This document shows positions 1-64,000 of a stretch of 64,000 nucleotides of DNA, piece after piece. Made by a program: the position numbers and the translations under genes. The notes under the pieces were generated by a model. That model was not told where the DNA came from and did not search any database. It saw only the letters and a list, made by a program, of their open reading frames with translations. Positions within the stretch are counted from its first letter, which is position 1. The number at the start of each line of letters is the position of its first letter. The DNA is from Balanoglossus misakiensis (Eukaryota; Animalia; Hemichordata). Location: contig CM082593.2 of NCBI GenBank assembly GCA_040954595.2, positions 6,270,172 to 6,334,171 on the forward strand. Reading direction: 5' to 3'.

Positions 1-3000
1 TGCATTCGGGCTCAGAGAGTACACACAGAATTCCTCTGTAACATATGTGTGTCTCAGTGGTGTTGTGAATGCATTGGTGTGAACATGTCCACAGTCATTC
101 AAATGGCCTTCATGCATATACTTAATGAATGCACTGAATATAAAGAGGAGAGAATATTGTGCAGGTACTGCATAATGGCCACCCGCATATATAATAACGT
201 ATAATCACGTACAGCAGAGACAACACATTCATCATGTTCTTCTGAATAATTAACCACAAATTTACTTCCTCATTCTCATTACTATAATTAATTTCATCAT
301 TTACAATTTCGGTCTGTTGAGGGCAGCATTCATACATGTATGCTCGTACATGGATTTGATCATTGAGAAAATTATAACTGGTACAAGTATTGGTCAGAGC
401 ACCTGAGTTTGGTGATCGTGGTTTAGTTTTACTTCAAACACACACACACACACTGATTTTCAGACATTTCTTTACGAGCTTGCTTTCCATTTAACTACAC
501 AAGCATCTTTTGGCACGGTCTCAAGGTTTGCAACGCTCATTTCACATCATAGACCCAGGAATGTACTTGGCCATTCATAAAGATTCAAATGAGGCGAGGT
601 GTAAACTGGCAGTTTTTTTGTCAAAACTCCAATCAAGATCTCTGATGTAATGAATATTCTGTGGCACAAGAAGATGTTATATCTCTTGTTCAGAACATGT
701 ATAGCAACACGAGAAAGACTCTAAGAAACTAAAATTATTGGCTGGTCAATCTCTGAACGTAACTTGTACAGCTTAATATTGGGAAAGGGAAATTTACAAA
801 TGACGACAACACCTACTTATGTTACACTCTTATTGGTTGAGTAAATCTTAAAAATTTGCTTGTATTGTTGCATAAAATCAATTTGCTCAATCACATACCA
901 GTACTCTATGTTTTACAATGTGAATATATTTCAAAACTTTAAAGTATGGTAACTATCTTACATGCCCAGATCTGCCCCTTTTCTCATTGGATACCACGTC
1001 ACAATGGTGTAACATTCTTTCCTTTATTTTAAGCCAAAAACAAAAAAAATATTTGTGTGGTTCCGATAACCTGACCAGTATTTAACTATTTTTTAACCCA
1101 CTGACATGATACTACACTTTATAGCTCCAAACAAACATGGACAAGAATGTCAGAAGCTACAACCTGCTCTGTTCAGATTTATAACGTTCACAGCTTTGGC
1201 AGCTCCAGTCTTCACACTGATAGCTGATAAATTTTAGTTGCAATAGCCACAGAGGGCGATGTTCTGACCGTTCCTGTGGTTGAATGAGATGCTAAGTGGA
1301 GGAAAGAGCCAGCACAGGCTGGGTTGCCTAGGGAAACCAGTCAGTTGAGTTTAGCTGAAAGGTTGAGGGCGCACATTCAATCTGGGGATGAGTTGGCATT
1401 AGGCAAAAGGAGAGCTGAGATAATCCTTTGTAACTCAGTGTCGATGATCATTATTCATCTTTTGAATATTATCTGTCAGATAGATGGATGTCTGTAAATG
1501 AAAAATTAACTGAAGTTTTATTAAGAACCAAATAACTCATGGTTTCAATTACCAATTCCTAAACAACACTGCCTCTGCCAAGCACCTTTAAGTCCCACAC
1601 GGGTATTAGAAATCCCGGCATTTGACCTCTAACCTTTCGTTATAAACTATCACACCCGATATTGACAACATTTCTGATTGCACAACTGGTTACCAACAAC
1701 ACCTGGAATGAACAGCACTTTTCTCTCACACGCCACCGGTGCAGTCAATCACACTTTTATTAAAGCAGAGACTGCATTTAAATCTACTGCGACTTCTACA
1801 GACAACAGCCCCACTTTCCTAAGGATGCTAATTCGTTCAAAACTCGGACAACACTGCCTGGGGCAAATTTGCTTCTACACTGCAGTCATCTCTCACGACA
1901 GAAAACAATCAATCGTGTCGCCGTATGTTATGGTAACAGCGCGACTAAGGTTATTGTAAAACATCTCAACTGTCCAGATAAACATATTGTGACAATTTAA
2001 AAGCGGCCTCTGTTGTTTCCTGATTGGTGTTGGATAAATTACTTGTCCGTTTTCACTGTCGACCGCACGCACCGTACAATGGTACGTTCTGTACCACAAT
2101 ACTTAGGTTTATGTCTACCCACAACAAGTATGGTACAATCTCGGCTGATGTCCAGCCTTTGTACAAAGCTGTGATGTGAAAAAAAGTACCTGTACCAGGT
2201 GAAATTTGAAAAGGTTGAAAAAAACGTCACCCTATGTTGCCTAACGCTGTGGTCAGCTACTACAAACTACGTTCGATTTTATTTTTCTCAAAGTAACCCA
2301 TCTAGAAATCATGGTGTGGTCACTTTTGGTAATCTGCTTTCACTCTGCACAAACTTTTACCATGTCCCCTGTTGAGCAACATCCTGACACCCATCATGCA
2401 ACTGAACATCACGATGTTTTGCTACGTGACACTGATAGTTTTGCTACCAATCTTCGCAGCACACCCGTACACAAATACTGGTGACATAAACCACCCCTAA
2501 CACAAATACTAGTGACATAAAACTCAACAGTTTCAGACTACAAAACACACACACACATGTGGTGTGGCTTTAACTGGCAAACACTGTTTATTTGCACTGC
2601 GGGTCTAGACTTCAGAGTATACAGAAGCTGGACAGGTGTTTGAAGTTGAACAGTAGCATGAGTATTAGATCATATGGTACAAGAGTCAATGAAACAGATT
2701 GGCTCCAAGAAAAAAAAAATGTAAGTGTAAAAGCTAATACGCTATATATACAAAACTGAAAGACTGTTGCCATGGGTCTATACTTGTTGCTAGACATCTA
2801 TGCAACCAGCTCCTGTTGTCAGGAATTATAAGTTTTACCGGGCAAAATTTTCAATGTGTATGCAGACACACGCATGGAGGTACGGTTCAACTTTGTGGGT
2901 ACACTATGAATGTCACATTAAAAAGATATTTTTTTTTTTTTCGCAAAGTGACATCAGGGGCGTGTCGAACCGAATGCCACTGTGGGCAGATTCAGGCCAG

Positions 3001-6000
3001 GACAACGCTAAACCACAAAGCAGAATTTGACAATATCATTTCCTTAGTTTCATCCGATTTGGGGGCAAGGGCCCAAGTCCTTTACGAGGGTCATCCAAGA
3101 GATCTCGAACTTCCTCGAAGACGCACGGTAAAATTTTGAGAATTCAAGGGGACACAGAGAGCTGTGCTAACGAAAACTGGCACTCGGCCATTTCTCAGAG
3201 GTAGGGATTAGGGCAGGGAGTTCTCCAGTGGTAAATTCTGGATGATGTTCGTACACACACGTACAACTCTGCCCCCAAACAATGATCATGACAAAAAATA
3301 CCAAATTCCTTTGTCGTGAATGGGTGGGGTGGAGTACAAGACATTCACGTCCTAGTTCAACTGCTTTGAGCAAATCTCACCGCTAAGTGTTTCTGCTGCG
3401 AGGGAATTTCACCGCGAAATGTTTTCATACAAACCGTCTAATGGCATTTGTCACACATACGTAAACTTTCCCCCCAGGGCATGGGGGTAAGGTTTTGAAA
3501 TAAAACAATGGCGTTCTGTTTGGTAGTTACTGTTACAGAACTGGGAACAATACAGGCGTTACTGTTATTCCAATCCGTTCAAATCTCTCTAAATTTCCGT
3601 AATTGAGTTCCACTTTTCACCGCTAATGCGAAAGTTAAACAATGGTGTGCATGACTACACTACCAGTATGCAGTTATACAATAGTTCACACACCAAATAC
3701 ACTCATTTTGTGTATACGTACAGTTATAGATATTGTACTATGTATCTACAACACGTATAGTACTAGTACAGTTATAACATACAGTTATTCTCATACCATG
3801 TGAATACACTTATTTGTACACTGACAAATATTTCATACAGCTGTATGCAGTTAACTCACTGTATATACAGTTACATGTATACATCCTACTGTATACATAC
3901 ATGTACATGTATTTCAAAGTGAGAGCAAAAACAACCCCTTGTATCTATGGTCTATCACTCTATGTTGTCATCTATCTGGGAGTAACACAAGTTACTATTT
4001 GACATGTAAATCAGCCAGCGTATTCTCGGAGTCAGACCCACAATAGAATCAATCGATACTTCTAAACCTCTTAATTGTCTTAGATCACAATGAACTCCTC
4101 TGACAAAACTATGGCGGTCAATACTACCGCGGCCAAATCCAATATTTACGGTCATACAGCAAGCCACTCCAATCACGTAAACAAGTGATACCTCAGACCA
4201 CACAGCTGACATGTGGAAATACGCAAAATACAGTGTCCATATTGTACCATAAGACATTTTTAAGATGCCTTAGCTCAAGTTCCAAACACTCAGTTAATGT
4301 GATTCAACATACCACATAAATGTAGTACACGTATATTTATTATCTGAAAATATCTCCAAAAATCAAGCCAAACTTATCATACATAGTTCTTCCATTGTAT
4401 AAGGTTTGATAGGCCAATACATCAACTGATAATATCCACGGTAACGGGCAATCAACTTCACTTGACCTTGTACGTCCCGCCCACAAGGTCAATATCACAC
4501 CCCCTTTTTTTCAAAAAGGTTACATGCCTACCTAGGCGCTTACAAAGTGGCGCAAGCTATTAAGTCTAAGATTCTGAAAATCGGGAGACTTTTGTTGACC
4601 TTTGGCAGAAGATAAGTGTCAGCTGGCAGTAAAACCTTGCCCCCTTGCGACATTGGTTGTCAAATTCTATCGAGATTGTTTGAGCTCTGAGGGTGATATA
4701 CAATATTACAAGCACTGCTATTTCTTACAATCTATACAGTGACAAATGGTTAACTGTGACACACATGAATACTGTGAGTGTAGTACATGTATGTATAATA
4801 AATTGGTTTTCATACAGAGATAATCCTATCGGGTACCTGAACATTGCCCAGTCTTTCCCCGAGTTTTAAAATGAATGGGTATCTATTTGCATCGAGATTG
4901 GAATCATGTGATATTTGGGCGAAGTTACATTTGTAAATATCGGAGTACGACAAAGTTCAAATGTTATCATCAATCGGGCGTGGTATTTTAGTCAAACGGC
5001 AGAAATCACTGAGATTGTAATCGTGTAACAAGTGTATATGACAAGACCTGATAATTTGGCTGTTACGTGTACATCCAAGATATGGATAACCGTTATCTGT
5101 CACATAACTGGCGAGACTTGGCCAAATTGGTGGTGATTCTTGCCCCTTTGTGGTTAAATTTCAGGTTATTATCAGTACAGAGCACCTCTGACATGTCGTA
5201 AATCTCGCGCTCAGATGAAGTGCCCGGTATCTCCGGTACACAACACTATTGTGTCATTTGAACCCATCTTGCCCGTCTGCAATAAATAACTGCATCGCTG
5301 AATACACATGCAGGCACTCGGACTGACGAACTAAACTATCTTCTACGACAAACAATGGAGCCTTTCAGACTTGTGGTAATATCCCTGTAGGTCTTGCGAA
5401 ACATTATCAATGCATATACAACATCCACAGCAGTTGTGTCCGATGGTGCCAGTAGCCATGACGACTGGCATCACCGTGGCGATGACACATTAGCTCACAC
5501 TCACACCTGGCTCTGCAGGTAATGATGGCAATATTATCTATTGTCAGTGTCTGGGGTTTAATTTCGCTTCTTTGTATGATTACACATGAATAATTAAGAA
5601 GCCATTTCCATGATATTTATCACACATCCTCAACCAGCCTGTTGAATCCAGCCACGCGTGAAGCAAGCAAGCTGGCTACACCAAGTGGTTTAGCCTCATT
5701 ACACTTGGCACTTGTGTTGACAGCTTACAGAAGTTCTTAGGTGTTTACGCTCCAAGATTTAAATTACAAACAAAATCAAAGGATAATCAGAGCAATAGGA
5801 GAGTGAAACCAATGAAACCTCAATACAGTCTTAAAACCAGAATGGGGATAATTGAATTAACTGATTATCACAGTTGGTGGGTATAACAGTGGTTGTTTTG
5901 AACCAGCCATCACACAATTAATTAGACAAGCAGATTTGGCCGTCTAACACCTTCATGATTCACAATCCACATGCCCTGTGTTTAAACTTTCTGCTTTTCT

Positions 6001-8138
6001 ATGCAAAGGCTGAACTTCACCGCTGAAAACAACAGGTTCTCGGACCAAAGTACACTGTACGGCGGTGAGAGGGTGGACCAGAGTATCTGAAATGTTGGAA
6101 AAGCCTGCCCCGCGGTAGGCGAGAGGACAGTGGCACGATTCACAGAAGTGTTTATGTGCAAGGAGACTTCATTGTAGGAAGACTTGTCATCTCGCTAGGG
6201 TTACAAGCCGGGCGCGAGATCGTGTTACGGCGCATTCCATGGGAAGTGTTATGCTTTCATTTCGCCGGTGTCACCCGAGATGTACCTAAGTAGGTACAGA
6301 TTAACAGTTGTATGGATGCCGCACAACAGATGTACAGTCACATAGGGTCCATTGATACACAGTTCAAGTACGGTTCACTGCCAAGTTTGTATGCGTAAAC
6401 CAACCGACCGCGATCTCACGAGTCCTGTGATGTAATTCTATTACGTCCGCGGTAACCTGAGTCGGTTTGTTTCAAAATTCAAGCACATTAAGTAATATGT
6501 GTTGACAAATATTTAAATAATACACCTACATGAGACTGAACATACACTGAAACCTGTCCGAACAAAAGCTGCTGGTGGCCCACACATGAAACCTATGAAC
6601 GCTACTGAGCATTTGCAATCATCTGTTCACCTGAGCGGGACTGGCTGCTGATTTTTTAACGAGTGAAACAGTTAACACCTCAGTTGTGCTAGCCAAAAAG
6701 TTTTCAATCTCACAATACCATTTATACTGTTTTTTTCTACAGACAAATGTCTTCTGTAATTCAATTATCACATCAACTGATTTGATGCAAATGACATATT
6801 TTGCAATCATACAACACCCCACATTTTGCTAAGAAAGAGAAATGTTATTCAGTACACTCTACATTGTACAAACATGAGATCCTGGAATCTTGAACAGAAC
6901 ACCTATCAACCAAGGCCCATTTTTAAAACAAATTCTTTCAACAATCACCACAAAAGTGCAAAGTATAATGTGACCACTCCGCAAAACACAAACAGGAAAG
7001 GGTAGTCCGTACTTTGACTTCCTGCGTTTCAAAAACTAATAATGAAAATTTAATATGAGTGCAAACTCACAATGAGACGTCTTTTCACTGGCAGATATTG
7101 AATAATAATGACGCATGGAAAGCAGTCGTATGTAACAACACCTGTCAGGCACAGAATTCATATGCAGGAATTTATTGACTGGGGTGTTCAAGTCAGCCTA
7201 CTAAATTGGTGCAATTTCATCAAAATAAGAAAGGAAATGTGAATTATCAATCAGGCAGTTTAAATCATGACATATGAGATTATGATGTACATGTACATGT
7301 ACATGTATGTCCCAATACAGCAAGGATGATATTTCCAAATTTAAAAATAAATTGGAAACATTGATGCAAACTAGGTAGTGAAGACATACATGAGACAAGT
7401 ACAATGTATCTGACCTCCCTGGGGTCAGAGACGGTTGTCATGGTAATCAAATAAGATTGCCAGAACCCTCACCCTGAACTGTACTCAGCACATTGGAAAT
7501 GTACACTCTAGGAAGAGACTATAGTATATTAATTAAAGTTTATTGCAATGTAATGAACTTGTTTGTACAAGGTAAGCTAACTATTATTAAACCACACAAA
7601 GTGGAGTGCATTCCTACATGTATGAAGTAGCTTAATTATAAATTAGTCAATATCAACAAACCTATGGTCAATTTAATAACATGAATTATATTTGTAACTT
7701 GCTGGCAAATAAATGATCACCGTGTTATAGCAAAACCAATGCAACTGGTCATAAACTGATTATCTTGTAGTGATAGTGACTGGCTGTTGTATACAGATTT
7801 CGGTGAATTCATGTCGTTCTAAAAACAGTGGGGTGATTCACAAGCTTGACAGAAGTTGTGAAAAACATTAACAGCTGATGCGCATTTGATCATCTTGAAC
7901 TCAAGTTGTATACAAATATGAGACCACACAAACGCGATCACTACAGTGCAACCATGATATTTATGACCATTTGATTGGATATGAGAATGTGACAATATAG
8001 CGTTTGGCACGATAAAACCCAATAAATATAAGTTGGGGTTCTCTGGGCTACACAACTGCAGCGATCTTCAACATGAACCCAACTGTACGGTTTTAGTACT
8101 ACACAAACACAACGTAAATAAACAGGACCAGTACTCAC

Positions 8139-8185
8139 ACTTCGATGAGGTTCACGTTCCGATTCCTAGTGATTCTCCCCGCCAT
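8139..8185 (-). CDS. Probable first coding exon of an unidentified minus-strand gene (MAGRITRNRNVNLIE.., phase-2 donor); remaining exons not found and probably left of the window
   Basis: On the minus strand, AAAAG-ATG-GCG (good Kozak and YY1-like AAGATGGC) opens 47 nt ending in a GTGAGT donor at 8138-8133. It lies in a CpG-rich stretch divergent from SEC31. No homology recognised. Confidence 0.45.
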
Positions 8186-9639
8186 CTTTTCAGTATTACC
8201 CTTTCCTTATAAAGGCCTTGGCTTTCATTGAGACGATCTGTCGGTTGCTCATCTACCACGAGAATTCTGCTTACTAGATCAAGAGTAGGAAATAAATCGA
8301 AACGCAGTTCAGGCCTGGGCCTTTACACGGTGCAGGATTCCGCCATGATCCCTGCCGAACCCATAGCGACCGATAACGCTTTCCACTTCAAAGCCTTCTA
8401 AACGTCCAACAGGTTTTCTTCGGCATTTAATCGGGAAAAGGTGACCACTGAGGATCAGGAGACGTGGTCCACATGTTAAATCGGTCGCTGCTAATTAAGA
8501 TTACGGCGTTGTATCTCAGGCCTGTCAGACCTTGTCGACGATAAACAAAATGGCGAAATATACATTCCAGTCGAGTCCCAGGATGCAACACACTGTTGAT
8601 CCGATAAAATGGCACCTCTAAGCTGCTGAACTTTTGAAAGCACCGAGTCGATATCGATCTCAATGTTGCACGTACGTAAAGCAACAAACAGAAGTGCAGC
8701 CCATATCTCTCTCTGGTCGCCAATAACAATCTGACATTATATTCATTGCGTAAAAAAAAAAAACAATTACACTCAAACCAGGGAAATAAACAAAACAAAA
8801 ACATGCACAGATAGTCCTACTCCGTGACTCGAAAAGCATACTTTTAGTGCAGATCTTTAAAAAAGATCGATGCATTATAAATCTATAATATAATGTGTAG
8901 ATGTAATAAAAGTACGCGATATATATAGTCAGGTCTAAACTATAAACATTTAACAGATAGTTCGTAAATAAAGCACTCAAACAAACAAATGTTTACTGTA
9001 CAATGTCATCCATTTGTTGCGAAACAAATGTTCAAGAGAATTTTATTGATTTATTTGAATTACGAGTCCAGCATGCATTCTTGAATGCAAGGTTAGTTTA
9101 TACAAAAACATGAAAACTCAAAAGACCTGATTTGGGGACGACATAACAGTTTACGCACGTTTTGACTTTGTAATCATGAGTATATATTCACTATCTCTAC
9201 AATTCTGCTTTCAAAAAGTCAGTTTTGGAGAACAAAATCTGATAAGTATAAAACGGTGGGAATTTTATCGTGCTTTAGGAGATACTACAAGAAACTTAAG
9301 TTGCTGCATAGAACATGTTTTAAATAACCCAAAGTCACACAGTTACAGCATGCTGAAAAAAAAATATAGCACCCTTCGTTTTAAATATGAAAACAGTTTC
9401 CCTCATGGACGTATATTGTATGTACATGTACAAAGAAAGTTTTGCTTTGTTCGAATAAAAATAACAGTTCTTTACAAGAAATTTAGGGGGAAAAAACTAA
9501 TCAACGCACACATCACAAGAAGTCAGGCCTGACATTCGGTACACTTCTACGAAATTGGTAAACTTTTAACTTTTCACGTGTTTGTTCAGTACAAGTTAGT
9601 TTCGGTCACTTCGACATTTCTCCAATTAACGACTGCCAG

Positions 9640-9935
9640 GTAGTACGCAGGCGCAAACTTCTAACGCGCTATGTATTGTGGGAACGCCACGTTGATTGCA
9701 GTGACACCGATCGGAGGGGAAGTCAACGTGTAGTTATTTTGTGTATTTGTCGGTTGCTACAGCTCCTTGGCTATTTCAGGATACCGATCTCTCCCCTGCA
9801 CAAGTCTCGATAGAGATCAAGTTCAGATTTCACACTTGACGCCGAAAATTTTCCTCGAAGACGTTGTTTAGGGTGAGTGGTTTGTGTGTAGCCGGTATTT
9901 TTTGCAGGAAGTGGGGTTTCCAATATGGCGGATAT
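9640..9935 (+). promoter_or_regulatory. SEC31 promoter and non-coding first exon (donor after 9872)
   Basis: CpG-rich. AGG|GTGAGT donor at 9873, ETS-like CAGGAAGTG at ~9905, YY1-like CAATATGGCGG at 9921. The next exon carries the SEC31 ATG. The TSS is not defined. Confidence 0.55.
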
Positions 9936-10201
9936 TGAACATATGACAGACATAAACCTCAGTAAAAATAAATACTCATCTTTTATTGATGAGGGCTGGT
10001 GTTATTTTTATTCAAACTTCAATTTATTTCATATAAGAACTTAAGTATATAACTTAAGTTTAGTCGGCTGTCGCGTCTAAACGTAGGGCTAGCTTAGCCC
10101 TTATCGAGTGCAGCGCTATTTACATTGGCCCATTCATCACCTATGGCTCGGTAGGAGTAGGATAGCGTATGGAATCACTTTTGAGCAACTCGCTGCACAT
10201 T

Positions 10202-10423
<222 letters not shown>

Positions 10424-10718
10424 TGCAGAGTCCAGCAGTTACAGTTATTGCACAAGTCATTGCACACAACAAAGCATCTGATGCAAGTGTTAATTCAACA
10501 TTGAACAATGCATGTCAACAGCATTCATTGTTCAATCAACACCACATTATTGTTGTATACTTTGGCAATACCAAGTGATAAACACATAATTCTATAGGTA
10601 ATTTCACTCAAGTGTGAGTATATATACCACGATGCCATGGTTTGTAATGTTTTAAACACTGTCTCTCTCTCTCTTTCTTACAGCTTTGTTTCCATCCAGA
10701 GTAGTTAGAAATTCCAAG

Positions 10719-13700
10719 ATGAAAGTCAAAGAGATAGAGAGGACAGCCAATATGGCCTGGAGTCCATCCTTGCAGCATCCTGTGTATCTGGCAGCAGGCA
10801 CTGCAGCACAACAGCTAGATGCTACATTCAGGTAAACACGCTTATTACTTTTCACAGATGTCTCAATCTCATGGATTGATATATACTTAATAGTAATCTT
10901 GATATATACAAGCATCTTTAGAGTCCAGTCTCTCTGTGTATTCAAATATATCTTTATGTGAGCATTAACAACATAAAGGGGGATCTTCAAATGTTCTGTA
11001 AATGCAATTAAATTTATAACATATGTTTTGGCGTATGAAGTGGCATTTACTGAGCTATGAATGCTACTGGTGCAGCTATCATATTTCACACCACAAAGAA
11101 TGCGAGTTACGGAAGCCACGCTGTGGGAAGCATTATAGCCATGTGTTCTTTGAGTCTATACACCATGAAGCACTTCTGTAGTAGCCACTGAAATGCATAC
11201 TTGAGTAAAATCAGCATGCCATGTATGCGTATGATTGTATATCTAACTCACAGAGGTCAGCACAAGGCATGGGCTCGTTTCACACAACTATTTAAAAATT
11301 GAAATTTGAAATAAAACCATATTTCTATAGAATTTCACGTCATTTAAATTATATGACCGAAACAGAATAATTTTTACATCATTATTTTATGATGAATTAC
11401 TGATAAACATGAAACAGCATGTTGAAATGGTGCATGCTTTTTCACAGTTAGGGTATACAATATCACACATTATTCATCAATAAATGAGTTTTCATATCTC
11501 TTATTTGCAGCACAACCGCAGCCTTGGAAATTTACCAGTTGAATTTGTCTGATGAGGGTATGGAGATGCCCCTCAAGGCATCCTTGACCACTGAGCACAG
11601 GTTTGACAAACTTGTGTGGAGTGACCACGGCATGCCGGACACTTTGCCCAATGGTGTGATTGTCGGCGGTGTGGACAACGGAAATATCATTCTGTACGAT
11701 GCGGCCAAGTTACTCAACAATGAAGATGGCATTATTACCACAACTGACAAGGTGTGCTATGGCATTCATTTTGAGTATAGTCTCTCTTGGCAGAAATCAG
11801 CCACCAATGATTAATTTGTGAGGAACATTTTTGTGATACTTACAGTATTTCAATGTACCTGAATGGCCTTATATAACAAAAAGCTCCTATATGTATGAAG
11901 CAAATCATATTAAAAGTCCATCTTTTTTTAAACAGCACACTGGAGCAGTGCGGGCATTGGATGTCAACCCATTTCAATCAAATCTATTGGCGTCTGGCAG
12001 CAGTGATTCCGAAATCTACATTTGGGATTTGAATAATCCTGTTAATCCAATGACACCAGGTGCAAAATCACAGGTGAGTTTATCTAGTATCTGAGTAAAT
12101 GTGTAGTGTAGTGTAGTGAAGTATGCTCTAGGTTGGTGTAGTGTTATGCTGTGAAATACAACATTATCTCCAGTGATAGAATGTTAAGTCGTGCTGACTT
12201 CACAATAGTAACATGGTAATATAATTATGAACCCCATCTGACCTGTTACAATACACATTGTGCTCACATTTCATTTCTCCTTCCTTCCTTCACGTCTCCA
12301 GCCCCCAGATGACATCAGCTGCCTCGCCTGGAATCGCCAGGTGCAGCATATCTTGGCATCCACCAGTCCGGGGGGCCGATCCGTGGTTTGGGATCTCAGG
12401 AAAAATGAACCCATCATCAAGATCACGGATCACAGTTCAAGGGTAAGTGGTGGAATGCTGTTCCCTTCTGGTCAAAGTTAGTCACGTGAAAACATTCTGT
12501 GTGCCTTCTCATGGCTGATATGATATGGTGCTCCTTCTGGACTGTACTAGTATAGAGAATTCTTCTATTTTGATCAAACTTTATACCTGGTGAAACATTG
12601 GTATTTGCCAAAAGAACTTCTGGCCACAAGGCATATGGAAAATCTATGTACATATTTCAAAGACCTGCAATTACTTACAAGAATTTTTGTCAGGAAAAAA
12701 TGATCACTGTAAATCCCTTCACTTCTACTTTTTCCCTCTTCCAAGTTCATTTTATACTTTCGATAACTATTCTACTTTTTCTCCAGATTCGATGCAAAGC
12801 AGTTGCCTGGCACCCAGAGATAGCCACCCAGCTGGTCCTCGCCTCGGAAGACGATCACTCACCAGTCATCCAAATGTGGGACTTGAGATTTGCCACATCG
12901 CCGCTCAAAGTACTGGAAAATCACCAACGGTATGAACGCTCTTTATTGGCCAGATCCTGTCGTCATTTCAGCTGTACTGAATTTTGATTTTTGCAGATGA
13001 CTTAAAATGAAGGGGTCGTCGCGCCGCGTTTGTGTGTTTTTAAACATTACAGTTCATCCACAAATCCCTGAAATGAGATAATTCTTAGAATGAACGAATC
13101 AGCAAACCGTAGCATAGACTGGGCATGACAGCAACTGAAGATCCTAGTAGGTCGTGGCGACTGCATTGAGGTTTGCGCTGGTATGGGAGGGCATATTCTC
13201 ATGAAGGGGGACACCCACGCGGCGCGACGACCCCTTCCCTTTAACATGCAGTGTTATGGAATATTCAGTAAATATTTTTCCGGATTTTTTTTTTTTTTCA
13301 GTGGGGTGTTAGCGGTCGCCTGGTGCCCACAGGACCCAGACCTTCTCCTCAGCTGCGCAAAAGACAATCGCATTTTGTGTTGGAATCCGAACAGCGCCAT
13401 CGCTGGCGGCGAGGTGGTTTACGAACTGCCCACGTCCAGCCAGTGGTGTTTCGACGTCAACTGGTGTCCTCGAAACCCGGCCGTCATTTCCACCTCGTCA
13501 TTCGATGGGCATATTAGTATTTATTCGCTGATGGGTGGCGGCCAGCCTGCGCAACAACAGCACAGAACAGACAAGGTAACACGCTTGGTATATCATACAT
13601 TTAGTGACGAGAATAGGGGGGGGGGGTAGTTAAATTCATACTGTTGAAATGAATTGTTCACAACAGGAAAATTTATCTGTAAAATTCTAAGCATCTTGAA

Positions 13701-16700
13701 GATGTATATTTCCTCCTTATAAGTGCAAACCTGTAAACTTGTGATCAGTGTGTGGCTGTTTCATACAAATTATACAAAATTAAATTGAGTGTTTTGTTCT
13801 TCTTTTTATTATAATTTCAGATTGCAGAATCTTTTCCCGGAGCTGAACCTTTTGCATCACAGGCACCAGTAACAGAAACTCCCAAGGAGCCAGTGCTTCT
13901 CAAGAAACCGCCCAAGTGGCTCAGAACTCCTGTAGGAGCGAGTTTTGGCGTAAGTGAATCTTTTGATCTATTTCTGAAAAAAAAGGTGTGTGGTGGTTTA
14001 ATCAGACTTGTAGGTAGGCTATTTTGACTTGGGGCACTGCGAACTGGAAACAAGAATAGTTGACTTAGAGGGCGTTGTGAATCTAGCAGCATCTCGTATT
14101 GTCGTAGAGGGCGCTGTTGGAGTTGCCAGCTTGTTGTCATGACCTTAGAGGTAATCGACCAATTCAAACGATGTCATTGCACATGTGATACCATAGTTTC
14201 AAGTGAATAACTTTAGTTATATGCCGAAGCTTTGCATGCATTGTTTTCTAATAACTGTGAACCTACGACTATTCTCTGGCAGTTTGGTGGAAAGCTGATC
14301 ACGTTTGAGACAACCCCACAGACTCCCCAACAACAACAGCAGAGAATTGCAAGAGAGGTCCGCATCAGTCAAGTTGTGACTGAGAGCGACCTCCTGAAGA
14401 GATCGATTCAGCTTGAAGCAACGCTACAGAACGCAAACTACACAGACTTCTGCAATATGAAGATTTCTAGTGCGAAAAATGAATTTGAAGCTAAAATTTG
14501 GAATTTTCTCAAGGTGAGTGTCAGGTGATTGTAGCTGTAATTGTTCATGTCAAAAGATCTGTGATTGTCAAGTTTGTTGCATTTTATGTTGAAAGTTTAT
14601 TTAAAATGTTTTTTATTCGTTGACATGAATACATTTACATTGCTCTGCATTAGTCCTTTGATTTAAAAATGGTTACTGTCATTTGACTGCATAGACGAGA
14701 AAACTGTAATCATAGATATTTTTTTTAATTACAGGTTAATTTTGAGAAAAATTCTCGGGAACACTTCCTGTCTCTACTCGGCTACGACCACCGCGAGTTG
14801 AGTAAGAAATTAGGACCGTCTGTGGGTGACACAGTCTCTGTGGCCAATGGTACGGACACTGGCGTCAGTGCTACAGAGCTAGCGGAGAAAATGAAAGAGT
14901 TGGCCGCCGATGGGAAATCGTTGGATGCGAGGCTTGGCAGCGGTCAAAACACCCCAAGTATGGATTCTAAGGTAAGAGGGAATGCTGGGAGTTTATGTGT
15001 GTGATGGGGAATAAGGTGATGGCGAGTGGTAAGGCATTGTTTGGTTTTATTACAAATTCTGTGGGGATTGGTATGAAAAGGCTTTTGCATTAAGACTATA
15101 CATTTCTAGCAAGTAGGAGTATACTATAATGCAAACGAAATCAATTCTATATTTTCTGTGTACCCCATCTTATTGTTCAAAACTTTTCTTTCATATCATA
15201 ATAGACACCAGACAGCGACGCAGCGGCAGCGTTTGATGTGATAGCCTCTCACGGAGCAGTAGAAATCAACACAGGAAAGAAACAGGACTCCCGATCGCAG
15301 TCGCCGTTTCCAATCTGCACCGATGAAGGTACCGAGTATTTCTTCTCTCATTCAATCCACATACACTGCATGGTATGCCGTGATTGTAGAAATTTTTTGC
15401 ATTGGACACGTTGGTATATTTTATTTAACACAACAATCTGATTTTTGATCTGCATTTTTTGTAGATGCAGACGGTTTAATCAGTCAGTCACTGTTAGCGG
15501 GTAATTTTGAAGCTGCCGTAGAAATCTGTCTGAAATCAGATCGGTTGGCAGACGCCATTGTGTTGGCTATCGCTGGTGGTACGCATTTACTGGCGAGGAC
15601 ACAGCGCAAATATTTTGAAAAAATGAAGACACCAACATCTAGGGTAAGTTTGTGTGTTTATATGCATGTGAGTCAGTGTGTGTGTGTGTGTCTCTCTCTC
15701 TCTCTCTCTGTCTGTGTGTGTGTGTCTGTGTTTGTGTGTGTGTCTGTGTAAACCCTCATATCAAGGATAAGTAAATCTCAAACTATAATTTAAAGTTCTA
15801 TACCAACTATAGTCCATGGTAACTTATATGTTTTTTTTTCCTGCAGTTGATATCAGCCATAGTTACCAAAGACTGGTCGGACATAGTGAATTACTGCGAA
15901 TTGGAGAATTGGACAGAAGCCTTGGCTGCGTTGATGACGTATTCAAAAGCTGAAGAATTCTCAACTCTCTGTGGTGAGTGTGACAATATAGCACAGAACT
16001 GGGGGGGGGGGGGGGGGGGAGTGTGCACAATTACTCAAAGACTTGTAAAACTACTAAAAGCTGGACTATCCTGAAATTCAAGTTGCTCAAGTATAAAAAT
16101 CCACTTCTCAGTGTCAGTTAAGAGAAAACCGTCTTGTCCATTACTTCATCAAGATTTTGATCTCTTCACAGACACTCTGGGAAAACGTCTGGAAAGCGAA
16201 CAGGACGGAGTAATGAGTGTCAATGCCTGTCTGTGCTACATATGCTCAGGAAGCATTGACAACTTGGTGTCATGTTGGACGAAGATGACGACCAACAACA
16301 ATTCACCACAGGCGCTGCAGGCAAGTGTGGCAATATTTGTCATGAATTCTGTAATTCTGATGGTGGTATTACATTTAGTTTTGACATATTTATTGGTGTA
16401 AGTTACTCATCTCTAGTTTTTGGATGCAAGAATTTCACTGACCATTCTGCTTTCATGCATGTGGTAACCAATGATAGGGAAATTCTGATGTGCATAGGAA
16501 GGTCCAGTGTTCAATGTGCATAGATGGATTTTCAACATTTATGTATGTAGTATACACATGGGCACTCTGAGAAGTTTCCCAGTCTCAATCCATAGCTTTC
16601 CTATTAGTCCATGATAAATAAGCAGGTTGTATCAGTCAGAACTCTGACATCATTGGCACAGAAAACTACCTTAGAATGGCACTGATTCTATTGATTCCAA

Positions 16701-19700
16701 CACTGACTTGTTCAATTCTGCCTTCCAGGACTTGATTGAGAAAGTGATGATTCTCAAACGAGCGGTCGAGTTGACCAAGGGACGGGGCGCAGACACCAGC
16801 AGCCGTGGTCTAGCCAATAAACTTAGTGAATATGCCAAGCTGTTAGCGGCTCAAGGTAGCCTAGCAACAGCCATGCAGTATCTGGGAGAATCGCAGGAGG
16901 TAAAATAGATAGGGCTTTGTGAATGAATGAATGAATGAATGAATATATGTGTGTGTGTATTTATGGTTGTATGTATATATGTTTGTATGTAAATATGTAT
17001 GTATGTGTGTATGTACATGTATGTGTGTATGTATGTATGTATGTATGTGTATGTACATGTATGTATATCTGTAATGTATGTATGTATGTATGTATGTATG
17101 CATGCGTGTATGTATGTATGTATCAGTGTATGAATGAAATACCAAATAATTGAATTTGTAAAATATGTCAAGGTTCAAATGACCTCCAGTTGCTGATTTC
17201 CGTGTTTAAATCCGCTCCTTCATGATTGTTCTTTCAGCAATCCATCTCGGAATTGCGGGATCGTCTCTACAAGGCCCAAGGAGATGCGGTGTCAAATCTT
17301 CCGGAACCACCCTTTCCGTTCAAGAGAGTATCAGTCCGGGATAAACCTGAACCGACTCCAAGTCCAACACCTGTGCAGACAACACAACAACAACAGTATC
17401 AACAGGTAGGCATGATAACAATATACATAGTAATAGCTTACATTCTCATCTGCAAACACTTTGTAAATTTTTGTAGGATCTGCAGTGCATTGTTTTGGAA
17501 ATTGAATTCATTGTGGATTTTGCTGTTGATCTGTGCCATGCTGTCTCCAGATTGAACTATGACCCTTACTGACCTAAAAACTTTGATTCACACACAGGGC
17601 GTTGGAGTGAATTCTTTCCAGACGTCAACTGTAACGAGTAGTCAATACGCTGCAACCCAGGTGACAACGCAAGCCAGGCCGCAGCAGCGACAACCGCAAC
17701 AACAGTACTTCAACTACGACGACCAGATCGCCAATCAACCGGCCGGGGCGTACGAGACCACGCCCAAAGCAGCGGAGACCGCCGCCACCACCACGAATAT
17801 TTACTCAAAGCAGGGCGGGTTCGGGAAGTACCCGCAGTACCCGCAGAGCACCCTCACGCAGGGCTACAGCTACCCGGCCCACCAGGCCGGCTACAGCCAG
17901 GCCGGGTACGGCCAGTACGGACAGGGTACCACCACTGGTGGTGGTCCCGCCTCCGCCAACTACGGTGGCACGCCCAGTAGCTACAACACCAACACCACCG
18001 CCACCGCCAGTCAGCCCTACATGACCACCGGGATGGGCGCTGGCGGCGGTTACGGCCAACCGGCGGTGAGCACGCCAGGTGCGCCCAATATGGCCGGGCA
18101 GACAGGTGCGCCGGTGGTGGAGCCTCACGCAGCCATGGGGGCTGATTCGGCGCCTGGCTGGAATGATCCGCCATTGGTCAGATCCAAAAAGGTATGCGCT
18201 GTTTCGTTGTCGCTTATCGCAAGGTAGTGCGGTCAAAATGTCAGATAACGTCAGCACATCTTGTATGTACAAGTATAGCTGTATATTTATCCATTTACAC
18301 CAGTTATGCGCATCTTATGGTGGTACAGGCTGTATGATTTGTAAGAATTTTGCAATTTGCATTTTATTTCCGACATAAATTACCATCAATGAATGTTATG
18401 ATTTCACTATTTCTGGCCACATCGCAGCCTTCAATATCAGAAGCTTCTCTATCCATTGTAAATCACTTCTTTTTTTGAACCGTCCAATTTCCAGCCGGCA
18501 CCGGCCAAACAGCAGTACGTCGCCCCGGAGCCGATCACCACGCCCATATTCGGCGTCCCCCAAGAGGAGGTGCCCTCCCCGCCGGGCGTCGTCAACCAGG
18601 ACGCGCCCGGTGCACCCACGCCCTACGGACAACCCTCACAGGTATACAACCCAAGTGTTTACCAACCACAACAACATCAACAACAACAAAACACACCAGC
18701 AATTATTCCTCCTACTCCAATGTCTCCTACGTCAAGAACGCAGGTAACACCTCGGAAACGCGGAGAAATCTGGCAAAAGCTGAGAAAAAAGCAGGACTGT
18801 GCACTGTGTATACCCTAACAAGTTGATGTTCTGTCCTCTTAATCTTACTCAGGTTATCCTGTACAATAGTACAGTCCTCCATTTTAATGCAACTAAAACC
18901 AGTATTCACTAATCCAATAACCGTCATCTGTGTTACTGTAACCTGCTTCTTTTCTTTGCTTTTGCACTGTGTTTCTCTTCGTTTTTCTAACAAATCTAAC
19001 TTGTATTTTACTTTCTGGTATTAAATGCTAATGTAGCTATTTATTTTCCTAATGTAATGTAACTCACTTTGTATTTGTAACATGTACAGTGATTTGCTCG
19101 AGTGTGTGGTAACTGTCTTCCAGAATATAAATAGTTGGTGCACTTTATTGCTGATACAGAAAACATGTGCATAGTCTCAATACAAGAGGTGTGCTTGTAC
19201 AACCGATGCATGTACAGTTGCAGTACAGAGCATACACACACCTGGCCAAGAATCGTACCCACTGAAAAGTCGTTCTCTGTTTCAGCCGAGCCAACCGGAA
19301 CCTGAGCCCCCAAAGGAGAAGCCCCCAATCCCATCAGAACACCAAGTCTTGAGCGATACCTTTGACGGCTTAACCCAGAGATGTAGTAATGCTGCCAAAA
19401 ATCCTGTGAGTTCATTTACTTTGTTTTGTTAGCATTATTTCAGCTGGTGATCAATGACCAGTACATTAAACATTTCTGTAGTTAGTGTACTAGGAAGGTT
19501 TTTTCATGAAGTTGATATATTTTCTTTTTTTTATCCGCAGCAAATGAAGAGGAAACTAGATGATGTCAATAAAAGATTGAATGCACTGTACGATAAACTT
19601 AGAGAAAACGCTGTAAGTATTATACAAGCCAGGTTATTTGCTGAGATGCTCGTGTCCAGTTTTCCATCTTTTTTTTCTTTTTCTTTTTTTTTTTGGGGGG

Positions 19701-20117
19701 GGGGAGCTTATTGCCTTAATGTGATGTCAATCTTTTGTACGGAAGTTGCCCCCTCCCACCAAAAAAAAAATAGGCAACTGCCCTTATGGTGGTATACCAG
19801 TTAAAACCCAGTGGATCATGAATATTTTGTCAGACAAATTCTCGACTGACTTGTTTCTGTAACTTTATGGGAAAGCTTATTTGCCAATCGAGTATGGTTC
19901 TCTGTTTTATATAATTATTTTTTTTTTACATTTTCAGTTATCACCCAATGTACTGTCAGGGCTCCATGAAATGTCACAAGCTATCAACAATTACGATTAT
20001 CAACACGGTCTGGGCGTACACCAACATATAGTGGCCAGCGCGAATTTCTCGGAAATCGGAACATTTATGCCGGGACTCAAGGTGCTGATGCAAGTGGCTA
20101 CGCAACTCAAGGTTTAA
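10719..20117 (+). CDS. SEC31: Protein transport protein Sec31 (COPII outer coat; WD40 beta-propeller, ACE1 alpha-solenoid, Pro-rich region, C-terminal helical domain), 20 coding exons
   Basis: Exons read with phase-consistent splice sites: 10719-10831, 11511-11751, 11936-12073, 12302-12442, 12787-12929, 13302-13575, 13821-13949, 14283-14513, 14735-14971, 15205-15328, 15465-15643, 15847-15973, 16172-16320, 16729-16899, 17238-17405, 17598-18191, 18495-18743, 19286-19405, 19541-19612, 19938-20117. Characteristic Sec31 peptides: [130 protein letters not shown]. Confidence 0.97.
13006..13240. mobile_element. 235-bp MITE with TTAA target-site duplication (Kolobok-like, non-autonomous) in a SEC31 intron
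   Basis: TIR core AAGGGGTCGTCGCGCCGCGT / ACGCGGCGCGACGACCCCTT, with TTAA at 13002-13005 and 13241-13244. Superfamily inferred from the TTAA TSD and purine-purine termini. Confidence 0.75.
15675..15750. repeat. (TG)n/(TC)n compound microsatellite
   Basis: Read directly; intronic. Confidence 0.85.
16917..17137. repeat. (ATGA)n/(TATG)n degenerate microsatellite
   Basis: Read directly; intronic. Confidence 0.9.
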
Positions 20118-21297
20118 CCCGTGTCACTCCATCCACCCCCATTTCACGATGGTTTGGTCCAAATTCGCCTTTGTTAACAATGGAATTGGGTGGAACTATT
20201 GTGGTGTATGGGGGTTAAGTGCAGGTTACCTTGCGACTTAGGGTTTCACTTTACTGGTATCTACTGATACGTGGCTACTCTGATCGTGATAATGGACCAT
20301 ATTTCGCAAAAATCCTGTAATGAAATATTTTTTCCTTTGAGGCAATTCTTTGACATGAAAGTACAGTGTAATTGAATCTGTGTCCAATTCTTCGGATAAG
20401 CGTGTTGGTGGCAGATCTCGGCCGAAGTCAATGTTATCTTCTGTCTGACTCAAAAAGTCAAATTTGACTCAAAAGTAGTTGTTCTGAAAATGCAGTCAGT
20501 GAAAATCCACAGAATTTATCTGCATCCAAGATAAAATACAAATTTTACAAAATATTTGTAAATATTAATTAGATACGCTGTCTTTATTGAGATAGTTAGA
20601 CCCTGTCAAGCACTTCACTTCGTCTATTTTCACTTTTAATTCATAGTCGCGTAAGAAAAGTACAGATGTGTTTATTTTTATTGTGCAAGTTTAGGTTTTT
20701 GGACCGTATTTGCGTAGGGTTTGATAATCACAAAAGAACAGTCTTCAGGAAGCAACACTTCCAGTCTCTGCAGTTCTTCAAGGATATAAATGTGATGATT
20801 ATGATTTTATACTTCTTTTGAAAGTATGATAGTAAGAAATTGGAACTTGCCTTTCAAGAGCCGAAAAACTGCAATGACTATCAAATTTGTAAGTTCCATT
20901 CGGCCAGTAAGTTTCCCAGACTCCCATCATTACAGTCAAAGAAAAGTTGCAAGAAATATTTATTTTTAATCGCACTTTTTCCTTCAAGTATATTTCAAAC
21001 ATAACAAGAAGTGGTCGCCATGGACACACATTCACAACATAGGACATTCCAACCAGTGACATTGCCCGACGAAAACATTTTATTTTGTAAAATTGCAGAT
21101 GATGTATTCCCAATTTTTGCCATGTAGTAACATATGGCATATTAAAAAATCTTTCTCGAAATACTTGGTGTCTGTGTCTTTTACAATGATTGCAGTGTGA
21201 AAACCACACTGTCTGGTGTTATGGCAGAACAGACTCCATGACCTCTGCGTACAATCTGTGCTGTATGGCAGTTATTTTTATAAGTAGTGGGTGTATT

Positions 21298-21460
21298 TAG
21301 ACTCTCTCACAGCCCCTCTCGCCGTCCATGCAGGCTTATAGTCTGATTGCATGTGTGAAGGTTCGCTACACAACACCATATGGGGCTTCTCCTTTGCTAA
21401 ACGGTTGAGGGCGCATCAGTGAAGAGCCTTGTAGCGAACCGTGGGCTGTGAAAGAGTCTA
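21298..21460. mobile_element. 163-bp MITE with TAG...CTA termini and a 10-bp TSD (Academ/AcademH-like by termini)
   Basis: TIR TAGACTCTCTCACAGCCC / GGGCTGTGAAAGAGTCTA. Perfect direct repeat TGGGTGTATT at 21288-21297 and 21461-21470. Inner inverted repeat GGTTCGCTACA/TGTAGCGAACC. Confidence 0.8.
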
Positions 21461-21969
21461 TGGGTGTATTCTGTGGCAGTACTTTCATAGACAGCAATCT
21501 CATGCAGTGACTCGGTGGTTATGAACGTCAACATTGTTTGATCAATATAATACCTCCTCTGAAAAAAGGGGAGTTATAAAACCCACAGTTGGCTAAGAAT
21601 GGCAGTAATTCTAATAAATTCTTTGGAGGGACGTTTGGAATATGTTTATTTTTGAGTCCTGCATGTGTTGGTGAGAGGTAATATACCAGATGGTGCCTAT
21701 TTTGCATGATACTAAATCACCGCTCTTGAGCACTAAGTCCACAATACCGACCTGGTTCCAGCACAACAATCGCTTAAACTGAACGAGGAAGTCCAGAATT
21801 AGAAATGGCAAGAGATAGCGGGTACAATAACACGTACATAAATCAATCGAGCAGACCTGTTGGACATTGTGTCATTAAGCAATTAAGAAGGAAAAAAATA
21901 ACAAAATCCACACATGCGTGTATTCTTTGGTGGGCAGGCTAATAAACTTCGAATTCCTGAAATGGCAAA

Positions 21970-22075
21970 TAGACATGACGACAGTTCCACACTGACCAAT
22001 GGACGTTGGATGCAGTTAATGTACACGCAAGTTTGTAATTAATGTAAACAGCACAACGTATATATAAAAAGAGCC
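21970..22075 (+). promoter_or_regulatory. CCAAT + TATA Pol II promoter of cassette unit 1
   Basis: ACATGACGACAG at ~21973, TGACCAATGG (CCAAT 21996) and TATAAAAAG at 22063. The same islands are conserved in unit 2 while the sequence between them has diverged. Confidence 0.7.
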
Positions 22076-22127
22076 TCCCGACTGCTCTATCGCCAGGAAC
22101 ATCACAAAGCTGCAGACACCCACGAAC

Positions 22128-22568
22128 ATGGCAGGTGGGACATTTTACCTGTGGCATTAATTTTTGCAAATAATTTGTGTCAATCTTTCAATGATCGCAG
22201 AGAATGTGTTGTTTCCACATCCTCTATCTGAACGTATACAATGAACTGAACTATTAACATATCGTTTCGTATTTTTCATTCCAGCAAACCGCGGAGATTT
22301 CCGCCTCGGGATCGAACATACAACAATCGCAGTTGCTTACCGAGATGGAATAGTGCGCGTGCGTGTACGAAAACGCAATTCAAGTCTTATGATAACGTGC
22401 TCATTAGACTTACTGCGACTGCGTATTAGAACACGCAATGCAACTCTGATGATAACTTGCCCATTAGACTATTTCACGAGAGCAGTGACTGTTTTAAGTG
22501 TAAGAACGATGAGAATGATCCGAGGTTTGCTGCTGTGGGCATGGTATATTGACAATAACGTAAGATAA
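22128..22568 (+). CDS. Unrecognised 96-aa Arg-rich small protein with an internal 19-aa repeat (cassette unit 1), two exons 22128-22134 and 22285-22568
   Basis: AAC-ATG-GCA-G|GTGGGA donor and TTTTTCATTCCAG acceptor. The spliced frame is open: MAANRGDFRLGIEHTTIAVAYRDGIVRVRVRKRNSSLMITCSLDLLRLRIRTRNATLMITCPLDYFTRAVTVLSVRTMRMIRGLLLWAWYIDNNVR. The unit 2 paralog differs by frame-preserving indels and by synonymous and missense substitutions. Confidence 0.7.
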
Positions 22569-22606
22569 AAAGACAATCGAAACCGGAAAGGACACGAAAA
22601 TTTGTC

Positions 22607-22763
22607 CCCTATCATTGGTATGTACCTTGTCGTGGTGATAGGGCAACTGGCCAGAGTCTGGTTCCCGTATTCCTCAACGTCTTAGGATCGGAAACTCTTC
22701 CATCAGTAAGACAAGCAACGGATACGTGTGACGTCAGAGACTGGCGAGACCAAATCATACCAA
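22607..22763 (+). ncRNA. HDV-like (delta-like) self-cleaving ribozyme 1A
   Basis: P1 CCCUAUC/GAUAGGG; P2 UUGGUAUG/CAUACCAA; P3 ACC/GGU; L3 UUGUCGU; P1.1 UG/CA; P4 CUGGCCAG..CUGGCGAG; J4/2 ACCAAA with the catalytic-position C at 22750. Same topology and junction lengths as the antigenomic HDV ribozyme. Confidence 0.85.
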
Positions 22764-22988
22764 GAGAGAGAAAAAGAAGTCTGCATGGATCCCTTGGAGC
22801 GACAGTAAATCACAATACCAAACGCTGACGCCAAGCCACTGGGTCAGTCGAAAAAAGAAGCAATTTTCAACCACAAACGAAAACAGACACCAACCCTGTC
22901 GACCGTCTCCAAGCCATAACCGACGTACTGTACATGTACTACGGACACAGTTAAACGCATTCATGCACACACACAGAACACCAACATT

Positions 22989-23121
22989 CCCTACCTAAGG
23001 CATGTACCTTGACGCGGTGGTAGGGCAACTAATTGGTTAGCAAAAGTTCAATGCAAGCGAAAAAAATAATTCTACAGAATCGTTACGTTTCATTTGCTAA
23101 CCAATTAGACCAAAACATGCC
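22989..23121 (+). ncRNA. HDV-like ribozyme 1B
   Basis: P1 CCCUACC/GGUAGGG; P2 GGCAUGU/ACAUGCC; P3 ACC/GGU; L3 UUGACGC; P1.1 UG/CA; 16-bp P4 CUAAUUGGUUAGCAAA/UUUGCUAACCAAUUAG; J4/2 ACCAAA (C at 23110). Confidence 0.88.
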
Positions 23122-24121
23122 GATCACATCCAAACCCCGAACACGAACTTCAGAAGTACACGAGAAATGATTCATACAAATGTACGAGCGTCACCCGCTA
23201 TGCCACGTACATATAGGCTTATATTACACCAATATGTATTTTATTAAAAATCATTAACAAGATTAGAGTTACAGTAAATATACCCTGCATGTTCCACACG
23301 TCCATCTAACCATGTAAGCACACAAGACGCCCAAATGGCAGGCTGGCATAGCGCATACTGCAAAACGGGCGCACGAACATGTAGCCACAGAAAACTGGTT
23401 CTTCGCGATCTCATATTTTTCTGTCAAAGTCTGCTCCTTTGCGGCAACGGCTACTGCGTTCGTGGAACGGAAACAAAGCCCTAGCTCACGTGAATGCACA
23501 ACAAGGAACAAAAGTTTGCCGGACTGTTCATATCATGGCAGATGACTTAACGGCCGACACTGGGGTGACATCACACAGGTTTATTTGGCCCCGCCCATTA
23601 AACAATAGGTCTTCTTTTCAAACGCAAAACAAACGAAATGTCACAGCCTGGGCACGCTGGACATTCACCTCAGACACCCATAGAACCTTCTGGAAAGCCC
23701 CGAAAAGTTGAAGATTTACCAAAATAGTCCTTAAAAATCAGTGGAAAAACCCTGGACGTATATTGACCATTTTATTTGCATATCTGGGGCAGCTGACAAA
23801 TAGGTCTTTGTTTACGCCCCAACAACGAGAAATAAAGATTTTGTGAAGTATGAAGTATTTTAATACGGGCGCATGGTATGTCGATACAATAGGTCTAGGT
23901 ATGTGCACAAGAACAGTGGGTCGTAAAATACACTATTTTATACTTGTTTATGTGTGTCTGTAATTTTGTTTGTCTGTCATCTTTAACTTCTTGCACTGCG
24001 GCTGATCGACACTGAGGTATATGACAAATCGAAAATAATGTAAAATGTGAACACTAAATTATAGACAAGAAGACGTCTAACCTATCCAAGCATTTTATCC
24101 AAGCATTGTAATCAAGTGTAT

Positions 24122-24125
24122 GAGA

Positions 24126-24188
<63 letters not shown>

Positions 24189-24204
24189 AGAGAGAGAGAG
24201 AGAG
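24122..24204. repeat. (GA)n microsatellite
   Basis: Read directly. Confidence 0.95.
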
Positions 24205-24289
24205 TCGGTCAGACAGACAGAGAAATAGACAGACATATCTTGGGTCGTGCTTTGAGTCATGAGTGTGTTCAATACAAACGGTTGACAAG

Positions 24290-24392
24290 TAAACATGACG
24301 ACAGCCTCGGGCAGGCCCGCACATTGACCAATGGATGATGGCTACTGAAACAGCAATGCGCACGCAAGTACAGCACAACGTATAAAAAGAGC
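24290..24392 (+). promoter_or_regulatory. CCAAT + TATA Pol II promoter of cassette unit 2
   Basis: ACATGACGACAG at ~24293, TGACCAATGG (CCAAT 24328), TATAAAAAG at 24381. Confidence 0.7.
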
Positions 24393-24445
24393 CTCCCGAC
24401 TGCTCTATCGTCAGGTAGTCGGAACATCACAAAGCTACAGACACC

Positions 24446-24847
24446 ATGAGCATCGCAGGTGAGGCATTTTACCTATGGCATTTGCAAATAATTTGCGTTG
24501 ATCTTTCTATTCAATGATCACAGAGAATTTGCTGTCGCCAAATCCTCTGTCTGAATGTACATGGACTGAATCAGTTCGACTCTTTTATTCCAGCAAACCT
24601 CACAGATTTTCTCCGACACACGACGATAACGGTTGTTTACCAGGATGGAGAAGTGCGTGTGCGTGTACGAAAACACAATTTGACTCTTCTTATGATAACT
24701 TGCTCCTTTGACTTTCTGCGACTGCGTATTAGAACACACAACGCAACTCTGATGATAATTTGTCCATTGGACTATTTCACGAGGGCAGTGACTGTTTCAA
24801 GAGTACAAGCGATGCGAATGATTCGAGGTTTGCTGCGGTGGGTATAA
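24446..24847 (+). CDS. Unrecognised 88-aa Arg-rich small protein (cassette unit 2 paralog), two exons 24446-24458 and 24594-24847
   Basis: ACC-ATG-AGC-ATC-GCA-G|GTGAGG donor and TCTTTTATTCCAG acceptor. The spliced frame is open: MSIAANLTDFLRHTTITVVYQDGEVRVRVRKHNLTLLMITCSFDFLRLRIRTHNATLMIICPLDYFTRAVTVSRVQAMRMIRGLLRWV. Confidence 0.7.
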
Positions 24848-25009
24848 TAGTGTCAGATAAGGAGACATTCGAGCTTCATAAAGATGTGAAGCCAGATAGC
24901 CAGGGCGGTTCCGTATGATTTCCATGTGCATGGTAACGGGCTACGGCCTGCACCAACTCCATCAACATATGTCTCTATCTACCTCCGTGTACAATCAGGA
25001 AGGACAATC

Positions 25010-25521
25010 ATCGCTATCCTAAGCTGAACAACAAAAAAAAAACTCGAAAAAAAGACCCCTGTCATGGGTCCCTTGTTTACGATAACGAAATCGAAACAAA
25101 AAAAAAATCGCTACCCGAAGCGGAACAACAAAAAAACACGAAAAAAAAAAACCCTGTCATGGGTCCCTTGTTTACGATAACGAAATCGAAACAAAACAAA
25201 TCGCTACCCGAAGCGGAACAACAAAAAACACGAAAAAAAAACCCTGTATCGGTCCGTTGTTTACGATAAACGAAATCGAAACAACAAAAAAATCGGTACC
25301 CTAAGCTGAACAACAAAAAAAACACGAAAAAAAGACCCCTGTCATGGGTCCCTTGTTTACGATATAGAAATCGAAACAAAACAAATCGCTACCCGAAGCG
25401 GAACAACAAAAAACACGAAAAAAAAAACCCTGTATCGGTCCGTTGTTTACGATAAACGAAATCGAAACAACAAAAAAATCGGTACCCTAAGCTGAACAAA
25501 AAAAAAACACGAAAAAAAGAC
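25010..25521 (+). repeat. A-rich minisatellite, ~90-95 bp period, ~5.5 copies, running into ribozyme 2A
   Basis: CCCTGT(C/A) recurs at 25057, 25152, 25242, 25337 and 25428. The next position in register is CCCTATC at 25522, the ribozyme P1. Confidence 0.92.
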
Positions 25522-25678
25522 CCCTATCATTGGTATGTACCTTGTCGTGGTGATAGGGCAACTGGCCAGAGTCTGGTTCCCGTATTCTTCAACGTCTTAG
25601 GATCGGAAGTTCTTCCATCAGTAAAACAAGCAACGGATACGTGTGACGTCAGAGACTGGCGAGACCAAATCATACCAA
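25522..25678 (+). ncRNA. HDV-like ribozyme 2A
   Basis: Core identical to 1A; differences are confined to the P4 insert. Catalytic-position C at 25665. Confidence 0.85.
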
Positions 25679-25901
25679 GAAAGAGAAAAAGAAGTCTGCA
25701 TGGATCCCTTGGAGCGACAGTAAACCACACTACCAAACGCTAACGCCAAGCCACTGGGTCAGTCGAAAAGAAGCAATTTCCAACCACAAACGAAAACAGA
25801 CACCAACCCTGTCGACCGTCTCCAAGCCATAACCGACGTACTGTACATGTACTACGGACACAGTAAGACGCATTCATGCACACAGACAGAACACCAACAT
25901 T

Positions 25902-26043
25902 CCCTACCTACGGCATGTACCTTGACGCGGTGGTAGGGCAACTAATTGGTTAGCAAAAGTTCAATGCAATTGAAGTGAAAAAAAAAATAATTCTACAAAA
26001 TCGTTACGTTTCATTTGCTAACCAATTAGACCAAAGCATGCCG
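25902..26043 (+). ncRNA. HDV-like ribozyme 2B
   Basis: As 1B. P2 is CGGCAUGU/GCAUGCCG (one extra C-G pair and a U-G wobble). Catalytic-position C at 26031. Confidence 0.88.
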
Positions 26044-26989
26044 ATCACATTCAAACCCCGAACACGAACTTCAGAAGTACACGAGAAATGTTTCATACGA
26101 ATGTACGAGCGTCACCCGCTATGCCACGTACATATAGGCTTATATTACACCAAGATGTATTTTATTAAAAATTATTAACAAGATTAGAGTTACAGTAAAT
26201 ATACCCTGCATGTTCCACACGTTCATCTAACCATGTAAGCACACAAGACGCCCAAATGGCAGCATAGCGCATACTGCAAAACGGGCGCACGAACATGCAG
26301 CCACAGAAAACGACCGGTTCTTTACGATCTCATATTTTTCTGTCAAAATCTGCTCCTTTGCGGCAACGGCTACTGAGTTCGTGGAACGGAAACAAAGCTA
26401 GAGTTGCACGAGAATGCACAACAAGGAACAAAAGTTTGCCGGACTGTTCATATATACCTATTTATGGCAGATGACTTAACGGCCGACACTGGGGTGACAT
26501 CACAGAGGTTATTTGGCTCCGCCCATTAAAAAATAGGTCTTCTTTGCAAACGCAGAAAAAAAAACGAAATGTCACAGCCTGGGCACGCTGGACATTCACC
26601 TCAGACACCCATAGAACGTTCTGGAAAGCCCCGAAAAGTTGAAGATTTATTCCACAGACCTGGGAAATTCTTGAAGATTAAATTAGCTACACATGATATT
26701 GTAAAACTCAATGTGGTGAACAGTCTCTCTGGAAACCCAAATAGTCCTTGAAAATCAGTGGAAAACCCTTAGACGTATACAATGACCATTTTATTTGCAT
26801 ATCTGGGGCAGCTGACCAATTGGTCTTTGTTTACGCCCCGACAACGATAAAGAAAGATTTTGTAATTTTGTGAAGTATGAAGTATTTAGGGGCGCATGGT
26901 ACATGTATGTCGATATAATAGGCCTATATGTGCACAAGAACAATGGGTGGTAAATTACACTATTTTATATTTTGTGTCTGTCAAATGTA

Positions 26990-26990
26990 T

Positions 26991-27056
<66 letters not shown>
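26990..27056. repeat. (GA)n microsatellite
   Basis: Read directly. Confidence 0.95.
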
Positions 27057-27059
<3 letters not shown>

Positions 27060-27235
27060 TGTATACCAAAAATGTTAAATCGATAAAAGATAGATATCTG
27101 TTGCCATGGTATCGCAGAGGAGGAAAACTTTCTCTACTTTACATCGCAGTACACGCCACATTTCTGTACAAGCATTTCGTTCGATTCTTTCTTCAACAAA
27201 ACCTGGACAAAACAGTTTTCTCAATAGACGTGTTA

Positions 27236-28370
27236 GCGCATGCGTATATAGGACAATATTCTTGATAAAAGCACGAATTTGGGCGGTTACCAGTCATAAT
27301 CAAATTGAAATGGACTGGCGAATATCAGCATAGCAGGTAAGGCGACATTTCATATGCCCCCAATTTGGTCAAAACATTTTCTTTTCTTTTGTTCTCGTTG
27401 GCCTTTCATAAATGTCACAAAATCCCGATCGCGTTATTACACTGTGATCTATATTGGTCAGAAACTGCCTCCTTCCTCCTATACCCCCCCCCCCCCCTGT
27501 ACTACCAAGTCTAAACACATGGAACTCATGATCCGACTGTGTCTTAATTTGTTTGTTTACGAATACATGGCGAGTAAATACCACCATAGCTAAAGCATAA
27601 GATTCATGATACAAATAACGACACAATCGGATCCAAAGCTCCCTGTGGTCTAAGCTTATACTGTTTCTGTGTGGCGGTAGCTAGCTATACATGTTATCTT
27701 GTTGACCGCCTGACTACAAGACGATTGTCACCTTCTTTGGAACATTGCCACGTTGACGCCATAGCTAACATTCAGATGACCTTTCGTTTTAGCTTCCAAT
27801 GAAACAGCCATTGAAATATTTTGTTGATTGCGGTCTGTCGACGTCGTTGCTAAGACAACACGGCCAAACAAGCCCAGGTGTCGCACGACATAACACCTCC
27901 ATTTAATTTTATGGCGTGAGAAAGCCGCTATTTTTCCAAATATATCTTTAAACGCGTTGTCAGGCATAGGGTCAAAATACAGAATTGGGTAGAGCGGACA
28001 GACCGTATACCTGCATATAATATTATCACGACATAACATGATAACAGTACAGAATATGGCCATAACATAACATAACACAACATAACATAACATAACATAA
28101 CATAACACAACACAACACAACACAACACAACACAACACAACACAACACAACACAACACAACACAACACAACACAACACAACACAACACAACACAACACAA
28201 CACAACACAACATAACATAACATAACATGGAGACAAAGAGACAGACAGGCGGAATAACAAGGAATACAATTTAATAATTCTTTTTCCTTTATTCTCTTTC
28301 AACTCACAGACACCAAGACGTGCACAATCGGAAAAACTTCTTTCTTTCCAACCAGCAACAAAGGATGAGC
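27236..28370 (+). pseudogene. Diverged 5' part of cassette unit 3: TATA-like box, exon 1 homologous to units 1/2 but with ATC in place of ATG, intron 27337-28309, non-homologous exon 2
   Basis: ATCAGCATAGCAG|GTAAGG versus unit 2 ATGAGCATCGCAG|GTGAGG. CGTATATAGG at 27243. Strong acceptor TTTTTCCTTTATTCTCTTTCAACTCACAG ending at 28309. Confidence 0.45.
28061..28227. repeat. (CATAA/CACAA)n pentanucleotide microsatellite
   Basis: Read directly. Confidence 0.95.
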
Positions 28371-28619
28371 AGAATCGCGCTCAATAAAAAAAAAAAAACG
28401 AAAAAAAAAATATAATGAATCGTTTGAGGGGAAATTGACCCCGTAGATGTTTCATGTTCTCAAGCCATTTACTGCAATTGCCTTTTCATAGTGTCTTTCT
28501 TTGGGTTTAAAAAAATATTTTATTCATTTTTGTCGGCTATGCTGGTATTCGCCCATAGTAGTCCATATAATTTCACGCAATCAACCAATGTAATTGTTTA
28601 CAAAAAAATTACAAAACCG

Positions 28620-28940
28620 GCTTTAAAAAATACCTACGAAAAAAAGGAAAAAAAGAAAAGATATTGAACAAAAAAAACGATAAAAGAAAAAAACATTGTT
28701 GAACAAAAAAAATATAAAAGAAAAAAATACCTACGAAAAAAAGGAGAAAAAAGAAAATACATTGCACAAAAAAATGATCAAAGAAAAAAAAAATTGTTGA
28801 ACAAAAAAAATATAAAAGAAAAAATACCTACGAAAAAAAGGAGAAAAAAGAAAATACATTGCACAAAAAAACGATAAAAGAAAAAAACATTGTTGAACAA
28901 AAAAAAATATAAAAGAAAAAAAAGATAAAATGGAAAAAAC
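28620..28940 (+). repeat. A-rich minisatellite, ~97 bp period, ~3 copies, just upstream of ribozyme 3A
   Basis: TACCTACG recurs at 28631, 28728 and 28825. Confidence 0.88.
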
Positions 28941-28971
28941 AATGAATGTTAATTAATTCCAATCAGTGATC

Positions 28972-29956
28972 CCCTACCGTTGGTATGTACCTTGTCGTGG
29001 TGGTAGGGCAACTGACCAGTGGAGGCGAGTGGGTGTCCGAAACGCAGCGGGGCCGTGTCGGTCAGAACCGAGGAGGCGCATGTCATTGCGGTAGTCTGAC
29101 CAGTGCAGCCATGGTTTGGAGCGGCGACCCACAAAGCGTGAAGGCGTGATCTCTCGTGGTGAGTAAAGTTTAACCATAGACCCTGGTTATATGATTGAAC
29201 AGATTATTGTGGGCACTGGCGTAGATGATATAGGTAAGGGTGGACCACAGTCGCTTGTTTTCTGGGCGGTCACCCCTGCTCGGGGCCAACCGGCTATGTC
29301 GTGACTTTCTCTATGACACAGCCGATCGGCCCGGCACCACCACCTGGGAAACAAGCGACCGTGCGATGGACACAGTTAGATTCGTTGCCCATTTTTCTCT
29401 CCGGACACTCCACGCAAGCAACTCGTTGGTCAACACATGCACACCTGTATATTTATACAAACAGCTATCCGTTACAGAATCACTTTTGATACTTGACAGC
29501 TTTGAAGACACGAGTTCTGGGGTAGATGGGCGAGCGAGGATTCACCTGCAAACGATACAAAACGACGAATTTGAACACATTCGCTTTCGAGTCACCGTGG
29601 CAGCATTTTGTGAACGTCTTCGATGAACTCCCGACATTGAACACACCGTTGAGATTCAGCCAGATTGGTATATCCGTTACAGTCTATACGCAGATTGCAG
29701 TACTATAGAACATCGTGCAATGAATGCAACAGGTGGGCCGGGTCGCATAGCTGGACTTTGCACCATACATGCAACCGGACAGAACGACCAGTAGAGTTAC
29801 AACGCATTATGCGGCAGCGAAGATGGTTTAATGTGAAACGAGATCACCATTGATCGACGAAATCGAAAGAACTATAAAAGAAGAAAACCACGGACCACTG
29901 GACACGTGAATATTTCAAGCAACTGCGACTGAACTGGCCAGGCAAAACCATACCAA
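28972..29956 (+). ncRNA. HDV-like ribozyme 3A with a ~930-nt P4 insertion
   Basis: 5' half 28972-29020: P1 CCCUACC/GGUAGGG, P2 UUGGUAUG, P3 ACC/GGU, L3 UUGUCGU, CA, P4 CUGACCAGU. 3' half 29933-29956: ACUGGCCAG, J4/2 GCAAAA (C at 29943), P2 CAUACCAA. Confidence 0.78.
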
Positions 29957-30061
29957 AAATCAAAACAATCAGCAAGCAATTATATTGGAGCTGTCAAAAA
30001 AAAATGAAACGAAATAAAACACTTACACACCTACATTCTACACACACGCCACACGTACATT

Positions 30062-30258
30062 CCCTACCTATTTGGCATGTACCTTGTCGTGGTGGTGGGG
30101 CAACTAATTGGTTAGCAATGGATGGCTCAGTGTTTATATGAAAACAACAACAACAACAACAAAACGTGGAATTCAAATTTTATTACAAATTTTCAACTGA
30201 TCAGTAAGGCTTATGAAGTTAACGCGTCCCGAGCTACCAATTAGACCAAAACATGCCA
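30062..30258 (+). ncRNA. HDV-like ribozyme 3B
   Basis: P1 CCCUACC/GGUGGGG (U-G wobble); P2 UGGCAUGU/ACAUGCCA; P3 ACC/GGU; L3 UUGUCGU; P1.1 UG/CA; P4 CUAAUUGGUUAGC/GCUACCAAUUAG around an unrelated insert; J4/2 ACCAAA (C at 30246). Confidence 0.85.
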
Positions 30259-30357
30259 TAAAATCAGTAGAAACTGCGTGTGAACTCCATGTGTGGGATA
30301 GAGAAGTATAAACCTCAGTTCTGACTGAATCACTTTGATATGGTGCAAATAAGTAAT

Positions 30358-31073
30358 TTAATAAAGGAAATCACATGGTACATGGATTGGGAAGGTACTG
30401 TGGGGATTTTCACAGATATGGGGTGAAGTCGTTTCCGCAAATCCGCTCTTTAGTGAAACACACACTGTTCTGTTGGAACCAAATCTGAATATTGTATCAT
30501 TGCAGATGGCAACGGATTTGCCAGTAGGTTCACTGAGTTGCCATTTCTTGAGAAGGTGTATCTCGCCGCAGTCGGGTGAATACTGAAATATGTTTTGTGT
30601 GCACTTTTTCTTTCCTCTTCCGTGACCGCCACGGGAAAATGTCACGATGTAGATTTCCCGGTTATTGCTGAGGACTGAAGCAGTCGAACAGTCTTTTGGT
30701 AAATCTATGGGAAGCGAGCCACTCCACAGATCTTCTTCTGGGTCGAACGTCACCATGCAAGAGCGGCTGGTGATATCTCCTGGGCAGAGAACGTAGAGTT
30801 TGCCCTGGTGTGCGGCAACCTTAGTCTGAAGTGAGCCATGCAGTCTTGCTCCAGAAATGCGGCAGGGCTATCTCGGGAGGTTCGGCCACGGGCTTCCAAG
30901 AGTTTGTGGTGAAACTGTACGTGTGGTGAATTCCTTCCCCGAAAACGTACACGGATTTGCCAACACTGCCCAGAGAATACGACACTGCGTGGTTAACGCC
31001 CTGGCACTGCAAATTGAGAGGTTCAAGTTCACACCACGCGTTAGTTTTTGTGTTGTACGCCAATGGGGTGAGA
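30358..31073 (-). pseudogene. Kelch/beta-propeller-like terminal exon with a frameshift (~30825-30870)
   Basis: Kelch-blade-like motifs AYNTKTNAW, VGKSVYVFG..YSFTTNSW, VAAHQGKLYV..TFDPEEDLW, NNREIYIV..QYSPD and ICNDTIFRFG fall in two different frames. Polypyrimidine-AG acceptor at 31075-31074. AATAAA on the minus strand at 30183-30178. No upstream exons found. Confidence 0.65.
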
Positions 31074-31075
31074 CT

Positions 31076-31294
31076 AAAACGAAGGAAACCGAAGGAAAAC
31101 GAAGGACGCTGATATCTCCATATTTTTGGGCGAAGGACGAGGTTTTCTGTATGCTGGAGGCCGAAGGACAGGTTTAGCGTCGTATAAACGGCCGAAGGAC
31201 AAGTTTAGCTTCGTATAAAAGGTCGAAGGAAAGCGAAGGACACTGATTTACCCATATTTTAGTGCGAAGGACACGGTTTTCTGTATGCTGGAGG
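31076..31294. repeat. Short CGAAGGA-rich repeat with a ~134-bp duplication bordering the satellite
   Basis: CGAAGGAC..GGTTTTCTGTATGCTGGAGG at ~31100-31160 and ~31234-31294. Confidence 0.7.
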
Positions 31295-34200
31295 AAATAA
31301 GAGTTCGCACCGCTGCGGTGCAAATAAGATCATTGTAGTTATGCTGCAATATAGTGCGGTAAATTTCCGACTTTTTCGAGAACACATCGTGATGGCGAAG
31401 GGTTCAGGAAGGCTTGACTTTTACCTCAAGGTGTCAACTGATGTTGGTTCGAGACCACTTTTTTCTATTTCTTTTTTTTGTGAGAACTTTTAACGACATT
31501 GTCATTGTAATGTTTCTCAATTTCATAAATCCAATTTATTTCAATATCTACGCTGCGTTTTTTATCTGTCGGGTATAAGAAACATGCAGGGAAACTTGGT
31601 CATTTTTTTTGTCGCGGTTCACTTGGGCAAGTCTGAATACGTAGTGCTCAGGAAAGAGAAAGATAAACTCGCTAAAATCGTGTCTTTCCGTCCGCATGAC
31701 CAACCAAGGAGCGAAAAAGTCATTATTTGGGCCGTAATAAAACGTTTTTGTCGCCGAGGAGTGAATAAAGAACTGTCAGATCGTTGCGGTGCAGGGAACT
31801 CTTATTTGCACAGCAGCGGTGAACTCTTATTTGCACCGCTGCGGTGCAAATAAGAGTTCGCACCGCTGCGGTGCAAATAAGAGTTCGCACCGCTGCGGTG
31901 CAAATAAGATCATTGTAGTTATGCTGCAATATAGTGCGGTAAATTTCCGACTTTTTCGAGAACACATCGTGATGGCGAAGGGTTCAGGAAGGCTTGACTT
32001 TTACCTCAAGGTGTCAACTGATGTTGGTTCGAGACCACTTTTTTTTCTATTTTTTTTTTGTGAGAACTTTTAACGACATTGTCATTGTAATTTTTATCAC
32101 TTTCATAAATCCAATTTATTTCAATATCTACGCTGCGTTTTTTATTTGTCGGGTATAAGAAACATGCAGGGAAACTTGGTCATTTTTTTTGTCGCGGTTC
32201 ACTTGGGCAAGTCTGAATACGTAGTGCTCAGGAAAGAGAAAGATAAACTCGCTAAAATCGTGTCTTTCCGTCCGCATGACCAACCAAGGAGCGAAAAAGT
32301 CATAATTTGGGCCGTAATAAAACGTTTTTGTCGCCGAGGAGTGAATAAAGAACGGTCAGATCGTTGCGGTGCAGGGAACTCTTATTTGCACCGCAGCGGT
32401 GAACTCTTATTTGCACCGCTGCGGTGCAAATAAGAGTTCGCACCGCTGCGGTGCAAATAAGATCATTGTAGTTATGCTGCAATATAGTGCGGTAAATTTC
32501 CGACTTTTTCGAGAACACATCGTGATGGCGAAGGGTTCAGGAAGGCTTGACTTTTACCTCAAGGTGTCAACTGATGTTGGTTCGAGACCACTTTTTCTCT
32601 ATTTCTTTTTTTTGTGAGAACTTTTAACGACATTGTCATTGTATTTTTTATCAATTTCATATATCCAATTTATTTCAATATCTACGCTGCGTTTTTTATC
32701 TGTCGGGTATAAGAAACATGCAGGGGAAACTTGATCATTTTTTTGTCGCGGTTCACTTGGGCAAGTCTGAATACGTAGTGCTCAGGAAAGAGAAAGATAA
32801 ACTCGCTAAAACCGTGTCTTTCCGTCCGCATGCATGACCAACCAAGGAGCGAAAAAGTCATTATTTGGGCCGTAATAAAACGTTTTTGTCGCCGAGGAGT
32901 GAATAAAGAACGGTCAGATCGTTGCGGTGCAGGGAACTCTTATTTGCACCGCAGCGGTGAACTCTTATTTGCACCGCTGCGGTGCAAATAAGAGTTCGCA
33001 CCGCTGCGGTGCAAATAAGATCATTGTAGTTATGCTGCAATATAGTGCGGTAAATTTCCGACTTTTTCGAGAACACATCGTGCTGGCGAAGGGTTCAGGA
33101 AGGCTTGACTTTTACCTCAAGGTGTCAACTGATGTTGGTTCGAGACCACTTTTTTTCTATTTCTTTTTTTTTTGTGAGAACTTTTAACGACATTGTCATT
33201 GTAATTTTTATCAATTTCATAAATCCAATTTATTTCAATATCTACGCTGCGTTTTTCACATGTCGGGTATAAGAAACATGCAGGGAAACTTGGTCATTTT
33301 TTGTCGCGGTTCACTTGGGCAAGTCTGAATACGTAGTGCTCAGGAAAGAGAAAGATAAACTCGCTAAAACCGTGTCTTTCCGTCCGCATGACCAACCAAG
33401 GAGCGAAAAGGTCATTATTTGGGCCGTAATAAAACGTTTTTGTCGCCGAGGAGTGAATAAAGAACGGTCAGATCGTTGCGGTGCAGGGAACTCTTATTTG
33501 CACCGCAGCGGTGCAAATAAGAGTTCGCACCGCTGCGGTGCAAATAAGATCATTGTAGTTATGCTGCAATATAGAGCGGTAAATTTCCGACATTTGCGAG
33601 AACACATCGTGCTGGCGAAGGGTTCAGGAAGGCTTGACTTTTACCTCAAGGTGTCAACTGATGTTGGTTCGAGACCACTTTTTTTTCTATTTTTTTTTTG
33701 TGAGAACTTTTAACGACATTGTCATTGTAATTTTTATCAATTTCATAAATCCAATTTATTTCAATATCTACGCTGCGTTTTTTATCTGTCGGGTATAAGA
33801 AACATGCAGGGAAACTTGGTCATTTTTTGTCGCGGTTCACTTGGGCAAGTCTGAATACGTAGTGCTCAGGAAAGAGAAAGATAAACTCGCTAAAACCGTG
33901 TCTTTCCGTCCGCATGACCAACCAAGGAGCGAAAAAGTCATTATTTGGGCCGTAATAAAACGTTTTTGTCGCCGAGGAGTGAATAAAGAACGGTCAGATC
34001 GTTGCGGTGCAGGGAACTCTTATTTGCACCGCAGCGGTGAACTCTTATTTGCACCGCTGCGGTGCAAATAAGAGTTCGCACCGCTGCGGTGCAAATAAGA
34101 TCATTGTAGTTATGCTGCAATATAGTGCGGTAAATTTCCGACTTTTTCGAGAACACATCGTGATGGCGAAGGGTTCAGGAAGGCTTGACTTTTACCTCAA

Positions 34201-37200
34201 GGTGTCAACTGATGTTGGTTCGAGACCACTTTTTTTCTATTTCTTTTTTTTTTGTGAGAACTTTTAACGACATTGTCATTGTAATTTTTATCAATTTCAT
34301 AAATCCAATTTATTTCAATATCTACGCTGCGTTTTTTATCTGTCGGGTATAAGAAACATGCAGGGAAACTTGGTCATTTTTTTGTCGCGGTTCACTTGGG
34401 CAAGTCTGAATACGTAGTGCTCAGGAAAGAGAAAGATAAACTCGCTAAAACCGTGTCTTTCCGTCCGCATGACCAAACAAGGAGCGAAAAAGTCATTATT
34501 TGGGCCGTAATAAAACGTTTTTGTCGCCGAAGAGTGAATAAAGAACGGTCAGATCGTTGCGGTGCAGGGAACTCTTATTTGCACCGCAGCGGTGAACTCT
34601 TATTTGCACCGCTGCGGTGCAAATAAGAGTTCGCACCGCTGCGGTGCAAATAAGATCATTGTAGTTATGCTGCAATATAGTGCGGTAAATTTCCGACTTT
34701 TTCGAGAACACATCGTGATGGCGAAGGGTTCAGGAAGGCTTGACTTTTACCTCAAGGTGTCAACTGATGTTGGTTCGAGACCACTTTTTTTTCTATTTTT
34801 TTTTTGTGAGAACTTTTAACGACATTGTCATTGTAATTTTTATCAATTTCATAAATCCAATTTATTTCAATATCTACGCTGCGTTTTTTATCTGTCGGGT
34901 ATAAGAAACATGCAGGGAAACTTGGTCATTTTTTGTCGCGGTTCACTTGGGCAAGTCTGAATACGTAGTGCTCAGGAAAGAGAAAGATAAACTCGCTAAA
35001 ACCGTGTCTTTCCGTCCGCATGACCAACCAAGGAGCGAAAAAGTCATTATTTGGGCCGTAATAAAACGTTTTTGTCGCCGAGGAGTGAATAAAGAACGGT
35101 CAGATCGTTGCGGTGCAGGGAACTCTTATTTGCACCGCAGCGGTGAACTCTTATTTGCACCGCTGCGGTGCAAATAAGAGTTCGCACCGCTGCGGTGCAA
35201 ATAAGATCATTGTAGTTATGCTGCAATATAGTGCGGTAAATTTCCGACTTTTTCGAGAACACATCGTGATGGCGAAGGGTTCAGGAAGGCTTGACTTTTA
35301 CCTCAAGGTGTCAACTGATGTTGGTTCGAGACCACTTTTTTTCTATTTCTTTTTTTTTTGTGAGAACTTTTAACGACATTGTCATTGTAATTTTTATCAA
35401 TTTCATAAATCCAATTTATTTCAATATCTACGCTGCGTTTTTTATCTGTCGGGTATAAGAAACATGCAGGGAAACTTGGTCATTTTTTTGTCGCGGTTCA
35501 CTTGGGCAAGTCTGAATACGTAGTGCTCAGGAAAGAGAAAGATAAACTCGCTAAAACCGTGTCTTTCCGTCCGCATGACCAAACAAGGAGCGAAAAAGTC
35601 ATTATTTGGGCCGTAATAAAACGTTTTTGTCGCCGAAGAGTGAATAAAGAACGGTCAGATCGTTGCGGTGCAGGGAACTCTTATTTGCACCGCAGCGGTG
35701 AACTCTTATTTGCACCGCTGCGGTGCAAATAAGAGTTCGCACCGCTGCGGTGCAAATAAGATCATTGTAGTTATGCTGCAATATAGTGCGGTAAATTTCC
35801 GACATTTTCGAGAACACATCGTGCTGGCGAAGGGTTCAGGAAGGCTTGACTTTTACCTCAAGGTGTCAACTGATGTTGGTTCGAGACCGCTTTTTTCTAT
35901 TTCTTTTTTTTTGTGAGAACTTTTAACGACATTGTCATTGTAATTTTTATCAATTTCATAAATCCAATTTATTTCAATATCTACGCTGCGTTTTTTATCT
36001 GTCGGGTATAAGAAACATGCAGGGAAACTTGGTCATTTTTTGTCGCGGTTCACTTGGGCAAGTCTGAATACGTAGTGCTCAGGAAAGAGAAAGATAAACT
36101 CGCTAAAACCGTGTCTTTCCGTCCGCATGACCAAACAAGGAGCGAAAAAGTCATTATTTGGGCCGTAATAAAACGTTTTTGTCGCCGAAGAGTGAATAAA
36201 GAACGGTCAGATCGTTGCGGTGCAGGGAACTCTTATTTGCACCGCAGCGGTGAACTCTTATTTGCACCGCTGCGGTGCAAATAAGAGTTCGCACCGCTGC
36301 GGTGCAAATAAGATCATTGTAGTTATGCTGCAATATAGTGCGGTAAATTTCCGACATTTTCGAGAACACATCGTGCTGGCGAAGGGTTCAGGAAGGCTTG
36401 ACTTTTACCTCAAGGTGTCAACTGATGTTGGTTCGAGACCACTTTTTTTCTATTTCTTTTTTTTTGTGAGAACTTTTAACGACATTGTCATTGTAATTTT
36501 TATCAATTTCATAAACCCAATTTATTTCAATATCTACGCTGCGTTTTTTATCTGTCGGGTATAAGAAACATGCAGGGAAACTTGGTCATTTTTTTGTCGC
36601 GGTTCACTTGGGCAAGTCTGAATACGTAGTGCTCAGGAAAGAGAAAGATAAACTCGCTAAAACCGTGTCTTTCCGTCCGCATGACCAACCAAGGAGCGAA
36701 AAAGTCATTATTTGGGCCGTAATAAAACGTTTTTGTCGCCGAAGAGTGAATAAAGAACGGTCAGATCGTTGCGGTGCAGGGAACTCTTATTTGCACCGCA
36801 GCGGTGAACTCTTATTTGCACCGCTGCGGTGCAAATAAGAGTTCGCACCGCTGCGGTGCAAATAAGATCATTGTAGTTATGCTGCAATATAGTGCGGTAA
36901 ATTTCCGACATTTTCGAGAACACATCGTGATGGCGAAGGGTTCAGGAAGGCTTGACTTTTACCTCAAGGTGTCAACTGATGTTGGTTCGAGACCGCTTTT
37001 TTCTATTTCTTTTTTTTTTGTGAGAACTTTTAACGACATTGTCATTGTAATTTTTATCAATTTCATAAATCCAATTTATTTCAATATCTACGCTGCGTTT
37101 TTTATCTGTCGGGTATAAGAAACATGCAGGGAAACTTGGTCATTTTTTGTCGCGGTTCACTTGGGCAAGTCTGAATACGTAGTGCTCAGGAAAGAGAAAG

Positions 37201-38485
37201 ATAAACTCGCTAAAACCGTGTCTTTCCGTCCGCATGCATGACCAACCAAGGAGCGAAAAAGTCATTATTTGGGCCGTAATAAAACGTTTTTGTCGCCGAG
37301 GAGTGAATAAAGAACGGTCAGATCGTTGCGGTGCAGGGAACTCTTATTTGCACCGCAGCGGTGAACTCTTATTTGCACCGCTGCGGTGCAAATAAGAGTT
37401 CGCACCGCTGCGGTGCAAATAAGATCATTGTAGTTATGCTGCAATATAGTGCGGTAAATTTCCGACTTTTTCGAGAACACATCGTGATGGCGAAGGGTTC
37501 AGGAAGGCTTGACTTTTACCTCAAGGTGTCAACTGATGTTGGTTCGAGACCACTTTTTTTCTATTTCTTTTTTTTTTGTGAGAACTTTTAACGACATTGT
37601 CATTGTAATTTTTATCAATTTCATAAATCCAATTTATTTCAATATCTACGCTGCGTTTTTTATCTGTCGGGTATAAGAAACATGCAGGGAAACTTGGTCA
37701 TTTTTTTGTCGCGGTTCACTTGGGCAAGTCTGAATACGTAGTGCTCAGGAAAGAGAAAGATAAACTCGCTAAAACCGTGTCTTTCCGTCCGCATGACCAA
37801 ACAAGGAGCGAAAAAGTCATTATTTGGGCCGTAATAAAACGTTTTTGTCGCCGAAGAGTGAATAAAGAACGGTCAGATCGTTGCGGTGCAGGGAACTCTT
37901 ATTTGCACCGCAGCGGTGAACTCTTATTTGCACCGCTGCGGTGCAAATAAGAGTTCGCACCGCTGCGGTGCAAATAAGATCATTGTAGTTATGCTGCAAT
38001 ATAGTGCGGTAAATTTCCGACTTTTTCGAGAACACATCGTGCTGGCGAAGGGTTCAGGAAGGCTTGACTTTTACCTCAAGGTGTCAACTGATGTTGGTTC
38101 GAGACCACTTTTTTTCTATTTCTTTTTTTTTTGTGAGAACTTTTAACGACATTGTCATTGTAATTTTTATCAATTTCATAAATCCAATTTATTTCAATAT
38201 CTACGCTGCGTTTTTCACATGTCGGGTATAAGAAACATGCAGGGAAACTTGGTCATTTTTTGTCGCGGTTCACTTGGGCAAGTCTGAATACGTAGTGCTC
38301 AGGAAAGAGAAAGATAAACTCGCTAAAACCGTGTCTTTCCGTCCGCATGACCAACCAAGGAGCGAAAAGGTCATTATTTGGGCCGTAATAAAACGTTTTT
38401 GTCGCCGAGGAGTGAATAAAGAACGGTCAGATCGTTGCGGTGCAGGGAACTCTTATTTGCACCGCAGCGGTGAACTCTTATTTGC
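31295..38485. repeat. Tandem array of 13 near-identical ~553-bp monomers with a palindromic 26-bp subrepeat cluster at monomer junctions
   Basis: GAACACATCG recurs 13 times from ~31380 to ~38030. Perfect palindrome GAACTCTTATTTGCACCGC-T-GCGGTGCAAATAAGAGTTC, for example at 32401-32439. Confidence 0.97.
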
Positions 38486-38848
38486 TAGAATCTCACTTTG
38501 GGCTGTGATCTAGGCTATGGACATATTATTTCCTCGACCTGGTAATTTGCAAGGCCTAAAACTTGACAAAGACTCCAGGAGTCCAAATACATGTACTTCG
38601 AACTGTGATGATGGGGAATAAAATTCATATAAAGTGATGAAACGGGAATTATATCGATCGGCCAAAACATTTAAGAATCTGAAACATTCGACGCTTGTGG
38701 CGCCCTCCAGAGCCGACGTGACTGACCACATCCAACACATACTCCACCAAGAACAAGTCCCCTCTGGTAATTCATCTGTCTCTCAAGCGATAGTACATGA
38801 CATTTGGCTATTTATGAACCACTGTTGGATCACAGGCGTGCTTGAATT

Positions 38849-39000
38849 TGAGCTGATAATCCCCCTAATCTCTGGAATTAGCGGATCGGCCTATCTCTAC
38901 AATAACTGACTCAGTAACGTGACGTGATGAACCAATATAGCCCGTTTACGCTTAACATTCCAGAGATTATCCGCTAATTCTTGAGATTATCGTCCGCTCA
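38849..39000. mobile_element. Degenerate foldback/MITE-like element
   Basis: Inverted pairs TAATCTCTGGAA/TTCCAGAGATTA and AATTAGCGGAT/ATCCGCTAATT, outer TGAGC/GCTCA. No clear TSD. Confidence 0.4.
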
Positions 39001-39799
39001 CAGTGGGCCACTGTGCATGTATGTGGATATATAGAAGCGAACAAAACGGCAGAGCAAAAGAATATAGAGCCCCTATACGTGCGAAGTCATCTTGCATATG
39101 TTGTACAAGGTTGTCTGTATCTACCCCAGGGGTCCAATCTGGCAATTTGGCAAATATTTAATATTCAAGTCACGTTCACGTCAAATTACCCACTGCTCTC
39201 TGCACGTGGATGGTTGTATCACTTTCTGCGACCATAGAAAAATCAAACTCGACAATTCCTTGGCTGATATTTCATGATAAAAGTGCACAGCGCATGATGT
39301 TTACTGAAAGTTTGTTTTATCATAACATTGCAATTTGGGGTCATAAGTAGAGGAATGTCAAGTGGGGGACAGGGAAGAGTTACAACTTAATGGGGTTTAT
39401 ATCAACAAAAGTAGGTCATTTATGATAGAAAGAGATTAACGATATATAGGCACTTCAAAAGTATCTTTCCGGGTTTCAAACTGAACCAAAAATCAAATTT
39501 CTGAGGATGTATCATTTATTAAAAACTTCAACTATCGTTAGCAGCAATTTATAAACGTAAAATGACTTTAATTTTTTCACCAAATATTTTAGGTATGCTG
39601 TATCAAAATTGTGCGTGCGGATGGCGCTGGTATCTGGGCAACAGCGTCCTGTAAGCGTCATACCGTCCGAGAAACTTCGGTGCGTGAAAGTGAATGTTGT
39701 CGATTTCGTATTCGATTTCATGATGACTGATAATTGGACGATTGGATGGCATACGTGTTTCAGGTGACTGTCTGGTGTCCGTCCTAATTACATAACTTA

Positions 39800-40113
39800 C
39801 GCATCTTGTCTGCCTACTTGACTCAAATGCAAACACGCGTCGCTGTTTGTCATATTCATGTATTCTGCAGCACGGGAAGCCGTTGAGACCGGCGACAATC
39901 ACTGGCTGCCGGTCCCTCTCACCGGAAAGTATGTCAAACCCTCCCTCTCTGTGAGTGCTCTGTCTGGATTGCTTATTTGCATACGGCGCGCCGTTCACTT
40001 CAAAGTTTCCATCGTCTGCACTAGGACACGGCTGGCTGGGCGGCTAAAGCTTGACTATTAAACCTGAAAATCGGCAGAGCTTTACGGGGGAAATTCGCAA
40101 CAACTTAAAAAAA
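39800..40113 (+). promoter_or_regulatory. Probable promoter and non-coding first exon of the SPARC-family gene
   Basis: CpG-rich, with ACCGGAAAGT and the octamer ATTTGCAT, ending in a GTAAGT donor at 40114. The link to the downstream gene is inferred. Confidence 0.4.
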
Positions 40114-43100
40114 GTAAGTACAATCATTTACCACAAAAATATTATGAAAGTTGCCTCTGTCAGTTGTCAGAGTACAATATAATCAGTTACATTCCCATAC
40201 AAGAAGTTATGATACAATTACTACTTAGCGCGTCTAGCAAGTACACGAAGATTTTGTAAGGAGGTCAGTATAACCTGAGCGATCTATCAGCACTCAATGC
40301 TATATGAAAACCCAAATTAAAGTGGAAATTGTTATCAACATATTTGTATAAGAGTGGGGGGAGACGAACAGGGCAAAAGCGCTCTTTTTTGACCGCGGTT
40401 TTGTCGAAGCGTCTGCTGTACTAAACTTTGAAATGTACATGTACTCTATTTCAGTAACACTATGGCTGTGCGTATGGTGCTGTCCGTTTTTGTGATGGTT
40501 ATGTGTTTGGCAGCCGTCTGTGTCCGTGTAAGTATATTTCCCAAAGTTGAAAGAAATGAAAGAATTAGCCTTGTCAGGGATATGACTCACTGATAACTAC
40601 CGGTATTCCCTGGTATCAATCAGTATAGAATGCGCCTATTATGTGAGCGTGAAGTTATGTTTGGGGGGCGCGCGCGCGCTTATCTCCGCAGCTTACGTGC
40701 GTTTTACACTGTGCGTTGTAGCGTTGAAGTACTGTTTTGAAAGTAGTTAACATAATTTGTCTGGTTTCAGTTACTAAGTAAGTAGCTAGGTAGTTATAAA
40801 TTATTTGGTTTATAGTTTTTGACTGTCATCTTTCGAGTTCTACCTCCTACCACACCAACTGATCGTCATGCCCCCACTGATAATAAAATTTGCATAAATG
40901 GCTAAAATCATGATAAAAGAACTGCGACCTTGCGTGGTTTGGTTTTTCGGTAGGCGGACTTGTGTTATAAAATTTCCTTTCCAAATACACGTTTAAATGC
41001 CAAGCAGAAGCAAAGTTTTGATGAAAATCGACACTTCTTATGATGAATGTAACACCAAATAACAAATTTCAAAGTTTTCCAAAAAATTATCCCAGTGTTA
41101 GAAACTTTTTTTTCTTTTGGTCACTGATATGGTAGTTAATAGCCTTTGATGGAAAGATATTGATCCAATCCATTGACCGCCATCAGTTTCAGAAACTATT
41201 CACAGGAAACTATAAAGAAACACTTCCGATATGCTTGTGGTCATTATAAACATTGCATGAATGTGTCTGAAATTTGAAAAGTTACTTGTTCCACCAAAGG
41301 AATCAATGGATGGTCTGTTGACTGTAGCCAGGGGTATGTGGTGTTTCATATAGTAGGTTTTTTTACCTGGCGACATCTGATACTGACCGCAAAACTCAAC
41401 TGAAATGTTCTAAAATTACTTCTCAAAAAAAAGGGAGAGATCTCTCGCGTTGCAAAATGACGCCATTGTTAGCCGGTCCATTTAGAAAACTGAAAAGCAC
41501 TCTTGATATTAAGCTGTGTGTTTTACAACATGTCTGCCCGAAGTCAGACCGGGAAGTCTGCACAATACCGGCCCTTGTTTTCTTTGATCTGAAATAATCC
41601 TTGGAATAAACCTAAAAGTTAGATTTTCATCGGGGGCTGTAGGCTGTCTTGAAAGTACAGATAACGTTGCTGAGAGAAAAAGGGTCTACACCCAGAGGTA
41701 TTTCCGCAAAAATATTAAAGTACCAGTGTTTATTGACAAAAACTGTAAACTTGGAACTCAATTTCATGATCTGAGCTAAAACACACAGACAAGAAAAACT
41801 AAAGATGCAGCTACTGGTCTCAGGAATTTCACAGTGAGACGAAGTTAAGTCCAGGCCATTCAAACAGAAATTCTTGTTAAAAGCTGAGTCGACAATAACT
41901 GTTGGGGATTTTGTTGAAAGTGCTAGTTCAATAGAGAAAGGCTATAAAGATTAGTTATTGTCCTACACAGTCTAGAATAGCTCGATCTTCTATAGATATC
42001 TTGGCTCTCAGTGAACCTGCAGTGACAGTAGGCGGAAGACAGACAATTATCCTTGAAATTTGACGGGTATTGTCTCAGATAATCTTGTTTTTCCCACTTT
42101 GTCCTAACTGTTCACCGAAATGAAAGTCTTCTTTTCAAGTCCCTTTCTTAACCATTCTTTCTGAAAAATTTCAATTCTGCAGGACCGTCAGTGACACCCT
42201 CCCAGATACATTGAATATTCAGCAACAATCTGAATTAGGTCACATATTTCAACAGGCTCTACAAAAAAAAAGCTTTTCAGAACGGATCTCCATAAATCAT
42301 TCTCTTTGAAAGACAGAGACACTAATATTTCTTTTATCCGTTCTTAAATCTGATCTCAAACTGGACACAATTCTCACCAGTGGTTGTCCAGACTGATGAA
42401 TGGATTAGGAGCTGGTTAGGGATTAATCATAATCTGGCCATAATCCTCCGGCCAAGTGAGGGGTCATACACACGGGTTTACCTACAGTCCACTCTTCTGG
42501 ACAAATAAAAGGTCAAACTACCATAGAGAGATTTCCTGTTAAGTTTGACCACTGTATGGTAATGTGTTATGGCTACTATCAGAAGGTTACATCCTGACAA
42601 TCTTACAATTGTATGTTTACTCTGTCACTTTGAGGGCACTTTTATTTACATTGTCACTTAAAAGCTCTTAAGTACACCCAGTGGGATAAAAATAGAATTC
42701 TCAATAACTTGATAATTATAATATAACTGTCATGTCAGTATACCCAAAGTAAATTGTACTTACCTCGTTACCTTGGTTACCGAACATACTCATGTCACCA
42801 TTTGCTACTAAAATCAGAATATATCATTCTCTTGAGATATAAAGGGAAAAGCTCTTGTTAGAAATAATTAAAGTATATTTCACAAATTCCATAAAAGAGG
42901 GCATGGTTTGTGTGAGAAAACAGGGTCTTTTGCAACTTAAAGTCAGACCACAGAAAAACAAAGTACAAAACAAAAACCTGTTTTAAATGGTTGTGAATTA
43001 GAGCTCCAACATTCAATCATTTGTATTTCTGGTTCAGAAACAGTAGAAAGAATTTCGCAGAACGTAAATTCTAATTCGTGACAGAGAAAGCACACTACAG

Positions 43101-43623
43101 CTTCAGGGATCGGATTTTTCTACAGAACCAATATTTTCACAGCCACCACATGTTTGCATGCATATGCCTGTTTTTTCCTCAGCTGTTAGAGCAGTAGCTT
43201 TTTTCCTGCATTCCTGAAAAAGAAAGCAGCTAAAGAACTCCAAACCAAAGTCACGTCAAGGGGAAGATATTTCGTCCCTCAAGAGTGGGAACCTCAAAGG
43301 CTGTTTACTCGCTTGTCTCGCGTGGTCTGCCCGGTCATTTGCATCTAAAGTGATTTCTCTCGTTGTAATCTCGTCTTTTAAAGATTACAGAAAGACCACT
43401 CCTTTTTCCCCCCTCCATCACTATAAAGTGTGTTCAAATATAGAAACAATTCTTTCAAATAGCTTTTAATCGTACACAGCTTCCGAAGACAATTGGTGTC
43501 AGGATTCAATGGCGGTATTTGCTCAAAACAGTTCCAAGCATTTGATTTGTGAGAAAACTATCCCCCGCAAGTCATGAAGGAATCAGTTTGACCATGGTTA
43601 TGAAACTGCTTTTCACACCTTAA

Positions 43624-44226
43624 AGCCCCAGTATTTCTCGTGTGTATCCATTTTTCATCATCGAAAAATGCCCGTTTTTCCCGTACATTCATCATGGAAT
43701 ACTACATAATGAAGATAGAAGAAAGGTTTGGGCAACTGTAGCTACGTGCAAGCTGTAAATATTGCCCGTAACACTTGAAATGATGTGCGGGTTTGTTTAC
43801 AACGGAAATGTTGTACATGTTGATCAGCAAACGTGCCACTTTGACATTTTGATGGTCAGACCATTTTCGGATTTGATCTGGTTCCATCGACTGATTTCTC
43901 CCATAAAGTTATCTTCCCAAAATTTCGCCGAATTAGTGCGCATTTCTTCGCTGAGTCGCTTGATTTGGGGAGACCAAACCTCTTCCGCATAGATTCACAT
44001 TTGAGTGCGCATGCGCACTAGTCACGTGCGTCAACAGGAGCCTGACTCACGTGACTTTCTGTCCGGACAGAAAGTCATTCTTCACTCGTTATATTGTAAA
44101 TTGTATGAGTTTATGAGCAGAGCTGGGGATGATGACTGTTCGATTCAGTATCAATTATCATCTACTTTTAGAAATTATAGATGCCGTTTCAAACAAAATT
44201 TTGCCCCTACGAGAAATACTGAGGCT
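43624..44226 (+). mobile_element. ~600-bp non-autonomous DNA transposon with TTAA TSD (Kolobok-like), copy 1
   Basis: TIR AGCC(C/T)CAGTATTTCTCGT, with TTAA at 43620-43623 and 44227-44230. A near-identical inverted copy lies at 57384-57978. Confidence 0.88.
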
Positions 44227-45290
44227 TTAAAGGTTTAAATGTTAGCCTAGCTTGGGAGCAGTTAATTCGAACTAAAAATAGTTCCTATTTTCCCCCCTTA
44301 CAAAATCTTGTTTTTCATGCACTCATGCAAGACTTTGAAAGTTCTGTTCCATACATAAAACAAATATCTATATGTATCAGGATTAAGACAATGGTTTTGA
44401 AAAGGAAAACTATTCCTTGACAAAGGTGTGTGTGTTTTGTCCATAAAATTGTCTCAAAACCGGTGTCTTGGTTGGACACTTTAAACAGAGAATTCAACTA
44501 TGTAGCCTGTATTTAGAGAATTATCAGATTTGAGATGCATTTGCTGAGACTTATCCACAATGACTTGGGTATAATTAACCCTCATTAAGGCTTATTGTTT
44601 TCAAGAGGCATCACAGTTAATTAAAAGCCTTTAATTTACGGTCATTAAGTTTGAATAGGACCTACAGTGCTTTAAGGGCAGATGAATTAGGATTTGAAGA
44701 CAGTAACCAATTCCAACTCATTTGTACCTGGCAGACTAAAGTGGCACTTTGATTTGCATCCTGTTCACCCCTGTTTCTGGATGCACAGGTCCAAATTTTC
44801 CATTGGAAATTAGTAGCTGCAAGCAACAAGTTCAGGACGTAAATAAACACCTTTGAAAACAGAAAATCGCTAACAGCTCACAAAGTCTGGATCTGTGTGG
44901 AGGTTAAAAGCATACGATCGGGCCCCCTCGATGTCTTGCGGGGTCTAGTTTGTACAGCGACTCTGAAGATCGAGTTAACAAAGAAAATAACCAATCCGAA
45001 AGAACTTTGCAAGACCACAGCAGTGGTTTCTGGCATTTCGAAAAGAGTGAACCGATGCTGCTCCACAATTAAAATCTTTATGTATCACATGGATAAACAA
45101 ATATATCTGACATTCTATCATCCACCAGAACTATAATTTGAACAAACCACTGTTACAATATACTACACACCAACAAGTGGGTGGTACGTGCAAGTTATTC
45201 CATCGGTTTGGATCACAAAATAGTTGTTGAAGTTGTCCTCAAGTTAGCTATTTTATTGTATATGTATGTGTTTAGATAACACAGATCCCT

Positions 45291-48200
45291 ATGATCAAAC
45301 TGTTATTGACCTTATAATTAGCTGTTGTTGGCCTTGTTTGTTATTGTGTGAGTCGTACATGTACTGTTGTATAACCTCACCTGTGATAGAACTTCGCTCC
45401 GGGTCGGTCGCTTTGATGAATTGACCCAGCATTTCAGTGGAGGACGGTTTCTTTTCTGTGAAGTGTGTAAAGGTTTTTTATATTTATTAAGAAGGAGTTG
45501 ACTCTTTTATCGATTGTACAAGGTGTATATGGACCTGACATTCTGTAGATTTCACAGGACTTCAGCTGTTCTCATTATATGTTGCCCTTCCCAGGATGAA
45601 AATACAAGTTTTTCCAAAGTCCATTTTTTGCTAGACAGTGATTTTGGAATTTCCCATGTCAGTGTGCTCTTCATTGAGCTGGCTATCATTGTCCAAGATA
45701 GAAAATCTTGACATGTAGAGGTCATTGTAAAACTCTAATAAAAAATTCAAGTATTACACTTCTTCAGATATTACCAAACAGGTTCTATATGGTTTGTAGC
45801 CCATTTTCTGATGCAGATTTTACCATGATGTAGATTGAAAAAAAATTCACTGTCTAGACTATGGCTGATTGTTCTCCTAATAAAACTTGGGTGGAACTCC
45901 TCAACTGTGTCTTGTGGACGTAGTTTAACATTCCTGGTCGTGATTTGTAAATAGTTTTGAAGTGTGGTCCACTTCATTGTGGAGTCTTTCTTAATCTCGC
46001 ATACCATGACTGACAATAAAAGCATTCAGGTTTTGGAAGTAGCAGGCAAGGAGGTTCTCGTCAGTCTGAAAGAAAAAAAAAATGACCTTCAGTCATATTC
46101 ATTTCGTTGTACGACTTTAAGTGCTTGCTGTAACTTGTATGGAATGATGGTGAACTTGACTTGGCTGTAACATGAGCCTGCTTTGTCACAGTTTTTAACT
46201 CAAGGTCAGACTTGAATCTCAGATTTTTAAGGTCAGATTTGTAAAAAGTATGAGCTAAATTTCTAGAAAAAAATCATCAGAAAATGGAATGGTGGAAATG
46301 AAAGAAGCAGAGTTATGAATAAAAAAGACCAATTTTAAAAAAATTTAAAGGTAGCAGTAACTTGCTTATTTCACTCTTGGCCAGGCAAACATTTTTTTAA
46401 AACTCACAAGCATGTCAAATGCTAATTAGTATTCAACTCGTCAGCAAAGTATTATTTACATGTATGTGTCAAGTGCAGTTTTATCAATGACATTTGAATT
46501 TTATTCCGGTCCAAAATTCAGTCATAAAAGTAACGAAATATGTAGGTGATCTCTTGGTGAGTTGTCTCACATTTTGTAGTTCGCACTTATTTGCTCAGTG
46601 ACAAATTAATTAACCTCCATCCATCTCTCTGTTTGATTCTCCACAGGCCGAACTTGGTCAAGAGACTTGGGAGGATTCAGGTAAGGTTTGATTTATTGCT
46701 CTCAGAAGGTCTAGACAGAAGTTATGCAACCTTGTCTGGGCGGTAAAGTCCTGCAGCTGTCGCTATGATATATTGCATGACAACCAACAGTTGCCATGAC
46801 GGCACTCTGATGTTTGTTTGTTGAAAGTTAGAAAAAACTCACAGAGAAGAATTTTACTTTAAAGTTTCCAGTAAAAAAGTGTTTATAAAGAAACTGGGAC
46901 ACGGTAACCGGCAAATGAATTTTAGTTTCACACCATCAGCTGTGCACATTTTATTTTACCTCAGTGTATTGGTCTTTTGTCACTGTGGAATGCTATTGAA
47001 TCCCGGATGTTTGTCAGTCCCGAAACAACACTGAATCTCATTGACTTGAACTATCTGGAACCACGCTGACAAAAACCACACACACACATAAATGACTACA
47101 AGGCTGTTTTAAAAAATGCACGCTACGCCAAAGGTGGCATTATACGATGCTTGTGTATATACGGTATATGCCCGGGCAGGTACGTTAGGCCAGAAGCGTG
47201 ACGGAAACACTGTTTATCCCAGGTTGGATTACAGTATCTGGGATAATGTAACACAGGCACTGGTCTTATGGCGGTGGCTGCTTTACTCTATAAGCTTGAG
47301 CAGATTTTCCCGGGAGAGAAGCAGAAAAAAAACCTGATAAAAGTAGAAAGAATGACCTTAGACTTGAATGACCTACACGATGGCATTGCGGAAAAAAACC
47401 TTCAGCCTCCAGGTTCTGCTTTATACATGGAAAAATGTCCTCGTGAAAGCGACAACCTTAGGGCCTGACCTCTGAAATCCTTTGACTTAATTGGCATACT
47501 TTGTTCATGACAGCACAGCAGAACAGGTAACTGCTTATATGTAAATACCGGGCGCACAATCGTGTTGTCACGTCTGGCTGCTTGAAGGGTCGCGGCGAAG
47601 GCATGCGAATAACTGTAAAACCATAAACATTTGCGACAGGAAATTTCGCGATATCGACAGAGGTGACTATTTTGCGACGATTAATTTTCACGTTCTCTTT
47701 ATCTCCGAATAACATTCTATTATACACATTATTCTTTTGCAACTATTTATTTTGGCCTGTTTTGGCTGTCGCGAAGTCCACGCAAATTGATCATTCGCGA
47801 AGATTTCCAGTTTTACAGTATGCAGTCTCAAGTTGCAGGTACTGTCTGCGCGTTTTTCGTCGCTTGTCGTTCCGAAGTCAATAAAACCGGACAAAGGTTA
47901 CCACACACACTGGTTTTCTCCTCAGGAATCTGTGCCCGCTCTCAAGGATGGATACACTTGGCGTGTTTCTGCAGTGGGCAACCCCCCGATCGCTGTGTCT
48001 AATTTACTGTTATTGGCCGGGTCGGGGTCACATAGTTTAAACTGATTTAGCTTCCGAGCGTTTCACCTGCAACTGGGGTTTTGTGTGTGTGATACATGCG
48101 TTAATGCTTACAAACAGCTGAGCCCTTTCAACAGGACCACTTCAGGGCCTAGTGGAATCTGCAGAGAGTGGTGCTTTAGGTCAGAAGTTTTTTTCTGCAG

Positions 48201-51200
48201 CCAAAGACTAAAATCACTTTCTTTGACTTTACTGAGCTGGTAGTGGATGGTGGAAAACAGAATGTCAAGACACAGTCAGTGTGTGACTCGACTGTGGTCA
48301 AGCTCATTGAGAATAAAATAGGACCACTATAGACAAGGAAAGCTAGACCACTAGGAATACTTTGCTAGTGGTCCCAGGACCATTCGTGAAAGATTATCTT
48401 CAGAAATTTGAATGTTATGCAGTTGCTGCTAACATGAAACCTTGCGAGCGATTAGTCGATCATTCGAAGGATATTACCATGTTTAATTATGTAATCGATG
48501 TCGGTATTATGTCATTTGACAGATAATTGAAATGTTCAAAGTAGTTTTGGAGAGCTTGTTACAACTATTGATGTACTGTGATTGGATCTTTTAATGGAAA
48601 TGCTGGCCCAGTGTGTGCTTGGCGTACTGCAGAGCGGAAAGCATATAGATTTATGATCAACAGCCCATCAAGTCTAAAACACAAGGAGGAAAACTATCAA
48701 TTGTAACGAATATTGGCCTAGGTCTCACAGCAATCTACCCAGCACCTCATGAGAGTTTCTGTAAATACACAAAATTACAGACCAAATATTTAATAAACCT
48801 GAGCTGTGGGATTTTTTTAAACTTCCCATGGTGTTGTAGCATTCGGATGTTTGTCTAAATTTACACGAGAGAACGGAATTATTTTACTGTTAGGCGTATC
48901 ATTTTTTTTATTTATGCCTTTCCAGGATTTCCTGTTATAATATAGATACCACATCACCATGGAAACGTTTCATTCCAGACAGACGTAAGATACTGACACT
49001 CTAAAATAAAACACTTAACCAGTAGTGCATGGTCTTCAAGAATTATAGTAATATTTACAGTTAATGGCTATTTCATGTTGCAGATGTAATCAGGTTAACA
49101 TGTGGGCTATAAGGTCATCAGTTTGTTTGAATTTCGTTGTATACATCTTTGTGTGTTTTGATAACCCATTGTGTGTATAATCTGTCTGTGTAGGGCTGTC
49201 TCTACCGTAGACAGGTCCTGTGGGCCAAGTGGGTGTGTAGGCTAATATAGACATTGACAGGCTCCCCTGAAATAAATCAGATGTTTCTCACCAGTGCCAC
49301 TCTTGACAGGCAAGCAGCTATAATCTTTGCAGAGTGCAGAGGGATTGAAATGCTTTTAGTTGGCTGGTGGATACAGTGCTCTTGCATGAAGAATTTCTGT
49401 ACATGTAATTTTATACTTGGATAAAAATATTAATCTAAATCTATTTAGTCTATTTTTCTGATGAAAAGGATTGGTTTTGAGTGGGAGACTGCAGGCCACA
49501 GACAGTGAAGTACACTGCATGTGTTAAAACACCTGGAATTGAGTGTTAAATACAGACCAGTCAATGTTTTTGGTGAGGTAAATAAAAGTCATGTAGACAA
49601 CTACCAAGAACAAATTTGCAACTGCTGTATGGTCTGTGTGACGCTTCACTGGGTTCATTGGGATCAAAACACCGTAAGTCACTCATTTAGAGTGCCCTTT
49701 GCCTCTAATGATGAAACGCTTGACCGGTCCAGATGGTAATTACAAACTACAGCGCATTGAACCCACCATTAACTCTTGTTTTTCATCTGAGATGATTATC
49801 CCAACTGTTCAACTCAAAGACAGCCGATAGTACTGTTCGCGTAGATGTATAGAATGCTATTGAGAGAGCTGACACTATTGGCTAGTTTCCCAGTTCAGTA
49901 GCACACACAGAGTTCCCTTTTCACAATAACCTTGGCGGAGATACCTGTGAATTAACTAACCAGCAGCTCATCTTGTTCCATATTCATGTAGAGATGCTTC
50001 AAATGTTTATTGCATTAGACGTACCGGTACAGTCCCATACAATACCTACTTTGATCAGAGTGCTTTGAAACTCAAACTCGCCACTTCAAACCCACAATTT
50101 CCCATAACCTGCGCTGTCGGTCTTTTAAGTTTTCTTCTGGGTTTAACTTTCCAATACTCGATATCGAAATCGACCCTGATCTTATTTCCCCTCGAGGTGC
50201 ATCGCAGCTTTTGTCGTTTCCGTCTGAACCTGCATGAATCTGAGGTCATTCCATTGGTGGATATGTGCATTACCTGTTTATTCCAGGACTAGCTGGCATG
50301 CTTGGCTTAAAATTTAGTTTAGCCAGTCTGCATATCCTATAAAACCCCAATTGCAGGATAGATGTCCAGACCTAGCTGCCACACTGAGTGCATATACCCA
50401 GTACAGTATAAGCAATATTTCAATGATGGTAATACTGCAGTCCATCGTATTGTTACGGTCATTGCATATTATTAAACGTACCTTAATTACGCTTTGGTCT
50501 GCAGTGTGCTGGAAATTAATTAGCATCAATTAGCATTCAATGAATTAACCGCAGAAGTTGCATATGTCAGTTGGAACAGTACCGGTATTCTTTTCTTGCT
50601 TTGGCAATTAGCCAACAAGTGAGATATGTCAGAAGTCAAGAACTAGCTACAAAGAATTGAGAAAGAAAGAACCAATGATTTATTCTGTGAGCGACCTGAT
50701 TATTCAGTGCATGCATTGTATTCTGCTAAACATTTTCCTTCACTGCCAGATGTCAATTCTCACTCTCATGGAAGGTTATAATGATTGTCCGCTGTTCATG
50801 GTTTTCAAAGCTATTTGTAGCAGTTCTGTTTGACATGTTAGGTGAACAATTTGGTTTGGGATGGTTCACATATGTGCGTACTAATTAACTTGGTGATTGA
50901 GGCAGAAATCTCACAGTTTTACCTCTGGAATGTGTTTATCTTTCGTTCTTAAAGTTTAATCTTGCCTGGGAGCCCACCCCCGCGCGAGATATTTTCAGAA
51001 ATTGGTCATCTGAACCTTATCATTCAGGGTGTTACTTCACTTCTACTCTGGAAATAGAGTTTTGATAAGAAACATTGTTTTTCGTACAGTACAGTTCCAA
51101 AAAGTGGGACTTCTCCAATATGATATTCCAAATGGAACTGGAAAACTACTGGTAGTTTGAATTTCTTTTTTCAGTATGATACAATTGAGTTATGTACCAA

Positions 51201-54200
51201 AAATGATATAAAAAACTTGCATATTAATTATGCAAATATTTTAATGACATAATTTCTGGTATATACCAAAAATGGTGTCATCCAAACATTTGCATATTGG
51301 GTTGGAAAGCAGTAACTTCAGTTACATAATTGGTGGCATGTGTGATGTCATTAAAAGTATTATGGGTTATTTTTCTCTTTTGGCAGGAACCAGGCACTGA
51401 TATGCCACAAGTTGGTGATTTTGTATCACATTATAGCAGAACAACAGAAATAATTGTTTAGACCAAACAAGAGGTACTGAAATCCCCATCACCCCAAGAG
51501 AATGGCTGATCAAGCATGTCTCTTTAACAAGCGCAGTTACAATAACTCTGAGGGGGTTTCATTTGTATTTTTCATTTCAACATGGGAAGATAAGTTACTC
51601 TAAATACCACGTTGGTGACAACGTAATTGATAGTCGGGTCGTTAAGTTTATGGGTGTTGTTGCCATTTGGGTTGGTGTCCACGCTAAATTTTGTTAATTT
51701 GTCTTGGAAGGGGATCACTTTCACATGACCCAGTTGCTAATATCAACCCAGGTCTATCAGTTCAAAGCTTTCAATAAAACACAGTCCTTTCATGATTAAC
51801 AATTCTCTCGTTAATAGAACTATAGACAAGGCTAAAAGGCCATAATGTTATTTTAATTTAACGTAGGATGTGCCTCGACAATCAAAGTCTTAAACTTTTT
51901 TTCGGATGATGTTCGTGGTCCGCTATGCGCATTCACAACAAAGAATCATGCGATTGTGAGTTATATCACATAAGATCCCAGGGACATCGCGCATGCAGCC
52001 ATGCACTGTGGACCATGGTCATCATGCAAAGTGACGTGCACCTGTGTCCTTCACCACCATTTTGGGCTGGTGTCATAGAAAATCACTCTGAAGGTGATAT
52101 AGTGTTTGCTGGCCAACTTGTAATGTATGTGCCATGGTGTCAGCATAAATCTTCTCTTGTCTGAGACTTTGGTTGTATGATGGGTGACAGTTACATGACA
52201 TAAAACTGCAGTACTGATGTGCTTTTAGCGATCTCATGGGACTTTTCAACCTCCAGGAAAGAGTCTCTCGGGAGATAATAAAAAACCACAGAACCCTGAA
52301 ATTGCTGATAATTGGCATTGGATACATGCATCCTACACGATATCCATTCATCATGGTTTTTAGAGTGTGACCATTTACTATATGTAGTTCAAGTACTACA
52401 GCAGACTTTATTCACCCTTTTTTTCTCGGGGTGTTGATTTTTGTGAGGTCTTTATTCACAGAAGGAGGCGTGCCGGACAGCCCAGGTCACATCAACATGT
52501 GCCCTTGTCGCAATCGCGTGCAGGAAAAAGTCGTTTGTTTTAAGGATGTGTCGTGGTCATGGTGATGAATAGTCAACAAAGTGTCCCGTCTGTCCAGCAT
52601 TATAGAAGGGATGAATTGAAATGAAACTCACAAGATGTCAGCTCGAGTGGCATTTATGTCACTTCCACGTCCAATGTGGGTGGTTTCTGTTGTGTGCTAA
52701 TATTTGTATGACTGTCAGGACAGGTGACAATTAACGCTGTAATATATGGTGTATGTGCAACAGAGCTGATATTGGGTGGGGATGGGCTGCTTAGGGACAA
52801 AGTACCTGGTTGTATTAAAGGGACAAAGTACCTATCTTTTTAACATTACTGGTTGAATTAAAGGGACAAAGTGGTGGTGTTTATGGTGGGGGGTTCTCCT
52901 GTATTAGTCTAATTCTACCTGACCAATAAGGCCTTATTTACATCCATTGGCCAAAAGCAAGTATTTCTTCAAGATTCTGTTGCGGACGGGAGTCAATTTT
53001 TGGCCATTTTTTCACGTCTCTGTGTGGTTTGAACTAGGTCACTTCTATCCATAAATGACACACTCTACTACCGGTACACCCGGCCAACTCATCCCAACCA
53101 GGGACATGACCTACAAAACAAGAGGATTTCAAGAATCTCAAAAATGCCAAAAGTTAAATGCACAAGTTGCACATAAGTATATCATTCAGCTACAGTATAG
53201 TGTTACATATTTTAGTTTTGGTCCTTACATGCATGTGTCGTCTGAGTGAACATGTGTTTGGCTGTTTTCCCAAACACGCTTTCACTTTAGTAGCGAAATT
53301 TGTTAAAATTTCTTAAGTGCATATACACATGTCCAGTGCTTCATTCATTCATTCATTCATTCATTCATTCATTCATTCATTCATTCATTCATTCATTCAA
53401 TCATTCATTCATTCATTCATTCATTCACTCACTCATTCATTCAAGCATTCACTCATTCATTCAAGCATTCACTCATTCACTCACTCACTCATTCATTCAT
53501 TCATTCATTCATTCATTCATTCATTCATTCATTCATTCATTCATTCATTCATTCATTCATTCATTCATTCATTCATTCATTCAAGGGAAGATTCTGTGAA
53601 ATTTAGCTGGCCACTGCATTTTCCTATTACTGTTTCAGTTTGATTTTAAAACCTAATACCTGTTTGCATGTATTGATGCATTTTTTCATACGTGTAGAGC
53701 AAAAAGTCAACGATCCCACAGTGCATGATTCACCAATACAGAACGCATGCGTTTGCTTTCTACACTTCCAACACCCACTAATTGCTTCTGATTTTATCAC
53801 CAGCTCCATCAGCACATATGTTGGGAAAGAATTCCAGCTTGCCAGCGCATACCGTCACAGCAAGAAATAAATTGGTAGATGCCGGGCTGCTGGTCTGCTG
53901 TATATTTAGCGACCGTAATTCTTGACCATGCCTGAAATAATATCCATTAGCATGTGTGAAACGTATTTATCTACCAGGGCTTCATGCACTGTGAAATTTT
54001 ATCCTGTTATATGCTCGTTAATTCTTAGCAAAGAATATGCGACTGATTGATGCTAACGGGCTGTTGCGATAAAAATATGTTATAATTGTTGCATGTTTCA
54101 TGATTGTTTCCATGCGTTTGATTTTGTTGGCGTGGGTAGATTCATCGACCACAGCAGGGGGCCTGTCTTTCTCTGGTATCATCCAGTACACTTGATCCCC

Positions 54201-55277
54201 ACATAAGTGGACACTGGAAAATATATAAAATACACGCAGTGTTACAATGCGGCCTCTTTGTTATAATGGTGACAATCAGAGACACTGATGGAAACACAGT
54301 CAGTCGGCCTGACCTTGTAATTGAGCCACGGTGACCTCGATCAAGGTCAGAAGTGTTAATTATCTTAGTCTTTCTGAAGTTCACATGGCATAACTCGGAT
54401 TCAGATAGTCTGAACATGTGGAATCACTTAGCAGTGAGTGCTGCTCTCCCATAATGATACTGTACCTCGTAATTACCATCACAAATTAATAGGCTGTGTG
54501 GTTTTATTAGGGTGCTGTGTCCCTTGAGATTGACCAGTTGTGACATATTACGGATCAATAAACTTAGTCAAATTTCATCTGCAAACTAGAAGAGTATAGT
54601 GTTTATCTTCACAAATTGATCATGTCGATACAGTCATATTGAACCTTTGTGGGCTATACACCAGTCTTATTTGCATAACCGCAACTTCATTGTTGTGTGT
54701 GATCTTGGTACTTCAGACTAGACTCTATACGACCTGGAAAGAAGGTCACAGTTTCTGAGCAGTGCAGATTGATTTTTAGGTTTGAAAAGTGAGTAGATTC
54801 CTTTCAGATGAATTTTGGTAATCTGTTTAGAATATTCAAACTTGACTAACATCAGTTATTGCTGTGGTTGTGATTTGAAGGTAAACCAAAATCAATACAG
54901 AAAATGTTTGGTTGTTGCACTCTGGTGTTATTGGTTATTGATCATGCTGAAATACAAGTACTAGGTCTCAATGGGTGGTCCAATGCACATGAGCAACTCT
55001 ATATCAACTTGTATGTCAGGGGATTCCAACTTGGAGGTCTTGTGTACTGTACCCATTCACGTGGCATTGGGTGTCAATGAATGAAACCACTTGACCAAAT
55101 CCCCACCTCAAGACACCCATTCGCTTTCAAGGAGATGTGAAATGTGTACGTTGATGGCCCCATTGGATGATGAATCATCATCATCATCGTCGTCGTCGTC
55201 ATCGTCATCATCATCATCATCATCCCCGTCATCATCATCAACATCATCACCACCACCACCACCATCATCACCATCAC

Positions 55278-55345
<68 letters not shown>

Positions 55346-55930
55346 CCATGCATCGTCGTCATCATCATCATCATAATCACCATTGCCGTTGTCGTTGTCG
55401 TAATCATAATCATCATCATCACCACCACCACCACCACCACTACCCTGGAAAAGTTCTAGCATTTTGAATTCCCTAGTGTTCAAACCTTGTTGAAATCTAG
55501 CCATGTCTGTTGAAAGGAATTGTGTCAGAAACTGAGCTTAGGTACTGTGTGGGTTTCTTGTGTCAGACATGTTGCTTAGGATGTGTACTAGGCTTTGAAA
55601 TCTGAAACACTTGAGAGCATGTGCCGGGTGCGGATAGATGTGAACCATCTGAAGTTCGGAATGTCACTTTTGGTACATTTGGGGCTTGAGTAAACAATGC
55701 CCCAGGCATCTTTGCTGTGAAATATTCTTGGTGTAATTCAGTACGTTGGTTTGTACTTGAATTTGAGTTGCAGGGAGAGTTGTTTAAAGGAACTGGTATT
55801 GACGTGAAAAACCAATATGGGATGGCTCTCTGTGTTGGTATAAGTTCTTGGATTTCTTTAAATTTAAAAAAACATTTTTGGTAAATTGATGGTATTATAC
55901 AGATAATTCTTGTAGGAATGTTTGCCATTA

Positions 55931-56006
<76 letters not shown>

Positions 56007-59000
56007 CTACCACTATGACCCATTTTTCTTCATGTTCATGGAAATATACTGGCTAGTATTGGTCTACATGGCCTGAATCTTTTTAGTATTTATAAAGACA
56101 TCCCAACAGTTTTATGTTTTCGAACCATAATAATTAAACTAAGTAAAACATTGTTCACTTATTACAACTTTTCTCACTACACCAGTATATTTGGATTAAA
56201 GTATAACATTTTAGGAGAGGTTTTAGGTGTATGTGGATTCACTCAACATGTTTTATGTAACACATACACCAGTCTAAATACTTGCCTTGCCGTGGGTGGT
56301 AACTTAAACATTCATGTGTTCAGCGCACTTGTAAGGTATCTTTGCAACTATAGCTACCAGACGTTAAATCTAGAACTTTATGATTGTGTTGTTCAGATTA
56401 CATGACATCTGTCTAGGATCTGGTCAGGGATTGGAAATCCTCTGTGGGCTTTAGGTTTGGTCTGTGTCTGGCATTTGAAGTCAGTGTTATATGTCTTAAT
56501 CTCTATGCCCCAATATCAACAGCAAGAGTTCCAACTGGGTCGACCAGTGCGCCCTCGAAAGTGAGGGTATATATTGTCCCTTTCGCCAGAATATATATAT
56601 ATTTTTTTTTTGGGGGGGGGGGGGGCATTCCACTCTGGAAAAGAGGGGCTGTAATATCTCAGACTCTAGTGTGTTAGTGGCATTATTTTAAGAGGTGTTC
56701 ATTGTCACGGACCCCTGACATAATTGCTAGGGGGAGCCAACATGTCGATGGGTGAATCACACCTGATCCCCCATCTTGGTGAAAAACCGTCGTCTGCTTG
56801 TTTAGAGGACTCATTGGACTGGGACCATGATAGGTGTTAACAGATCCAAGAAGTGAACCACTATAGTACATGTTTATGGTTCAAATTTAGGCCAGGTCTT
56901 AAGCACTGCCTCCAGCACCATGTAGTTTGACTCTGGTCTGACATAGTGCATCCACACTGATTTATTTTGAACTGACAAATAAAGCCATATAAACAATGAA
57001 AATCTTTCAGGTGTGTTGGCCCCACCATGTTTACATTTCCCACATACCGGTACCTGTCACGCTGACAAATTAACTCACAGCTGTTCTTGTATTCTACGAC
57101 AGATCCGTGCGCCACAAAGAAATGCAAGAAGCCTCCAGGGTCTATGTGCCAGGTGGCATATAAGGATGGGCGGGCAACAGCAGAGTGCGTGTGTCCGACA
57201 GAGTGCCCGTCCTCTAAGGACCCTGTCTGCAGTGTGTATGGGCGAGAGTATGACAATGAGTGTCAGCTCTATCTGGAGGCTTGTAAGAAGAGGAAGCATA
57301 TCGGTGTGGCGTACCGAGGAAAATGTATTGGTGAGTGATGTACAATATCTAGTTTTGTTACTTTTATTTTATTTTTTATTTAAAGCCTCAGTATTTCTCG
57401 TAGGGGCAAAATTTTGTTTGAAACGGCATCTATAATTTCTAAAAGTAGATGATAATTGATACTGAATCGAACAGTCATCATCCCCAGCTCTGCTCATAAA
57501 CTCATACAATTTACAATATAACGAGTGAAGAATGACTTTCTGTCCGGACAGAAAGTCACGTGAGTGTTGACACACGTGACTAGTGCGCAATGCGCACTCA
57601 AATGTGAATCTATGCGGAAGAGGTTTGGTCGCCCCAAATCAAGCGACTCAGCGAAGAAATGCGCACTAATTCGGCGAAATTTTGGGAAGATAACTTTATG
57701 GGAGAAATCAGTCGATGGAACCAGATCAAATCCGAAAATGGTCTGACCATCAAAATGTCAAAGTGGCACGTTTGCTGATCGACATGTACAACATTTCCGT
57801 TGTAAACAAACCCGCGCATCATTTCAAGTGTTACGGGCAATATTTACAGCTTGCACGTAGCTACAGTTGCCCAAACCTTTCTTCTATCTTCATTATGTAG
57901 TATTCCATGATGAATGTACAGGAAAAACGGGCATTTTTCGATGATGAAAAATGGATTCACACGAGAAATACTGGGGCTTTAAATCAGGATTTAAAATACA
58001 TCCGATAGAACAGCTAAAATGTAGTTAGCGCAACGGCATAGACAGTCTGAAACACAGCAACAAAAGACAATGAAAACAACACAAGACAAACAAACAAAAA
58101 AACAGTAATAAAAAATTGACAGAACAGTGATAAAAAAGTCAATAAAAAAACAGTAAAAAGACAATCCGCTGGTACACCCAGACTGTCTGAAAATTTAGAC
58201 ATTTTTATTACAGTGAAACCTGTTTATTAAGGACACCTCTTGGACCAAAAAATGTCCCTAATAGAGAGGTGTCCTTAATAGACAGGTAATGTTCTATTCA
58301 AACTGTGACTTTTGTCTTGAAAATTTTGTTCTTAATAGAGACGTGTCCTGATGATTAGAGAGGTGTCTGTAATGACAGGTTTCACTGTACATCTCCTGAG
58401 TCATCTGTGATTCAGTGCAAAACTTTCCGTGATTAATTTTGTGGCACATGGCTGTATTTGTGGTCTCTTTTTGCAGCCACCCAGGGACCGTGCGAAGACT
58501 ACGAGAGCGAGCAGTTCCCACACCGTCTGCTGCAGTGGTTCCAGCATTTGAAGGAAGTGGATGAGTTTGGCACTGTTGATCGTGAGAGCAGCATCGTGAC
58601 AATGGATGTGCAGAAGAGAAAAGAATTGGCCAAGGTATTAATTATATAACCCTTCACCCCCAGTTCCCTCTGTAGAGGTCCAGCCTTACCGTAGAAAACA
58701 GTGGGTTTGGACTGAACCATGGTGGTGAAAGGGGCGGGTTAAAGGCAATAATTGTCATGCATGCACTCCTGTGTTCTTCTCTGTATATCCACAAATAGCC
58801 AGAGAGGGCAATATGTCTTGCAAAGGGACTGATGTAGATTTTCAGACTTTTGTTGAAATTTGTACATGTAATTGGATGTCACTGACCGTGATCTTTCGAG
58901 CCAGTGTCAGCTTTACTGTAAAGCAAGAATGGAAGCATGGTCCTTGCTTGATTTTGTAAATAAAAACCTCACTAAGAAAGCAGGATATGTTAGGATTTAT

Positions 59001-59653
59001 CCAGGATGGTAAAAGACATTTTTACAACATATTGATGAGAATTTTCAACCTCGCTTTCTTTCAGTGGAAATTCGAGGAGTTGGACCGCAAGGGGGATGGA
59101 AAATTGGTGCGCCGCGACCTGAAGAACTTCCGCTACGCCCTGATGCCACTGGAGCACTGCGCGGCCCAGTTCTTCAACGGTTGTGATGGCGACGGAAACA
59201 AGAAGATCACGCTTGAGGAGTGGTATGAGTGCCTGGAAGTTGAAATTTGTGAGTATATATTTCAGGATCATTGAAAAATACAATACAACGTTGTTCGGAT
59301 ATCACTGTAATGTTTGAGGTCGCGTTAAATCAGTACACCATTCTCGGGTGTAGATTCTCAAATTGATTTGGGAAATTAGACTGACAGTAGACAACCAGAC
59401 ATATGTGTACTACAAGTACTGGTTAGCAGATTCAGGTGATGACAACCAGATGTAAACAGTTATTGAAACAGCTAGACTGAAATGAATTCGTTAACACAAG
59501 GTTATGGGAGACGGAGTGAAATGCAGATAAGGTTATAATGACCTGAAGGTGATTTGGACAACGGAACAGAACAAGGACACCTAAAGTTGCAAAGAATTTG
59601 AACTCATTCTGTTTTTTTTATCTTTGTTTCTTTTTTATTCAGATGAAGACTAA
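45291..59653 (+). CDS. SPARC-family secreted protein (signal peptide, follistatin-N/Kazal, extracellular Ca-binding EF-hand domain, no long acidic domain); in-frame TAA in the signal-peptide exon of this sequence
   Basis: Phase-consistent exons: 45291-45347 (MIKLLLTL*LAVVGLVCYC), 46647-46680 (AELGQETWEDS), 57103-57330 (DPCATKKC..CVCPTECPSSKDPVCSVYGREYDNECQLYLEAC..YRGKC), 58477-58634 (CEDYESEQFPHRLLQWF), 59065-59248 (WKFEELDRKGDGKL..LMPLEHCAAQFFNGCDGDGNKKITLEEWYECL), 59643-59653 (YED*). The domain exons are confident; the two 5' exons are less so. Confidence 0.85.
47613..47818. mobile_element. ~205-bp MITE with CTGTAAAAC termini (Tc1/mariner-like, TA flank)
   Basis: Imperfect TIRs CTGTAAAACCATAAACATTTGCGA / TCGCGAAGATTTCCAGTTTTACAG followed by TA. 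The left flank is AA. Confidence 0.55.
53340..53583. repeat. (TTCA)n microsatellite
   Basis: Read directly. Confidence 0.95.
55167..55440. repeat. (CAT/CGT/CAC)n compound trinucleotide microsatellite
   Basis: Read directly. Confidence 0.95.
55934..56006. repeat. (CAT)n microsatellite
   Basis: Read directly. Confidence 0.95.
57384..57978 (-). mobile_element. ~600-bp non-autonomous DNA transposon with TTAA TSD (Kolobok-like), copy 2, inverted relative to copy 1
   Basis: Same TIRs as copy 1, with TTAA at 57380-57383 and 57979-57982. The body is the reverse complement of 43624-44226 with few differences. Confidence 0.88.
58211..58387. mobile_element. 177-bp pogo/Tc1-mariner-type MITE with TA TSD
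   Basis: TA-CAGTGAAACCTGT..GACACCTCT / AGAGGTGTC..ACAGGTTTCACTG-TA, with internal AGAGAGGTGTCC subrepeats. Confidence 0.8.
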
Positions 59654-61688
59654 GAATGGTTACGTGCAGTGAGAAGGTTCTTCCGATCAGTACATCAAGT
59701 ACACAAAGAAAAACAAGTGTGGTTGTCTGGTCACATGTACAGAAGATACTCAAAATAAAAATGAAAATCTGAAATATTCTCATCCAGGTTTTAAAACTTT
59801 TAAAGCTGCGTGTCATATCCTTTTTTTTCCATATAAGCATAACTTTTCCTTTTGGTCATCATTCAAATGTGAAATTCAAATTCTGTGTGGAAGTTTTTTA
59901 TACCGCATTGTACCTCATACTAAGAATTTTGATGCATTTTGGCATCATGTCGTTATTTCTCTGATATGCCTTATTTTCTCAGGCTTCAACGAAAATGCTT
60001 TGGTCTGTTTTGATATTGTTTATTTCTTATAAAACAATAAAAAGTGGGTTAAATGGGACATGTGAAGGATTATGTAACTAAATTCATTGTGTGTATTAAT
60101 GACAATCAAGATTGTACTTGTATTGTCTTTAGAAAATATCTGCATGGCAATTTATATTTGGGATTATTCTTTTTATGACAGCTGGTTGAATATTTGAGAA
60201 AATCAAATCTGAAAAAAGATTAAGTTTATCAAATGTCCAAGTTCTCCTTATTGATATTTTTGATTATAATATGACAGCTGGTATGTATACATGCATGATC
60301 GTTTTTATGTGTATTTTTATTTGTGGTGTTGTAGTTTGAAATACTTGGTACTTGTTTGGTCTTGTATTTTAAATGTTTTCCCCATTGTTTTCATAATTGT
60401 TCTCTGTATTTTAATATCAATGCAAGTCATTCATGTTCTGTTTTGTTTTGTTTGGGACTGAACCGTCATAAATTGTGATGGATTTCAACACTGAGTAAAT
60501 GGTGCTAGTTTCTGAAATGGTTGGCTGTTTGTCGCCCTCTATCAGGGACAAAGGAAATTGCTTTTGTTTTATGAAGTCCACCTTTTGCAACATTAAAAAT
60601 ATTTGCTGCAGAAGTAATAAACTGCTATGTATACTGGTATGGGAGGATGGGAATTTTTGCACTGTTCTGTAGGATATTTGGCACTATATACTTTTCTGAA
60701 GAAAAAATCAACACTGCTCTGAAATAATTCTGACAAGGTTGCTTTTGCCTGGCCTGGTTTGTTACCTTGGTAACGTACTTTGAATTTATCGTCACAAATT
60801 TTCCACTATTGTTAAAGCCCACACAATTATATTCATGTATGCATGATATGGTCCATCACATAATCTTGAACGTTTAATTGAAAATCTGTGACTAGATAAT
60901 CTTTTCATATGTGGATTGGTTGGATCTGAATATTGTGGTGGAAGGGTGTCATTCACCATTCCTTCAATGTACAAGTTGTAACTTGAGCCCAGCTATGTAT
61001 GAACAATTTTTCATGATTCCTCCAGAGATAAAGTGATCACTTCTATGAATATCTCATCTGTTCAATGTAACAGTGTAGTTTTTCTGCAACTACCGAATCT
61101 AAATTGGCTTGGCACAGGTGTATAATGGCTAAAATTGGTAGTTTGTGATATTACCAGAGCTCGTACTCTATTTTATACTACAATTTATCTATTCAGAGAT
61201 CTGTATACTTATATTTGATATGTTTTAGACTTAACAAATAAACTTTCCATATATAGTTCAATGCCTTTGAGTTTTACTGGTTCGACTGACTTTTCGTGAT
61301 TTTTAAAGAGCTGGCTGGACTTTTGGTTAATTTTCGCATTCCAGATATACTATAAAACTTAATTGTGTTTCAAGTACATGTATCTTGTTTTGAAGTACAG
61401 TACATGTTTAATATGACATGTTGTCATGCTCTTGAAAAGTCTTGGAATGATAAAATTAACCCCAAAATGTCTTTGAAAGCCCAAGAACAATGATCCACCT
61501 TCAAGCACTGCAAATTGACATGGCCACCCATTTGAAAATGCCCAGATGAGTGAAAGCACTTAATCATGATGTCTGTTACGGTTTCAAAGCGTGTTTATCT
61601 GACATAAATAAATATATACATCAGTATATGCATCATAGAATAACGTGTAACACTACAGGGAACTGGTTTGGGGATTGTTGATTTGTGT

Positions 61689-61746
61689 TAGTCTCGGTTT
61701 TACCCAGACTCCTGCCCGCGCGAAGGAGTCTGGGTAACCGAGACTA
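61689..61746. mobile_element. 58-bp hairpin mini-element with TAG...CTA termini
   Basis: TAGTCTCGGTT(TT)ACCCAGACTCCT / AGGAGTCTGGGTAACCGAGACTA. The TSD is not clean. Confidence 0.55.
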
Positions 61747-64000
61747 GTGAGATGAATGGCGCCCTCAATGGACATCCCGGAAATTGTCACGTGATATCGT
61801 ACCAATCAAGCAAAACTAATGTCTGTCGTTGTGGACCAGATCAACCTAGAATCTTTACAGGTAAAATACCTTCAGTTTTCGCCGATAACTACAGTATAGT
61901 GTTTATATTGATTTCCTCGTCCATTCTGAATCGATTTTATTGACCAAGGTGTATCAGAAATCCGAGTAAATCCACGAGATTGCATGTGATACTGTTTCAC
62001 AAGTAGCGTTTTCTGCATGGTCGCCATTTTGTATCGGCGTGGTTGTTGTATGGTTTCACCGCAAGATCCATCCCCAGTCTCCATTTCTTGTAAACAGTGA
62101 TCTTAACGGCAGAGGAGTGATTCCAGGCCTTCGTACGAATCATACTATTCGAATGTTAACTGTTACGATCAGCAATCATTCAAAGGGACACGATTAATCC
62201 AGTATTTCTTTGTGATTTGTCGTTTGTAGATGAAGCTCACGAGTTTGTTGTTTGCAATGGAAAAAATGATCTGACACGGATATCTCAGAGGTCAACATTT
62301 CGTCTGATATATTATATATATCGGTGTAATTTGTGTTGTGAATAGTTTAGATGACCCACGGTGCTTTTGTGGTACACTACATCATTTACACCCAAAGATA
62401 GGCGACTGAACTAATCCAAATTCCTTTTGTGAAGTACATGTACAAATTTCAATGAAATACGAAATCCACCACCCTATTGCACAGTGAGTGGGTCAGCTCG
62501 GCTATTCATTGATTCAAATTCAATTGTCTTGTGTCAATACAGAGATTTGTGGCAAACAACATTAGCTGTCTTATGTAATGAACTGTTGTGGTATGGTCAA
62601 ATCCCAGCTAAAGGCATAATACTTTTGAAAACTGTCGAGCTAAATAGCTCTACCAGTTTGGCGAGTGACCACTATGACTGTACCACTTCCCAACTCCTGT
62701 CATATCCTATGATCATTCTCTTTGCACTTGGTATTTCAAGGCATACATCTTGTGATGATACAAGCCTGTAAGTTCATTATATTCTCTAAAGTAAACCCAA
62801 TAATTTGTCATCCATCGAGCCATCAGTTCATTTGTCAGAACCGAGAGAGACAAGATATTCACAACCTGCAATTAACACTCTGTTAAATTCACTTCCAGAT
62901 GGCAGCAGTAACGGGCGGCATGGGCGAACCAGCAGCGAAACTCATCAAGTTAGAAGATGCGATAAAAGGTACATTGGGTTTGCAACGCTTTTTACAGTAA
63001 TAGTCTAGAGTTGTGTTGTTTGTGTCTGCCGGTCATTCTGTTTACACACACACACACCTATGCCCCTCCTACAGCTTGTATAACAGACTTACTTCATCAC
63101 AGCTTTTGTGGCACCTAACTCCTTGTTTACCAAACAACACATAGTTGCTAGGCATTTCCAACGATAGACATAAACACTCGACCCACCATAGTCATTGCTA
63201 CCTCACGATGCAGACTTCAAGATGGAACGACTGGCTGAAGAAGAGGAAACAGACCGAGAAGACACTGCCCCTGTTTATGTCAACACACAGCCTCATTCAA
63301 TCTCTCCTTTTAGAAATACATAAACTTAACAACTTTTTCCTTGAGTGAAAGGAAAACCTAGACTTCCTCTGGTCTGATTTCACTTTGTAACTGTGAAGGA
63401 AATGACTTGGGACATTTTGTGGTGGATTGAGATTTCTTTGCATGTCTGTACATTGTTTGCCAGGCAAATGTTCATTGTGACCCCAGAAACAATATGAAGG
63501 TGGCTGGTGCATTGTCACCAAAAAGGGGGATGACACAGTGCATTGGTGACACAACATGTAAATTTAATATTCAGGATTCTAAAAAACATACTTGACCTTA
63601 AAGTTTTTTCACGGGTGTGACAGTTTGACTTTGAGCCAGAATGTTTCAGTTGAGAAAAGAAAATATGGACATTCTAGGAAAAAATGATTTGTAGGAAAAT
63701 GATTAATGAAAGAGCATATCATCGTCCACCATAAATTGTGACAAGTCATTTCATGCTGCCGCCAGACCCCAGTTGTAGGGCTCATTCTCTCCTGGAAAAA
63801 AAGTCAGTGAGACTTTTGAGGGAAATGAAATGCCATTGGTCATGGAAAATGCTTGTCAAGATTGGTGGTTCAGTCTAATTGACAGCACAATCACTGACTG
63901 CATTCCTAGAAAAACTGTTGGAAGTCCGGGAATAAAACCCGAACTCAGTGTCCGTTGGATTCGGAGGAAGCCTAGGTTTTTCCACAATCCCGAAATATAT

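Follow-up and report, generated by a model that had tools for sequence, protein, structure and literature searches.

Classical HDV-like ribozymes, as presented in the parts of the literature drawn on here, are listed with an invariant G1 (PMC8495972), and the consensus pairs this G at +1 with U or C and places C-G pairs in P1.1 (PMC8495972, PMC6326823). A 3-bp P3 closing a 7-nt L3 is part of the descriptor outlined in the second of these sources. Variants with C at +1 have been described in fungi, where they cleave (Li and Breaker 2017, PMC5640933), and in C. briggsae, whose ribozyme (U-1/C1) is reported to react at 9.3 per min (PMC13635239). C1-type HDV ribozymes are described as cutting at the base of P1 to leave a 2',3'-cyclic phosphate and a 5'-OH, and as existing both with and without an E-loop (PMC13635239).

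Two further systems offer precedents for ribozymes in host or mobile transcripts. The 3'-UTR hammerhead of Clec2d lowers reporter expression by 80% (PMC2950038). For retrozymes a size of 150-450 bp is given, and RtcB circularises doubly cleaved RNAs in vitro (PMC7229834).

Within 8 kb of the 64-kb window (the whole stretch of DNA analysed, from an animal that is likely an acorn worm), we find three pairs of HDV-like folds in tandem, always A then B and on the + strand only. A small predicted spliced gene precedes pairs 1 and 2 only, and pair 3 has no ORF homologue. Because unit 3 keeps the pair with intact active sites but no ORF, the conserved module, judged from the sequence comparison, is the ribozyme pair and not the ORF. 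Our main reading, to which we give a probability of roughly 40%, is that each pair cleaves its transcript at two sites ahead of a candidate poly(A) signal; the coding part would thereby lose its tail, and a defined, end-protected RNA would be set free.

Six C1-type HDV-like folds

22607..22763, + strand: HDV-like fold 1A (C1 type), predicted cut 22606/22607
22764..22988, + strand: A/C-rich spacer of unit 1, from sequence comparison
22989..23121, + strand: HDV-like fold 1B, predicted cut 22988/22989
25522..25678, + strand: HDV-like fold 2A, predicted cut 25521/25522
25902..26042, + strand: HDV-like fold 2B, predicted cut 25901/25902
28972..29956, + strand: HDV-like fold 3A with a 930-nt P4 (29012-29941), predicted cut 28971/28972
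30062..30257, + strand: HDV-like fold 3B, predicted cut 30061/30062

The starts of these folds agree in all six cases with the cut sites of the original prediction (22606, 22988, 25521, 25901, 28971 and 30061). Every copy forms the nested double pseudoknot of P1, P2, P3, P1.1 and P4 in HDV order, with P1 paired at 7/7 positions (a single U-G, in 3B). A relaxed structure descriptor, written after the sites had been seen, returned exactly these six + strand sites over the window, none on the - strand and none in 60 dinucleotide shuffles of the window. Across the five of six copies that were aligned, 98.5% of 135 cells are paired and 6 of 27 pairs are changed on both sides, against at most 2 when partners were slid as a control, most of the changes reflecting the single split between A and B folds, whose P2 and P4 types stay distinct from unit to unit.

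The bases of the putative active site are conserved. All six folds retain the catalytic C, the two adenines of J4/2 and, in L3, the U and the G; in HDV numbering, C76, A78 and A79 are invariant, as is the U19-A80 pair, with position 81 unconstrained (T, A, T, G, C, A). J4/2 reads CCAA in five folds and CAAA in one, in line with a catalytic C followed by N-A-A (PMC2175327, PMC6326823). P3 consists of A-U, C-G and C-G closing a 7-nt L3 (TTGTCGT in four folds, TTGACGC in two) in which the first U and the reverse-wobble C-G are present, and the homopurine 42.75 pair is A.A in five folds and A.G in one. Antigenomic HDV, as described in PMC2175327, shares these P3 pairs, which were the commonest selected there, along with the 42.75 homopurine pair, the J4/2 spacing, the 19-80 pair and the free position 81. 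The folds depart from it in carrying C1-G rather than G1 at the cut site and U-A/G-C rather than two C-G pairs in P1.1, each in 6/6 copies, and in being chromosomal, of single polarity and without delta antigen.

Closer likenesses are found among the C1-type variants of fungi and C. briggsae, a comparison made on the features described for them. Common to both are the nested double pseudoknot, C at +1 and the J4/2 catalytic C; the fungal set also has the C-G pair at the cleavage site (PMC5640933), and an extra nucleotide between P2 and P3, usually C in fungi, is U in all six folds here. P1.1 is U:A plus C:U in C. briggsae (PMC13635239) and U-A plus G-C here, and we found no tested ribozyme with exactly this P1.1 in the literature consulted. 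Peculiar to the present locus, relative to these variants, are the fixed A/B pairs behind a promoter and a single fold with a 930-nt P4. Two subtypes were considered and rejected: the classical G1 type, given the C1-G pair and U-A/G-C P1.1 in every copy and the lack of an Rfam match, and the fungal E-loop type, as the base of P4 is helical, every copy pairing 7 or all of its first 8 positions and having no E-loop. Rfam gave no match at gathering score in the 64 kb, hammerheads included, and a search of 9.5 kb gave a single unrelated match (E 3.8). The C1 nucleotide, the swapped P1.1, the 930-nt P4 of 3A and the hexamers behind fold B had no place in the original prediction.

Since published C1 variants cleave, self-cleavage of the six folds is likely. 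The HDV-like assignment first proposed for this locus is thus well supported by the structure and by those variants, as is the predicted release of a ribozyme-bounded RNA. We consider it quite unlikely that the folds, once formed in the cell, show slow cleavage or none and instead serve a normally polyadenylated 3' UTR as stable structures or as elements that bind proteins. In favour of such a role, G1 is absent, a hexamer follows each pair, and J1/2 of the A folds is only 1 nt if P2 is fully paired, a spacer length that gave little cleavage in another HDV-like ribozyme (PMC4908430). Local folding, in a model without pseudoknots and without the 3' half, also has the leader outcompeting P1 in 1B and 3B (P1 probability 0.00-0.01) and partly in 1A (~0.6). 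Against this, the catalytic C, J4/2 adenines, L3 U/G and homopurine pair are kept in all six copies while tolerant neighbours vary, and C1 variants are reported to be fast in vitro (PMC5640933, PMC13635239).

The small predicted spliced gene and the third unit

21975..22069, + strand: unit 1 promoter-like region, CCAAT box 21996-22000, TATA box 22059-22069
22128..22134, + strand: unit 1 exon 1 coding part (M-A, phase 1)
22135..22284, + strand: unit 1 predicted intron, GT-AG, hairpin at ~22195-22230
22285..22568, + strand: unit 1 exon 2 CDS, 96-aa protein, predicted five-strand beta-meander plus helices
24294..24387, + strand: unit 2 promoter-like region, TATA box 24381-24387
24446..24458, + strand: unit 2 exon 1 coding part (M-S-I-A, phase 1)
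24459..24593, + strand: unit 2 predicted intron, GT-AG
24594..24847, + strand: unit 2 exon 2 CDS, 88-aa protein, 72% identical to that of unit 1
27327..27343, + strand: 17-nt look-alike in unit 3 of the unit 2 exon-1/donor site, no in-frame ATG

In units 1 and 2 the gene model that had been put forward holds at the level of prediction: junctions 22134^22285 and 24458^24594 follow GT-AG in phase 1, splicing across them would yield frames open for 96 and 88 aa, and the unit 1 stop ends at 22568, 38 nt upstream of the first cut, as stated. Starting at the TATA box, 30 nt are identical between the two units; upstream of this block the promoter is 83% identical. The unit 1 ATG aligns to ATC in unit 2 and the unit 2 ATG to ACG in unit 1; the start codon has thus turned over in frame. 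Frame 0 of the ORF has no stop where the other five frames carry 2-14, both internal indels are in frame, and pN/pS is 0.136/0.268 (omega 0.45, Fisher p 0.013), although the antisense frame gives a similar pN/pS of 0.50. The protein belongs to no known family: no convincing relative was found, with no Pfam match at E 0.1 and no Foldseek match at E 0.001. Its structure model (pLDDT 63.6) was built from 3 sequences, and polo boxes account for 7 of the best 13 VIA rows at Z 6.2-7.1, which is within background.

The third unit is where the expectation of three full units fails in part. Pair 3 is present, but nothing homologous to the promoter, the intron or exon 2 precedes it: the local alignment score is 31 against a shuffle mean of 32, and tblastn and nhmmer returned nothing. 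The 17-nt look-alike has 2 mismatches in 17, with 0.08 such sites expected for a pattern that was picked after it was seen; a TATA-like motif lies ~90 nt upstream, and acceptor-like sites are found at 28309 and 28355. The proposed tie between ORF and ribozymes is accordingly seen in units 1 and 2, and is weaker than had been claimed because pair 3 persists, active sites intact, with no ORF.

Two predicted cuts and the fate of the 3' end

Under the double-cut reading, the units would be transcribed and spliced, and cleavage at both sites would follow co-transcriptionally to give three products:

(i) A capped coding piece without a tail.

(ii) Fold A plus spacer, 380-382 nt (1090 nt in unit 3), whose ends could be joined into a circle by RtcB.

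(iii) Fold B with a poly(A) tail.

On balance this would likely dampen protein output, much as the Clec2 3'-UTR hammerhead does, and likely also yield a stable RNA, linear or circular, of the kind known from retrozymes. In 3/3 pairs neither fold is damaged, and selection appears to act on the making of two cuts, since units 1/2 and unit 3 share only the fold cores and the leader of B and differ in spacer, P4 interior and ORF.

The rodent Clec2 hammerhead, as far as PMC2950038 describes it, likewise sits between the stop and the tail of a Pol II mRNA and tolerates long loop insertions; it is a single hammerhead, whereas two HDV-type folds in series would release a middle piece. Animal non-LTR retrozymes (PMC7229834) resemble the locus in that two same-strand cuts would free a 150-1000-nt RNA with RtcB-compatible ends. 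They differ in consisting of type I hammerheads in head-to-tail, near-identical monomers, where we see two distinct HDV folds, a TATA promoter and an intron. A retrozyme proper was rejected: Rfam finds no hammerhead, the two folds of a pair are unlike in P2 and P4, and no second copy of the spacer follows fold B. A viroid-like or delta-like circle was rejected as well. The viroid-like unit suggested for this locus finds no support because the pieces predicted to be released do not fold into rods (as circles they are 53-63% paired and form 5-18 hairpins) and the - strand has no ribozyme fold.

23243..23248, + strand: ATTAAA, candidate poly(A) signal, 122 nt past fold 1B
25030..25521, + strand: A-rich 95-bp minisatellite, unit 2
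26164..26169, + strand: ATTAAA, 122 nt past fold 2B
28625..28922, + strand: A-rich 97-bp minisatellite, unit 3, ending ~50 nt before fold 3A
30360..30365, + strand: AATAAA, 103 nt past fold 3B, overlapping the end of a - strand Kelch-type frame

A(A/T)TAAA lies 103-122 nt behind fold B in all three units and hints weakly at poly(A) signals, given that 18% of window positions have a hexamer within 125 nt, that units 1 and 2 are not independent and that the third hexamer overlaps a coding stop. The original prediction had the mRNAs processed at the 3' end by self-cleavage rather than polyadenylation. That a translated mRNA normally ends by cleavage at fold A, a templated A-rich tract taking over from poly(A), we regard as unlikely. 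In its favour, units 1 and 2 were confirmed to have no AATAAA on the way from the stop codon to fold A, and they have no ATTAAA there either, and the ORF evidence for purifying selection suits a translated message. By A content, the 300 nt upstream of 2A and 3A are among the highest 0.4% and 0.1% of the window; their longest A-runs measure 11 and 13 nt, A makes up 66% of 28592-28945, and the two minisatellites are not alignable beyond chance (132/200 shuffles score as high), which also speaks for it. Set against these, the 38-nt 3' UTR of unit 1 has no run of at least 5 A, and each 95-bp repeat of unit 2 contains, in degenerate form, the leader together with the first ~25 nt of fold A, so that an array amplifying the leader and ribozyme 5' end may have inherited its A-richness. 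The richest tract belongs to unit 3, which has no ORF and in which an AATAAA (28383) precedes fold A; fold B, moreover, is left without a role. Together with the hexamer, weak as it is, behind each pair, the missing A-run in unit 1 leaves cleavage in place of polyadenylation disfavoured.

Gene family or mobile element

We judge it somewhat unlikely that the pair belongs to a mobile element of a dispersed, non-autonomous kind, either a retroposon headed by a ribozyme or an HDV retrozyme with fold A plus spacer as monomer, the small gene being just a neighbour that supplies transcription. In favour of this, HDV-like ribozymes are described as commonly heading non-LTR elements (PMC6765202), pair 3 has no ORF homologue, and the piece predicted to be released is of the retrozyme size given above (PMC7229834). 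Between units 1 and 2, identity is 83% in promoter, intron and exon 2 and 96-97% from fold A on; the high identity begins at +1 of fold A, where the first 60 nt are 100% identical, and continues for ~1.35 kb towards a (GA)n tract that ends both units. Such a jump fits RNA-mediated copying of a ribozyme-headed element. The 3' UTR just upstream of fold A is, however, also similar in units 1 and 2, which fits tandem duplication plus gene conversion. All six folds lie within the same 8 kb, with none elsewhere in the window; A and B keep their own P2 and P4 types rather than being identical repeats; and a longer element would be cut apart by the intact fold B inside it. Pair 3 has a 7-nt direct repeat on its flanks, and boundary tests found 7-8-nt repeats in 4/9 cases, A-rich and mostly offset from the ends, against repeats of at least 7 nt in 32/500 random window pairs.

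No RT- or transposase-sized frame occurs in 21.5-30.3 kb, where the longest stop-free frame (180 codons) runs over a microsatellite, and Pfam found no RT or transposase family in the 42 frames searched out of the 100 listed with at least 55 aa (20-31.5 kb); the earlier remark that neither enzyme is encoded nearby thus stands for these frames. The 5' HDV-like ribozymes of non-LTR elements (R2, RTE, L1Tc and their short partners; PMC6765202) share the ribozyme class and, for units 1 and 2, a conserved block past the cut with divergent sequence upstream. The locus differs from them in that it lacks an RT frame and a clear target-site duplication, contains a further intact ribozyme internally and is locally clustered.

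Quite unlikely, in our estimate, is the fuller proposal of an animal gene family in which a fixed HDV-type pair processes the Pol II transcripts, with the first cut as the 3' end of a translated mRNA replacing poly(A), aided by DNA-encoded A-runs, and the excised RNA joined by RtcB into a stable circle, the unit 3 circle of 1.1 kb carrying a short frame in its P4 arm:

29366..29626, + strand: doubtful 86-codon ATG frame inside P4 of fold 3A

This frame is open for 55 further codons past one TGA, and 139 and 67 of 2000 shuffles reach the respective lengths.

Six folds at the predicted cut sites

Six HDV-like folds, an A and a B in each of three tandem units (1A to 3B), start at window positions 22607, 22989, 25522, 25902, 28972 and 30062, where the original prediction had placed its cut sites, and all six follow one order of elements: P1, J1/2, P2, P3, L3, P3', P1', P1.1', P4, J4/2 and P2'. 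A relaxed descriptor, composed after the sites were already known, with the +1 base (the first after the cut) unfixed and P4 allowed up to 1000 nt, finds six sites on the + strand of the window, none on the - strand and none in 60 shuffles; an Rfam search matched none of the folds. When five of the six copies are aligned (3A was omitted because of its length), 98.5% of 135 cells are paired, and both sides have changed in 6 of 27 pairs against at most 2 in slid controls. These changes mostly amount to a single A/B split, and since P3 and P1.1 are invariant, covariation backs P1, P2 and P4 only. P1 of 3B contains a single wobble, U-G on the + strand. P4 is 80-141 nt long in the B folds; among the A folds, 1A and 2A have 102 nt and 3A has 930 nt. 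In 3A the closing helix has an ensemble probability of 0.75-0.91, the same bases being otherwise paired in the single best structure, and the interior folds on a par with shuffles (z -1.0). An alternative register that places a classical P1.1 at the GG before CAA was dropped because P1 would be only 4 bp, with no CC in L3.

The core corresponds base for base with that of the antigenomic HDV ribozyme (PMC2175327). The P3 pairs (A-U, C-G, C-G) are the commonest among selected variants there (80, 82 and 56%); the purine pair atop P4 is A.A in five folds, the choice of 79% of selected active variants, and A.G in one (PMC2175327). The catalytic C, A78, A79 and the U19-A80 pair are present in all six, while position 81, extruded in the antigenomic ribozyme (PMC2175327), is occupied by four different bases. 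The six folds very probably do self-cleave.

Two deviations from the classical consensus stand out: a C1-G pair at the cut and a U-A/G-C P1.1. One review treats G1 as invariant (PMC8495972), and a design study kept G1-Y and a C-G P1.1 fixed (PMC6326823). Among 230 fungal variants, C-G at the cleavage site is typical, together with an additional base between P2 and P3, and for two of them cleavage at the P1 base has been demonstrated (PMC5640933); a Caenorhabditis briggsae ribozyme with U-1/C1 and a P1.1 of U:A, C:U reaches 9.3 per min (PMC13635239). The available text of PMC8233481, PMC9901934, PMC3774820, PMC10879173 and PMC8256844 holds no data on a C1-G pair. What counts against activity is that J1/2 of the A folds is 1 nt if P2 is fully paired, a spacer length giving little cleavage in PMC4908430, and that the leader is predicted to compete in 1B, 3B and partly 1A; that the folds are structures without cleavage nevertheless appears distinctly improbable. 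Misfolding has been reported for pyrimidine-purine pairs at the HDV cut site, and the swapped P1.1 could act as a putative guard against such a slip.

We regard the six as predicted new members of the C1-type HDV variants already published, outside both the classical G1 consensus and the fungal E-loop subtype. The exact motif had no match in viral contigs, and blastn of phages gave none. Looser core motifs occur outside animals at 10 metagenome, at least 120 viral and 15 prokaryote loci; a loose filter on P1 and P2 retained 4 of the 145 core matches listed. In each of these the P1 strand lay over 100 nt upstream, and, judged by P1 and P2, the four were put down to chance.

The predicted small gene and the divergence of the units

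A CCAAT box, a TATA box with a 30-nt identical block and a GT-AG phase-1 intron are found in both unit 1 and unit 2, with frames of 96 and 88 aa, respectively, for a predicted small spliced gene. Its two internal indels both preserve the frame, one start codon has been replaced by another in frame, and omega is 0.45 across 82 codons (p 0.013). The coding frame has no stops versus 2-14 in the other frames; an antisense frame gives a similar pN/pS of 0.50. The predicted protein contains a 20-aa internal repeat in which Arg alternates with hydrophobic residues, a pattern from which nucleic-acid binding might be guessed. No homologue was found at E 1 among proteins of 51-165 aa, nor any family. 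Searching with phmmer gave two matches: P0121, a cuttlefish tandem-repeat prediction, was rejected as a short match added up across 13 repeats, and P0122 (E 1.7e-4), with a similar 20-aa repeat, is a lead only. The top score of an Atlas search (0.79) is not convincing as a relative. A low-confidence model (pLDDT 63.6, 3 sequences) predicts five beta-strands and C-terminal helices, and its fold-search matches, several of them polo boxes, are unspecific and at background level. N-x-S/T motifs lie in both 20-aa repeats of both protein copies (window 22344-22530), with no obvious signal peptide.

The predicted intron of both units carries a hairpin (window 22195-22230 and 24520-24552) with one pair changed on both sides and flanks of ATGATC and CTGAA. 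It is possibly a small intronic RNA or a splicing element; a C/D snoRNA or SECIS element was dropped on spacing rules applied by eye and on the lack of an Rfam match.

Units 1 and 2 are 83% identical over the promoter, the intron and exon 2 and 92% over the short first exon; across fold A, spacer, fold B and the next 600 nt the figure is 96-97.5%. The first 60 nt of fold A, counted from +1, are 100% identical, and the two preceding bins stand at 6/10 and 8/10. We read this as recent homogenisation of the two units from fold A onward, through either copying of a cleaved RNA or gene conversion with repeats as its bounds. A mobile element with no relation to the ORF is a reading we hold to be unlikely. 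No tRNA-derived SINE head was found, and by its defining features the locus is no autonomous retrotransposon.

The original prediction had three full tandem units; the third ribozyme pair is present, and homologues of the promoter, intron and exon 2 were looked for in unit 3 and not found. In this unit a 17-nt stretch resembles the exon-1/donor site but lacks an ATG in frame; two acceptor-like sites are also present, as is an AATAAA at 28383. Unit 3 may be a paralogue that has decayed or is non-coding. An 86-codon frame within P4 of 3A (29366..29626, +) is marginal, its 130-codon open stretch being reached by 139 of 2000 shuffles and its 186 codons with one stop by 67 of 2000; it has no homologue, matches no Pfam family below E 0.05 and is unlike the small protein. 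Alignment of unit 3 with units 1 and 2 is confined to the ribozyme cores, the A/C-rich leader of B and the base of its P4, and the A-type and B-type P2 and P4 are each retained across all three pairs. The selected unit thus appears, from these alignments, to be two cuts in series, and neither the ORF nor the sequence of the released piece.

Proposed fate of the transcript

As the original prediction had it, units 1 and 2 have no AATAAA, nor an ATTAAA, from the stop codon to fold A. Hexamers follow fold B, ATTAAA at 122 nt in units 1 and 2 and AATAAA at 103 nt in unit 3, against a background in which 18% of window positions have one within 125 nt. The sequence before 2A and 3A consists of extremely A-rich minisatellites, with A-runs of up to 11 and 13 nt; unit 1 has no A-run of 5. 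The array of unit 2 is an amplified leader plus about the first 25 nt of fold A. Within it (window 25057-25351), six alternative strands pair 7/7, with wobbles, with the P1 3' strand of 2A, so that further upstream cut sites are conceivable.

That the ribozyme cut forms the productive mRNA end, a reading that would suit the hexamer-free stretch before fold A, we consider quite unlikely. We tentatively favour, at a probability of roughly 40%, a double cut: Pol II would transcribe the unit, the transcript would be spliced, and both folds would cut co-transcriptionally before the poly(A) signal. The coding piece would lose its tail and its output would be damped, an effect that the Clec2d hammerhead has in a reporter (PMC2950038). 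The middle piece, between the two cuts, would begin with a nuclease-resistant HDV fold, a fold with a long half-life (cited in PMC11331408), and its ends would be of the kind joined by RtcB in retrozymes (PMC7229834).

The predicted released pieces measure 382, 380 and 1090 nt; on the + strand, no ATG frame of the two shorter ones exceeds 34 codons. All three pieces, when folded as circles, are branched and without rod shape; with no folds on the - strand either, the viroid-like unit once proposed is not upheld. By their defining features the folds are not viroid-like circles, nor are they retrozymes, though they may work like the latter. A fixed A/B pair behind a predicted spliced gene, in three repeats and with one 930-nt P4, is apparently new: no such arrangement appeared in the literature searched on hemichordate, paired or 3'-UTR HDV-like ribozymes, a scope outside which most subscription literature falls. 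With promoter, intron, stop codon and cut sites all predicted and poly(A) candidates lying downstream, the six folds have a readable setting in which their role is testable to the single base. If a host transcript is doubly cut, it would be a natural counterpart to engineered twin-ribozyme circular-RNA systems, and the 930-nt P4 indicates the size of cargo an HDV-like fold may bear.

Genomic setting

The locus occupies the gap between two convergent genes, and a third predicted gene lies further right:

11488-20117, + strand: Sec31A, by exon identity, apparent end 20117
30358-31204, - strand: Kelch-type gene or frame, weak Pfam matches, ending at 30358
57066-59274, + strand: SPARC-like gene with Kazal and EF-hand exons

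Compared with Sec31A of the acorn worms Ptychodera flava and Glandiceps talaboti, an exon of the left gene shows 92% identity, against 80% for Branchiostoma, which makes a hemichordate host likely. The analysis drew on the window, public collections and the literature. On the opposite strand, the Kelch-type gene ends 100 nt away from fold 3B. An AATAAA at window 21941 lies about 120 nt upstream of the unit 1 TATA box; were it the signal used by Sec31A, transcription reading through could reach unit 1 too. Adjoining the Kelch-type frame is a tandem array (window 31295-38485) in which a unit of about 555 bp recurs some 13 times with 95-97% identity; every unit contains a short palindromic sub-repeat of 25-27 bp, and two frames inside the array have no Pfam match. 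A 613-bp repeat is present in two inverted copies (window 43620-44231 and 57379-57982) of 97% identity and is perhaps a young MITE, since its ends resemble imperfect terminal inverted repeats.

Follow-up and report, generated by a model that had tools for sequence, protein, structure and literature searches.

Three pairs of HDV-like ribozyme folds in a small duplicated family of likely genes in Balanoglossus misakiensis

Introduction

Why would an animal locus keep six self-cleaving ribozyme folds, arranged two by two? In animals, few self-cleaving ribozymes have been retained by the host and act in gene expression (CPEB3, Clec2). In a window of 64,000 nt from the hemichordate Balanoglossus misakiensis (contig CM082593.2), a first-pass annotation had claimed six HDV-like ribozymes at 22607..30258. 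It made no mention of pairing, gene context or an intron.

Results

Six HDV-like folds and their core

A relaxed HDV-type descriptor matched the window exactly six times with both strands scanned and never in 300 dinucleotide shuffles. The six claimed folds were thus recovered (Table 1), all on the plus strand, while the minus strand of the window held no ribozyme match with this descriptor. The earlier readings of P1, P3, L3, P1.1 and J4/2 were reproduced from the sequence. By sequence analysis, every fold has the nested double pseudoknot of P1, P2, P3 and P1.1 together with P4, an L3 of the form UUG(U/A)CG(U/C), which opens with the conserved U and has CG ahead of its last base, and a J4/2 in which the putative catalytic C is followed by N-A-A. 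All 9 sequences that were tabulated (six of six window copies, three of three outside loci) have C at position 2 of J4/2, which fits the catalytic C proposed earlier at 22750 and 23110.

Table 1. Features of the three units in the window (ribozyme spans run from the start of P1 to the end of P2)
Feature	Positions	Strand	Details
Unit 1 promoter-like elements	21996..22069	+	CCAAT 21996-22000, TATA box 22059-22069; conserved in unit 2; putative function
Unit 1 likely small gene	22128..22568	+	ATG 22128, donor 22135, acceptor 22284, stop 22568; 96 aa when spliced in silico; splicing predicted
Ribozyme A1	22607..22763	+	Predicted cut 22606/22607; proposed catalytic C 22750; P4 z -3.1
A1-B1 spacer	22764..22988	+	Closed by one helix, with free single strands of 15 and 18 nt at the ends; z -2.2
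Ribozyme B1	22989..23121	+	Proposed catalytic C 23110; P4 z -5.8
Unit 2 CCAAT and TATA box	24328..24388	+	Promoter-like by sequence
Unit 2 likely small gene	24446..24847	+	ATG 24446, donor 24459, acceptor 24593, stop 24847; 88 aa; splicing predicted
A-rich repeat	25030..25534	+	95 nt, 5.4 copies; takes in first bases of A2
Ribozyme A2	25522..25678	+	Proposed catalytic C 25665; near-copy of A1
Ribozyme B2	25902..26043	+	Proposed catalytic C 26031; near-copy of B1
Unit 3 first-exon region	27264..28309	+	Putative weak TATA-like box 27264, first-exon donor 27337, acceptor 28309; from sequence only
Ribozyme A3	28972..29956	+	931-nt P4 at 29011-29941; proposed catalytic C 29943
GT-AG intron in P4 of A3	29159..29499	+	341 nt; GTGAGT donor, pyrimidine-rich CAG acceptor
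Strong hairpin inside A3 intron	29245-29380	+	z -5.7
AATAAA between A3 and B3	30013..30018	+	From sequence
Ribozyme B3	30062..30258	+	Proposed catalytic C 30246

The compensatory changes that had been claimed hold for P1, where position 6 is either U-A or C-G, and for P2, where U-A and C-G alternate between A type and B type and the outer pair is C-G in B2 but U-A in B3. They do not extend to P1.1, P3 and C1-G37, which never vary among the six window copies, so that support for these pairs is complementarity and not covariation. Because A1/A2 and B1/B2 are duplicates contained in a 93%-identical duplication, the six folds, although all present, amount to about four independent sequences. The P4 stems (81-931 nt) had been described as unrelated in sequence; A1 and A3 share the base of theirs, and B1, B2 and B3 have 13 nt in common.

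In place of the purine-pyrimidine pair of the original HDV-like consensus, all six folds have C-G at the cleavage site, and P1.1 consists of G-C plus U-A (UG/CA). The first-pass annotation had suggested a distinct, deliberately slow HDV subclass set by C1-G37 and UG/CA, which we consider very improbable. As it had anticipated, standard models miss the folds (no HDV-family row among 34 Rfam matches at E<=1), and this would suit such a subclass, as would the exact UG/CA P1.1, not found stated in the literature examined, and the uncut A3 RNA seen in one contig of run X3, if that run is RNA. However, 230 fungal variants combine C-G at the cleavage site with an extra base between P2 and P3, and two of them were shown to cleave (PMC5640933). 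A C. briggsae ribozyme with U-1/C1 and a weaker P1.1 of U:A plus C:U cleaves at 9.3 per min (PMC13635239, where G25 in L3 is important), and retroposon 5' ends are defined to the base by the same core. Fast ribozymes with C at +1 and a P1.1 other than CC/GG are thus on record. In chemical terms the catalytic core brings nothing new, and RTE ribozymes with exactly this core may already be in print.

Retroposon relatives and origin

The link to RTE elements that the first-pass annotation had suggested was borne out by published sequences. RTE LINE 5' ends printed with PMC5786205 (supplement) carry L3 TTGTCGT, then P3, next a 7-nt P1 strand whose last base is G, and after it a C, and this core motif is found at the window ribozymes. 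When a strict family pattern and a relaxed core pattern were scanned over metagenomes and viruses, the strict pattern gave no match, and the relaxed one at least 118 metagenome stretches and four viral ones. Among the relaxed-pattern matches listed, the descriptor flagged 9 of 122 loci, and six were retained as four distinct elements (L039/L049, L011/L060, L082 and L052). L009, L015 and L054 were rejected because they are GC-rich and match by chance; for L011/L060 the flagged P2 partner is outside the element and probably due to chance, so these loci are not in the pair table. L039 and L060 are unrelated 265-nt metagenome retroposons with this core that start exactly at C1. In two of the four distinct elements tested, the last base of a 13-14-bp target-site duplication is the one just before C1, suggesting that the same core works in vivo elsewhere, and no convincing duplication was seen in L082 and L052.

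None of the six window copies has a convincing target-site duplication (two 8-mers were at chance level) or a TAAG/GTAA tail, and no reverse transcriptase family was found in 12 frames scanned (the longest stop-to-stop frame in 20500-31200 is 180 aa). Since target-site duplications and tails are missing and the duplications at the locus include promoter and intron DNA, the window copies spread as DNA. A neutral history is distinctly unlikely: a head-to-tail dimer of ribozyme-headed short retroposons would long ago have landed in a gene and then been segmentally duplicated, any cutting being without a role. The core is indeed that of RTE 5' ends and SINE-like elements, A1/A2 and B1/B2 are plain duplicates, and one related copy may have lost its catalytic C (a B-like copy at the loose end of a contig has A, not C, at position 2 of J4/2). 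Against this, the window copies lack a shared body as well as duplication and tail, all six keep every core pair while flanks and P4 have diverged beyond alignment, and A3 keeps P2 and the closure of P4 across 931 nt.

The 13-26 X1/X2 contigs over 28940-30330 include a few diverged versions, copies of 80% identity or more being detectable. In one diverged copy, none of the 16 listed substitutions of 28943-29169 falls within the first 83 nt, which hold the core (chance about 7e-4, among rows listed). The 3' half of A3 and the beginning of B3 still occur together on one X2 contig (1085 nt).

Pairs, units and likely small genes

The six folds form three A+B pairs, with A-to-B spacings of 382 nt (unit 1), 380 nt (unit 2) and 1090 nt (unit 3), and upstream of every pair are a TATA-like box and a first exon of short length, as judged from the sequence. 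In units 1 and 2 the first exon leads into a candidate ORF, whose exon-1 ATG is in frame in both copies. The copies are separated by indels of 9 and 3 nt and by 10/14/20 differences at the three codon positions, and dN/dS is 0.46 for this one pair of 85 codons. The ORF had no homolog among 51-165-aa proteins and no Pfam family; its Atlas lead was <0.8 with low recognition, and its predicted fold (pLDDT 47) was unusable. One X3 contig starts at 24591, the first base common to the spliced and unspliced paths of unit 2, which is a weak hint. A comparable ORF is missing from unit 3, whose longest ATG ORFs have 55 and 60 aa, and homology of the promoter and first-exon region of that unit to units 1 and 2 is below blastn detection. 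Units 1 and 3 align by blastn only at the ribozyme 5' halves and in a stretch of about 40 nt preceding B; the cores have thus been preserved longer than the sequence around them.

A1 begins 39 nt past the stop codon of unit 1. Neither unit 1 nor unit 2 has AATAAA or ATTAAA between stop codon and B, the next signals being at 23243 and 26164; if the ORFs are real, the stop codon precedes both predicted cuts of these units and the first poly(A) signal follows them. The ribozymes could also serve termination or insulation, breaking read-through from the upstream SEC31A or past each unit's own poly(A) site, before a convergent Kelch-like sequence. We regard this as improbable. All six do have the orientation of SEC31A and lie 2.5-10 kb beyond its stop, and B3 follows an AATAAA by 44 nt and is 100 nt away from a Kelch-like remnant on the minus strand. 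However, a TATA-like box and a first exon go with each pair, a spliced intron within A3 makes A3 exonic, and the cuts of units 1 and 2 precede the poly(A) signal.

A probably spliced intron within A3

One X3 contig skips exactly 29159..29499, with a 218-letter side and no other differences, and no such joint is among the X1 and X2 contigs. Removal of this intron by splicing is likely. We infer that X3 is RNA; the run is labelled 'DNA?', and the joint comes from one contig of one run. Since that contig crosses the predicted A3 cut site, uncut RNA exists, in a share that contigs do not give. X3 cover shows gaps at B1/B2 and a drop in depth after 30002, compatible with cutting at B, but missing contig cover is no evidence.

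The basal helix of the A3 P4 has pair probabilities of 0.98-0.99 both unspliced and spliced. Structure in the P4 interior was not supported: the whole insert has z -0.86, and 30 of 40 variants are at paired positions (background 0.64) and are not compensatory. An endogenised deltavirus- or viroid-like circular RNA is scarcely credible, and the deltavirus-like reading is largely refuted. HDV-type ribozymes, an antigenomic-like J4/2 register and a 1-kb unit bounded by cuts recall such an RNA, whereas ribozymes on both strands, a rod-like fold (same z) and an antigen-sized ORF are all missing and a spliceosomal intron lies inside the unit.

Discussion

Our tentative preference is that the three A+B pairs belong to a small gene family, duplicated and likely transcribed by RNA polymerase II, in which retroposon-derived HDV-like ribozymes have been kept by the host as paired cis-cutters. 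Observed so far are the folds, their pairing and spacing, the missing retroposon hallmarks and one intron-lacking contig. Transcription would begin at the TATA-like boxes and the first intron would be spliced. Cleavage is predicted just 5' of each C1, with A cutting first and B following 380-1090 nt further on. In units 1 and 2, where both cuts would come after the stop codon but ahead of the first poly(A) signal, cleavage would separate the capped coding part from its tail and leave it to be degraded or translated poorly, as with the hammerhead of Clec2; two cuts in series would be a fail-safe for tail removal. In unit 3, B3 would cut 44 nt past the poly(A) signal, and A3 would not fold before about 985 nt had been made (644 after splicing), so its cut would come late and might be tuned by splicing. 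Unit 3 keeps its pair without the ORF; tail removal from an mRNA is therefore not the whole story. Also weighing against the preferred reading are the X3 contig that crosses the A3 cut site, the orphan status of the ORF with its low recognition, the A in J4/2 of the B-like copy, and the P4 variants of A3, which do not compensate one another.

The piece between the cuts may itself be the purpose, although this is unlikely. A would leave a 5'-OH and B a 2',3'-cyclic phosphate, ends that a host RtcB-type ligase could join into a 380-nt or 749-nt circle that carries a ribozyme; otherwise a stable uncapped RNA would remain. The predicted pieces are 382 nt (22607-22988) in unit 1, 380 nt in unit 2 and 1090 nt in unit 3 (749 nt spliced). 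Two cuts are kept in three of three units, including the ORF-less unit 3. About 40 nt ahead of B are conserved from unit 1 to unit 3, ACAUU is the 3' end of all three pieces, the A1-B1 spacer and the A2-B2 spacer each fold back on themselves with 14-18-nt free ends, and the end chemistry is as in PMC5640933. However, units 1 and 3 have no common payload beyond the core and this 3' end, a stem dedicated to ligation is missing, the spacer between A3 and B3 shows no structure (z 0.24), transcripts of unit 3 could end at the AATAAA at 30013, ahead of B3, and no go-back joint is among the listed contig joints (contigs show presence only). H/ACA RNAs have ACA three bases from the RNA end; here the conserved ACA is two bases from the cut, and an H/ACA reading was rejected. 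It is also unlikely that such paired domesticated ribozymes excise a defined RNA from Pol II transcripts as a natural circle-making cassette, with splicing of the intron gating the upstream cut in one member. A literature search found no paired or intron-containing HDV-like ribozymes in genes in titles or abstracts.

What is unusual about the paired folds is their arrangement in likely genes, not their catalytic core. With three pairs, intact cores, a likely expressed spliced member and point mutations that would abolish catalysis, this compact locus makes the role of cellular ribozymes directly testable, and a 931-nt P4 with a spliced intron implies that Rfam and descriptors with a short P4 limit overlook real members.

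Comparison with known systems

CPEB3 is a host-retained, intronic HDV-like ribozyme in a Pol II gene, plausibly timed against splicing. There the ribozyme lies in an intron, whereas here an intron lies in a ribozyme, and the ribozymes form pairs and are part of exons. Retrozymes use near-identical hammerheads. Leishmania SIDER2, which sits in 3' UTRs, has two tandem Pr77 signatures, only the first of which fits the fold (PMC4035085). Both systems resemble the present units in having two ribozyme-like motifs per unit and needing no protein; the window pairs are HDV folds where retrozymes have hammerheads, both of their members keep all core pairs, and A and B, which differ in P2 and P4, have no more than about 45 nt in common.

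The 5' ribozymes of RTE LINEs and of their short non-autonomous derivatives (PMC5786205; review PMC6765202) agree in L3, in the 3-bp P3 and in the P1 strand. The window copies, unlike these, lack reverse transcriptase ORF, tail and target-site duplication, occur two per unit, were spread by DNA duplication with promoter and intron, and have A at the second P1.1 position, where the RTE copies printed there have U. The fungal variants and the C. briggsae ribozyme share with the window folds the C at the cleavage site, a base between P2 and P3 that is extra or loosely paired, a P1.1 other than CC/GG and the catalytic C in J4/2. The window folds are set apart by a P1.1 of G-C plus U-A, a P4 of 81-931 nt without loop E and their arrangement as pairs inside likely genes.

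The pairs of units 1 and 2 are likely comparable to the discontinuous 3'-UTR hammerhead of Clec2, which, in the parts of PMC6765202 and PMC2950038 that describe it, carries an insertion of several hundred nt and lowers expression. Judged by those parts, the likeness lies in a cut between stop codon and poly(A) signal (if the unit 1 and 2 ORFs are real) and, for A3, in ribozyme halves hundreds of nt apart. Set against the same descriptions, the present locus has an HDV fold, two predicted cuts per transcript, an intron within the insertion and an orphan host ORF, which unit 3 lacks, so that the position of the cut is a likeness of units 1 and 2.

HDV-like folds and their catalytic core

A motif scan of the window, whose DNA is animal-like (GC ~40%, short exons), located six cores on the + strand only, and all six complete P1, P2, P3, P1.1, P4 and J4/2. 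These predicted ribozymes follow each other in the order A, B, A, B, A, B and form pairs in three units. A relaxed descriptor, composed after the folds were known and with L3 U...CG(Y) and J4/2 C-N-A-R as its only family-specific letters, recovered exactly the same six and none in 300 shuffles, in agreement with the six HDV-like ribozymes that the first-pass annotation had proposed. The Rfam search that it had called for returned no match of the window to the HDV models. Because A1-B1 and A2-B2 are parts of one duplication (93% identical), the six folds represent about four independent ribozyme sequences. Two-sided changes are present in P1 and P2, and no variation was found in P1.1, P3 or C1-G37 among the window copies. 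The 60-nt upstream flanks of all six are G-poor (G fraction 0.07-0.18 vs 0.20).

Similar cores are known. The 230 fungal variants of PMC5640933 combine C-G pairing at the cleavage site with an additional base between P2 and P3, and two of them were demonstrated to cleave. In C. briggsae, a ribozyme carrying U-1/C1, with U:A and C:U in P1.1, is reported to cleave at 9.3 per min (PMC13635239, preprint). The rigid positions of R2 ribozymes are the catalytic C and four others only (PMC3774820), and compensatory rescue is reported for the P1.1 element (PMC9901934). The RTE LINE 5' ends given in the PMC5786205 supplement carry L3 TTGTCGT, P3 and a 7-nt strand with a final G followed by C, so that the RTE link drawn in the annotation holds. 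A mosquito ribozyme with a one-base J1/2 shows little activity (PMC4908430). In the A copies J1/2 is likewise a single base and P2 has 8 bp, and these copies may be slower than the B copies.

A relaxed core scan of metagenomes yielded at least 118 stretches, mostly chance matches; among the matches listed, those compatible with the fold come from four distinct elements. L039 and L060/L011, two of these, are 265 nt long with a TAAG-like tail, and their left target-site duplication (13-14 bp) terminates one base before C1, the first ribozyme base. Since the duplications stop there, the element boundaries serve as natural evidence that this core is probably cut at C1. Published active variants, the RTE core and these retroposons starting at C1 leave the earlier idea of a distinct, deliberately slow subclass unsupported, and a slow HDV subclass is very unlikely; the catalytic core, with its C-G cleavage site and non-standard P1.1 (UG/CA), is of a known kind. 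That the folds are a deltavirus relic is extremely improbable.

L039/L049, L011/L060 and L082 are SINE-like 265-nt elements on animal-like contigs with the same ribozyme core at the head, and body sequence is common to L060 and L082. The remaining element, L052, has its core at 3137 on the - strand of a gene-dense, prokaryote- or phage-like contig, with a minimal fold just upstream of an ATG.

Likely gene context of the ribozyme pairs

A convincing target-site duplication or tail was found for none of the six window ribozymes. The predicted cut sites within the pairs are 382, 380 and 1090 nt apart, and no frame above 180 aa occurs within 20500-31200. Units 1 and 2 are preceded by CCAAT and TATA boxes of putative promoters, a short exon with a CAG/GT donor and a pyrimidine-rich acceptor. 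With this predicted first intron removed, exon 2 continues the reading frame set by the exon-1 ATG in each of the two units, which gives 96 and 88 aa. The two ORFs differ by indels of 9 and 3 nt and mostly at third positions (dN/dS 0.46). They are no more than likely protein-coding, since no relative of the orphan protein was detected. An internal 60-nt duplication in the orphan ORF produces an arginine-rich 20-aa repeat.

In units 1 and 2, both predicted cuts come after the ORF stop codon and ahead of the first poly(A) signal. Unit 3 has a donor and an acceptor resembling those of units 1 and 2 and no ORF like theirs; any homology to them upstream of A is no more than suggestive. We tentatively favour, at somewhat short of an even chance, retroposon-derived ribozymes retained as paired predicted cis-cutters, whose cuts would leave the cap and the poly(A) end of a transcript on separate pieces. 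The two cuts of a pair could alternatively serve to make the released piece itself, with 5'-OH and cyclic-phosphate ends and perhaps circularised, a reading that we regard as somewhat unlikely. A third role, as a termination aid beside SEC31A, is suggested by the neighbourhood (table below) and seems quite unlikely.

A-rich tandem repeats lie immediately upstream of A2 and A3, and the 95-nt unit at A2 looks like a degenerate version of ribozyme A's 5' half. The Kelch-like remnants are convergent with B3 and extend into the satellite array, and the long inverted repeat yields spurious miRNA matches.

Features in and around the ribozyme locus (window positions)
Feature	Position	Strand	Remarks
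(TGA)n then (ATC)n	10221-10423		perfect long inverted repeat
SEC31A, multi-exon gene, 3' part	~12000-20118	+	exon 13303-13575 matches Sec31A, 1e-34
MITE-like element	21298-21460		short, terminal inverted repeats; summed depth very high in X1 + X2
Internal duplication of orphan ORF	22351-22470		60 nt
Tandem repeat upstream of A2	25030-25534		95-nt unit
Tandem repeat upstream of A3	28625-28922		97-nt unit
Skipped intron in A3 P4	29159-29499		donor GTGAGT, acceptor pyrimidine-rich CAG
Hairpin in A3 intron	29245-29380		strong, z -5.7
Kelch-like coding remnants	30361-31204	-	below Pfam cut-offs
Satellite, ~555 bp	31134-38637		~14 tandem copies; 25-27-nt repeats and palindromes inside
Frame	58960-59274	+	presumably EF-hand-like, SPARC-like stretch, judged by eye

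Further copies and an intron in A3

Contigs from three public runs of one sample (X1, X2 and X3) were compared with the window. Part of unit 3 exists in at least three versions in X1/X2 (0, 12 and 19 differences across one shared stretch), which are paralogs if the sample is a single diploid animal and alleles if it is a pool. One 1085-nt contig of these runs joins the 3' half of A3 with B3, and loose ends reveal further ribozyme copies with different P4s. The copies carry the intron and upstream DNA and therefore arose as DNA. Among the 16 substitutions listed for 28943-29169, none falls within the 83-nt stretch holding the core; in one B-like loose end, position 2 of J4/2, the place of the catalytic C, is occupied by A, which speaks against uniform selection. 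That the pairs are a neutral relic we judge unlikely.

The P4 of A3 is 931 nt long, and its basal helix closes with a probability of at least 0.98 with the intron present or absent. The interior is not more stable than shuffles, and no compensatory pattern was found among the variants of this P4. A 785-nt contig from X3 skips 341 nt with GT..AG ends and is otherwise identical to the window. The joint was not found in X1 or X2 contigs, and an X1 contig passes the donor unspliced. X3 is labelled 'DNA?' and holds 28 million letters vs 314-339 million in the other runs; we read it as RNA because of the skip joint, the small size and the patchy cover. On this reading at least part of the RNA stays uncut, since the spliced contig spans the cut site predicted for A3. 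A second X3 contig begins at 24591, precisely where spliced and unspliced unit 2 paths would merge, a weak hint of splicing in unit 2. The A3 intron also contains a strong hairpin, retained in a diverged copy and possibly an inverted-repeat remnant.

Comparison with known systems

Searches of titles and abstracts in the literature brought up no host genes with HDV-like ribozymes that are paired or contain an intron; the core itself may already be listed in published supplements. The nearest systems to such pairs are SIDER2 (PMC4035085), L1Tc (PMC3185411) and theta ribozymes (PMC10879173). In separating capped transcript from poly(A) end, the proposed paired cutters would act like the Clec2 hammerhead, which likewise parts the two (PMC6765202, PMC2950038).
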